Assembly (NCBI GenBank): GCA_965233585.1 | Contig: CBDDTI010000435.1 | Coordinates: 1 to 32,471 of the forward strand | Reading direction: 5' to 3' | DNA length: 32,471 nucleotides | Origin: a bacterium | GTDB lineage: Bacteria; SAR324; NAC60-12 | Part shown: positions 1 to 32,471 of the stretch, piece by piece | Layout: each line of letters begins with the position of its first letter | Numbering within the stretch: position 1 is the first letter of the stretch | Program-made: the position numbers and the translations under genes | The notes under the pieces: model-generated | The model's database searches: none | What the model was told of the DNA's origin: nothing | What the model saw: the letters and a program-made list of their open reading frames with translations, nothing else

Positions 1-570
1 GCTATCAGTGTCTCTCATTACAAGCATGCGGAACGGTTTCCAAATTACTTATAGCTAAAGGAAGTAAATGTGGAAATGAAAAGTAGGAAATATGCAGTCA
101 TACATGGACGAATGAGATTGTGATCAGAAAATAGCTCTGCCATCAGTGTCTCTCATCGAAAGCATGTGAAAGGGCTCCCAAATTACCTATAGCTAAAGGA
201 AGTAAATGTGAAAATGAAAAGTAGGAAATATGCAGTCATACATGGATGATTGAGATTGTGATCAGAAAATAACTCTGCCATCAATGTCTCTCATCCAATG
301 CATGCGAAAGGGCTTCTAAATTACCTATAGCTAAAGGAAGTAAATATGAAAATGAAAAGTAGGAAATATGCAGTCATACATGGACAATTGAGATTGTGAT
401 CAGAAAATAACTCTGCCATCAGTGTCTCTTATCGAAAGCATGCGAAAGGGCTTCTAAATTACCTATAGCTAAAGGATGTAGATGTGGAAATGAAAAGTAG
501 GAAATATGCAGATATACATGCACGATTGAGGTTGTGATCAGAAAATAGCTCTGCTATCAGTGTCTCTCAC
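1..570. repeat. Host tandem repeat, 138-bp unit, ~4 copies (runs off the window start)
   Basis: ATCA(G/A)TGTCTCT recurs at 4, 142, 280, 418, 556; AAATGAAAAGTAGGAAATATGCAG occurs in every full unit. Confidence 0.95.
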
Positions 571-784
571 TGAAAACATTACTTTTTTAGATTTCTTTAA
601 CGATTTCTGTAATGTTTACTTCACATAGCATTAAAAAGAAAGAAGCAATGAGTACCCCCATAAAATACACAAAATTCTGGTTTTAAGTGCTCATTTGCAT
701 TGATGGTGCATAATAATGAAAATATGTGTAATAATTTGACAATTCTAGCTAAATGAAAATGATAAATAAATGATTTTTTGTCAA

Positions 785-1196
785 CCCATTTAAGCCGGCA
801 TTGTTCATATGAACATGCAAAGTGCCTTTTTTAAAATGACTATAAAACCCAAACCAAGTATCATATACACTCAAACTTTTTTTTGAATATGTTCCCCATA
901 TATTGAAGTAACTTTGATAAAAAAAAAGATTGGTTAAATAGCTGAAGAGACCTCTGAGTAGGGGGCAGTCAAAATCATGCTATTTTCCGCCGATGGCGAA
1001 ATAGCCACCTGCAAAAATTTGTTGCTGAATATTTTTTTTTTCTAGTTCCCCAAATGACTTGAAACTTTTACAGTATTTTTTTTTGACCTGTATAGGAAGG
1101 TTTGTGGGAATTTTTGACTTGATATTTAGATATTTAGGCATTGCAAAGTCATTCCAAACTTTGCATGTTCATATGAACAATGCAGGCTAATATGGG
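785..1196. mobile_element. MITE with 39-bp TIRs, piggyBac-like CCC...GGG ends
   Basis: 785-823 CCCATTTAAGCCGGCATTGTTCATATGAACATGCAAAGT is the reverse complement of 1158-1196 (3 mismatches); no coding capacity; flanks TCAA/TACA may be a decayed TTAA target duplication. Confidence 0.7.
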
Positions 1197-1256
1197 TACA
1201 AAACTGGCACATTTATAACAAAAAAAGAGCTCTTTTTTTGGCTTTAGCTTTAGCTT

Positions 1257-1501
1257 TAGTTTGAAATAAACAACTTGAATTCAATTTATGAGATACCTAA
1301 CAGTTCCTCAGTGAAGTATTATCATTGGGAGATAACTTCATGGCTTTTAAACTGAGATTTGGTTTCATACTTTCATATTTTCATTTGCTTTGGCGGAAGG
1401 GAAGTAAAAAACGAGCCGGTTTTTGTGGCTTTAGCAGGGTCAAATCTCTTTCAGTTTGAAATAAACTACTTGGATTCAATTCATGAGATACCTAACAGTT
1501 C
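1257..1501. repeat. ~50-bp imperfect direct repeat in the host flank; second copy cut by the Polinton left end
   Basis: AGTTTGAAATAAAC...GAGATACCTAACAGTTC at ~1258-1306 and ~1453-1501; the second copy runs straight into TIR sequence at 1502. Confidence 0.75.
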
Positions 1502-2039
1502 ACGGATGACGGGAGCCTGTTTTTAGATGTTTTCGGCCCGAATTCATCTAAAAAAATCTAAATGCGTTCTAAATTCATCTAAATTCATCTAGATGCGTTC
1601 TCGTTGCAAGCAAAACGTCAACTGATTCAATCTAAAAGCATCTAAATGCACACCGATTTCTGGTGCGTGCACCAAAAGTTTGGTGCCTGCATTGCTGTGT
1701 CTAATGCTGGCATGAAAAATTTGGTGCGTGCACGAAAAGTTTGGTGCCTGCATTGCCTCGTCTAATGCTGGCATGAAAAGTTTGGTGCGTGCATGAAAAG
1801 TTTGGTGCCTGCATTGCTTTGTCTAATGCTGGCATGAAAAGTTTGGTGCGTGCATGAAAAGTTTGGTGCCTGCATTGCTCTGTCTAATGCAGGCATGAAA
1901 AAGTTGGTGCACGCACTAAAAATTTCATGCACGCATCAAAATTTTACTTGTCTGCATTACTTTTTCTGGTGCCGGGATCTCAATTTTGACGCTGGCGTGA
2001 AATTTTAGATCCAGGCACCAGAATGTCAGCGGTCCATAG
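1502..2039 (+). repeat. Left terminal inverted repeat (538 bp, outermost bases missing)
   Basis: 1502 ACGGATGACGGGAGC... to ...CAGCGGTCCATAG 2039 is the reverse complement of 21593-22191. Confidence 0.95.
1661..1904 (+). repeat. 61-bp tandem array inside the left TIR (4 units), built of 20/21/20-bp subunits each with TGCnnGCA
   Basis: TGGTGCGTGC at 1661, 1722, 1783, 1844; partial unit from 1905. Confidence 0.92.
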
Positions 2040-2420
2040 TTGAGTAAATTGGAGAAAAGAAGCAGAGCTTTTTTCTTTTTTACCATAACTGGTGTTGCAA
2101 TGTCGCAATGTTCTTCTTCATTCTGTGTAAATTTTCTTGCTGTAATGGTACCAGTGAACGAGCGATTTTTATCAATAATTTAATGCGATTTTTATCAATA
2201 ATTTAATCAATTGTGTTTTTGTTTTTAGCACAAAAAGGTTTTATATAAATTTGATTTCTCGAAAAAAGTTGTATGGTTCCTTGGTATTTTTTACCATGCA
2301 ATTTTAATTTTTTCCAAAAATAACTTTTGAACTGACCGCGATTTTTTCTGGTGTTTTCTAGATAATATTTTTGCGCAAAGCAGATGTTTCCTTCTTTTGT
2401 TCTTTTATAAATTCTTCCCA

Positions 2421-2563
2421 TTTCTAGAACATTCCTATCATTTAGAAACAATTAGGATTGGAGGTATTTTGTAAAAGAATTTTTTAACAAGATAAATTTT
2501 TCAACCTGTCCGCAATTTTTTCTAGGGTTTTCTAGAAAGTTCCTTTGTAATAAGGTATATAAG
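2421..2563 (+). promoter_or_regulatory. Heat-shock elements plus TATA box upstream of ORF 2624
   Basis: Perfect three-pentamer HSEs tTTCtaGAAcaTTCc (2421-2435) and tTTCtaGAAagTTCc (2529-2543); TATATAAG at 2556-2563; ATG at 2624. Confidence 0.7.
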
Positions 2564-2623
2564 CAGCCTGAACATCACATTTCATTGCATTTCAAATCCA
2601 TCGCTTGAAAATTCAACATCATC

Positions 2624-3235
2624 ATGACTGACGAAACAGGAATTAGAGACATGACTGGTTATAGATCCATCATTCCTCCATTCCCAGAAACCCAGATGAC
2701 CGAGTCCTGGATGAAAAACGATAGTCAGTTGACAATAGCAAATTCTTCACCCGTTACAAACGATGAATCGGAAATTAGTGACACGAGTGGTTATAAAACA
2801 ATCATCCCTCCATTTCCTGAAACTCAGCCGACCGATGCCTGGATTGCCGATGAAAATCAACCAAAAATAGAAACTTCAAATCCATTGTCTTACACCGTAC
2901 CAAACTGTTTTAATTGGTCACCGTTGACGCACCAAAGGTCCTACCATGTTAAAAGCATCTTAGAGAATTTGATGGCAAACGTCTCTTACCTCGTTTTTGA
3001 GCTCGAAAAACTAAAGTTGAGTTTTCCTATTGATATGACTCGTGAAGATGCTCACAAAGAAGAAAAGTTATTGGAGAGATCGATTGAAAAATTTCGACAA
3101 ATGGCTAGACAGGCGAGAAAATTAAAGAGGGAAATTATGGGTATGTTAGAAGATGGGGTGTATGTTAACCCACAAAATTACAACCGCTCCAAATACTCCG
3201 CGGCCGCTTCTCTTGAATTTGAAATACAAGAATGA
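2624..3235 (+). CDS. Unknown accessory protein with duplicated N-terminal motif and C-terminal helical/coiled-coil region
   Basis: 203-aa ORF; D(M/T)(T/S)GY(R/K)(S/T)IIPPFPETQxT(E/D)xW twice; TATA upstream. Confidence 0.7.
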   Translation: MTDETGIRDMTGYRSIIPPFPETQMTESWMKNDSQLTIANSSPVTNDESEISDTSGYKTIIPPFPETQPTDAWIADENQPKIETSNPLSYTVPNCFNWSPLTHQRSYHVKSILENLMANVSYLVFELEKLKLSFPIDMTREDAHKEEKLLERSIEKFRQMARQARKLKREIMGMLEDGVYVNPQNYNRSKYSAAASLEFEIQE

Positions 3236-3486
3236 GTTCCCCGCGCGAAGACAATTATCAAGTGGCAGACGTGTCAAACGTTACCGCCGCCCCCAACATC
3301 ACAACGAACGCTATTAACAAGATTGTAATTAACACCTTGGATAAACTCCTATCGTCGTCAGATAATACAAGAACCTCAACCCCATTTATTATAATGGCAT
3401 TAATTTTTTTCTTGCTCTTTTCAACCGTAGGAGCATTCTACGCCGCTTGGTCAGAATCAGACAAATCAGAAAATGATAATGTTTAA
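3232..3486 (+). CDS. Small single-pass membrane protein
   Basis: 84 aa; ATGA overlap with the upstream stop; hydrophobic segment FIIMALIFFLLFSTVGAFYAAW. Confidence 0.6.
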   Translation: MSSPREDNYQVADVSNVTAAPNITTNAINKIVINTLDKLLSSSDNTRTSTPFIIMALIFFLLFSTVGAFYAAWSESDKSENDNV

Positions 3487-3553
3487 TCGCGTTTAAACTA
3501 GAAATACACATCAAAATTTTATTTTAATGTGCTCAAATACAGATCATTTTTTT

Positions 3554-5146
3554 TTATTTAGGGTTTTGTATGGCTAGATTCATCATGATTTTTTCATTTG
3601 TTTCAAAATTAATCAATTCTCCGTCAAGTCTTTTTAACTGAAAATGCAACAAATCCAGTCGACTTGTATTACACTTTATGTATTCCAAATTTTCAAAATG
3701 CGTCGTCACATAATTGTCTTGTTCCTCGGCTCTATTAATTGGTATAACTTTTAATACAGGGTAAAACTCGTCTCCAATTACCGAGTGATTGACGAAATTG
3801 GCATAGCAGATCATCACTCCCGGATATAGATAGTGCGGATCTAGACGTTCGTCACTTATAAATTGATTACTTTCATCCGCCAAAACAATGTCATCATCTT
3901 GACTTATTCCTAGCAATAATCTTATTTCATGCGGCACTCTTATCCTTACTACCAAGGAGCGATTGAATTGATTGCCGACCCGTTTTACTTTAAAACGGTC
4001 TTTATGCGCGGAAATTTGAATGAGACTTTGTAAATCTTTGCTCATACCATTATACATGGCCTCGATTAATTCATCCGTTGTTTTGATAAACCTTTTCTCA
4101 ATGCAAAAGCAAAATCGCATTGTTTCAATCATTACCCTGATTTTCACAGGTGGAAATGTTTCTGTTGGGTCAGGATTTTGCATTGGCTGTTGCGATATAA
4201 ATTCTTTTTTCTCCGGTCCCATAACAATATATTCTTCTTTGATTCCCAAAATGTTTTTAAATTCGGGCGGTATCAGCACTTTTACCTCAGGTGATTTAAA
4301 TTCGGCATCGTACGTCGTCGGTCCGGTGTAAATTACTCGAAAAAACATATCGGCCGATTCTTTTGTTTTCTCCGTTTGCCCAAATTCAACAAAATTACGT
4401 ACTACGCTGTCTCTTCCGTCGTTTAAGCAATTTAATAAATAAGCAATTGTTTTCCGCTGATCAAGTTTGACCTCGATTTCTTGCTTGAACGGGTCTGTAC
4501 TTACTTTAATTTTCTTATCAAAAACGCTTAACGGAACGCTGTTAACACGATTTGGAAAGGAGATGTCGGCTAAGGCTATTTTAGCTCCTTCGTTTAAATA
4601 AATGGGATGGCTCAAATGTACCTCGAAATTGTTGTTTTTCTGCGCGGGTTTTATGTTGTCGCCCATTTTTGAGTCGACGCGAATGTGCTTTGTCAAATAT
4701 GACATCGCTCGTTTTGTTTTTCGCAAATGAAGTAAAACTAGACTCGGCTGACCCGATTTTAGTTTTAGAAGTTTGTCGGATGCGTCTAAAAACTCAATGC
4801 CCACTGATTTTATTGAAGTGTTTTGAATAGGATAATATCGTATGTTGTTTAAAGTATGGTAGAAATATTTCCGTTTTTTGCTTGAAGGCAAGTCGGCCAC
4901 GCATAAGATGTGAGAATTCTCGTTTGAGCTTGTAGACACAATGTTGGATTTAACCTGCACCACGTCAAAAACAAAATCTTGTTTCACGTTTAAATGCAGA
5001 CCAAAAGCTACAACCCCAACTTCCCAATCTCTTCTTTTGTTTAATTCTAAATTTTTCGGTAAAAAATTGTTAAAACGCGTTAGCGTGTTTACGTAACAAT
5101 CAGTGCTTGCGTTTGAAATGCAATATATAAGATGTCCTCCTTTCAT
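3554..5146 (-). CDS. Minor capsid protein (penton, PX-like); two tandem penton-like modules
   Basis: N-terminal SNAS..Y.NTLT.F...LP..LEL...WEVG and C-terminal ICYANFV.HSVIGD...PVLKVIP...YI......L....FQL...DGELI.F motifs typical of Polinton pentons; both motif sets appear twice (aa 1-147 and 148-530). Confidence 0.8.
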   Translation of the reverse strand: MKGGHLIYCISNASTDCYVNTLTRFNNFLPKNLELNKRRDWEVGVVAFGLHLNVKQDFVFDVVQVKSNIVSTSSNENSHILCVADLPSSKKRKYFYHTLNNIRYYPIQNTSIKSVGIEFLDASDKLLKLKSGQPSLVLLHLRKTKRAMSYLTKHIRVDSKMGDNIKPAQKNNNFEVHLSHPIYLNEGAKIALADISFPNRVNSVPLSVFDKKIKVSTDPFKQEIEVKLDQRKTIAYLLNCLNDGRDSVVRNFVEFGQTEKTKESADMFFRVIYTGPTTYDAEFKSPEVKVLIPPEFKNILGIKEEYIVMGPEKKEFISQQPMQNPDPTETFPPVKIRVMIETMRFCFCIEKRFIKTTDELIEAMYNGMSKDLQSLIQISAHKDRFKVKRVGNQFNRSLVVRIRVPHEIRLLLGISQDDDIVLADESNQFISDERLDPHYLYPGVMICYANFVNHSVIGDEFYPVLKVIPINRAEEQDNYVTTHFENLEYIKCNTSRLDLLHFQLKRLDGELINFETNEKIMMNLAIQNPK

Positions 5147-5151
5147 ACTTG

Positions 5152-6261
5152 TTACGCCTGATTAATAACGCTATCTTCCGCAATCCAGCTAAGGTTTTTA
5201 TAGCCTTTCCACTTCACCAACACCAACTTCTGCCCGGTTCTTTTATCTTTCTTCCTTCTCACAATTTTTTCAATGTGAAATAATTTCGGCGGCTTGGCCA
5301 GAGTCAGCTCATTAGCATAAAAATTTCCCTCCACCGTCTCGTCACCGTCCAGAGTTTCCAGCTCGTATGTAGGTATGGGTAATCGCGTAAACACCCGTTT
5401 GATCTTGTAAATTTCTTCAGTAAATTGCTTATTGTAACCTCTGTCAAATTGAGCTCTGTAGTTACTTATTCTGACCGTCTGGCCTTTCTTAAATTTAGGC
5501 GGTCGCCTCTTTATTTTCGCATAAGCCTCTTCTTGTTTCATTCGGACTTTGGGAGCGTTTTTTGCTTTTTCCGCATCAGCTGGACTCATACCGATCATTC
5601 TATGTACGCGCGAGTTATACGTCTTTACTAAAGATTGAAGCACGTGGATAAATCGATCCGTACCCCTAGATGTCATATATTTAAACATTAGACTTTTTAG
5701 AGATCTGTTAAATCTTTCCACAAACGGCGCGTGCACAAAGTTGTCGCTGTGTAAAAGAGTAATGCCTTTACGTCGACAGTAGTCTTTAAAAAATTTATTT
5801 TTGATCTCTAACCCTCTATCAGCTAGAATTTTTCGAGGCGGCTGGCCAGCCTTATTGACAATGGTTTTGAATCCTTGTAAAAAAACCAAAGCTGTCTTGT
5901 TTTTTATGGGTTCAACAAAGGCATATCTCGAAAAAATGTCGATCGCTGTCAGCAAGTAACGATAATTGTCATTCGCGTTTGCCATTTTCCCAATTTCAAC
6001 CAAGTCTATTTGGAATTGATATCTTTTGTAATAAACATAGGTTGGGTTCCTAGGTTTTGGAGCCTTAGGTTGTCGGTGCAGAGTATAGGTGTCCGACGCC
6101 TGCAGCCATTTCTTTATTTTATTTATGGGTATGGTCCCGTTAAAATGATTAAAAACGCGGTTCGGCGATGAAAAAGCAAAAGGCGAGCCGGGCGAAGTGT
6201 AAGCTTTTAAAAATTCGCGTTTAGTAATCATCCTCGTCGTCGTCGTTGTCGTCCTCAACAT
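5152..6261 (-). CDS. Retroviral-like (RVE) DDE integrase with C-terminal chromodomain
   Basis: FQIDL (D), ILADRG (D), VERFNRSLK (E); YTLH motif; chromodomain FHIEKIV...LVKWKGY...SWI; real start may be ATG 6231. Confidence 0.95.
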   Translation of the reverse strand: MLRTTTTTTRMITKREFLKAYTSPGSPFAFSSPNRVFNHFNGTIPINKIKKWLQASDTYTLHRQPKAPKPRNPTYVYYKRYQFQIDLVEIGKMANANDNYRYLLTAIDIFSRYAFVEPIKNKTALVFLQGFKTIVNKAGQPPRKILADRGLEIKNKFFKDYCRRKGITLLHSDNFVHAPFVERFNRSLKSLMFKYMTSRGTDRFIHVLQSLVKTYNSRVHRMIGMSPADAEKAKNAPKVRMKQEEAYAKIKRRPPKFKKGQTVRISNYRAQFDRGYNKQFTEEIYKIKRVFTRLPIPTYELETLDGDETVEGNFYANELTLAKPPKLFHIEKIVRRKKDKRTGQKLVLVKWKGYKNLSWIAEDSVINQA

Positions 6262-6649
6262 AAAACAGCGGTTTTTGTTTTGTTTTTCTTCTCTTACCGC
6301 TTCCTACCGCATGCGTGCTATTTTTTCTCTTGACCGGTCTCTTGGACGCCTGTGCAGGCCTACTCGCCTTACCAGCCAGTAAGATGTTTCTAGTCGCGGA
6401 TTTTAATCTCTTTTTCGCAGCGGCTCCAACTGCTTTGCCGTCCAAGGCTTCCAGTGCGGTGTCAATGGCCGCTCGTCCCGCCTCTTTTTTCAAATATCGT
6501 CCCGCGGATCTGACACCCTCGCTTCTCGCAATTTTACCGATTGTCTTTGCGGCGCCCTTCGCCACCGGAACCAACGACCGGAAAAGACTGCTAAAAATTG
6601 AACCTAATCCCGCCCCAGCTTGCACAGACGGACCACGGTGGTATCGCAT
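6221..6649 (-). CDS. Basic virion core/membrane-active protein (QxGxG plus amphipathic helix family of Polintons)
   Basis: VQAGAGLGSIFSSLFRSLVP N-terminus; K/R-rich body; acidic tail. Confidence 0.8.
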   Translation of the reverse strand: MRYHRGPSVQAGAGLGSIFSSLFRSLVPVAKGAAKTIGKIARSEGVRSAGRYLKKEAGRAAIDTALEALDGKAVGAAAKKRLKSATRNILLAGKASRPAQASKRPVKRKNSTHAVGSGKRRKTKQKPLFYVEDDNDDDEDDY

Positions 6650-6655
6650 ACTTTA

Positions 6656-7375
6656 TCAATTTTCAATTTTTTTGACGCACCTGCTTAAGGCCATCGGACT
6701 AACGCCTAATTGCTCGGCTAAACGCGATAAGCTTTTCGGCTTTTCCTGATCAACCCTACTCCGTTGTTCTCTTAAAAAGACGTGCGCGCATGCCGCGATT
6801 AGTGTTTTTGGCGAAAAAACAAACTTTTTTTCGTGTTGCTTTACTTTCTCTCTAATTTCCTTCAACTCCTTGTAGCTTAGATTTAAAGAGTGAAGAAAAT
6901 ATTCGCACATTAAATTTGGGCTGTAGAAAGAGTCGTCGTTTTTAAGATATTGCCACACTTTGTCCTGCTTGACGCCGGTTATGGCACATAAATCTTTCAT
7001 CGGTCGCGGCACCCCCGACTCTATAAGCGCGGTGTAGATGCACATTACCGCTAAACTTTCTAAACAAACACCTCTTTTCCCTCTTTTCCCGCTAGCGTCC
7101 CATTTTTTGGCGATGACGCGTTTTAAATCCGCGCATTCGATATTGCACTTATAGCATACCCTTTGCATTGTCTCATCAGTAAAATTGTTTTTGTCGCAAG
7201 TCACATCCTCGCTCATTTTCTCCGTTTTAATCGATTCGAGCCGATAGTCATACGGGGCATATAGCCGATCATGCATCACGAGCCCGCAATCTGTACATAC
7301 TTCACACCCGTTTGAAAAATCATCCACAATATTGTAATGAGAACAAGTCCTGTTGAAATTATGAAAACGAGGCAT
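6656..7375 (-). CDS. TFIIB-like general transcription factor
   Basis: Zn ribbon CSHYNIVDDFSNGCEVCTDCGLVM; cyclin-fold repeat 1 AVMCIYTALIESGVPRPMKDLCAITGV; repeat 2 SPKTLIAACAHV...SLSRLAEQLGVSPMALSRCVKKI. Confidence 0.9.
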   Translation of the reverse strand: MPRFHNFNRTCSHYNIVDDFSNGCEVCTDCGLVMHDRLYAPYDYRLESIKTEKMSEDVTCDKNNFTDETMQRVCYKCNIECADLKRVIAKKWDASGKRGKRGVCLESLAVMCIYTALIESGVPRPMKDLCAITGVKQDKVWQYLKNDDSFYSPNLMCEYFLHSLNLSYKELKEIREKVKQHEKKFVFSPKTLIAACAHVFLREQRSRVDQEKPKSLSRLAEQLGVSPMALSRCVKKIEN

Positions 7376-7418
7376 GTTTATTTCTCCGCACGCGCTGCAA
7401 AACTGAAACGCGAATCAA

Positions 7419-7979
7419 CTATCGATCGCTTTTATATTGTTTCAAAAAATCTATAATAAAGTCCAAACTATGTTTGACCGCATCTTCGGACTTGGCCCCG
7501 ATGATTACCATCTTGCCTGTGGAAAATATTAAAACCGTGTTGGCTTCAAAAGTCACAAACATGCCTGGGAAACGTTCGGGATTGAAGCGTACTTTTTTCA
7601 CGTAGCTCTCCTTCCGAAGTTTATCAAAAACGTCCGGCAGCGGTATCTCAAAGCCCGCACGAAAGGAACAAGTTAAATTGTTTATTTCCCATGTTTGCAC
7701 AAAGAAACGATTGCTGATAATGTCCGTCAGCAGACTTAACGATATTTTTATATCCGCTCGCGATGGCACTTTGGTAATATTGACATGATATGATTTGTTG
7801 TTTCCGCGGGTCTTGAAAATGGTGTAGACGTATTGTTTCCTCACTACCGTAAAATTACTAAAAACTTTTTGTGACACATCTTTATTTAAGGATAACGGCC
7901 CCTCATCCGTAAGAATAATTGTGCAGCTAAGCTTTATATTTGTCACAGTGACGTGCTCCGTGTTGTCTAGAAATGTCAT
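7419..7979 (-). CDS. TATA-binding protein (TBP)-like factor
   Basis: C-terminal repeat INNLTCSF..GFEIPL...FNPERFPGM....NTVLIFSTGKMVIIGAKSED is a clear TBP signature; N-terminal repeat diverged (VTNIKLS...NFTVV...YTIF...VNIT). Confidence 0.92.
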   Translation of the reverse strand: MTFLDNTEHVTVTNIKLSCTIILTDEGPLSLNKDVSQKVFSNFTVVRKQYVYTIFKTRGNNKSYHVNITKVPSRADIKISLSLLTDIISNRFFVQTWEINNLTCSFRAGFEIPLPDVFDKLRKESYVKKVRFNPERFPGMFVTFEANTVLIFSTGKMVIIGAKSEDAVKHSLDFIIDFLKQYKSDR

Positions 7980-9313
7980 CGTTGATTAATGGCGGTGTCG
8001 GCGGTTTAAATGTGGATTTCAATGAATTGCAGGGTGATAGTTTGAATGCGCATGCGACCCCCCTCGAAGACACGGATTTAATATCAGGTCGTACTGTGCT
8101 ATATAGTAGCGTGACTCCCGTCGAAGATTTAGAAGATGTTACGTTTTCAATTCCTTCCGACCCCGAATGCGCTTTTGTTTTAAATCAGACGAGGCTAGAG
8201 GGTTACTTTGTGGTAAAGACCGACAGCGGCGAGGGTGTAACAGACACTGACACGCCAACAATTACTAACCATTATTGCGCCGCATTATTCTCGCAAATTG
8301 AAGTCCACCTTAACGGAACTCAAATATGTGATTTGAGTGCCCCTCTTTCTTATTCGTACAAACACCACATTGACTTTCTCCTGTCCTATAACAATAATGT
8401 ATTAACAAATGTGGGACGGTCCGAAGGCTTTTGCCGAACGCACCACGACAAATGCTTTGACAATATTACCACGACCGGTAAAATGTGCCAATGCATCGCG
8501 GAGAATCGTGCGAAAATAATAAACGACAAAAAAGTTTATTTTAGCTCAACTTTGCCCGCAGATATTTTTTACACCGACAAATATTTACCTCCGAATGTGG
8601 AAATCACTGTTGTATTACGCAGGTTCAACCCGTGTTTCGGGCTGCTTCAAGATAATCCGAACAAAGTCTATCGCATTCGTTTAAAGGAATTAAAACTTCG
8701 CATGAGAAAAGTGTTACCGTGCGAGCGTGTGCGAAACAGGCTAAACGCCGAACTGCTAAAAGGTCGACCATTTTTTCTGCCTTTTAAAGACACGCAGATG
8801 AAGCATTATCTGATCCCGTCTGGTTCCCTTAGTTTCTCTGCAAATCACATCAACAATAGCGAGATGTTGCCGCAACAAATTATTTTCTGCATGCTTCGAA
8901 GCGACCTTTTTGCCAAGGGACCGAGCGATCAATTTCCCTTTAAATTTAAACACGCCGATTTAGCATCCGTCATTTTAAAAAACAATGGAAGACCCCTCTT
9001 GCCTAGACCTATAGAATGCAAGATACTTACAGGCGATTATATGGAATTGTACGACCATTTTCAAAGCAACGTCGGCGGCAGAAATTGTATTTCACCCCAA
9101 GCTTTTACAGAGGGTCAGATGTTTCTCGCGTTCGACCTGACTCCGGATAAATGCCTATCCTTTCACAATCACGTCGGAGTGCCCGGAAATTTAGAACTAG
9201 ACTTGACTTTTAACACCCCCACCAGAACCCCCTTAACCCTGATTTCTTACGCTATTTATAATGCTGCCATTTCCATCGACAGCAACCTTCAGGTTACCAA
9301 AATAAAATATTAA
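7973..9313 (+). CDS. Major capsid protein paralogue 1 (double jelly-roll, PY-like)
   Basis: LFSQIEVHLNG, DIF..DKYLPP.V, LPQQIIF, FLAFDLTPD, GNLELDLTF motifs; alignable along its length with 9383-10717. Confidence 0.88.
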   Translation: MSSLINGGVGGLNVDFNELQGDSLNAHATPLEDTDLISGRTVLYSSVTPVEDLEDVTFSIPSDPECAFVLNQTRLEGYFVVKTDSGEGVTDTDTPTITNHYCAALFSQIEVHLNGTQICDLSAPLSYSYKHHIDFLLSYNNNVLTNVGRSEGFCRTHHDKCFDNITTTGKMCQCIAENRAKIINDKKVYFSSTLPADIFYTDKYLPPNVEITVVLRRFNPCFGLLQDNPNKVYRIRLKELKLRMRKVLPCERVRNRLNAELLKGRPFFLPFKDTQMKHYLIPSGSLSFSANHINNSEMLPQQIIFCMLRSDLFAKGPSDQFPFKFKHADLASVILKNNGRPLLPRPIECKILTGDYMELYDHFQSNVGGRNCISPQAFTEGQMFLAFDLTPDKCLSFHNHVGVPGNLELDLTFNTPTRTPLTLISYAIYNAAISIDSNLQVTKIKY

Positions 9314-9382
9314 AATTGCACACCGCCGACTCCCTCTTTTTAAGAAGAACAGAAAACTACAGACTAGCATGCATTTTCGACA

Positions 9383-10717
9383 ATGACTGAAAAGGGTGGC
9401 ATCGGAGGTCTAGGGTTCGAGCAGGACGATTTGACAGAACAAGCTCTTGATCTGCACGCGCCGCTCGGGGTCGATATAAGCCTTGAAAAAGGCAATGATG
9501 TGGTCTACAACAGCGTTTCCAGCGTTTCAAACACCGGACCGATCGAATTCATCATCCCGCGAGACGAAGAGTGTTCCATCATTCTGGATCAGACTAGATT
9601 AATAGGGCATTTCGTTGTCAAGACAGCAAAGGATGAAAATGTCGGACCCGACGATCGAGTCTTTCTGGCCAATAATTTCGCGAGCAATCTATTTAGCGCG
9701 GTTGAAATCTACATTAACGGTACTCAAGTCTGCGACTTGAGCACGGCAAATTCCTACCCTTTCAAAAACTTTATCCAGACCGAGTTGTCGTTTGATAGAG
9801 AGGCCAAACAGAGTCAGCTAAGAGCCGAAGGTTATTTTGAAGAAAAAGAAAACGATATTGGAGCTTGCGAGCCCGGTATAAATCAGCGTTTAATACACCG
9901 TCGAAATCTTATACTTCACGGCAAAAAAGTTTATTTCTGCTCTCGATTGGGGGCGGATATTATGTATACGGATAAGTATATGCCACCGAATGTCGACATC
10001 AAGATTAAGCTTATTAGAAACAGTCCGACATTCGGTATTCTTCACGCCGAAGATGACAAATCTTTTAAAATCGTTTTAAAGGATTTAAAGTTGAAAATGA
10101 GAAAAGTTTTGCCGGTCGAGCAGCAGAGAAAGCATTTTAGGATGAAAATGTCTCAACAGCCCTGCTATATACCCTTTAAGCTGAGTCAGTTGAAGGTTTT
10201 TGTGATTCCAGCCGGCGTCACATCGTACACCGTTACCAATATTGCCTCACAAATACTGCCCAAACAAGTTATTTTCACCCTAATTCACAACCAAGCCTTG
10301 ACGCACGATAGCAAATTCAACCCGTTCGACTTTCAACACTTTGATCTTAATTATTTCAATCTTATTAAAAACGGACAATGCGTCTTCCCAAAAGCTTTTC
10401 AGCCGGATTTTGATGATGATAACTACATGGACCTGTACAGACACATGTACGACAGCACGGGTTTCGGCATTTCAAATAGTTCTTGCGACATTTCGCCCGC
10501 GGTTTTTAAGAGAGGAAGATGTTTTCTAACTGCCGATTTGACCCCCGATCGCTGCAACAGTTTTCACATTCACCCCGACGAAAAAGGCAAGTTGGACTTG
10601 GAATTAGGCTTTAAAACAGCCAAGCCTCACCCCATCTACCTGCTAGCCTACAGCATTTTTAATTCCGGAATTAAAATAGAGGAGAACGGCCAAGTTGTTA
10701 GGGCCGAAGAGCGATAA
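9383..10717 (+). CDS. Major capsid protein paralogue 2 (double jelly-roll, PY-like)
   Basis: GPIEFII, LFSAVEIYING, NSYPFK.FI, LPKQVI, NPFDFQHFDL, DLTPD, LELGF motifs. Confidence 0.9.
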   Translation: MTEKGGIGGLGFEQDDLTEQALDLHAPLGVDISLEKGNDVVYNSVSSVSNTGPIEFIIPRDEECSIILDQTRLIGHFVVKTAKDENVGPDDRVFLANNFASNLFSAVEIYINGTQVCDLSTANSYPFKNFIQTELSFDREAKQSQLRAEGYFEEKENDIGACEPGINQRLIHRRNLILHGKKVYFCSRLGADIMYTDKYMPPNVDIKIKLIRNSPTFGILHAEDDKSFKIVLKDLKLKMRKVLPVEQQRKHFRMKMSQQPCYIPFKLSQLKVFVIPAGVTSYTVTNIASQILPKQVIFTLIHNQALTHDSKFNPFDFQHFDLNYFNLIKNGQCVFPKAFQPDFDDDNYMDLYRHMYDSTGFGISNSSCDISPAVFKRGRCFLTADLTPDRCNSFHIHPDEKGKLDLELGFKTAKPHPIYLLAYSIFNSGIKIEENGQVVRAEER

Positions 10718-11202
10718 TGGCCGGTTTGAGCAACGTATTTCTAGATCGGTTTTTATCCCCACTTTGCAAGAATTTCATCGGCACCTTTGCAGTCGACACG
10801 TTACCCTCAAACTTGTGGAACACTAGCTGTTGCGCCATCGTCAATCTTTCGGTTTCAAGCCATCCCGGCAGTCATTTCATCGCCTTTTTTATTAATAAGC
10901 AAAACTATTTGTATTATTTCGACAGCTATGCACTACCCGTGCCCGCCTATAATCACCACCTCATCCATTTTTTGAAAAAATGGGAAAATTGCGGCAGAAT
11001 AAGACATGTCCTGGACCGATCGATTCAAGCTTTCGATTCTTTGTTTTGCGGGTGGTATGCTGCCGCATTTTGCATGTTTGTCAATGCATACGCAAACGTG
11101 AAGCCGCGACACTTTTGCACTTTTTTTAATCCCAATAATTTACGCGAAAATGAAAAACGCGTCAAACATTTAGTTAATTGTTTGCAAGTCAAGCTTTATT
11201 AG
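10717..11202 (+). CDS. Adenain-like (Ulp1/C5-type) cysteine maturation protease
   Basis: IVN....HPGSHF (His), YFDSY (Asp), IQ...S.FCGWY (Gln, Cys); TAATG overlap with the MCP2 stop. Confidence 0.93.
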   Translation: MAGLSNVFLDRFLSPLCKNFIGTFAVDTLPSNLWNTSCCAIVNLSVSSHPGSHFIAFFINKQNYLYYFDSYALPVPAYNHHLIHFLKKWENCGRIRHVLDRSIQAFDSLFCGWYAAAFCMFVNAYANVKPRHFCTFFNPNNLRENEKRVKHLVNCLQVKLY

Positions 11203-11325
11203 AATATACAGAATTGCCTATAATGTTTTAGTTAATAAAAAGCCGCAAATCTGATTTCTGTTCTGCAGCAAAGCTGCAGTCGCCGCCGTTGCCGCGGCTG
11301 TTGCCGCGGTTGCACACACGCATCT

Positions 11326-12538
11326 TCACTTGCTGCCGAGTTTGACATTGACGGGGAAATCCAGACCTTGACACAGCTCCACCATACCCTCGGTAAATTC
11401 ATCCAACTTGTGCAGAGGAAAATTCATCCTAATTATCTTGGTGCTGTGGCTTTTGTTGTTGTCGTTATACTGCGGGAAAAAAGATTTTTTACGCATTTTT
11501 CCGCTCAATTTTTTTCTATTTACATTTTTATTTCGCCTTACCTGCTCTTTAGAGACGTAAAATACCGGCCACACGCTAAGGCCCGCAGCACGCTGGATAT
11601 GCCTAACGCCGCTAACTCCAATTACCATCCTAGGGTTGGATGCAATCACTTTGCTCATCGGGGCAAAAGGCAAGCTCACCGATCGCGATGACACCTCCTT
11701 GTTTTTAAAAGCCTCAATAAACTTTTTCATGGTGGCTGGATTAGGGTAGATGTACTGTTGAGCAAAACAGTGCAGAAAAGTTTTTTAATTAAAAATACGC
11801 TGAGCTGATTTGAACTGTTTTACTCACCCCGTCGTCTCCAATAAAATATTGTTCGCGATGGCTGTGGCTTTCTAGCCACTTGGAAAAGTTTACCTCCGCG
11901 GTTTTTACGCGCTCGTTAACATCCCATTTGCAGGGTCGAAACAACTCCTCTTGCTTTTTCCTTGTCAAATTAATCCCATCCACCTTGGACGAAACCGGCT
12001 CCGGCTCGACATAATTTTTCCTTTTTGAATCGGGTAATTTCTTTTTGCCTGAATCGGACCTTGGTCTTTTTTTCGCGCAAAACGGCTTTCCTTGATCCTC
12101 CATCTCCGGTTCTTCAATATCAGTCGGAGCATCGTCATCATCATCGTCATCATCGTCATCCTCGTTATCATCTTGGGCGGCATCAGACTCAACATCGTTA
12201 TCATCGTTATCAGAGCCGTCTTGCATGTTCTCTGAGCCGGATTCTTCAGACTCGTCATCGCTTGAATTCTCGTTGTCTCTCATGTCCTCATCCTTCTCCA
12301 TGTCTGAGTCGGAATCTTCTAATTGCTTATGTCCTTTGTTCGCAGATGACGAACGGGATTTGGCAAGTTTACTACTTTTTTGCTCTTTGGTGTAAACTTT
12401 TGACGTTTTTTCAACGTGGCTTTTTTCGAACGGTGTCTTTTTCGCGACCTTTTTATGCGCAGACTTCCCCTTTTTTTTGTACAAGATCGTCTTGCTGCCT
12501 TTGCCATTGCTTTCAGATGATGTAGCCAGTTTACCCAT
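11326..12538 (-). CDS. Spliced 379-aa protein (exons 12538-11828 and 11754-11326): basic/acidic N-terminus, compact C-terminal domain (possibly PC4-like ssDNA-binding)
   Basis: Intron 11755-11827 (73 nt; GTGAGT...TTTTGCTCAACAG on the - strand) joins FIGDDG|YIYPNPATMKKF in frame. The PC4-like fold is a tentative inference. Confidence 0.72.
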
Positions 12539-12620
12539 GACGCGACCGATGTTTTATCTTAGGTGTGGATGTGAAGCCAGTCAAAATATTATTGGTGTTT
12601 CACCAAAAGCGCAAATTGGC

Positions 12621-12736
12621 TTTTATACTATTTTGACTTGTATAATGGCAAATGCTAGAATATTCTCGATGAAATTGTGGTCAACTTTTAACCCATTTTA
12701 AGGCAAAAAAAAGTTCTAGAAGAAACTAGAAAAATC
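12621..12736 (-). promoter_or_regulatory. HSE-like arrays plus TATAAAA for the 12538 gene
   Basis: TATAAAA on the - strand at 12627-12621; TGC-ta-GAA-ta-TTC-tc-GAT at 12653-12670; TTC-ta-GAA-ga-AAC-ta-GAA at 12714-12731. Confidence 0.55.
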
Positions 12737-13662
12737 TAAAAGCAATTATTTTCATAAAGGTTTGAAAAAAATTTAAAAATGCTCATTTCTATTTTTTTGT
12801 CGGTAAAATGACCTAAAATTAGGGCATCTTTTGTAAAATGGAGAATTTTTTCCCCCTTTTTAGATGCTGCTCCTTGGCACGTGCTTTTTTTTCTCACTTG
12901 AGCTAATGGTTTTTCTGCTTAATGGTTTTCAACGCTAATTTTCCTTCCAGAAAATTGTCATTCTTTATTTCTTTGACCGCAAAAAAGGGTGCAAAGACCC
13001 GATTGTTAACCTTTTAATAATTAATCTTTTTCCTTTTGCTGATTTATTTTAATGGGTGTGCTGCTAAAAAAAATTGGCTGTTGTTTAAAAGAAAAAACAA
13101 TTTTTAGCAAACACACTGTCTCATATCTTGTCATTAATTTGCTCCAATTTCGGCGCTTTTGCTTTAAGCCTTAATGCATGTGCGGAAAAATGAACAAAAA
13201 TAAAGGAAAATTGCACGGAAAACACAATCTGACGTCAGGTTGCGGGGATAAAAGGATTTACAAGAAGGGTTAAAATTTTCTCCAAAATTAATTATCTTTT
13301 CAAAAAACCAGGTTTAATTTTTGCGCCTTTTTTCTACTATTAAAAAGTTTACATGAATGACCCTTTTTGAGATAAGGAGTCATTCCAAAATCTAAACTGA
13401 AACCGAAAAGATCCTGGTTTTATCTTTTAGACACTTGAAAAAAATCGTAAGTAGACAAAAAGTCTTTACAATTTTAAAACATTGAATTTTTTTGAAAAAT
13501 ATTTTTAAACATAAAGTTGGTTAAAGTCTAAAAATTTTTTACACAAATTGAGCTTACGCAAAAAAAATTTTAACAATTGCTTAAAGTCTTAAAATTTTTT
13601 ACCCAAAATTGAGCTTACGCAAAAATCTTAAACCTGATTTCAATCACCCTGCTTTCTAGACA

Positions 13663-14439
13663 ATGCCGAAAAATAGGGAATCAAGATTAATTGGTTTTAA
13701 GAGGTGTGGGCCTTTCCAAATAAAACTGGGAAGAAGGACACCTGTGGATCAAGTCTCGGTCGAGCTCACGTCCGCATCTTCCACCGTCGCGCTGCCTTCG
13801 AACTCACCGCCCGCTTCCCTTTCCACCTCTTTTATTCAAATTAGAACTGAGCCCCTTTTTTCCTCGACACCAAACACCTCGTTTAGACCGGTGTGTTACA
13901 GCCCTCCGCCTACCCCTTCGCCCGTGCCATCACCGGTCTATTCAATGCCGGCTCCCTTTCGTCCGCTTCAACCTGGCTTGTTCTTACCGGGCCCCCCAAC
14001 TCCGGCTCCACCGAGACTACCAACCATGTCTCCAACGGCTGTGTCCCTCCCGCAATCCCCAATGTTGTGTGACATGAGGGCTTTGCGGGCTCAGCTAAGG
14101 CCGATCCGTCCGGCGCCCATAACAACTCCGCTTCTAGCAGCACCACCGCGACTCGTCATCCCCGAACCGCGAGGAGCAAGGGTGGTAAGATTACCGGGCG
14201 TGTCGGTAAATGGAGGGGTCATAAGTGAGGGGCTCGACTTGAGGGTAAACCGCCCCTGTCCGGATCCGCAGGTTTTTACGGAAAAATTAAAGAAAATTTT
14301 AAGTAAGGTGTCCCCCTTGCTCGTATTTTACGAGTCGCAAGGGGAAAATTTATTTTTAAACCCGTCCATTCGCGAATTGTATAAAAAAAATTTAACTGAA
14401 GTGCAAGAATATGTAGAGAGTGCTAATAATTTATTGTAA
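13663..14439 (+). CDS. Pro/Ser-rich, largely disordered putative regulatory protein
   Basis: 258-aa GC-rich ORF; GLDLR (PxDLS-like) motif; helical C-terminus; candidate 5'UTR intron 13447-13659 (GTAAGT...TTCTAG). Confidence 0.7.
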   Translation: MPKNRESRLIGFKRCGPFQIKLGRRTPVDQVSVELTSASSTVALPSNSPPASLSTSFIQIRTEPLFSSTPNTSFRPVCYSPPPTPSPVPSPVYSMPAPFRPLQPGLFLPGPPTPAPPRLPTMSPTAVSLPQSPMLCDMRALRAQLRPIRPAPITTPLLAAPPRLVIPEPRGARVVRLPGVSVNGGVISEGLDLRVNRPCPDPQVFTEKLKKILSKVSPLLVFYESQGENLFLNPSIRELYKKNLTEVQEYVESANNLL

Positions 14440-14534
14440 ATATAACAATTGTGTGTGTGTGTATATATAAAGATTAGAAGATACAACATTTTTTTCCTTT
14501 TTCAGAAAAAGTTTAAAAGCGAGAGAAAAAAAGA

Positions 14535-15170
14535 ATGACGCACAAGTGTGAAACGTGTCACATATCGTTTTCCAGAAAGAGTCGTCTTGCCAATCATTTA
14601 AAATTAAAACACAGAAATCAAGCAAATCATAATGGTCGCGACAAGTTGAGAAAGTGCCCGTTTTGTGAACTTAAATACAGTGATAAGAACGAGTTATCGT
14701 CTCACGTAGATTCGAATCACGCGGAATCAAGGGTATTTTCTAAAAGGCAAGGAGCCATTGGCGACAAAGTTTGCATTTTCCAACAAGAACTGACTCACCT
14801 AAAAAGCTCTTTGCAAGATTTTTGCAACTCTAAGCAAACGATCGAAAATGTGTTTAATCTCGTTAAAAGTCAATTTACACATCGGGTGGTTTGTCGAATA
14901 AGTATAACAATCACGGCAGATTACGAGATACAGGGTTTAGATGAAGAAAGTCAGGGAAAAAGCGTCGACATCGATTCTTTCACGTTACGGTCAAAAGGCG
15001 TCGCGGTCAACAAATATCAAAGCGATGAGCAGATTCGAGATAGGATAAAGTCACTTTTGGCTGGATCGGTGGAGAGGGAAGACGATTTGTTAACTAGAGG
15101 TTCAGGCTGGCGATTTGCTCAACTTCAAAGTTGCAGCGTTTTAATCTATGACTGTAGCAGTATTTTTTAA
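14535..15170 (+). CDS. Two C2H2 zinc fingers plus terminal-protein-like region normally at the pPolB N-terminus
   Basis: CETCHISFSRKSRLANHLKLKH and CPFCELKYSDKNELSSHVDSNH; RGSGWRF motif near the C-terminus; TATATAAAG ~70 bp upstream. Confidence 0.8.
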   Translation: MTHKCETCHISFSRKSRLANHLKLKHRNQANHNGRDKLRKCPFCELKYSDKNELSSHVDSNHAESRVFSKRQGAIGDKVCIFQQELTHLKSSLQDFCNSKQTIENVFNLVKSQFTHRVVCRISITITADYEIQGLDEESQGKSVDIDSFTLRSKGVAVNKYQSDEQIRDRIKSLLAGSVEREDDLLTRGSGWRFAQLQSCSVLIYDCSSIF

Positions 15171-15172
15171 TA

Positions 15173-18100
15173 ATGAACAGCGACTCTGTAAACGTGCCCG
15201 AGTATTTATTAAAGTGTCGAAGTGTTTTATGGAACAGAAAATACGATGAAAAGAATTTTCTATATTGTGTCATAGGACATCTTTGGCCGGAAACGGCAAA
15301 CATCAGACGATGCAAAAAAATTCCAAAGGAGTATGAAAGTAAATTTAACTTGCAGGGTTTAACCTTTCCCCTGCAGTTTAGCCAGATTAGCAAGTTTGTT
15401 CGAATTAACAAGCACCTACCGTTACGTATAAGAGTTCTTTTTGAAGGTGAACATCAACTGAGTGTTTTAGACGTTTTCTCCAATAGATCTGGCGAGAAAA
15501 ATAAGAACAAAAATACGCTAAATTTGCTAATGATTAAAAGTGATCGTCAAATTTCATCGGCCAATAAAGACAGCATTGACGTAAATGGCATTTCCAACGT
15601 AAAAGACCTTGAGCATCAGCACCATTTTTTCACTATTGCTAATTTAAATGGCTTTCTGAACAACCGAAAATCTGCTATGACCAAAGGAAGACGGCATAGA
15701 AGTCAGTTTTATTTTTGTGACAGCTGTTTAAGAGATTTTCGTTCGCGCAAGAAACAAAAATTACACGAAAAAATCTGTCAAATGGATAAACAAGCGGTGA
15801 TTTATCCAGAAAAGGGCAGTGTCTTGAATTTCGATAAGCAAAGAAATGCTTTTAAAGCACCTGTAGTGGGATTTGCTGATTTTGAGTGTTTTATGGAAAA
15901 GTCAGAGCAAGAAGCAAAAACATGTAAAACATGCGGAAAAGCGTGGGTGACATGCGAATGTCAAGTGTCGGGATGCGCTGAGCTAAGTAAACATCGAGCT
16001 TGCGGCTATTCAATTTGTTTTGTCGATTCGGAAAACGAAGTATTTTATCAAGAAACGTACAGTGGAAAAGACGCTGTGGAAAATTTTCTATCAAAGCTGG
16101 ATTATTTCGAAGAATTAGTGGAAGCGCGAAAGCAACGGTTCAAGAACACATCTCAAATTATAGCGAGCAAACATGATTGGGAAGAGTACCACGCCGCCAC
16201 GCTATGTCATATTTGCAAAAAAGATTTTGATTCAGGCTCGCGATTATATAAAAAAGTGGTTGATCATGATCACGTCACCGGAAACATTGTTCAAGCGGCG
16301 CATTCTATTTGCAATCTGCAACGACAGGGCCCATTTAGAACACCTATATACTTTCACAACGCCAAGGGGTAAGTACAGACTTTTTTAATATTTATAATCC
16401 TTGACTTGAGGGAAAGTCATTTTAAATTTTTTTAATTTTAAGATATGACATAAATCTACTAGTAGAAAAATTGGACAAAGAGGCTAATCTGATGGCGAGT
16501 AACCAAGAAAAGTTTAGGACAATCACTATTGGAAAATTTCAAATTAGGGATTCTCTAGAGCACGTGCCATCCAGTCTTGATGCGCTCATGACCGATTTAT
16601 GCAAGGATGAGACGTTTACCTTTCCGATTCTCAAACAATTCGAGCCTTACAAGAGGCTGTGGACGCGACAAAAGGCGAAAGGTTTAAAATTATTGAAAAG
16701 AAAAGGAGTATATCCGTATGAATACTTTTCATCATATGAGTCGATTAAAAACAGTCAATTTCCGCCAAAAGACGCTTTCTACTCGAGATTGAGCGAAGCC
16801 CACATCTCAACCGAAGATCATAAGCACGGCTATGAAGTGTTCAAGTTTTTTAATTGTAAAAATATGGACGACTACATGAAGTTATATTGCGGACTGGACG
16901 TGATTTTGCTGGCTGAGATTTTTGTAAAGTATCGAGAAATGGTGATGAAGCACTTTGAGTTGGATCCCATCTACTATTTAGGCATACCTGGCTTGTCATT
17001 TGACATCATGCTTAAAATGTTTCAAAATGAAGAAAGAAAAGACGAAGAAGAGATTAGTCCTGATTTAATGTCGAAACCACCGGGCTCATTGGACTTGTTT
17101 CACGATCCGGCAATGGAACAGTTTTTTACACGCGGCATTAGAGGAGGGCAGAGTTTTATAGCTACCAGACAAGCGACGGGTCAGGCCGATCCTAAAGCGA
17201 GCGGCGAGCATTTACTATATGTAGATGGTAATATTTTTTATTAAACGTCAAAGAAAAAAAGATTGATTAAAATTACGATACATTTTCAGCTAACAATCTT
17301 TACGGCAGCATGGAAACACGCATGCTGCCGGTGGGTAATTTTAAGTGGGTGCCAAAAAAGGAGATAAAAACATGGACGGACAAGGACATTTTGAATTTGC
17401 CTTCGCAAAGCAGGATTGGCTATGCTTTTGAAGTGGATTTGCACTATCCAAAAAAATATCATGAGGTAAATAATTGTTTCTGCTAAACACCAACTGCTAG
17501 AAAAATTTTTTTTATTTATTTTGCAGAGAGATGATCAATTTCCTTTGGCTCCTTACACTGACACAATAAACTTTGATGATCTGTCACCGTTTAACAAACA
17601 ACTTTTGAAGAAGCACTGTCCGACTGATTACAAAAACAAACGTTACAGTTCGCGAAAGCTTCTTGCCACATTCTACCCGCGACGTAAATATGTCGTCTTG
17701 TTAGATAATCTAAAGTATTATTTGAGGCGAGGGCTGAAGCTTACAAAAATCAGACGAGCGGTCAAGTTTGAGCAAAAAGACTTTTTAAAAAACTTTATCA
17801 CAAAAATTACAAAATTAAGGTCGGAGGCAAAAACTGATTTTGAATTACGTCTCTTCAAGTTGTTTGCCAATTCCACATTTGGCAAATTTATAGGTAAAAT
17901 AAAGTAATGGCTCCCTTTTTTCACAATAAAATGTTTAATTTTTTTCAGAGAACGCGCGAAACTACATCGAAATCGTATTGTGCCACAATGAAAAGAAGCT
18001 GAGAAAGACTTGCATGGGTCAGCATGTTTCGAATTTGAAAGTCATAAACGAAAACCTTGTGGCTGTCATGAAAAAACCGGCCGTTATTGAAATGAAGAAA

Positions 18101-18736
18101 CCGTTGGCGGTGGGGTTTGCGATTTTGGAACTATCCAAACTCTACATGTATCGATCGTACGACAAATTTAGACGTTACTTTGGAACGGAGAATCTAAGGT
18201 TGTGCTTTTCGGACACAGACTCGTTTCTGTTTCAAGTAAAATGTCAAAATTTAGTTAAAAAGTTAAAAAGAATGGAACACATGTTCGACTTCTCAAAATA
18301 CGATAAAGATCACGAGTTGTTTGACGATAGCAGAGCCAATCATTTGTTTTACTTCAAAGACGAGCTAAAAGGAAAGGCCGCAATTACTGAATTTATCGGC
18401 TTAAGGCCAAAATGTTACAGCATGACGGTCAAGGATTTGAAAACCCGAGGAGCCAGCGTAAAGAAAATTTGTAAGGGCCTTAAAAAAACTAGTATTAAAA
18501 ATCACTTGACCTTTGAGGATTATAAAAAATGTTTAAACGAATCAACATTGGTATATAAGCCTCTTGTTAATATTAAATCAAAGAATCACAGAATGTCAAC
18601 AACCTACCAACGGAAAATTGCTCTATCTGCCATGGACACCAAACGTTATGTGCTTTCTTGCGGAAAGTGCACTTTGGCCTTAGGAAGTTGTCATGTAAAA
18701 AAATGTTATAAACATGAATGTAAGGAAATCAAATAA
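15173..18736 (+). CDS. polB: Protein-primed family B DNA polymerase, 5 exons (15173-16368, 16443-17227, 17290-17465, 17527-17893, 17949-18736; 1103 aa)
   Basis: ExoI FADFEC; endonuclease VII-like insert CHIC...DHDHVTG....AHSICNL; splicing restores FHNAKGYD (ExoII), YVDANNLYG (A) and KLFANSTFGKFIEN (B); FSDTDS (C), RKGVYPYEY and GLRPKCYS present; all introns GT-AG. Confidence 0.95.
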
Positions 18737-18798
18737 ACGTATTGATAAAAATTGATCGTAATATTTTGTCTCTTTTTTGTGACAAGAAAATTAAAAAC

Positions 18799-19485
18799 AT
18801 GGACGGATTTGATTTGCGCTTTAAGCTTCCATCTAACTTACTCGCGGTAGGTCCCACTTCTTGCGGAAAAACGTCATGGCTAAAAAAACTGGTTGAAGAT
18901 AGGGCCGTAATGTGCTCGCCCGTTCCGGAATGTATGATTCTATTTTACAAAGAATTCCAACCGACCTATGCTGATATGGAGCGGGGGATGAACGATGACG
19001 CGCGTGAAAAGAGGTTTTGCAAATTTTCATCCATGCCAGAATCGGTTGAAGAGATGAAAGATATACTGGAAACGTTCCCTAGAGCTCTTCCGAAAATTGT
19101 GGTATTTGACGATTTTCTTGATGAAGTAGGATCGGTGCTAAAGCACTTTTTCACGGTTTTAACGCATCATTATAATTGTTTGACAGTTTTTTTGTGTCAG
19201 AACATGTTTAGCGCCAAAAGCGAACTCAGAATGCTCAGCATCAACTCGCAGTACATGATTTTATTCAACAATCCCAGAGACCGTAGCGCCGTCTCGCACC
19301 TGGCTAAACAGGTGTATCCGGGTAACGTGCATCGGCTAAACGATGCATATGCGGCAGCAACCGGTGAAAGACCTTATGGCTATTTACTGCTGGATTTTCA
19401 TCAGCAGCAAAATAATTTGGTTCGATTAAGAAGTCATATTTTTCCGGACGAACAGCCTACAAGGGCGTACAACGTACGCACGTAA
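18799..19485 (+). CDS. A32/FtsK-like DNA packaging ATPase
   Basis: Walker A GPTSCGKT, Walker B IVVFDD, HHYN, QN.F, NSQYMILFNNPRD, PYGYLLLD; ATG 18799 preferred over the TTG at 18742. Confidence 0.93.
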   Translation: MDGFDLRFKLPSNLLAVGPTSCGKTSWLKKLVEDRAVMCSPVPECMILFYKEFQPTYADMERGMNDDAREKRFCKFSSMPESVEEMKDILETFPRALPKIVVFDDFLDEVGSVLKHFFTVLTHHYNCLTVFLCQNMFSAKSELRMLSINSQYMILFNNPRDRSAVSHLAKQVYPGNVHRLNDAYAAATGERPYGYLLLDFHQQQNNLVRLRSHIFPDEQPTRAYNVRT

Positions 19486-19515
19486 GAATGGCAAAATCGT
19501 TAAGTAGAATGGTAA

Positions 19516-19869
19516 ATGACGAAATCACTAGAAAAAGCAGTTTCTCTTTTAAACGCGGTAAAACATTTAAAAGACCGTGACTGTTCCAATTTCATTGGAT
19601 GTTTAAACGAGGAAGGCATCTATACTCTGTGTCGAATAATACACTACGTTTTGAACGGAGAGCTTACTTTTAGTAAGCGCGTTCGAGCAAGGTTAAGATC
19701 GAAAGTCGGGTGTCATCTGCCTGACTTTAAAAAACTGTCAAATTACCCGCGCAATAGTCGAGATATTTGCAAAAAGAAGCGAATACTGCAAAGAGGAGGC
19801 ATAATCGGGGTTCTGACGGCTATTGCTAGCGCTGTAATACCTCTAATCACTCAACTTATTACAAAATGA
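19516..19869 (+). CDS. Conserved small Polinton virion protein (QxGG site followed by an amphipathic C-terminal helix)
   Basis: KKKRILQRGGIIGVLTAIASAVIPLITQL; typical position after the ATPase. Confidence 0.8.
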   Translation: MTKSLEKAVSLLNAVKHLKDRDCSNFIGCLNEEGIYTLCRIIHYVLNGELTFSKRVRARLRSKVGCHLPDFKKLSNYPRNSRDICKKKRILQRGGIIGVLTAIASAVIPLITQLITK

Positions 19870-21440
19870 AAAAGAAACAGGAAGAGGACGTATCCACCAT
19901 GTTTTTGGTGCCGAAACGAATTTACCTAGCCGTGAGGGAGGTCATTAGCGAAGATGACAAGCTTAATCAATTAGATCAATTGAATAAAGGTACAAATTAT
20001 ATAGAAGACGCTATTCAATTTAAGCAGCAGAAATCCTACAAGACACAACCGGAAGATTTGAAGAAAACGGTTTCAACTTTGGTAAATACGTTCAATAACA
20101 TTGAGCAGCCAGCGCAGATCGAAATAAACTCCTTGCCTGCTCGAAACAGCGAAGAACTCTCGCAAGATGGTTTTACTTCTGTCCCTCCATCAAGCGGAAG
20201 CCAGCTCGATGGTCCTAATTTCATCTTTCCACCTGTAAATCCAACGGAAGCGGAAAACGTAAAACATCAAAAGGAAATAACGCTTTCGCATCAGGAAATT
20301 GCATCGGAAAATTTACTTAATAACGAGCCTCAGCCTCAACATTGCGAACCATCAAACATCGACTTGAAAAAGAAAAACAACGTTCCGCCAAAACTTAGAT
20401 GCCCGTTTTGTAACTATGCAACCTACTCAAGGGTATATTTTCTTATGGAACATTTGCGTAATAAACACAACTACCGCGCTAGTTTGGAAGAAGAAAGATC
20501 AGCAAGAGAAACATTGGAAAAGGCCAAAATTGAGCGCAATTCAAACAAAACCAAGGAACCTTTGCCATCTTTTCGCGGCAAAAGAAAAAACATTAGTGTC
20601 GAGGATGAAAGCGGCATTCCATTAAAGCGGCGAAAACGTGATTGTTTAACTAAAAATTACGATGAAAATGAACCACTTTCGAAATTAAGACGCAATGTAA
20701 AAAATAAAAAATTAAATGCAAAACCAACAAAGAAAAAGGTAAAAAAGTCAACTTTTGATGAAAACGAGCCACTTTCTAAATTAAGACGTCAAGGTGTAAA
20801 AACGAAGAAAGAAAAGAAAGAAAAGTCAACTTTTGATGAAAACGAGCCACTTTCTAAATTAAGACGTCAAGGTGTAAAAACGAAGAAAGAAAAGAAAGAA
20901 TCAAGAAAATTAACTGTTGATGAAATACCTAAACAAGATGGGAAGCTTTTTAAATTACGAAAAAACCCGTTTTACATGAAGCCTTATAAAAAATACAATA
21001 CGAAGAAAGAAAAGAAAGAATTAAAAAAGTTGACTGTTGATGAAATACTTAAACAGGATGGGAAGCTTTTTAAATTACGAAAAAACCCGTTTTACAAGAA
21101 GCCTTGTGAAAATTACGATGAAAATGAACCACTTTCGAAATTAAGACGCAATGTAAAAAATAAAAAAATAAATGCAAAACCGACAAAGAGAAAGTTAAAA
21201 GAGTCGACTTTTGATGAAAACGAGCCACTTTCTAAATTAAGACATCGAGGTGTAAAAACGAAGAAAGAAAAGAAAGAGTTAAAAAAGTTGACTGATGATG
21301 AAATACAGCTTTTTAAATTACGAAAAAACCCATTTTACAAGAAGCCTTATAAAAATTACGATGAAAATGAACCACTTTCAAAATTAAGACGCAATAGTAA
21401 AAAAAAAACCCGTTTTACAAGAAGCCATTTCCTAAATTGA
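19866..21440 (+). CDS. Lys-rich repetitive protein with one C2H2 finger
   Basis: ATGA overlap; MFLVP motif; CPFC...HLRNKH; six DENEPLSKLR and three LFKLRKNPFY repeats. Confidence 0.75.
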   Translation: MKKKQEEDVSTMFLVPKRIYLAVREVISEDDKLNQLDQLNKGTNYIEDAIQFKQQKSYKTQPEDLKKTVSTLVNTFNNIEQPAQIEINSLPARNSEELSQDGFTSVPPSSGSQLDGPNFIFPPVNPTEAENVKHQKEITLSHQEIASENLLNNEPQPQHCEPSNIDLKKKNNVPPKLRCPFCNYATYSRVYFLMEHLRNKHNYRASLEEERSARETLEKAKIERNSNKTKEPLPSFRGKRKNISVEDESGIPLKRRKRDCLTKNYDENEPLSKLRRNVKNKKLNAKPTKKKVKKSTFDENEPLSKLRRQGVKTKKEKKEKSTFDENEPLSKLRRQGVKTKKEKKESRKLTVDEIPKQDGKLFKLRKNPFYMKPYKKYNTKKEKKELKKLTVDEILKQDGKLFKLRKNPFYKKPCENYDENEPLSKLRRNVKNKKINAKPTKRKLKESTFDENEPLSKLRHRGVKTKKEKKELKKLTDDEIQLFKLRKNPFYKKPYKNYDENEPLSKLRRNSKKKTRFTRSHFLN

Positions 21441-21592
21441 TTGTTAGAAAGTTTTAAGAAAAACAAGATAAAAAGATAAAAATAAAATTTTCATATTTTT
21501 GCAATTTCCTTAACTATTTAGTAACAGCATTCCGTTGAAGTTTATAGCAAAAAAGAAAAGAAAAACCCGAGTTATTGAGCACGTTTCTTCGT

Positions 21593-22204
21593 CTATGGAC
21601 CGCTGACATTCTGGTGCCTGGATCTAAAATTTCACGCCAGCGTCAAAATTGAGATCCCGGCACCAGAAAAAGTAATGCAGACAAGTAAAATTTTGATGCA
21701 TGCATGAAATTTTTAGTGCGTGCACCAACTTTTTCATGCCTGCATTAGACAGAGCAATGCAGGCACCAAACTTTTCATGCACGCACCAAACTTCTCATGC
21801 CAGCATTAGACAAAGCAATGCAGGCACCAGATTTTTCGTGCACGCGCCAAACTTTTCATGCCAGCATTAGACGGAGCAATGCAGGCACCAAACTTTTCAT
21901 GCACGCACCAAATTTCTCATGCCGGCATTAGACGGAGCAATGCAGGCACCAAACTTTTGGTGCACGCACCAAATTTCTCATGCCAGCATTAGACACAGCA
22001 ATGCACGCACCAAACTTTTGGTGCACGCACCAGAAATCGGTGTGCATTCAGATGCTTTTAGATTGAATCAGTTGACGTTTTGCTTGCAACGAGAACGCAT
22101 CTAGATGAATTTAGATGAATTTAGAACGCATTTAGATTTTTTTAGATGAATTCGGGCCGAAAACATCTAAAAACACGCTCCCGTCATCCGTTTTTACTAT
22201 TACT
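21593..22204 (-). repeat. Right terminal inverted repeat (5 x 61-bp units at 21728-22032)
   Basis: Reverse complement of 1502-2039 plus one extra 61-bp unit and up to 13 extra terminal bases (TTTTACTATTACT). Confidence 0.95.
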
Positions 22205-22844
22205 TTAATTTTCTTATCAAAAACGCTTAACGGAACGCTATTAAGCCGATTTGAAAAGGAGATGTCGGCTAAGGCTATTTTAGCTCCTTCATTTAAATAA
22301 ATCGGATGGCTCAAATGTACCTCGAAATTGTTGTTTTTCTGCGTAGAATTTATGTTGTCATCCATTTTTGAGTGGACGCGAATGTGCTTTGTCAAATATG
22401 ACATTGCTCGTTTTGTTTTTCGCAAGTGAAGTAAAACTAGACTCGGCTGACCCGATTTTAGTCTCAGAAGTTTGTCGGATGTGTCTAAAAACTCAATGCC
22501 CACTGATTTTATTGAAGTGTTTTGAATAGGATAATATCGTATGTTTTTTAAACTATGGTAGAAATATTTGCGTTTTTTGCTTGAAGGCAAGTCGGCCACT
22601 CATAAGATGTGAGAATTCTCGTTTGAGCTTGTAGACACAATGTTGGATTTAACCTGGACCACGTCAAAAACAAAATCTTGTTTTACATTCAAATGCAGAC
22701 CAAAAGCTACAACCCCAACTTCCAATCTCTTCTTTCGTCTAATTCTAAATTTTTCCTTAAAAAATTGTTAAAACACGTTGGCGTGTTTATGTAACAATCA
22801 GTGCTTGCGTTTGAGATGCAATATATGAGATGTCCTCCTTTCAT
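22205..22844 (-). pseudogene. Truncated, frameshifted penton
   Basis: Matches ~4506-5146; 1-nt deletion near 22722 (TTCCAATC vs TTCCCAATC); cut by the element-1 TIR. Confidence 0.9.
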
Positions 22845-22849
22845 ACTTG

Positions 22850-23958
22850 TTACGCCGGATTAATAACGCTATCTTCCGCAATCCAGCTAAGGTTTTTATA
22901 GCCTTTCCACTTTACCAACACCAACTTCTGCCCGGTTCTTTTATCTTTTTTCCTTCTCACAATTTTTTCAATGCCGAATAATTTCGGCGGCTTGGCCAAA
23001 GTCAGCTCATTAGCATAAAAATTTCCCTCAACCGTCTCGTCACCGTCCAAAGTTTCAGCTCGTATGTAGGAATGGGTAATCGCGTAAACACCTGTCTGAT
23101 CTTGTAAATTTCTTCCGTAAATTGCTTATTGTAACCTCTGTCGAATTGAGCTCTGTAGTTACTTATTCTGACCGTCTGACCTTCCTTAAATTTAGGCGGT
23201 CGCCTCTTTATTTTCGCATAAGCCTCTTCTTGTTTCATTCGGACTTTGGGCGCGTTTCTTGCTTTTTCCGCTTCGGCAGGACTCATACCGATCATTCTAT
23301 GAACGCGCGAGTTATACGTCTTTACTAAAGATTGAAGCACGTGGATAAATCGGTCCGTACCCCTAGATGTCATATATTGAAACATTAGACTTTTAAGAGA
23401 TCTGTTAAATCTTTCTACAAACGGCGCGTGCACAAAGTTGTCGCTGTGTAAAAGAATAATGCCTTTACGTCGACAGTAGTCTTTAAAAAATTTATCCTTG
23501 ATCTCTAACCCTCTGTCAGCCAGAATTTTTCGCGGCGGCTGTCTGGCTTTTTTTACAATGGTTTTGAATCCTTTTAAAAAAACCAAAGCTGTCTTGTTTT
23601 TTATAGGTTCAACAAAGGCATACCTCGAAAAAATGTCGATCGCTGTCAGCAAGTAACGATAATTGTCATTCGCGTTCGCCATTTTCCCAATTTCGACCAA
23701 GTCTATTTGGAATTGATATCTTTTATAATAAACATAGGTCGGGTTCCTGGGTTTTGGGGCCTTAGGTTGTCGGTGCAGAGTATAGGTGTCTGACGCCTGC
23801 AGCCATTTCTTTATTTTATTTATGGGTATGGACCCGTTAAAATGATTAAAAACGCGGTTCGGCGATGAAAAGGCGAAAGGCGAGCAGGGCGAAGTGTAAG
23901 CCTTTAAAAATTCGCGTTTAGTAATCATCCTCATCGTCGTCGTCGTCGTCCTCAACAT
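22850..23958 (-). pseudogene. Integrase, frameshifted before the chromodomain
   Basis: Matches 5152-6261; AGTTTCAGC vs AGTTTCCAGC near 23056. Confidence 0.9.
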
Positions 23959-24334
23959 AAAACAGCGGTTTTTGTTTTGTTTTTCTTCTCTTGCCGCTTG
24001 CGCGCTATTTTTTCTCTTGGCCGGTCTCTTAGACACCTGTGCAGGCCTACTCGCCTTACCAGTCAGTAAGATGTTTCTAGTCGCGGATTTTAATCTCTTT
24101 TTCGCGGCGGCTCCAACCATCCTGCCGTCCAAGGCTTCCAGCGCGGTGTCGATGGCTGCTCGTCCCGCCTCTTTTTAAATATCGTCCCGCTGATCTGACA
24201 CCCTCGCTTCTTGCAATTTTACCGATTGTGTTTGCGGCGCCCTTCGCCACCGGAACCAACGACCGGAAAAGACTGCTAAAAATTGAACCTAATCCCGCCC
24301 CAGCCTGCACAGACGGTCCACGGTGGTATCGCAT
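23918..24334 (-). pseudogene. Core protein (QAGAG) pseudogene
   Basis: Frameshift in the T-run near 24172-24178 and a small deletion near 23998 relative to 6221-6649. Confidence 0.88.
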
Positions 24335-24340
24335 ACTTTT

Positions 24341-25060
24341 TCAATTTTCAATTTTTTTGACGCACCTGCTCAAGGCCATCGGACTAAGGCCTAATTGCTC
24401 GGCTAAACGCGATAAGCTTTTCGGCTTTTCCTGATCAACCCTATTCCGTTGTTCTCTTAAAAAGACGTGGGTGCATGCCGCGATTAGTGTTTTTGGCGAA
24501 AAAACAAACTTTTTTTCGTGTTGCTTAACTTTCTCTCTAATTTCCTTCAACTCCTTGTAGCTTAGATTTAAAGAGTGATGAAAATATTCGCACATTAAAT
24601 TCGGGCTGTAGAAAGAGTCGTCGTTTTTTAGATATTGCCACACTTTGTCCTGCTTGACGCCGGTTATGCGACATAAATCTTTCATCGGCCGCGGCACCCC
24701 CGACTCTATAAGCGCGGTGTAGATGCACATTACCGCTAAACTTTCTAAACAAACTCCTCTTTTCCCTCTTTTCCCGCTAGCGTTCCATTTTTTGGCAATG
24801 GCGCGTTTTAAATCCGCGCATTCGATATTGCACTTATAGCATACCCTCTGCATTGTCTCATCGGTAAAATTGTTTTTGTCGCAAGTCACATACTCGCTCA
24901 TTTTCTCCGCTTTCATCGACTCGAGCCGATAGTCGTACGGAGCATAAATCCGATCATGCATCACGAGCCCACAATCTGTACATACTTCACACCCGTTTGA
25001 AAAATCATCCACAATATTGTAATGAGAACAAGTCCTGTTGAAATTTAGAAAACGAGGCAT
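24341..25060 (-). CDS. TFIIB-like factor, second copy, intact ORF
   Basis: 239 aa, colinear with 6656-7375; Zn ligands kept. Confidence 0.88.
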   Translation of the reverse strand: MPRFLNFNRTCSHYNIVDDFSNGCEVCTDCGLVMHDRIYAPYDYRLESMKAEKMSEYVTCDKNNFTDETMQRVCYKCNIECADLKRAIAKKWNASGKRGKRGVCLESLAVMCIYTALIESGVPRPMKDLCRITGVKQDKVWQYLKNDDSFYSPNLMCEYFHHSLNLSYKELKEIREKVKQHEKKFVFSPKTLIAACTHVFLREQRNRVDQEKPKSLSRLAEQLGLSPMALSRCVKKIEN

Positions 25061-25106
25061 GTTTATTTCTCGGCACGCGCTGCAAAACTGAAACGTGAGT
25101 CAACTA

Positions 25107-25664
25107 TCAATCGCTCTTATATCGTTTTAAAAAATCTATAATAAAGTCCAGACTATGTTTGGCCGCATCTTCGGACTTGGCCCCGATGATTACCATCTTG
25201 CCTGTGGAAAAAATTAAAACCGTGTTGGCTTCAAAAGACACAAACATGCCCGGGAAATGTTCGGGATTGAAGCGTATTTTTTTCACGTAGCTCTCTTTTC
25301 GAAGTTTATCAAAAACGTCCGGCAGCAGTATCTCAAAGCCGGCACGAAAAGAACAAATTAAATTGTTTATTTCCCATGTTTTCACAGAGAAACGATTGAT
25401 GATAATGTCCGTCAGCAGACTTAACGATATTTCTATATCCGCTCGCGATGGCACTTTGGTAATATTGACATGATATGATTTGTCGTTTCTACGAGTCTTG
25501 AAAATGGTGTAGACATATTGTTTCCTCACTACCGTGAAATTACTAAAAACTTTTTGTGACACATCTTTATTTAAGGATAACGGCCCCTCATCAGCAAGAA
25601 TAATTGTGCAGCTAAGCTTTATATTTGTCACAGTGACGTGCTCCGTGTTGTCTAGAAATGTCAT
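25107..25664 (-). CDS. TBP-like factor, second copy, intact ORF
   Basis: 185 aa, colinear with 7419-7979; FNPEHFPG and LIFSTGK. Confidence 0.88.
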   Translation of the reverse strand: MTFLDNTEHVTVTNIKLSCTIILADEGPLSLNKDVSQKVFSNFTVVRKQYVYTIFKTRRNDKSYHVNITKVPSRADIEISLSLLTDIIINRFSVKTWEINNLICSFRAGFEILLPDVFDKLRKESYVKKIRFNPEHFPGMFVSFEANTVLIFSTGKMVIIGAKSEDAAKHSLDFIIDFLKRYKSD

Positions 25665-27004
25665 CGTTGATTAATGGTGGTGTCGGCGGTTTAAATGTGG
25701 ATTTCAATGAATTGCAGGGCGATAGTTTGAATGCGCATGCGACCCCCCTCGAAGACACGGATTTAATATCGGGTCGTACTGTGCTGTATAGTAGCGTGAC
25801 TCCCGTCGAAGATTTAGAAGATGTTACGTTTTCAATTCCTTCCGACCCCGAATGCGCTTTTGTTTTAAATCAGACGAGGCTAGAGGGACACTTTGTGGTA
25901 AAGACTGACAGCGGCGAGGGCGTAGGACCAACTGACACGACAACAATTGCTAACCATTATTGCACCGCATTATTCTCGCAAAGTGAAGTCCACCTTAACG
26001 GAACTCAAATATGTGATTTAACTGCCCCTCTTTCTTATCCGTACAAACATCACATTGATTTTCTCTTGTCCTATAATAATAATGTTTTAACAAATGTGGG
26101 ACGGACCGAGGGCTTTTGTCGCACGCACCACGACAAATGCTATGACAGGCTTGACACGTCCGGTAAAATGGTTATGTGCCAATGCATTGCGGAGAATCGT
26201 CCGAGAATAATGAACGACAAAAAAGTTTATTTTAGCTCAACTTTGCCGGTCGATATTTTTCACACCGACAAATATTTACCTCCGAATGTGGAAATCACCG
26301 TTGTATTACGCAGGTTCAACCCTTGTTTCGGGCTGCTTCAAGATGATCCGAACAAAGTCTATCGCATTCGTTTAAAGGAATTAAAACTTCGCATGAGAAA
26401 AGTGTTACAGTGCGAGCGTGTGCGAAACAGGCTAAATGCCGAACTGCTAAAATGTCGACCTTTTTTTCTGCCTTTTAAAGACACGCAGATGAAGCATTAT
26501 CTGATCCCGTCTGGTTCCCTTAGTTTCTCCGCAAATCACATCAACAATAGCGAGATGTTGCCGAAACAAATTATTTTCTGCATGGTTTGAAGCGACCTTT
26601 TTGCTAAGGGACCAAACTACCATTTTCCCTTTAAGTTTAAAAACGCCGATTTAGCATCTGTAATCTTGAAAAACAACGGGAGACCCCTCTTGCCTAGACC
26701 TATAGAATGCAAGATAGATACAGGCGATTATATGGAATTGTACGACCATTTTCAAAGCAACGTCGGCGGCAGAAATTATATTTCGCCCCAAGCTTTTACA
26801 GAGGGTCGGATGTTTCTCGCGTTCGACCTGACCCCGGATAAATGCCTATCCTTTCACAATCACGTCGGAGTGCCCGGAAATTTAGAAATAGACTTGACTT
26901 TTAACACCGCCACCAGATACCCCACAACCCTGATTTCTTACGCTATTTATAATGCTGCCATTTCCATCGACAGAAACCTTCAGGTTAAAAAAATAAAATA
27001 TTAA
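25658..27004 (+). pseudogene. MCP1 with premature stop
   Basis: CGA>TGA at 26588-26590; the frame continues to 27004. Confidence 0.9.
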
Positions 27005-27087
27005 TAATAAAATAAAAACCACACACCACCGACTTCCCCTCTTTTTAAGAAGAACAGAAAACTACGGACTAGCATGCTTTTTCGACA

Positions 27088-28421
27088 ATGACTGAAAAGG
27101 GCGGCATCGGAGGTCTAGGGTTCGAGCAGGACGATTTGACAGAACAAGCTCTTGATCTGCACGCGCCGCTCGGGGTTGATATAAGCCTTGAAAAAGGCAA
27201 TGATGTGGTCTACAACAGCGTTTCCAGCGTTTCAAACACCGGGCCGATCGAATTCATCATCCCGCGAGACGAAGAGTGTTCCATCATTCTGGATCAGACT
27301 AGATTAATAGGGCATTTCGTTGTCAAGACAGCAAATGATGAAAATGTCGGACCCGACGACCGAGTCTTTTTGGTCAATAATTTCGCGAGCAATCTATTTA
27401 GCGCGGTTGAAATCTTCATTAACGGCACTCAAGTCTGCGACGTGAGCACGGCAAATTCTTACCCTTTTAAAAGCTTTATCCAGACCGAATTGTCGTTTGA
27501 TAGAGAGGCCAACAGAGCCAGCTAAGAGCCGAAGGTTATTTCGAAGAAAAAGAAAACGGTATTGGAGCTTGCGAGCCCGGTATAAATCAGCGTTTAATAC
27601 ACCGTCGAAATCTTATACTTAACGGCAAAAAAGTTTATTTCTGCTCTCGATTGGGGGCGGATATTATGTATACGGATAAGTATATGCCACCGAATGTCGA
27701 CATCAAGATCAAGCTTATTAGAAACACTCCGACATTTGGTATTCTTCACGCCGAAAATGACAAATCTTTTAAAATCGTTTTAAAAGATTTAAAGTTGAAA
27801 ATGAGAAAAGTTTTGCCGGTCGAGCAGCAGAGAAAGCATTTTAGGATGAAAATGTCTCAACAGCCCTGCTATATACCCTTTAAGCTGAGTCAGTTGAAGG
27901 TTTTTGTGATTCCAGCCGGGGTCACATCGTACACCGTTACCAATATTGCCTCACAAATACTGCCCAAACAAGTTATTTTCACCCTAATTCACAACCAAGC
28001 CTTGACGCACGATAGCAAGTTCAACCCGTTCGACTTTCAACACTTTGATCTTAATTATTTCAATCTTATTAAAAACGGTCAATGCGTCTTTCCAAAAGCT
28101 TTTCAGCCGGATTTTGATGATGATAACTACATGGACCTGTACAGACACATGTACGACAGCACGGGTTTTGGCATTTCAAATAGTTCTTGCGACATTTCGC
28201 CCGCGGTTTTTAAGAAAGGAAGATGTTTTCTAACTGCCGATTTGACCCCTGATCGCTGCAACAGTTTCCACATTCACCCCGACCAAAAAGGCAAGTTGGA
28301 CTTGGAATTAGGCTTTAAAACAACCAAGCCTCACCCCATCTACCTGCTAGCCTACAGCATTTTTAATTCCGGAATTAAAATAGAGGAGAACGGCCAAGTT
28401 ATTAGGGCCGAAGAGCGATAA
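27088..28421 (+). pseudogene. MCP2, frameshifted
   Basis: GCCAACAG vs GCCAAACAG near 27511. Confidence 0.9.
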
Positions 28422-28905
28422 TGGCCGGTTTGAGCAACTTATTTCTAGATCGGTTTTTATCTCCACTTTGCAAGAATTTCATTGGCACCTTCGCCGTCAA
28501 CACGTTACCCTCGGACTTGTGGAACACTAGCTGTTGCGCCATTGTCAATCTTTCGGTTTCAAGCCATCCCGGCAGTCATTTCATCGCCTTTTTCATCAAT
28601 AAGCAAAACTATTTGTATTATTTCGACAGCTATGCACTACCCGTGCCCGCCTATAATCACCACCTCATCCATTTTTTGAAAAAATGGGAAAATTGCGGCA
28701 GGATAAGACATGTTTTGGACCGCTTGATTCAAGCTTTCGATTCTTTGTTTTGCGGGTGGTATGCTGCCGCATTCTACATGTTTGTCAATGCATACGCAAA
28801 CGCGAAGCCACGGCACTTTTGCACTTTTTTTATCCCAATAATTTACGCGAAAATGAAAAACGCGTCAAACATTTAGTTAATTGTTTGCAAGTCAAGCTTT
28901 ATTAG
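28421..28905 (+). pseudogene. Protease with C-terminal frameshift
   Basis: TTTATCCC vs TTTAATCCC near 28831; catalytic residues upstream are intact. Confidence 0.85.
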
Positions 28906-28971
28906 AAAATACAGAATTGCCTATATGTTGTATACAAAGCGACCTCTACGGATCTAAAAATAGGCGCCATC

Positions 28972-29165
28972 GGTCTACGCGTAGACCTTTTGAGACTGAA
29001 TCGGCCTTAAATGATCTAAAAAGACCTCAATGCAGTCTGCTTGCAGACTGCACGTGGACTGAATGGCACCTTCCTGCAGCCTGCAAGCAGTCCGTTTGAG
29101 ACTGAATCGGCCTGAAATGATCTAAAAAGACCTCAATGCAGCCTTCCCGCAGCCTGCAAACAGCC
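28972..29165. repeat. Palindrome- and direct-repeat-rich segment at the point where element 2 ends
   Basis: Perfect palindrome GGTCTACGCGTAGACC at 28972-28987; hairpin TGCAGTCTGC-TT-GCAGACTGCA at 29031-29052; ~47-bp direct repeat at 28989 and 29095. Confidence 0.8.
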
Positions 29166-30187
29166 TTCATGTAGCCCTCTTACAACGACCAAAATTTTAT
29201 TCTCAATAAGTGTTTTACAATGTATTTTTCTCAACGTGTTGGTACATTTTTTTGTATGACATTGATTTAAGTCAGAAAAAAAAATTGTTCAAATAGTCGA
29301 ATAAAATTGATAACGTCTAAAACATTTAGTGGCAAAAAAATGTTAAATTAAGTCATATCTAAGTATAAGCATTCTTTTTTGTTATCTTTTTGTTGATCTT
29401 AAACGATATACGAGCTTCCTGCTTCCTTTTTTATTGTTTGTTTTTACATATATTGTATTTCTTGTGAAACACTTGATACTGTCTATGCTTGGTCTAAAAA
29501 AGCTTCTTCTGAAGAAAAAACGACTTGATTAAATCTACGTAAAGTCAGCAAATATTTTACATACTGCCATTTTGAAATCAGTTCATTTTTGTTTCCTGAA
29601 ACGTTAACATGTGATAATCAAAATTAAAAAAAAGCTGCTGTTTAAAAGTTTTAAGCAAAAAATGAATACAAACTAAGTTAAAAAAGTTTTGTTCATCACC
29701 TGCTTAAAGCTTTTGAATTGTGTTTCATCAGTATTTTTTGAAGAAATTTCAAGAAAAAAGAAAATAACAACATTTTTGTTGATTTGTAAACAGCCCGTAT
29801 CTGAATTGTGTTTTATCACTCAGTACGGGTTGTTTACAATCTTCAAAAAATTGTCCTATTTCATCATTTATTTTTGTAAATAATGACCCCAATTTTTTTT
29901 ATTTTTGTTTTACGCGAAGATTTAAAACGTTTCTTGTTTTAAAGAGGTATCGAATGGGTATCATACCCTCGTTCAATAATTTTGTGATACCCATTGTTAC
30001 CTTTTTAAAATTGGCCAATGTCATCAATTGTGCGATTTGTTTGAAAAACATTTCCGAGAAAAAAAGAAAAAGAAGAAAAAAAGGATCACTTTTTGGTGAT
30101 CGGCGACATGTTGCTCCTATTTGTTGTAATTGAGGAGTGACATGTTGGCCGACTGCCAAAATTGTTCCAATTCATCATTTGTGTTCG

Positions 30188-30504
30188 TGTTAAATTTCAA
30201 ATTAAGAAGAAATAATAAAACGTCTGGTGATTTGAAGCCAACCACGAGTGAAAAAGATCTTGGCCGGTTTTTTTGCTTTTCACTATTGGCTGGCTTTAAA
30301 TTGTCCGTTTTTCATCATATTTGTTTCGTCGTTTATATTTGGTTGATGTTAAATTTCAAATTAACTAGAAATAATAAAACGGCTGACGATTTAAAAGCTG
30401 GCCAGGGGTGAAAAGGATCTTGGCTGGCTTTTTTTGCTTTTCACTATTGGCTAGCTTTAAATTGTCCGTTTTTTTCATCATCTTTTGTTTCGTCGTTTAT
30501 ATTT
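30188..30504. repeat. Tandem duplication, ~159-bp unit x2
   Basis: TGTTAAATTTCAAATTAA at 30188 and 30347; TTTGTTTCGTCGTTTATATTT ends both units. Confidence 0.9.
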
Positions 30505-30565
30505 TATATTTTGCTGATTTTTTGTCTTGTTAATTCAGTTGTATTTTGTTTCTAGTTGAGTCAAC

Positions 30566-30976
30566 ATGTCTCTTCTTTTTACTCGAAAATCGGTATCGGA
30601 AGAAGAAGAAACAAACAAGAACGAAGACGAAAATAAAGAAATAATGAAAGAAAAAGATGGTTGGGAGGAAAGTAATCATCAAAATGTTGATGAATGTGGC
30701 ATTCACGATTTTTACCTTAACGTCTCGCAAAAGAGTATTTTGTCCAGCCTGAGAACTTCCTCCGATTTGTTTAATTCCGTAAATATTTTATTGTGTCATT
30801 TACAATCGCCGGAATTAATGTTATATTTGTCTGAAGATATTTCTCGTCGCGATTACCAGAAATTTATCGGGATCATTGAAAAATATCAGGGTGTTAGATC
30901 GCAGATTTATTTCATTAATGCATCGGCTCGAAATATGTTGAACAAAATATTGTCCATTTCTAAAAGAAATAAATAA
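30566..30976 (+). CDS. Hypothetical protein, acidic N-terminus and helical C-terminus
   Basis: 136-aa ATG ORF in good context (CAACATG); AATAAA at the stop. Confidence 0.55.
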   Translation: MSLLFTRKSVSEEEETNKNEDENKEIMKEKDGWEESNHQNVDECGIHDFYLNVSQKSILSSLRTSSDLFNSVNILLCHLQSPELMLYLSEDISRRDYQKFIGIIEKYQGVRSQIYFINASARNMLNKILSISKRNK

Positions 30977-31110
30977 AACATCCCTTAATTTCCTTATAAA
31001 TTAGAGTCTTTTTTCTAGAGATGTCGCAATTCGAGTTAAACCCTTCAAGAGTGAACATGTGTGTTTTTTTATTCCCTTTGTTTTTAAATAAAAACTGAAA
31101 AAGAAAAACA

Positions 31111-31783
31111 ATGTCAGCGAAAGTTAATAGAGTAATCAAAAAGAAAAAAAAAACTTCCCGCTAATGGGCTAGCGTTCCCCGTCAGTTCATCACGTCCTCT
31201 TAAGTTTTTGGAGTCAGATCTGCGTCAACAGCCTCAATTGGGGAGGATTATCAGAGCTAAACCTTGCGCCGTGATTCAACATCCCGCCACGTCGCCCGAG
31301 GAAAGAACGACGCCCCAGATTCCGCGGATCCCGTATATTTTCCCCGATTATCATACTACGGCTTGCGCGATTCAATGTTTAGCTCAAGCAGTGAAAGATA
31401 TTGAAGTGGCCAGGGAACACGTTGATCACCTTAGCCGTACCGTTATCCCTTCTAAACCGGGACAATTTTTTGAGTTGATCGATAAAAGTAGACAAAGATT
31501 GGATCGAATTCATCGTGAGTTGGACGATACTTTTCATCCAATTTTTGTTTTTATGGAAAAGCATTTTGATTTGGATGAATTAATTGAAAAAGATTCCAAC
31601 CCGAAATTGATAAAGAAAGGTGAGATCGCGCCTATGGATCTTACGGCCGAAGATTTGTTGAAAAAGGAAAAGCATGAACAAAACGATCCCTCCTTGACGA
31701 CGGCAATGGCAAACATTGAAAATCAGCCCGTTGGTTCCTTTAAACTAGAAGATGTCTTCCCCGACTCCCAACTCCTTCTCTGA
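31111..31783 (+). CDS. Hypothetical coiled-coil protein; +1 frameshift in an A10 run
   Basis: ATG 31111 (MSAKVNRVIKKKKK) joins the 31208 ORF frame if one A is removed from 31144-31153; PMDLT motif. Confidence 0.55.
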
Positions 31784-32066
31784 TTTACCTTATAATTTTA
31801 AGAAACAGCAACGTCAAGAATTGATCAGATTGGATGAATTGGAGAAGCTTTATTCTGTCACAAAAGAACGTCGAAACAAACGATTGGCCAACGATAATAT
31901 ATTCGAAATGACTCGAAACGATAAAGCGGAAATTATAGAATCTGCCCTTATTTGCAATTGTTGCTCATGGTTTTTTTTAAGCGTTACCATGCTGATTACT
32001 TTTGCTCTGATTTTTTTTGAAGTGTATCAACTTTTTGCTTTTGTAAAAAAACAACATCAAAATTAA
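31752..32066 (+). CDS. Small Cys-rich single-pass membrane protein, paralogue A
   Basis: CNCCSWFFL plus hydrophobic segment; ends LFAFVKKQHQN. Confidence 0.65.
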   Translation: MSSPTPNSFSDLPYNFKKQQRQELIRLDELEKLYSVTKERRNKRLANDNIFEMTRNDKAEIIESALICNCCSWFFLSVTMLITFALIFFEVYQLFAFVKKQHQN

Positions 32067-32083
32067 AAGCAAAAAACTTTAAG

Positions 32084-32383
32084 ATGCCTTCCCCGATTCC
32101 TTACTCTTCCCCTAATTCACTTTATAATTTTGGAAATCTGGTTGAACGAGGTTTAATGCCAATGGGCAATAATGATATTTTTCTCGCTCCCCCACCATAC
32201 CATAGTAATACCCATGATACGGTCAAAATAGATAAACGTGATAAATGGGACATTATAAATGTTATCTATTTTTGCGGTTGTTGTTCTTGTTTCTTTTTAA
32301 CTGCTATCGCGTTCTTTATTTTTGTTTCCCTTACTGTGCAATTTAAAAATCTTTTTGCTTTTGTAAAAAAACAACATCAATAA
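32084..32383 (+). CDS. Small Cys-rich single-pass membrane protein, paralogue B, with PPPY
   Basis: CGCCSCFFL plus hydrophobic segment; ends LFAFVKKQHQ; start MPSPIP resembles MSSPTP. Confidence 0.65.
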   Translation: MPSPIPYSSPNSLYNFGNLVERGLMPMGNNDIFLAPPPYHSNTHDTVKIDKRDKWDIINVIYFCGCCSCFFLTAIAFFIFVSLTVQFKNLFAFVKKQHQ

Positions 32384-32471
32384 AGACGACTATGACGATA
32401 TTAGTTTATTTGTTTATTTCGGATTACGTATGGTTAAATTTACGATCATTTTTTGATCATTGTTAATAAAA

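Follow-up and report, generated by a model that had tools for sequence, protein, structure and literature searches.

The 32,471-bp stretch of DNA analysed here (the window) encodes, within a Polinton/Maverick element, two adjacent ORFs that resemble the initiation factors TBP and TFIIB. Polintons/Mavericks are regarded as minimal virus-like elements, wholly reliant on the host for transcription, and as related to the lineages from which adenoviruses, virophages and giant viruses arose. The question that this locus raises is what such an element does with a TBP-TFIIB pair of its own. The features on which the answer draws are collected in Table 1.

Table 1. Features of the two element copies in the window, in order of position.
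Feature	Position (bp)	Strand	Size	Basis or remark
Polinton/Maverick element, copy 1	1502–22191		20.7 kb	TIRs and gene content
Left TIR	1502–2039	+		Contains a 61-bp tandem array
530-aa protein (orf530)	3554–5146	-	530 aa	No Pfam match; last gene of the conserved block
Integrase, rve core and chromodomain	5152–6261	-		Pfam
Small basic protein	6221–6649	-	142 aa	Next downstream of the TFIIB-like gene; no Pfam match
TFIIB-like gene, copy 1	6656–7375	-	239 aa	Family profile, AF2, Foldseek
TBP-like gene, copy 1	7419–7979	-	186 aa	Pfam TBP, AF2, Foldseek
Consensus TATA box TATAAAAG	7429–7436	-		About 55 nt upstream of the TFIIB-like ATG
DJR-like capsid candidate 1	7973–9313	+	446 aa	Atlas lead only
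DJR-like capsid candidate 2	9383–10717	+	444 aa	Paralogue of candidate 1
Probable adenain-like cysteine protease	10717–11202	+	161 aa	Weak
Protein-primed family-B DNA polymerase	15173–18736	+		Four ORF pieces: 15173–16372, 16471–17244, 17521–17907, 17978–18736
Probable packaging ATPase	18742–19485	+	247 aa	Weak
Right TIR	21593–22191	-		Inverted match to left TIR, termini read directly
Element copy 2, partial	22200–28932			Collinear with 4501–11230, 94.7% identity
TFIIB-like gene, copy 2	24341–25060	-	239 aa	Intact
TBP-like gene, copy 2	25107–25664	-	185 aa	Intact

The element, its gene map and its second copy

The TIRs (85% identical over 599 columns, about 540–600 bp), the protein-primed family-B DNA polymerase and the rve-chromo integrase identified the element as a Polinton/Maverick. 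The rve domain scored 40.3 bits (cut-off 32.6) and the Chromo domain 21.8 bits, under its cut-off of 25.1, while PF03175 was found in the polymerase pieces at 30.5 and 27.5 bits (cut-off 25.8). No target-site duplication was found, as the hexamers flanking copy 1 differed; the right flank of copy 1 is the partial second copy, and the junction may be rearranged. The capsid candidates were 39% identical to each other (E 2e-98). Candidate 1 had no Pfam match, and its nearest Atlas cluster was eukaryotic with PF21738 (DJR-like_dom) in 15% of its members. The best PDB matches of the probable protease were chains named 'Protease', at a non-significant E of 0.11. The probable ATPase contained a visible P-loop-like GPTSCGKT and matched Pfam ATPase_2 under the cut-off (E 0.0015), with nothing significant against the PDB. 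A Pfam scan of 23 ORFs revealed no RNA-polymerase domain, as the initial annotation had stated, and the longest ORF in the window, among those of at least 80 aa, encoded 530 aa.

The TBP-like and TFIIB-like ORFs were co-oriented, uninterrupted and 43 bp apart, and the ATG of the TBP-like gene overlapped that of capsid candidate 1 head-to-head by 7 nt. The initial annotation had placed the pair between the capsid and core/integrase genes in both element copies, and the map bears this out, with the DJR-like genes on one side and the basic-protein and integrase genes on the other. Copy 2 is decaying: its DJR-like genes were broken up into several ORFs, and at both ends its integrase ORF departed from that of copy 1. 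Comparison of the two copies of each gene gave dN/dS values that were not near 1, namely 0.26 for the TBP-like gene (dN 0.033, dS 0.128) and 0.20 for the TFIIB-like gene (dN 0.024, dS 0.120).

Homology and predicted folds of the two products

The product of the TBP-like gene was confirmed as a TBP homologue by sequence profile and predicted fold. Pfam TBP (PF00352) matched residues 98–182 only, at 61 bits (cut-off 22.9, E 9.9e-17), such that one stretch was recognised and the second (N-terminal) TBP repeat was not picked up. When the protein alone was searched against the PDB, all 35 of the 35 among the matches listed were TBPs (best E 3.1e-17), and the family profile reached 2.2e-23 with the archaeal TBP 1mp9. 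Archaeal TBPs were the top-scoring cellular relatives of the family by profile and reached approximately 1e-25 in the homology search. The AF2 model (pLDDT 91.8, pTM 0.81) had a two-lobe beta/alpha pattern, and 44 of its 45 Foldseek matches at E ≤ 0.001 were TBP chains, those 44 all at E ≤ 1e-6, with TM-scores of 0.57–0.70 over 187–208 aligned columns (approximately 190), i.e. full-length. AF2 and Foldseek together predicted a two-lobe saddle fold for a protein with 17–24% identity to cellular TBPs in the structure alignments.

The three TBP motifs reported in the initial annotation were all located, NPERFPG at residues 133–139, LIFSTGK at 150–156 and GAKS at 161–164. The C-lobe of the family profile matched cellular TBPs with a probability of 99.2 and an E of 6.4e-20 (hhalign), and it was through this lobe only that the full profile aligned to them. 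The N-terminal repeat, described earlier as strongly diverged, proved to lie beyond sequence detection, the N-lobe profile giving no significant hhalign match to cellular TBPs as a TBP repeat (E 0.1, probability 0.57%). The H1 helix was absent from the N-lobe of the predicted model.

The product of the TFIIB-like gene was likewise confirmed as a TFIIB homologue by sequence profile and predicted fold. It comprises a probable zinc ribbon (approximately residues 11–33), a disordered linker (36–62) and two cyclin-like repeats of five helices each (68–146 and 153–238), the second of which finishes in an HTH-like stretch with weak HTH Pfam matches (residues 208–239). On its own the protein remained under the Pfam cut-offs for both Zn_Ribbon_TF (PF08271, 22 bits vs 29) and the TFIIB repeat (PF00382, 14.6 vs 23.6). 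The 19-member family profile matched human TFIIB at 5.2e-9, via the ribbon and the first cyclin repeat, and the 204-residue TFIIB core chain 1vol_A at 7.1e-5. The ribbon ligands C11, H13, C27 and C30 (CHCC) were invariant across the 19 sequences, the profile aligned with the human and yeast TFIIB ribbons, and PF08271 was precomputed for 11 of the 28 family clusters. An archaeal contig (L002) was set aside as a TFIIB-like relative, its match being to the ribbon alone (residues 1–53).

The AF2 model of the TFIIB-like protein, of moderate confidence (pLDDT 73), contained ten helices, five to each set. Foldseek gave 30 matches at E ≤ 0.001, every one of them a pre-initiation complex or a TFIIB/TFB core, headed by Pol II/III pre-initiation complexes and TFIIB/TFB cores with E from 4.5e-6; the global TM-scores were low (approximately 0.3) because domain placement differed, and identity to cellular TFIIBs was 13–19% in the structure alignments. 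The two cyclin repeats claimed from the sequence are borne out by the profile, the ten-helix model and an orthologue that exceeds the PF00382 cut-off in a distant element (below), the zinc ribbon is probable, and the predicted folds of both proteins are of the TBP/TFIIB type.

Alignment of the profile with human TFIIB revealed the B-reader/B-linker between ribbon and core to be nearly absent: profile positions 40 to 59 corresponded to human residues 48 to 114, leaving 18 profile positions in place of 65 residues, and residues 36–62 of the model were disordered (pLDDT 29–49). The earlier remark that the protein lacks EWRTF, which we take to be the B-reader motif of TFIIB, was also correct, as no such motif was visible in it. 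In Pol II systems the B-reader/B-linker is needed for start-site selection and DNA opening. As only approximately 18 positions replace these 65 residues, canonical TFIIB function may not be possible for this protein.

A conserved gene block and the TBP-TFIIB interface

The pair belongs to wider families of 34 TBP-like and 28 TFIIB-like clusters, which extend down to approximately 33–40% identity and retain many invariant columns. For nine of the 28 TFIIB-like clusters the longest contig was the same size as that of some TBP-like cluster, including contigs of only 1794, 3532 and 5462 bp, an indirect indication that the two genes are co-located on the same contigs. The TBP-like profile was matched in a single stretch by 141 of the 150 best 50%-identity representatives, most of them near full length; judged by sequence, the window TBP is a member of a large family of compact TBP-like proteins. 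Two proteins of this family carry generic JGI 'TBP' names, and the next tier of relatives in the homology search was archaeal, with no virus named in either tier. The nearest Atlas clusters were viral TBP clusters, mostly of Nucleocytoviricota, and this lead is the one source from which a viral affinity of the family is read.

A 22.9-kb contig from elsewhere (L001) was found to keep the block TBP-TFIIB-basic protein-rve-chromo integrase-orf538 in the order and orientation of the window, where orf530 is the last gene. Identities between the two elements were 28% (TBP), 23% (TFIIB), 32% (basic protein), 35% (integrase) and 26% (orf530/orf538). The L001 TBP matched Pfam at 1.9e-11, its TFIIB matched PF00382 at 27.2 bits (cut-off 23.6) and PF08271 at 23.9 bits (cut-off 29), and the stretch between ribbon and core of this TFIIB was even shorter than in the window protein. 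The basic protein (9e-11), the integrase (1e-74, with rve and Chromo both above cut-off) and, weakly, orf530 (8.7e-10) were matched. Outside the block, L001 matched the DJR-like candidates 1 and 2 (2.5e-26 and 2.6e-56), all four polymerase pieces and the protease (2.8e-14), the orthologue of which scored 0.0019 with Pfam Peptidase_C5, under the cut-off. As the copy-2 ORFs are intact, dN/dS is 0.26 and 0.20 and the five-gene block is kept in this related element at 23–35% identity, the pair is a module that a Polinton lineage has long kept under selection, not a host retrocopy.

The initial annotation had further held that the TFIIB-contacting C-terminal repeat of the TBP is conserved. This was true of the lobe as a whole (E 6.4e-20) but not of the contact itself. 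N133 of the TBP-like protein aligned with the archaeal Glu equivalent to human TBP E284, while E135 (the E286 equivalent) was retained; of 159 family-level sequences, 128 had Asn at position 133 and nine had Glu. On the TFIIB side, human R169 aligned with I118, which was invariant in the 19-member alignment, and K188 with Q137. The corresponding positions in L001 were Asn and Asn in the TBP with Asn at the R169 site of the TFIIB, compared to N133/E135 with I118 in the window, so that co-variation was seen as two states only, too few for statistics. The R169E substitution in TFIIB has been cited as blocking its association with TBP-TATA, and in pull-downs of the citing study it weakened the binding of TFIIB to TBP (PMC6004067). 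Viral TBP-TFIIB pairs are reported, in the available text of PMC7221094, to co-evolve at these same stirrup and Arg positions, and the window has both genes in one genome with stirrup and Arg positions both changed, as in the orthogonal pairs of that study. The changed E284/R169 contact fits a private pair better than the initial annotation realised, and it is adjacency, co-conservation and the aligned contact residues that suggest a pairing of the two proteins.

The Asn, Phe and Thr positions named next presumably form the DNA-binding face of TBP. Among 159 aligned sequences of the compact family and its relatives, those of the C-lobe were conserved in 154 (N101), 159 (F137) and 159 (F152), with F137 and F152 aligning to the Phe of archaeal FPG and LIF. 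Those of the N-lobe were conserved in 144 (N14), 136 (F/Y43), 147 (F55) and 144 (T69), equivalences that come from a non-significant alignment (E 0.1) read with the AF2 model. The C-lobe Thr of TBPs contacts the minor groove; in the window protein this position was Ile, and in 147 of the 159 sequences it was Ile, Val or Leu. The DNA-face role of such residues is also drawn from the available text of PMC7221094.

Promoter motifs, proposed function and known systems

The consensus TATA box upstream of the TFIIB-like gene fell within the last codons of the TBP-like gene. This was one of five ORFs, of 18, with a sense TATAWAWR at -100 to -15 (mean 0.70 at random positions, P = 0.0005); none of the three capsid-module ORFs had an upstream consensus TATA. 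These motifs speak neither for nor against the earlier suggestion that Pol II is redirected to the structural genes. Over the whole window TATAWAWR was modestly enriched (27 vs 14.2 expected, a count matched by one shuffle in 100), and L001 had one within 100 nt upstream of its 19 ORFs. Host TBP could equally serve these canonical TATA boxes. TATTTAAR, which precedes the DJR genes of the window and of L001 alike, was considered as an element-specific promoter motif and rejected as being at chance level (window 8 vs 7.7 expected, 47 of 100 shuffles; L001 6 vs 3.9, 19 of 100), and no element-specific motif emerged from the two sequences.

The reading that we favour, with somewhat more confidence than doubt, is that the products of the two ORFs form a cognate TBP-TFIIB pair specific to the element, one that belongs to the conserved gene set of one Polinton/Maverick lineage. 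Homology, folds, conservation and synteny suggest that the pair is probably a private module that recruits host Pol II. The compact TBP-like protein, in which the Asn, Phe and Thr positions lining the DNA-binding face appear to be kept, would bind and bend AT-rich (TATA-type) core promoters of the element. The TFIIB-like protein would dock on its C-terminal stirrup via the remodelled interface, where Asn and Ile at the E284 and R169 positions may make the pair partly orthogonal to host factors, and its CHCC zinc ribbon would recruit one of the host's nuclear polymerases, Pol II being the likeliest. The element could then start its own transcription independently of the supply or regulation of host TFIID/TFIIB. 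In this scheme we infer the binding of DNA, the mutual binding, the polymerase recruited, the promoters served and initiation with almost no B-reader/B-linker.

The alternative that survives best, although unlikely, is a decoy or interference module that sits on promoters, or ties up polymerase or host factors, and does not itself initiate, by which host transcription would be shut down or re-programmed, or the element shielded from host TBP repressors. The loss of most of the B-reader/linker would agree with this, as would the divergence of the N-lobe past sequence detection; the N-lobe signatures for host regulators are missing from viral TBPs, which might evade those regulators, according to the available text of PMC7221094. 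However, a decoy needs no DNA-binding TBP and ribbon-bearing TFIIB that stay neighbours across 23–28% identity, and conservation is strict at the zinc ligands and at the presumed DNA-face residues. Short TFIIB-like proteins (186–245 aa) are also present in NCLDVs, most of which transcribe with their own RNAP, so the short form need not be inactive.

A role with Pol III, as TBP-Brf has, or with Pol I is quite unlikely, whether for the two proteins together or for each of them with a host partner; such a role might be, for example, to make small non-coding or leader RNAs. TBP-TFIIB-like pairs occur in all multisubunit polymerase systems, as described in the accessible part of PMC12917281, and Brf1-containing Pol III complexes were among the fold matches (6cnb_R, 6f40_V, 8iue_V and 6f42_V). 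Additionally, without B-reader/linker the TFIIB-like protein is not a canonical Pol II TFIIB. Its profile nevertheless recovered TFIIB and archaeal TFB from the PDB and no Brf chain at E ≤ 10, and the top fold matches were Pol II complexes. The protein also stops where the second cyclin repeat stops and lacks a C-terminal extension of the Brf type, and the window contains no tRNA or Rfam RNA genes.

Very unlikely is a DNA-architectural role, for instance one in which the pair bends DNA at the terminal repeats or the origin to assist protein-primed replication, integration or packaging. In its favour, TBP bends DNA, and the genes for a basic (core-like) protein and the integrase belong to the same conserved block as the pair. 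We know, however, of no role of a TFIIB-type zinc ribbon and cyclin core in replication, integration or packaging, the literature searched held no precedent, and no TATAWAWR lay at the TIR termini, the nearest being at 2240–2249, inward of the repeat end. Recent retrocopies of host genes, or decaying passengers with no function, which intronless genes inside a repeat element with a decaying second copy might suggest, are hardly credible and were rejected, given the low identity to cellular TBPs (only 17–24%) and TFIIBs (13–19%), the dN/dS of 0.20–0.26, the breadth of the families (34 and 28 clusters, with 141 of the 150 best representatives matching the TBP-like profile in one stretch) and the recurrence of the block in L001, which contradicts recent copies absent from related Polintons.

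Were the private Pol II module to be real, control of initiation would belong to the core strategy of at least one Polinton lineage, in a 20-kb element. The pair would be a very small natural orthogonal eukaryotic initiation module, a part for synthetic biology and a handle on what the B-reader/linker is really needed for. A wider proposal, speculative and rather unlikely, is that of a lineage of small polymerase-less Polinton/MELD viruses in which a minimal TBP and a reader/linker-less TFIIB, insulated from host TBP/TFIIB by a rewired stirrup contact, drive host Pol II, perhaps ancestral to the TBP/TFIIB set of Nucleocytoviricota. If true, initiation would be possible without a canonical reader/linker, and Polinton-like ancestors may have had the set before viruses gained an RNA polymerase. 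The gene pair offers a concrete test of whether giant-virus transcription factors descend from Polinton-like viruses, as has been proposed.

Compared with cellular and archaeal TBP and TFIIB/TFB, the pair shares the predicted two-lobe saddle and the probable CHCC ribbon with two cyclin repeats and a C-terminal HTH-like stretch. It differs in a TBP with an N-lobe undetectable by sequence, no H1 in the model, E284 replaced by Asn and the C-lobe Thr by Ile, and in a TFIIB with R169 replaced by Ile, K188 by Gln and the B-reader/linker shortened. The TBP mimic of beta/gamma-herpesviruses (ORF24/UL87/BcRF1), which brings host Pol II to viral promoters, is alike in concept only, being a single large protein of an unrelated virus realm with no TFIIB-like partner. 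Poxvirus VITF-3, as described in the accessible part of PMC12917281, is an atypical TBP/TFIIB-like heterodimer and, like the window pair, a virus-encoded, strongly diverged pair; it acts as one promoter factor. By that description it differs in working with the viral RNA polymerase, which loads it onto DNA as a closed ring.

The literature searched, apart from the supplementary virus lists of PMC7221094, held no report of a TBP-TFIIB pair in Polintons. 'TBP' appears in figure legends of MELD-virus maps in the adintovirus paper (Starrett et al. 2021, PMC8502044; preprint 10.1101/697771), as a legend entry only, and the available text mentions no TFIIB-like partner. The idea of private viral TBP-TFIIB pairs is itself already in print: orthogonal pairs of dsDNA viruses were published by Ravarani et al. 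2020 (PMC7221094). In the available text of that study, both genes lie in one viral genome and C.L3.2/C.L3.4 and the TFIIB Arg depart from Glu/Arg; these sites correspond to Asn133/Glu135 and Ile118 in the window, where the DNA-face residues appear to be kept and the N-lobe lacks the cellular signatures. NCLDV TFIIBs were the best viral fold matches of the TFIIB-like model (Marseillevirus, 6.7e-6), with one archaeal virus also named, although at 12–17% identity they were no closer than cellular TFIIB. Unlike these NCLDV pairs, as far as the available text describes them, the window pair is carried by an integrating Polinton of 20.7 kb, where the Pfam scan revealed no RNA polymerase. The initial annotation had regarded TBP/TFIIB genes as typical of large Nucleocytoviricota with their own RNAP; the genes are not confined to viruses of that kind, as the chloroviruses show. 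According to the available text of PMC7019647, PBCV-1 and its relatives lack a recognisable RNAP but do encode a putative TFIIB and a putative TFIID, move to the nucleus and take over host transcription. By the same description, they differ from the window element in a genome of 280–370 kb, in the lack of rve integration and in encoding numerous further transcription genes (TFIIS, VLTF2/3, capping enzymes).

The element and its two copies

Self-comparison of the window, with the element ends read directly, revealed inverted terminal repeats (1502-2039 and 22191-21593, 85% identity), which bound a Polinton/Maverick element of 20.7 kb (copy 1). No target-site duplication was seen flanking copy 1 on direct reading of these ends. 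Both repeats contained 61-bp tandem arrays with a 20-bp sub-period (1661-1925, 4.3 copies; 21696-22032, 5.5 copies), and a 138-bp satellite-like tandem array (4-569, 4.1 copies, 91% matches) lay beyond the element in its left flank. The longest ORF in the window, among those of at least 80 aa, was 530 aa. A domain scan of 23 ORFs found no RNA polymerase domain, which agreed with the absence of an RNA polymerase gene claimed in the initial annotation.

Features of the element in the window
Feature	Coordinates	Strand	Remarks
rve integrase	5152-6261	-	40.3 bits (cut-off 32.6); chromodomain-like tail
TFIIB-like ORF	6656-7375	-	239 aa, uninterrupted
TBP-like ORF	7419-7979	-	186 aa, uninterrupted
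DJR-like genes 1 and 2 (DJR1, DJR2)	7973-9313, 9383-10717	+	tandem paralogues, ~445 aa each, 39% identical
Probable adenain-like protease	10717-11202	+	weak match
C2H2 zinc-finger ORF	14535-15170		directly upstream of PolB; Pfam 27.7 bits vs 25.2
Protein-primed PolB	15173-18736		four ORF pieces; PF03175 30.5 and 27.5 bits (cut-off 25.8)
Probable ATPase	18742-19485	+	weak match
Lysine-rich ORF	19866-21440		524 aa, near right element end

The lysine-rich ORF had no Pfam match; 78-bp and 120-bp tandem repeats within it (20720-21116) encode reiterated DENEPLSKLRR-type units. A weak Endonuclease_7 match was present in the first PolB piece (residues 342-388). As a lead, the clusters nearest to the DJR-like genes in the Atlas, a cluster resource, were eukaryotic, and in the top one 15% of members carried a DJR-like domain.

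A second copy (copy 2, 22200-28932) was collinear with 4501-11230 of copy 1 (94.7% identity). It begins 8 bp beyond the right terminus of copy 1 and is truncated at both ends, starting within the homologue of orf530 and stopping just past the protease homologue. The DJR-like genes of copy 2 were broken into several ORFs and its TBP-like and TFIIB-like ORFs were whole, so that the pair, first noted in both copies, is intact in each.

The TBP-like protein and the TFIIB-like protein

The two ORFs were found at exactly the coordinates originally assigned to them, adjacent, co-oriented and separated by 43 bp, and the TBP motifs NPERFPG, LIFSTGK and GAKS reported for the 186-aa protein were all present. 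Residues 98-182 matched the Pfam TBP domain with 61 bits (cut-off 22.9, E 9.9e-17), and all 35 matches among PDB sequences at E<=0.001 were TBPs (best 3.1e-17). The model, folded with a 20-sequence alignment (pLDDT 91.8, pTM 0.81), predicted two strand-helix repeats, the first lacking the H1 helix. Foldseek comparison of this model with the PDB gave 45 matches at E<=0.001, and ranks 1-44 were TBP chains (187-208 columns aligned, TM 0.57-0.70, identity 17-24%).

An exhaustive search with the TBP-like family profile (A1) retrieved 3672 proteins at E<=1e-3, of which 939 reached E<=1e-10 and 12 reached E<=1e-30. Among the 150 best representatives at the 50% identity level, 141 matched in a single stretch, most of them covering nearly the whole profile and being 165-190 aa long; the remaining nine had two matches on the C-lobe, as in cellular TBPs. 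Residue counts were taken over an alignment of 159 sequences, of which 148 were representatives and 10 were close relatives, the remaining one being that of the window. This revealed N14 in 144, F/Y43 in 136, F55 in 147, T69 in 144, N101 in 154, and F137 and F152 in all 159; position 133 was Asn in 128 and Glu in nine, and position 160 was Val, Ile or Leu in 147 and Thr in seven. In a further search with a broader alignment, the listed matches lacking the archaeal domain PF11858 (E ~1e-29 or better) were all on contigs of 38 kb or less, and the next were mostly archaeal TBPs (~1e-25) on contigs as long as 3.7 Mb. In the Atlas the nearest clusters, again as a lead only, were TBP clusters with mostly viral members (Nucleocytoviricota). 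Comparison of profiles A1 and A3 with the PDB and the protein database showed that the closest cellular relatives were archaeal, not eukaryotic; in the PDB, archaeal 1mp9 scored 2.2e-23 against ~1e-16 for eukaryotic TBPs, and in the protein database archaeal TBPs carrying PF11858 scored ~1e-25. This affinity may reflect ancestry, or merely a more symmetric archaeal sequence.

The TFIIB-like protein alone stayed below the Pfam cut-offs (Zn_Ribbon_TF, 22 bits against 29; TFIIB repeat, 14.6 against 23.6). A profile of 19 TFIIB-like relatives (A2) matched human TFIIB (5.2e-9) in two stretches, one on the ribbon and one on the first cyclin repeat; its matches to yeast TFIIB and archaeal TFB were weaker. 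Among the many invariant columns were C11, H13, C27 and C30, the four putative zinc ligands. The model was moderate (pLDDT 73.0) and predicted a small beta ribbon (16-27), disorder (36-62) and ten helices arranged as two groups of five. At E<=0.001 there were 30 PDB matches, each of them either a pre-initiation complex of Pol II or Pol III or an isolated TFIIB/TFB core (best 4.5e-6), with cyclins appearing only below rank 34; the global TM was only ~0.3 because domain placement differs. In a viral fold library there were 27 matches at E<=0.001 (identity 12-17%), some just 186-245 aa long, the named ones being NCLDV TFIIB-like proteins and one archaeal rudivirus protein. Between ribbon and first cyclin repeat, 18 profile positions (between 40 and 59) stood against 65 human residues (between 48 and 114), which leaves essentially no B-reader or B-linker and bears out the lack of a B-reader motif noted earlier.

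Alignment of the stirrup FNPERFPG with archaeal YEPEQFPG (HMMER) placed N133 at the first Glu, the second Glu being kept as E135. The ungapped alignment of A2 with human TFIIB (114-196) placed R169 on I118, which was invariant in A2, and K188 on Q137. R169E is cited as blocking the association of TFIIB with TBP-TATA, and in pull-downs it weakened TFIIB binding to TBP (PMC6004067); E284R and E286R lower transcription (PMC7221094). At the corresponding sites a related locus (L001, described below) had two Asn residues in its TBP-like protein and one in its TFIIB-like protein. As judged from these residues, the window pair fits the pattern of what the authors of PMC7221094 term an orthogonal TBP-TFIIB system, the two states seen (window and L001) being too few to test co-variation.

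Conservation and linkage of the pair

Comparison of copy 1 with copy 2 gave dN/dS of 0.033/0.128 for the TBP-like gene and 0.024/0.120 for the TFIIB-like gene. A word-indexed search (E<=1e-3) found 34 TBP-like clusters (to ~33% identity) and 28 TFIIB-like clusters (to ~38%), with many columns that did not vary. Nine of the latter had a longest contig of exactly the length recorded for a TBP-like cluster (38135, 13686, 9421, 11102, 1794, 5462, 9991, 3532 and 10665), an indirect sign that the two genes share contigs; three of these are shorter than 5.5 kb. One 187-aa database protein (P0030) matched both queries, over 38% of the TBP-like and 57% of the TFIIB-like query, and is probably chimeric, an ORF left by rearrangement or deletion in a copy of a related element.

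A scan of genome contigs gave direct evidence of linkage in L001 (JANYCR010000279.1, locus 1-20651), on a contig of 22.9 kb (22,906 bp) filed under a bacterial MAG, assigned to Leptospiraceae; the most likely reading of this locus is mis-binning of a eukaryotic virus-like element. Its TBP-like protein matched Pfam at 1.9e-11 and its TFIIB-like protein matched PF00382 above cut-off (27.2 bits), with 23.9 bits for the ribbon. The gene order was TBP-like, TFIIB-like, small basic protein, rve-chromo integrase and a 538-aa protein, with 28, 23, 32, 35 and 26% identity, respectively, to the TBP-like protein, TFIIB-like protein, basic142, integrase and orf530 of the window, and order and orientation of this five-gene block were alike in both. 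L001 also encoded homologues of the DJR-like, protease and PolB proteins of the window, completing a Polinton gene set. From the selection, the conservation and the L001 block it follows that a Polinton lineage has long carried the pair as a linked unit under selection. The reading of the two genes as functionless retrocopies from the host was rejected on the dN/dS between copies, the family conservation and the five-gene block.

The window has DJR1 and DJR2 whereas L001 has a single DJR-like gene, whose product is closer to DJR2 (2.6e-56) than to DJR1 (2.5e-26). The PolB frame, in four pieces in the window, is in two in L001 (2456-3442 and 3937-6564), with a break of ~500 bp at a place homologous to the window; this may be an intron or conserved split, not decay. 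The window zinc-finger ORF had weak matches within the N-terminal part of the L001 PolB ORF at 3937-6564.

Promoters, proposed mechanism and known systems

The window contained 27 copies of TATAWAWR, where 14.2 (sd 3.9) were expected; one of 100 shuffles reached 27. The motif was sense-oriented at -100 to -15 of 5 of 18 copy 1 ORF starts (mean for random positions 0.70, P=0.0005), namely those of the TFIIB-like gene, of orf203, orf249 and orf530, and of the zinc-finger ORF that precedes PolB. Only TATA-like variants were present at the TBP-like gene and the three capsid-module ORFs, and the 100-nt upstream stretches of the 19 L001 ORFs contained one TATAWAWR in all. TATTTAAR, considered as a shared element motif, was at chance level in the window and L001 and was rejected. 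A TATA-type promoter architecture is plausible for the element; the TATAWAWR and TATTTAAR analysis of window and L001 gave no element-specific motif or special link to structural genes. The ATGs of the TBP-like gene (-) and DJR1 (+) overlap head-to-head by 7 nt (7973-7979), and the promoter of each gene must therefore lie inside the coding sequence of the other. TATA-like boxes are present ~35-40 nt upstream of both ATGs.

The initial annotation had proposed a Polinton with its own TBP and TFIIB as an initiation module; the observation is real and the interpretation was supported in part. We lean slightly towards a cognate TBP-TFIIB module that would nucleate initiation at element promoters and recruit a polymerase of the host, Pol II being the likeliest, with the rewired contact partly insulating it from host factors. 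The basis for this is homology, fold predictions, conservation, linkage, the lack of an RNA polymerase gene among the ORFs scanned and the positioned TATA boxes. From these we infer DNA binding, mutual binding of the two proteins, the polymerase recruited and the target promoters; initiation would proceed without reader and linker. Less probably, the pair could serve another polymerase, act as a decoy or in interference, or have a DNA-architectural role.

In the literature searched, with subscription journals, figures and supplementary tables outside its scope, no description of a TBP-TFIIB pair in Polintons was found; in one paper, the passages on Polintons and TFIIB concern NCLDV TFIIB only. 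In the adintovirus paper and its preprint (PMC8502044, 10.1101/697771) 'TBP' is named in the legend to maps of MELD viruses, and TATA-binding proteins are described as sporadic in mirusvirus-related algal elements. The concept of an orthogonal viral TBP-TFIIB pair has already been set out (PMC7221094). Chloroviruses encode a putative TFIIB and TFIID without a recognisable RNA polymerase (PMC7019647), and in poxviruses an atypical TBP/TFIIB-like pair is represented by VITF-3 (PMC12917281). The pair in the window falls within the known category of viral TBP-TFIIB pairs.

Follow-up and report, generated by a model that had tools for sequence, protein, structure and literature searches.

The 32,471 nt stretch of DNA analysed here (the window) contains a complete Polinton that carries adjacent genes for a TBP-like and a TFIIB-like protein, and a candidate role for this private pair in steering the host's RNA polymerase II (Pol II) to the structural genes of the element is supported by sequence comparison. 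A non-canonical box, TAT[C/G/T]TAA[A/G], is located upstream of virion genes; the reading considered probable is that the pair, expressed by the host, binds it there and directs host Pol II to these genes. A stronger form of the proposal is put forward tentatively, as one that may well prove too ambitious: in a widespread clade of animal Polintons, an orthogonal pair would read a box unusable by host TBP, recruit host Pol II despite lacking a B-reader and set up an early-to-late cascade with two genes, dozens of integrated copies keeping their capsid genes silent until the pair is on.

The element is a Polinton/Maverick, with terminal inverted repeats enclosing a length within the 15–25 kb range, a polymerase B gene and an integrase gene (Table 1), and its ends recur in other copies. 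The double-jelly-roll capsid, protease and packaging ATPase genes expected of a Polinton are recognizable through family profiles and relatives. Direct searches of Pfam and PDB gave no match for the capsid proteins of the window; the capsid protein of one relative, L100, matches PF21738 at 1e-5, under the cut-off. With its size and Polinton gene set, the element falls outside the giant viruses (Nucleocytoviricota). The basic protein encoded next to TFIIB is presumably a core protein, judging from its composition and a motif, and o117 (a name given here) is probably a virion protein. A regex scan of the window and eight long relatives found no RNA polymerase catalytic motifs, in agreement with the initial annotation, and the window contains no tRNA or tmRNA genes.

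The introns of the polymerase gene interrupt catalytic motifs, and two of them share their position in 5/5 subfamilies. Such GT–AG introns suggest that host Pol II transcribes the element in the nucleus. Contigs of three of the four runs contain no joint at the predicted introns, which is uninformative on expression. The host is an animal genome; two short TTAGG arrays are a weak hint at its identity, and the TCAGT initiator, which is arthropod-like, is another. The second copy of the element in the window is partial and degraded. In it the frames for capsid, core, integrase, penton and protease are interrupted, yet those for TBP and TFIIB are open, and the location of the pair between the capsid and core/integrase genes is as first described.

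Table 1. Features of the Polinton and of the neighbouring second copy (positions in the window)
Feature	Position	Strand	Basis or remark
Complete Polinton element, 20.7 kb	1502-22191		Between terminal inverted repeats
Left terminal inverted repeat	1502..2048	.	Arms 93-96% complementary
Probable penton (minor capsid protein)	3554..5146	-	ORF conserved at the expected cassette place; without Pfam match
Retroviral-type integrase with chromodomain	5152..6261	-	PF00665 E 4e-10; PF00385 E 2e-4, under cut-off
Basic core-like protein	6221..6649	-	Conserved cassette position
TFIIB-like gene, 239 aa	6656..7375	-	Zinc ribbon, short linker, two cyclin folds
One-mismatch box inside TFIIB	6771..6778	-	About 130 nt before core gene; weak, may reflect protein coding
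TBP-like gene, 186 aa, two-lobed saddle	7419..7979	-	Pfam and AlphaFold2 model
Putative canonical TATAAAA	7430..7436	-	61 nt before TFIIB start, in last TBP codons
Candidate late box TATTTAAG	7883..7890	+	Antisense within TBP CDS, 90 nt ahead of capsid gene 1; putative function
Major capsid protein paralogue 1	7973..9313	+	Family profile against PF21738 double-jelly-roll protein, 3e-15
Putative one-mismatch box TTTTTAAG	9337..9344	+	46 nt before capsid gene 2; weaker
Major capsid protein paralogue 2	9383..10717	+	Basis as for paralogue 1
Adenain-like maturation protease	10717..11202	+	Relatives match PF00770
Protein-primed DNA polymerase B, intron-split	15173..18736	+	PF03175, above cut-off
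Short GT-AG introns of the polymerase gene	16369-16442, 17228-17289, 17894-17948	+	Further introns are likely
Packaging ATPase	18799..19485	+	P-loop, weak Pfam match; conserved across clade
o117, small gene after ATPase	19516..19869	+	Conserved
Right terminal inverted repeat	21584..22191	.	Arms 93-96% complementary; adjoins another copy
Second-copy TFIIB-like gene	24341-25060	-	Open frame, 95% aa identity
Second-copy TBP-like gene	25107-25664	-	Open frame, 92% aa identity

The two ORFs are adjacent, co-oriented and unbroken, and the TBP-like ORF contains the motifs NPERFPG, LIFSTGK and GAKS; TFIIB features are likewise found where the initial annotation had placed them. The start of the TBP-like gene overlaps that of capsid gene 1, head-to-head. 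Pfam PF00352 is matched with an E value of 1e-16 over residues 98–182, which cover the C-terminal half only. The AlphaFold2 model (pLDDT 91.9) lacks helix H1 in the N-terminal lobe and aligns to whole TBP chains at Z 16.6 (rmsd 2.2–2.5 Å, 163–168 residues aligned), against Z 7.8 for the next unrelated fold; the predicted fold is the two-lobed saddle of the TBP family, at 19–25% identity to solved cellular TBPs. Many proteins of the clade are already auto-annotated as TBP in public databases.

The N-terminal lobe had been described as strongly diverged, and its sequence is indeed far from that of cellular TBP. It nevertheless appears to be under selection and not decaying, holding 11 of the 16 invariant columns among 41 aligned TBPs, with a dN/dS of 0.09–0.44. 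The four intercalating Phe and two central Asn appear to be kept: F43 (F in 34, Y in 7), F55 (41/41), F137 (41/41), F152 (40/41), and N14 and N101 (41/41 each), where the residues of the C-terminal lobe were mapped from alignments and those of the N-terminal lobe from the pattern and predicted strands. Conservation of the C-terminal repeat, also claimed initially, holds in part. Glu135 of the C-terminal stirrup, two residues before Phe137, is kept in 35/41 and is likened to E146 of plant TBP, described in PMC10005294 as the main TFIIB contact; the neighbouring Asn133 and mostly Lys/Arg136 are unlike the residues of cellular C-terminal stirrups.

In the TFIIB-like protein the zinc ribbon matches PF08271 with an E value of 1e-4, below the Pfam cut-off. 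Its residues C11, H13, C27 and C30, with a first knuckle of the form CxH, are present in 34/34 relatives. Human TFIIB is matched by phmmer (E 2e-6) and more strongly by the profile (E 5e-18), which gives about 1e-4 for Brf1/Brf2. The best 30 Foldseek rows listed for the model (pLDDT 87.7) are transcription-initiation complexes or TFIIB/TFB/Brf entries, with cyclins entering the list from rank 42, and the TFIIB of relative L100 passes the PF00382 cut-off. Both the zinc ribbon and the two cyclin folds of the TFIIB family are thus present, and the models of the two proteins have the folds foreseen for them. Absence of the B-reader, already noted for this copy, extends to the clade: EWR or WRxF is missing in 34/34 and in 98/98 aligned relatives. 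The segment from ribbon to core marker spans 83 residues versus 127 in human (clade 53–101, median 68). By sequence, the protein would be classed as TFIIB-like and not as a canonical TFIIB, the B-reader and B-linker being lacking. Signals of origin differ. The TFIIB-like protein is closest to human TFIIB and the TBP-like protein to archaeal TBPs, which give its best sequence scores, while the nearest Atlas clusters of the latter are rich in Nucleocytoviricota. In BFVD, the TFIIB model matches TFIIBs of giant viruses, with an identity of only 11–18%.

A predicted complex of the two proteins has an ipSAE of 0.61 versus 0.00 for the best control; the mark applied is reached by 116/157 solved complexes and 2/215 mismatched pairs. 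The runs share at least 57% of contacts, partner pLDDT is at least 79, and the modelled interface is the usual C-terminal stirrup. TBP and TFIIB being a textbook pair, the score may reflect complexes already familiar to the predictor, and the model speaks for likeness, not binding.

The pair is widely retained. In the assembly, 41 TBP loci are found on 35 contigs, at identities from 100% to about 37%, with a full-length TBP frame in 39 of the 41. Scanning JGI metagenomes yielded 68 loci, of which many are redundant (34 at an 80% cut). TFIIB follows TBP in all 41 assembly loci and in 61/68 metagenome loci, the contigs of the other seven ending at most 141 nt from the TBP ORF. The capsid gene is head-to-head with TBP in 59/68 metagenome loci; in the remaining nine the contig begins within 120 nt of the TBP frame. 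Gene position stays fixed as TBP identities within the clade fall to about 27%. Scans of IMG/VR with TBP alignments found no relative, a scan with the ATPase gave one locus, which is pair-bearing, and a scan with a capsid query from a pair-less element gave no locus.

Pairwise dN/dS (Nei–Gojobori, 14 hand-picked pairs) is 0.17–0.30 for TBP in 11/14 pairs; two very close pairs give 0.08 and 0, and one pair is saturated. For TFIIB it is 0.09–0.30 in 13/14 pairs and 0.39 in one, which has five changes. The 30 pair-bearing elements form one clade among 45 integrases (91/100 bootstraps) in a neighbour-joining, not maximum likelihood, tree of this one gene. Because linkage is conserved, dN/dS is about 0.2 and a single integrase clade is involved, the pair is an old and maintained component of one Polinton clade.

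Upstream regions were read in 33 elements (9 from this assembly, 24 metagenomic), with start codons picked by script. The box was found by reading upstream alignments, first as TAT[G/T]TAA[A/G] before the penton, ATPase and o117 genes; position 4 was widened to include C once the capsid site had been viewed, and the definition is accordingly post hoc. When all genes were pooled for a k-mer scan, coding sequence swamped the result. At −140 to −25 of the start, the box is found before 20/30 capsid genes (1.3 expected), 13/30 penton genes (1.4 expected), 9/19 ATPase genes (0.7 expected), 6/17 o117 genes (0.6 expected) and 4/33 core genes (1.5 expected). In the same interval it is not enriched before TBP (3/33, 1.5 expected) and is absent before TFIIB (0/32), integrase (0/32) and protease (0/28). 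These counts are drawn from related elements, so that their statistical significance is overstated. The capsid box is located 84–137 nt from the start codon and the others mostly 35–56 nt.

Since the capsid and TBP genes are head-to-head, the capsid promoter is expected inside the TBP gene. On the antisense strand, TAT[C/G/T]TAA is present at one site near the TBP start in 32/45 sequences. The TBP leucine overlapping the box is encoded by TTA in 31/32, against 13–75% at 14 other leucine columns, a bias that points to constraint at the DNA level. Additionally, capsid paralogue 1 carries the box in 5/5 two-capsid subfamilies. At 17 loci outside the defining set, which had nonetheless been displayed when the capsid site was first viewed, the box is found in the first 90 nt of TBP in 13/17 versus 1/17 for a downstream 90 nt control. 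Across 17 whole elements, 48 of 185 box matches precede an ORF start (12.1 expected) and 137 are not near one. Position 4 is C or G at 30/49 box sites. Host TBP tolerates C or G at this position badly, which raises the possibility that the virion genes are silent without the viral pair.

The box is not uniform across the clade. In the window copy the exact form is found before capsid gene 1 only, with none before the ATPase, penton or o117 genes. In the C82/C30 group TATTAAAA replaces the box at the capsid site, and L100, which bears the pair, has no exact box within 140 nt of the capsid gene, and its core gene is preceded by one at about 45 nt. Among Polintons without the pair, the box is found in 1/28 capsid, penton or ATPase regions and before 0/8 capsid genes; this control set comprises 13 contigs, without TBP or TFIIB in the sequence covered, that are partial, in several cases near-identical, and mostly of a distant clade. 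L098 belongs to the pair clade and is truncated; it too lacks the box and was excluded from the controls. One pair-less element from the same assembly has a canonical TATA 27–30 nt upstream of all five virion genes.

The pair itself is preceded by other signals. Upstream of TBP, TATAWAW is found in 10/33 elements (1.2 expected) and TYAGT in 13/33 (1.1 expected). TATAWAW also occurs before TFIIB, at −58 to −88 in 7/9 copies of this assembly; use of these TBP-end codons as a TATA box for TFIIB was considered and rejected, as the match is confined to the assembly copies and is pooled at 2/32 for −60 to −25. The excess of TATAWAW upstream of the penton gene (11/30) stems in part from integrase codons, and no support was drawn from it.

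These features could be joined in the following scheme. Host TFIID would read the canonical TATA and initiator before the TBP gene, giving TBP and TFIIB early. In the modelled complex, the two proteins bind through the C-terminal stirrup with changed contact residues. The viral TBP, with its remodelled N-terminal lobe, would then bind the box before the capsid, penton, packaging ATPase and o117 genes. The zinc ribbon of TFIIB would dock host Pol II and, without a B-reader, the start site would probably be set by distance from the box.

The pair could instead act as a general booster, reinforcing or replacing host TBP and TFIIB at every promoter of the element, for example in TBP-poor cells, with the box read by a host factor or a different viral one. 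This is unlikely, though it is the most serious of the alternatives. The retained DNA-contacting aromatics and central Asn would allow ordinary TATA binding, the penton and TFIIB genes of the marine copies are preceded by a canonical TATAAAA, and the box may be characteristic of the clade and recognized by some other factor. However, a general booster sits poorly with the many box sites whose fourth base host TBP would tolerate badly and with the distribution of the box, which is not enriched before TBP and absent before TFIIB; moreover, the ORFs scanned yielded no further family of transcription factors. Far less probable is a role of the two proteins as decoys that titrate Pol II, TFIIA, NC2 or Mot1 in host shut-off or element silencing. 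A TFIIB with so short a linker segment and no B-reader could form a dead-end complex, but a decoy needs neither the joint retention of both genes nor a DNA box conserved at synonymous sites, and the C-terminal helix-turn-helix of TFIIB is conserved (S226 in 34/34, R232 in 33/34). Recruitment of host Pol III in the manner of Brf, or, as in virophages, of the RNA polymerase that a co-infecting giant virus supplies, is slightly more improbable again. Brf1 and Brf2 also match the TFIIB model and the Atlas clusters of TBP have the giant-virus content given above; the profile, however, favours human TFIIB by many orders of magnitude over Brf1/Brf2, and spliceosomal introns are present in the element, as is AATAAA close to the ends of several genes (no chance control). 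Neutral host-derived cargo is scarcely credible, being refuted by the dN/dS of about 0.2, the fixed position in the clade and the depth of TBP divergence. A neutral retrocopy origin, an objection that the initial annotation had raised against itself in the form of recent host retrocopies, runs against the same dN/dS, the low identity to solved TBPs and clade-wide retention.

Recruitment of host Pol II to the box by the viral pair is thus the preferred reading, and the box before virion genes lends it independent support. We know of no established mechanism for virion-gene activation in integrated Polintons. If the reading is correct, two small proteins and an 8-base box may explain how virion genes are switched on in this clade, and a small DNA virus would have reached a herpesvirus-like solution, with its own TBP and an altered TATA, by way of a plain TBP–TFIIB pair. 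The pair would also offer a natural test of how Pol II initiates when no B-reader is present. As a minimal private pre-initiation module it would have converged on the herpesvirus TATT system, and it could serve as a compact orthogonal transcription tool.

Polintons, Mavericks and adintoviruses are described as having terminal inverted repeats, a protein-primed polymerase, integrase, ATPase, protease and capsid genes (PMC8502044). A TBP-like gene is labelled in a related virus in the Fig. 5 legend of Starrett et al. 2021 (PMC8502044). The text of that paper does not mention TFIIB, a TBP–TFIIB pair or a promoter box, and TFIIB was not found in the text of either version or in one text supplement. 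By term search, TBP and TFIIB are absent from the searched text of PMC11131425, PMC10748475, PMC12166617, PMC10120064 and PMC8097293, the last of which describes intact vertebrate Mavericks as intronless; the present polymerase gene has introns. Within searches of this restricted scope, no literature report of a TBP–TFIIB pair or of the box in Polintons was found.

Compared with cellular TBP–TFIIB (PDB 1VOL, 1C9B, 1AIS), the Polinton proteins have the same folds and the same modelled stirrup interface, with the stirrup Glu kept; they differ in an N-terminal lobe without helix H1, in the lack of B-reader and B-linker and in a first zinc knuckle of the form CxH. In poxviruses, VITF-3 and VETF/Rap94 are presented as stage-specific viral TBP/TFIIB pairs that serve a viral polymerase, in the cytoplasm and in structurally expanded form (PMC12917281). 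The poxvirus chain 7amv_K aligns to the TBP model at Z 7.3, versus Z 16 for cellular TBP.

The use of a viral TBP and TFIIB for host Pol II has already been proposed for giant viruses without an RNA polymerase. The initial annotation had held such genes to be typical of giant viruses with a polymerase of their own, but they are not confined to these: the phycodnavirus Chrysochromulina parva virus BQ1 (hereafter CpV-BQ1) is reported to encode TBP and TFIIB without an RNA polymerase, and redirection of Pol II has been proposed for it (PMC12085832). Likewise, ariadnaviruses are reported to keep TFIIB without a polymerase (bioRxiv 10.64898/2026.08.29.747986). CpV-BQ1 differs in having 193 genes, among them VLTF3, TFIIS and capping enzymes, and a TBP and TFIIB that are not adjacent (PMC12085832), whereas here a 20-kb integrating Polinton has a single pair, its genes side by side, together with a candidate target box.

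The closest likeness in working is to the late complex of beta- and gamma-herpesviruses (ORF24/BcRF1/UL87), in which, as described, a viral TBP-like protein, a modified TATA box before structural genes and host Pol II come together. The herpesvirus late box, TATTWAA, includes TATTTAA, one form of the Polinton box (PMC6541308), and a modified TATA before structural genes is likewise what the distribution of the box suggests here. The herpesvirus complex is described as having six proteins, with a TBP mimic making direct contact with Pol II (PMC7498053), and no viral TFIIB is mentioned in the portions of PMC6541308 and PMC7498053 compared. In contrast, the Polinton TBP is a bare core of 165–190 aa that comes with its own TFIIB, and position 4 of the box can also be C or G. 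The Polinton pair therefore resembles the herpesvirus late complex in working and is not a member of it; it is one version of a strategy already known from viruses, joined here by a specific candidate promoter element.

The candidate late-promoter box, TAT[C/G/T]TAA[A/G], often has a C three bases upstream. This C is present in 37 of the 49 box sites, including all 13 sites before penton genes; at the capsid sites this base is also fixed by the codons of the TBP-like gene. The C could serve as a BRE-like contact for the conserved helix-turn-helix of TFIIB.

Two elements carry TBP in other arrangements. Locus L100 bears the TBP/TFIIB pair but is rearranged, such that TBP and capsid are not head-to-head; TATATA and TCAGT are found upstream of its TBP gene, and TATTTAAG lies ~45 nt upstream of the core gene. 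Locus L092 (5992–6288, minus strand) contains a TBP-like gene (PF00352, E 7e-15) that is truncated by the contig end. This gene occupies a different position, and its Polinton falls outside the clade of pair-bearing elements; it is possibly a second capture of TBP.

Gene structure also varies between elements. In the window, short GT-AG introns interrupt the catalytic motifs of the DNA polymerase gene. All five subfamilies tested share two of the intron positions; three of them also show a third. The polymerase gene of freshwater relatives is broken at different places, and that of L100 and of L082, a sister-group locus, appears unbroken. Five subfamilies of the assembly have two capsid paralogues in tandem, the arrangement seen in the window; a single capsid gene is present in the C82/C30 element group and in freshwater relatives. 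A family search with the acidic ORF and its neighbour gave no match; the two may be exons of one gene.

Coordinates of genes, ORFs and repeats in the window
Feature	Position	Strand	Remarks
138-nt tandem repeat	1–690		left flank
61-nt repeats	1661–1936		within terminal inverted repeats
Capsid paralogues	7973–10717		
Acidic ORF and next ORF	11326–12538	−	GT...AG stretch between them
DNA polymerase gene	15173–18736		
524-aa ORF	19866–21440		zinc-finger-like stretch, lysine-rich repeats

Three contigs of the source assembly are large (2.5 Mb) and 744 are smaller; pair-bearing elements are located on 35 contigs. Although filed as a prokaryote genome, the assembly appears to consist mostly of DNA from a eukaryotic host. 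It also contains another Polinton type (L071, contig C304), which is unrelated to the first and carries neither TBP nor TFIIB; in this element a canonical TATA is located 27–30 nt upstream of five virion genes.

Follow-up and report, generated by a model that had tools for sequence, protein, structure and literature searches.

Conserved split between terminal protein and polymerase, with replacement of the vOTU nucleophile, in a Polinton/Maverick (adintovirus-like) element

The terminal protein (TP) and the polymerase (pPolB) of a Polinton/Maverick (adintovirus-like) element are encoded by two consecutive open reading frames. We consider it probable (approximately 75%) that this arrangement reflects a genuine and ancient fission of one gene that has since been conserved, with a free TP, a separately made pPolB, and loss of the protease Cys. 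An initial annotation of the same DNA had suggested that an adenovirus-like transition is captured here, and at the protein level that suggestion was supported by the split itself, by colinearity with fused relatives, and by the loss of the Cys across the clade. All positions refer to the window, that is, the whole 32,471-nt stretch of DNA analyzed.

Results

The element and its setting

The element is a Polinton/Maverick (adintovirus-like) element: it combines DNA_pol_B_2, an rve integrase (5152-6258, minus strand; Pfam rve, E = 4.1e-10, above the cut-off), and terminal inverted repeats. The left repeat (1502..2039) and the right repeat (21593..22191), neither assigned to a strand, were paired by self-BLAST as inverted sequences with 85% identity. 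A match to ATPase_2 at 18724-19482 was weak and below the cut-off (Pfam, E = 0.0016), and the candidates for the capsid and maturation protease had no Pfam match in the sequence-level search. The adenoviral gene order is pTP-Pol-IVa2, and the order of TP, polymerase, and putative packaging ATPase in the element would agree with it. A second copy of the element within the window (22200-28932) was truncated and without TP and pPolB, and so offers no sibling junction. Searches of the Atlas with pPolB exon 1 returned eukaryotic clusters, mainly from arthropods; those with ORF1 were dominated by zinc-finger clusters and were uninformative.

The terminal protein gene

ORF1 (14535..15170, + strand; stop codon TAA at 15168-15170) encodes a separate TP of 211 aa with conserved stand-alone homologs. 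It begins with two C2H2 zinc fingers (residues 3-26 and 40-62; 14541..14720, + strand; Pfam zf-C2H2, E = 3.2e-6, above the cut-off), which matched zinc fingers in the PDB and are also carried by the fused relatives described below. A sequence search of the PDB with ORF1 returned zinc-finger matches only. The fingers are followed by the TP (D1) domain (residues approximately 69-206; 14739..15152, + strand), which was modeled by AlphaFold2 with a mean pLDDT of 90.7 and a beta-alpha-beta-beta-alpha-beta topology (strand 79-85, helix 93-113, strands 119-133 and 143-152, helix 164-187, strand 192-206). This model agrees with the sheet of four beta-strands plus two helices given for the TP/D1 fold in section 7 of PMC11071308. 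In a Foldseek search of the PDB the model matched Y-family polymerases, in line with a likeness to their little-finger (PAD) domain (pol eta, Dbh, Dpo4, iota, and kappa; probability 0.6-0.98, with E only 7e-3 to 5e-2), and the best match other than zinc fingers was pol eta (3ohb, E = 6.6e-3, probability 0.97). Neither helical extensions nor a large helical insertion were present in the ORF1 model, and the length up to GSGW equals that of the fused forms.

The GSGW motif (15099..15110, + strand) lies in the model at the loop of residues 188-191, between the helix at 164-187 and the strand at 192-206. Its Ser190 (codon 15102-15104, + strand) was invariant in an alignment of 34 split and fused sequences, as were just two other columns. 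According to the preprint PMC11071308, the linking residue, Ser or Tyr, sits in the alpha2-beta4 loop beside Gly or Pro. Because Ser190 is invariant and lies in this loop flanked by Gly, we predict it to be the residue that links TP to DNA and primes synthesis, with covalent attachment of the first nucleotide as the predicted role of the TP.

The junction

The junction of the two genes (15163..15175, + strand) is made up of a T6 run (15163-15168), the TAA of TP, two further bases, and the ATG of pPolB at 15173; TAATAATG at 15168-15175 spans both the stop and the start. The two frames are one base apart and overlap by four codons across the T-run. The initial annotation had placed the end of the GSGW-bearing ORF at 15170, the T6 run at 15163-15168, and the restart in TAATAATG, and had noted that a one-base change in the run would bring the ORFs into one frame; its positions and its frame arithmetic were both correct. 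Close abutment of TP and pPolB fits the element, where tight packing is usual: in other same-strand ORF pairs the members touch or share 1-4 nt, as do 9383..10717 and 10717..11202, or 19516..19869 and 19866..21440. On the other side, an ORF that opens two bases behind one of 211 codons is an awkward arrangement for eukaryotic translation, and neither a promoter nor a splice acceptor nor an element for reinitiation was identified for the ATG at 15173. The polymerase would most likely be translated from a separate mRNA, the route that we favor; a possible route is reinitiation once the TP stop, two bases ahead of the ATG, has been passed.

The polymerase gene

In addition to the features remarked on earlier, pPolB is broken by four GT-AG introns, on which the initial annotation was silent. 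Exon 1 (15173..16368, + strand) contains the vOTU-like domain, a zinc ribbon, Exo I, an EndoVII/HNH-like insert, and the start of Exo II. It ends with FHNxxG, and 39 of 44 relatives end at this motif or no more than 6 residues from it. A sequence search of the PDB with exon 1 returned nothing significant. Intron 1 (16369..16442, + strand; 74 nt, GTAAGT...AAG) is followed by exon 2 (16443..17227, + strand), an open frame with a match to Pfam DNA_pol_B_2 (E = 2.9e-7; 30.2 bits vs. a cut-off of 25.8). Intron 2 (17228..17289, + strand; 62 nt, GTAATA...CAG), the open frame of exon 3 (17290..17465, + strand), and intron 3 (17466..17526, + strand; 61 nt, GTAAAT...CAG) lead to exon 4 (17527..17893, + strand), also open and also matching DNA_pol_B_2 (E = 2.8e-6; 26.9 bits vs. 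the same cut-off). The junctions of introns 1, 2, and 3 were colinear with P0145, an uninterrupted relative. Intron 4 (17894..17948, + strand; 55 nt, GTAAAA...CAG) was placed by its GT-AG ends and by frame arithmetic, since no relative spans its junction. Exon 5 (17949..18736, + strand) runs through the stop codon, and the five exons total 3312 nt in frame. Intron coordinates were read from the sequence and exon phases were derived by hand.

Loss of the nucleophile from the vOTU-like domain

The N-terminal part of pPolB (15173..15700, + strand) corresponds, by model (mean pLDDT 87.5) and column counts, to a vOTU-like (D2) domain that appears to be inactivated. In its YDEKNFLYC motif (residues 24-32), Asn28 (codon 15254-15256, + strand) stands at the start of the helix at 28-37, in the column in which the fused relatives have the nucleophile Cys. 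None of the 37 relatives covering this site had Cys there (33 N, 1 D, 2 Q, and 1 Y). Cys was found in this column in nine relatives, namely all seven zinc-finger/TP-fused proteins, P0215, and P0209. The His is retained: His150 and His151 (codons 15620-15625, + strand) lie in the strand at 148-155, HFFTIANL begins at His151 (15623-15625), and the His151 column has His in 38 of 44 relatives, and in the remaining six it stands one position earlier. Thus, the initial proposal that the catalytic Cys has been lost and the downstream His of HFFTIANL kept stood up on both counts. It had also named the nearby Cys of FLYC as a potential replacement. This residue, Cys32 (codon 15266-15268, + strand), is located four residues into helix alpha-1; its position varies within the split clade (C, L, V, or I), and two active relatives carry both cysteines (CFLYC). 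Because Cys32 is variable within the clade and also occurs in active relatives, it does not qualify as a substitute nucleophile. Taken from these alignments, protease activity was probably lost.

In the BFVD, the vOTU model matched a Drosophila-associated adintovirus 2 entry, the N-terminal protein (E = 2e-4); further matches, with E of 0.05-0.09, were to the N-termini of adintovirus, MELD (midsize eukaryotic linear dsDNA virus), adenovirus, and bidnavirus-like polymerases. A Foldseek search of the PDB gave no significant match for this model (best E = 0.59); by our own count approximately 15 of the 43 rows listed were OTU deubiquitinases, none of them significant. The assignment to OTU is therefore based on homology to fused forms that bear the Cys and His and on the BFVD matches.

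Fused relatives and colinearity

A word-index search for longer, fused relatives of ORF1 found nothing, and a full HMMER scan then gave seven zinc-finger/TP-vOTU-pPolB proteins with 23-30% identity over the matched stretches. Canonical polinton TP-vOTU-pPolB proteins (Polinton-1 of C. briggsae or Hydra; P0116, P0145, and P0155) have the same domain order as ORF1 plus pPolB and share with them the zinc fingers, the GSGW-type loop, the vOTU His, and the exonuclease motifs, but they differ in being a single ORF, in having the Cys, and in having a PLxG[G/S/H] linker. In profile alignments, ORF1 and pPolB together are colinear with the fused proteins to within one residue. Columns 1-204 of ORF1 aligned to columns 1-194 of the fused proteins (hhalign, probability 99.7%, E = 2.7e-26), and Met1 of pPolB fell on the x of PLxGG (hhalign, probability 100%, E = 2.1e-62), which places the junction on the PLxG[G/S/H] motif of the fused relatives. 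Trp192 and the nucleophile column were 46 residues apart, vs. 45 to 47 in three fused forms (hand count). PLxG[G/S/H] is likely to be the self-cleavage site of the fused forms.

Conservation of the split

The conservation of the split was assessed at the protein level from cluster sequences, and the requirement of ORF callers for a start codon biases the matches toward Met-initiated proteins. There were 19 ORF1-like proteins, 16 of which were aligned. All 14 ORF1-like clusters that reach the YD column (other contigs, 42-96% identity) end 4-17 residues past YD. Twelve remoter stand-alone TP forms (18-34% identity) end 13-30 residues past the Trp of the GSGW-type loop, with 10 of them ending at 15-20 residues; the value for ORF1 is 19. 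On the polymerase side, 44 clusters resembled pPolB exon 1 at 40-99% identity (threshold, at least 40%), and the TP domain was found in none of them, with a search length range that included fused ORFs of approximately 610 aa. Among the N-terminally complete pPolB relatives, 35 of 37 start within approximately 10 residues of the column of Met1 in the window, and in most the start Met is 5-11 residues ahead of a conserved Pro. The closest clusters were 96% identical for ORF1 (25 member sequences) and 99% identical for pPolB (40 members). Recurrence of the same stop and restart in independent clusters from other contigs takes the split beyond what chance or an error in this one locus would give. 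The initial annotation had looked to fused sibling copies as evidence against its proposal, and at the protein level there were none: the 14 ORF1-type clusters stop alike and 0 of 44 pPolB-type clusters contain TP.

The split, Cys-less rows formed one side of a single branch (1 change, SH-aLRT 99, 41 rows). The split and the loss of Cys co-occur across the clade, a check that the initial annotation had proposed, and this co-occurrence counts as a single observation because both map to one branch.

Alternative explanations

A one-base slip at T6, ribosomal or transcriptional, could join ORF1 and pPolB into an uncleavable TP-vOTU*-pPolB that is left on the DNA, perhaps together with some free TP. 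This is the strongest of the competing explanations, and we regard it as unlikely. The T6 run abuts the stop and, with the four-codon overlap of the frames, could plausibly serve for slippage; colinearity of the products with the fused proteins fits this as well, and runs of Lys at the end of ORF1 in the close relatives P0002 and P0003 imply homopolymer tracts at the junction. Moreover, in the bidnavirids, according to the literature consulted, TP is still fused although the vOTU is inactive, and the fusion is proposed to stay on the DNA. However, a slip would leave unexplained why 35 of 37 relatives, some as distant as 40% identity, keep Met at the start of pPolB, and why the tails of ORF1 vary in both length (4-17 residues) and sequence. 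The RNA downstream of the run was not unusual (z-score -1.33; 19 of 200 shuffles folded as well), and folding against these shuffles found no frameshift-stimulating structure downstream of T6.

Since pPolB itself has four GT-AG introns, of 55-74 nt, an unrecognized intron that would keep ORF1 and pPolB one gene deserved testing; the remoter stand-alone TP-like ORFs stop there too, and these stops could then be exon ends. The available splice sites make this very improbable. All 100 frame-compatible GT/GC...AG pairs would delete at least 20 conserved residues needed for the spacing of the fused form, and a junction intron was rejected on this ground. In addition, the donors are weak (GTTTTA, GTATTT), none being of the GTAA type common to the four real introns; the acceptors are without a T-rich tract; and GT...AG candidates of 21 and 27 nt at the junction leave the frame uncorrected. 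Least credible is an assembly or sequencing error in the homopolymer, or decay of one copy, in a family whose functional members are fused. Homopolymers are error-prone, and the terminal repeats are only 85% identical, but this explanation is already contradicted by the same split in 14 ORF1-type and 44 pPolB-type clusters from other contigs, among them the 25-member and 40-member clusters at 96% and 99% identity, with no fusion of approximately 610 aa at 40% identity or above. Gene fission remains the preferred reading.

Discussion

Gene fission would have started from an ancestral single gene with zinc fingers, TP, vOTU protease domain, and pPolB. This gene would have been cut genetically at, or 1-2 residues from, the presumed vOTU cleavage site PLxG[G/S/H]. 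ORF1 would then give a free TP of 24 kDa, whose GSGW loop holds Ser190, the predicted attachment point of the first nucleotide, and the polymerase would be made on its own from the ATG at 15173 and five exons. The vOTU-like domain of pPolB would have no TP left to release; its nucleophile Cys is replaced (by Asn here), and the domain and its His are probably retained as a structural or TP-docking module. A complex prediction for the TP domain with pPolB exon 1 gives weak support to this reading: the score was 0.43, vs. 0.00 for the best control. In the calibration, 116 of 157 solved complexes attained the mark, as did 2 of 215 mismatches; at 0.60 or under, it was attained by only 18 of the 157 solved complexes and by both mismatches. 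The runs shared at least 32% of contacts, and the pLDDT of the partners was at least 74.

A bolder version, to which we give somewhat less than even odds, is that a deep, still-active clade of animal polintons made both adenovirus-type steps independently of adenoviruses. The split at PLxG[G/S/H], in which a stop and a start replaced proteolysis, would have come before the loss of the nucleophile, and the dead vOTU with its His would have been kept as a dock for the free TP. If true, this clade would amount to a second, natural run of the origin proposed for the adenovirus replication module and would show where the vOTU cuts polinton polymerases, a site so far unmapped. The break on PLxG[G/S/H] provides a testable candidate for that site, Ser190 is a testable candidate for the linking residue, and a 24-kDa TP with its polymerase may serve as a simple system for how a free TP docks.

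The background on which the initial annotation drew, self-cleavage of pPolB and a separate TP with a dead vOTU in adenoviruses, stands in the parts of PMC11161782 consulted. Polinton polymerases are thought to free TP by vOTU self-cleavage (Krupovic et al. 2024, PNAS, PMC11161782). For the adenovirus ancestor the same authors propose that a gene split made the protease redundant and that decay followed. In adenoviruses TP has a gene of its own, and the vOTU-like domain retained at the N-terminus of the polymerase is inactivated (PMC11161782). The Stylophora coral adintovirus (StCAV), a polinton, has a separate TP gene and an active vOTU fused to pPolB (PMC11161782). In this account both features together are so far confined to adenoviruses, the one split polinton reported having an active vOTU, and a diverse polinton clade with both would be a second data point for the scenario of Krupovic et al. 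(2024). For a polinton, TP as a gene of its own is thus already published; relative to the portions of the literature consulted, what is new is that, throughout a deep clade, it goes together with a dead vOTU. Searches of the literature, which covered part of the journals, returned inactivated vOTUs for adenovirids and bidnavirids only.

StCAV, compared here by its description, resembles the element in that TP is its own gene and the vOTU is still on pPolB, but its vOTU is described as active, whereas the pPolB of the window and 37 of 37 relatives covering the site have another residue in place of the Cys. Adenoviridae and the element share an inactivated vOTU-like domain and a separate TP gene, which here lies directly upstream of the polymerase. 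They differ in the rve integrase and the terminal inverted repeats that the element carries, and in the TP itself: adenoviral TP is described with helical extensions at its N- and C-termini plus a large helical insertion, whereas ORF1 is without these and has two C2H2 fingers instead. In PMC11071308 such extensions are suggested to let stand-alone TPs bind their polymerases, and their absence from ORF1 is a point against the fission reading. The adenoviral vOTU also has an extra N-terminal beta-hairpin (PMC11161782). Bidnaviridae, as described, likewise have an inactivated vOTU-like domain, and a bidnavirus-like polymerase was among the BFVD matches; in that family, however, TP stays fused and the whole polymerase remains on the DNA, whereas here TP is a separate ORF.

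Separation of the terminal protein and polymerase genes

The sequence bore out the junction described in the initial annotation. The terminal protein (TP) gene, ORF1, occupies 14535-15170 (plus strand, 211 aa), with its GSGW motif at 15099-15110, a T6 run at 15163-15168 and a TAA stop at 15168-15170; the ATG of the protein-primed family B polymerase (pPolB) lies at 15173. The strings YDEKNFLYC and HFFTIANL were found at pPolB residues 24-32 and from residue 151, respectively. The frames are offset by a single base, and their overlap, over the T-run, is only four codons long. Read end to end, ORF1 and pPolB place Trp192 of GSGW 46 residues from the nucleophile column (pPolB Asn28) of the viral OTU-type protease (vOTU) domain, compared with 45 to 47 residues in three relatives with TP, vOTU and pPolB fused (counted by hand).

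The initial annotation had cautioned that one more T, or a ribosomal slip, would fuse the two ORFs. The split was examined at the protein level in collections of relatives. ORF1-type proteins gave 19 matches (145-235 aa), of which 16 were aligned, leaving out three fragments. Fourteen (42-96% identity) reached the conserved YD column, and all 14 terminated 4-17 residues past it, with tails differing in sequence. The full HMMER scan with ORF1 returned 216 matches, mainly zinc-finger noise. Among the 24 inspected, 17 were stand-alone TP-like forms, all ending 13-42 residues past the Trp of a GSGW-type loop and 12 of them 15-20 residues past it (19 in ORF1); 12 of the 17 shared only 18-34% identity with ORF1. 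The other seven were fused forms (329-900 aa) that ran on into the vOTU domain and polymerase. Proteins of the pPolB exon 1 type gave 52 matches, 44 at 40-99% identity. No TP domain was found in these 44, a fused exon of approximately 610 aa being within the length range searched. Thirty-seven were complete at the N-terminus; 35 of these started within approximately 10 residues of the window Met1 column, and the remaining two carried 13 and 30 additional, non-TP residues. At the other end, 39 of the 44 terminated at FHNxxG, the intron 1 donor, or no more than six residues from it.

The split is thus not an artefact of the T-run in one copy at the protein level: no fused copy occurred among the 44 pPolB-type matches with at least 40% identity, and 14 ORF1-type proteins stop alike. 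Homopolymer error or decay of a single copy was excluded because the closest clusters, which are split, hold 25 (ORF1, 96% identity) and 40 (pPolB, 99% identity) member sequences, and because diverged relatives are split as well. An unrecognized intron at the junction was also rejected. All 100 stop-free GT/GC...AG pairs that join the frames would remove at least 20 residues, and the near-identical spacing in fused relatives leaves no room for an intron; none of the 100 had the GTAA donor or the T-rich acceptor that the four real introns share, and the junction's own short GT...AG candidates, 21 and 27 nt long, did not correct the frame. One-base slippage at the T-run would join ORF1 and pPolB and is mechanically possible, but we consider it unlikely given the conserved Met at the pPolB start. 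The RNA 3′ of the run folded no better than its shuffles (z-score -1.33; 19 of 200 shuffles folded equally well).

Position of the break

Profile-profile comparison placed the separate genes on either side of a short motif. The TP profile of the split clade aligned to columns 1-194 of the fused profile (probability 99.7%, E = 2.7e-26), and pPolB Met1 aligned to the x of P-L-x-G-G in the fused protein P0116 (probability 100%, E = 2.1e-62). By hand, the terminal Ile-Phe of ORF1 fell opposite Pro-Leu or Leu-x of the fused forms, so the two products overlap by at most one residue. In eight fused forms the site reads PLSGG, PLVIG, SLMGG, SMTGG, SLLGH, PLTGS, PITGR and PLAGH. Ubiquitin has the C-terminal sequence LRGG, and LxG[G/A/S] is the motif after which viral OTU and papain-like proteases cleave. 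The position of the split on a PLxG[G/S/H]-type motif suggests that gene fission took place at the vOTU proteolytic site; the encoded TP and pPolB would then nearly equal the proteolytically processed products. Krupovic et al. (2024, PNAS; PMC11161782; preprint PMC11071308) argue for cleavage between TP and vOTU, and no site is named in the available text.

Loss of the vOTU nucleophile

The apparent loss of the catalytic Cys held throughout the clade: none of 37 split-clade sequences had Cys at the Asn28 column (33 N, 1 D, 2 Q, 1 Y), whereas Cys-Phe was present in all seven TP-fused forms and in the relatives P0215 and P0209. The downstream His was retained, as annotated, at His151 in 38 of 44 sequences and one position earlier in the other six. 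In the AlphaFold2 model (mean pLDDT 87.5), helix 28-37 begins with Asn28, and the fourth strand (148-155) contains His150/His151. Krupovic et al. assign the catalytic residues to the same positions, Cys in alpha-1 and His in beta-4 (available preprint text, PMC11071308). Cys32 of FLYC was rejected as a substitute nucleophile: it lies four residues into the helix, occurs together with the true Cys (CFLYC in the fused P0116 and P0155) and is replaced by L, V or I in 12 split-clade members.

Foldseek against PDB gave no significant match for the vOTU model (best E = 0.59), with OTU deubiquitinases making up approximately 15 of the 43 matches listed. Against BFVD, the top match was a C2H2 N-terminal protein of Drosophila-associated adintovirus 2 (E = 2e-4, probability 1.0), followed by MELD (midsize eukaryotic linear dsDNA virus), adintovirus, bidnavirus-like and adenovirus polymerases (E = 0.05-0.09).

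Evolution of the arrangement

The tree comprised 41 rows (the window, 33 split relatives and seven fused forms trimmed to the common region); the rows omitted were cut (three), fragments of the N-terminus or chimeras (eight), distant and partial (six), or fused but short (two). A branch with SH-aLRT 99 separated the split, Cys-less sequences from the fused rows (one change); the latter were on long branches, which makes the order among them unreliable. Gene split and Cys loss therefore co-occur as one historical event pair on a single branch, not as a repeated correlation, and their order is not readable from it. The depth of the clade, down to 40% identity, indicates that the arrangement has long been maintained.

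In adenovirids, too, TP is encoded separately, and their vOTU is inactivated (PMC11161782). Stylophora coral adintovirus (StCAV) shares the separate TP gene with the window clade, but its vOTU is active (PMC11161782), whereas the Cys is replaced here. According to the available text of the same paper, TP-vOTU splits in polintons arose independently, and adenovirids and bidnavirids are the only groups for which its SI legends give inactivated vOTUs. In the available text of the literature searched, no polinton with both a split TP and a dead vOTU was reported. The clade thus matches, within polintons, the predicted split-then-dead state, the split TP gene itself being known from StCAV.

Terminal protein

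In the AlphaFold2 model of ORF1 (mean pLDDT 90.7), a beta-alpha-beta-beta-alpha-beta domain follows two zinc fingers. Besides zinc fingers, the best PDB matches of the model were Y-family polymerases (probability up to 0.98, E = 7e-3 to 5e-2), in agreement with the link between the TP/D1 fold and their little-finger domain drawn in the available preprint text (PMC11071308). That text also places TP linking residues in the alpha2-beta4 loop, adjoining Gly or Pro. In ORF1 this loop is R-G-S-G (residues 188-191). Only three columns are invariant across the 34 split and fused sequences compared, and one of them is Ser190, the predicted priming residue. The helical extensions suggested to dock stand-alone TPs on the polymerase (PMC11071308, available text) were absent from the ORF1 model. 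Complex prediction for the TP domain and pPolB exon 1 scored 0.43 (best control, 0.00), with at least 32% of contacts in common between runs and partner pLDDT of at least 74. Of 157 solved complexes, 116 reached the score mark, and so did 2 of 215 mismatches; at 0.60 or below, only 18 of the 157 reached it, together with both mismatches. The predicted complex is thus weakly supported.

Element and host

A Polinton/Maverick element of approximately 20.7 kb encloses the junction. Its terminal inverted repeats (1502-2039 and 21593-22191; 85% identical, self-BLAST) contain arrays of approximately 61-bp repeats (1661-1936 and 21696-22032, from self-BLAST offsets); outside the element, tandem repeats of approximately 138 bp occupy the left edge of the window (1-579). 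The element encodes an rve-chromo integrase (5152-6258, minus strand; Pfam) and, 3′ of the polymerase, an ATPase-like ORF with a weak match. pPolB exceeded the Pfam DNA_pol_B_2 cut-off in two exons; its five exons total 3312 nt in frame (hand arithmetic), and three of the four exon junctions were colinear with the uninterrupted fused relative P0145. Because pPolB has four GT-AG introns (74, 62, 61 and 55 nt), the host is a eukaryote; the Atlas clusters nearest to exon 1 were eukaryotic, most often arthropod. The exonuclease region contains an endonuclease VII/HNH-like insert (approximately 16196-16336, exon 1 residues 342-388), which matched Pfam PF02945 below cut-off (E = 5.9e-4) and recurred in several relatives and in fused forms.

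Directly after the right repeat, a second, truncated copy (22200-28932), the element's left half, is 94.7% identical to 4501-11230. It lacks the TP/pPolB region, so the window holds no sibling junction, and several of its ORFs are fragmented. A TBP-like ORF (7419-7976; Pfam TBP, E = 9.7e-17, above cut-off) adjoins a TFIIB-like ORF (6656-7372; zinc ribbon, E = 1.2e-4, below cut-off) on the minus strand, as does the second-copy pair (25107-25661 and 24341-25057, minus strand). No paper on a polinton-encoded TATA-binding protein appeared in the literature searched, judged by title and abstract.

Packing of ORFs across the whole element is virus-genome-like, unlike that of host genes. Same-strand neighbours at 2624-3486, 9383-11202 and 19516-21440 (plus) abut or overlap by 1-4 nt, and at 10717 the stop and start of adjacent ORFs use one common base. 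A Lys-rich 524-aa ORF (19866-21437, plus) without a Pfam family has a C2H2-like motif and repeated DENEPLSKLRR-type units, its DNA being tandemly repeated at approximately 20651-21408. Directly upstream of the TP gene lies a proline-rich 258-aa ORF (13663-14436, plus) with no family match, and a splice-acceptor-like TTTTCAG occurs approximately 30 nt upstream of the TP ATG.
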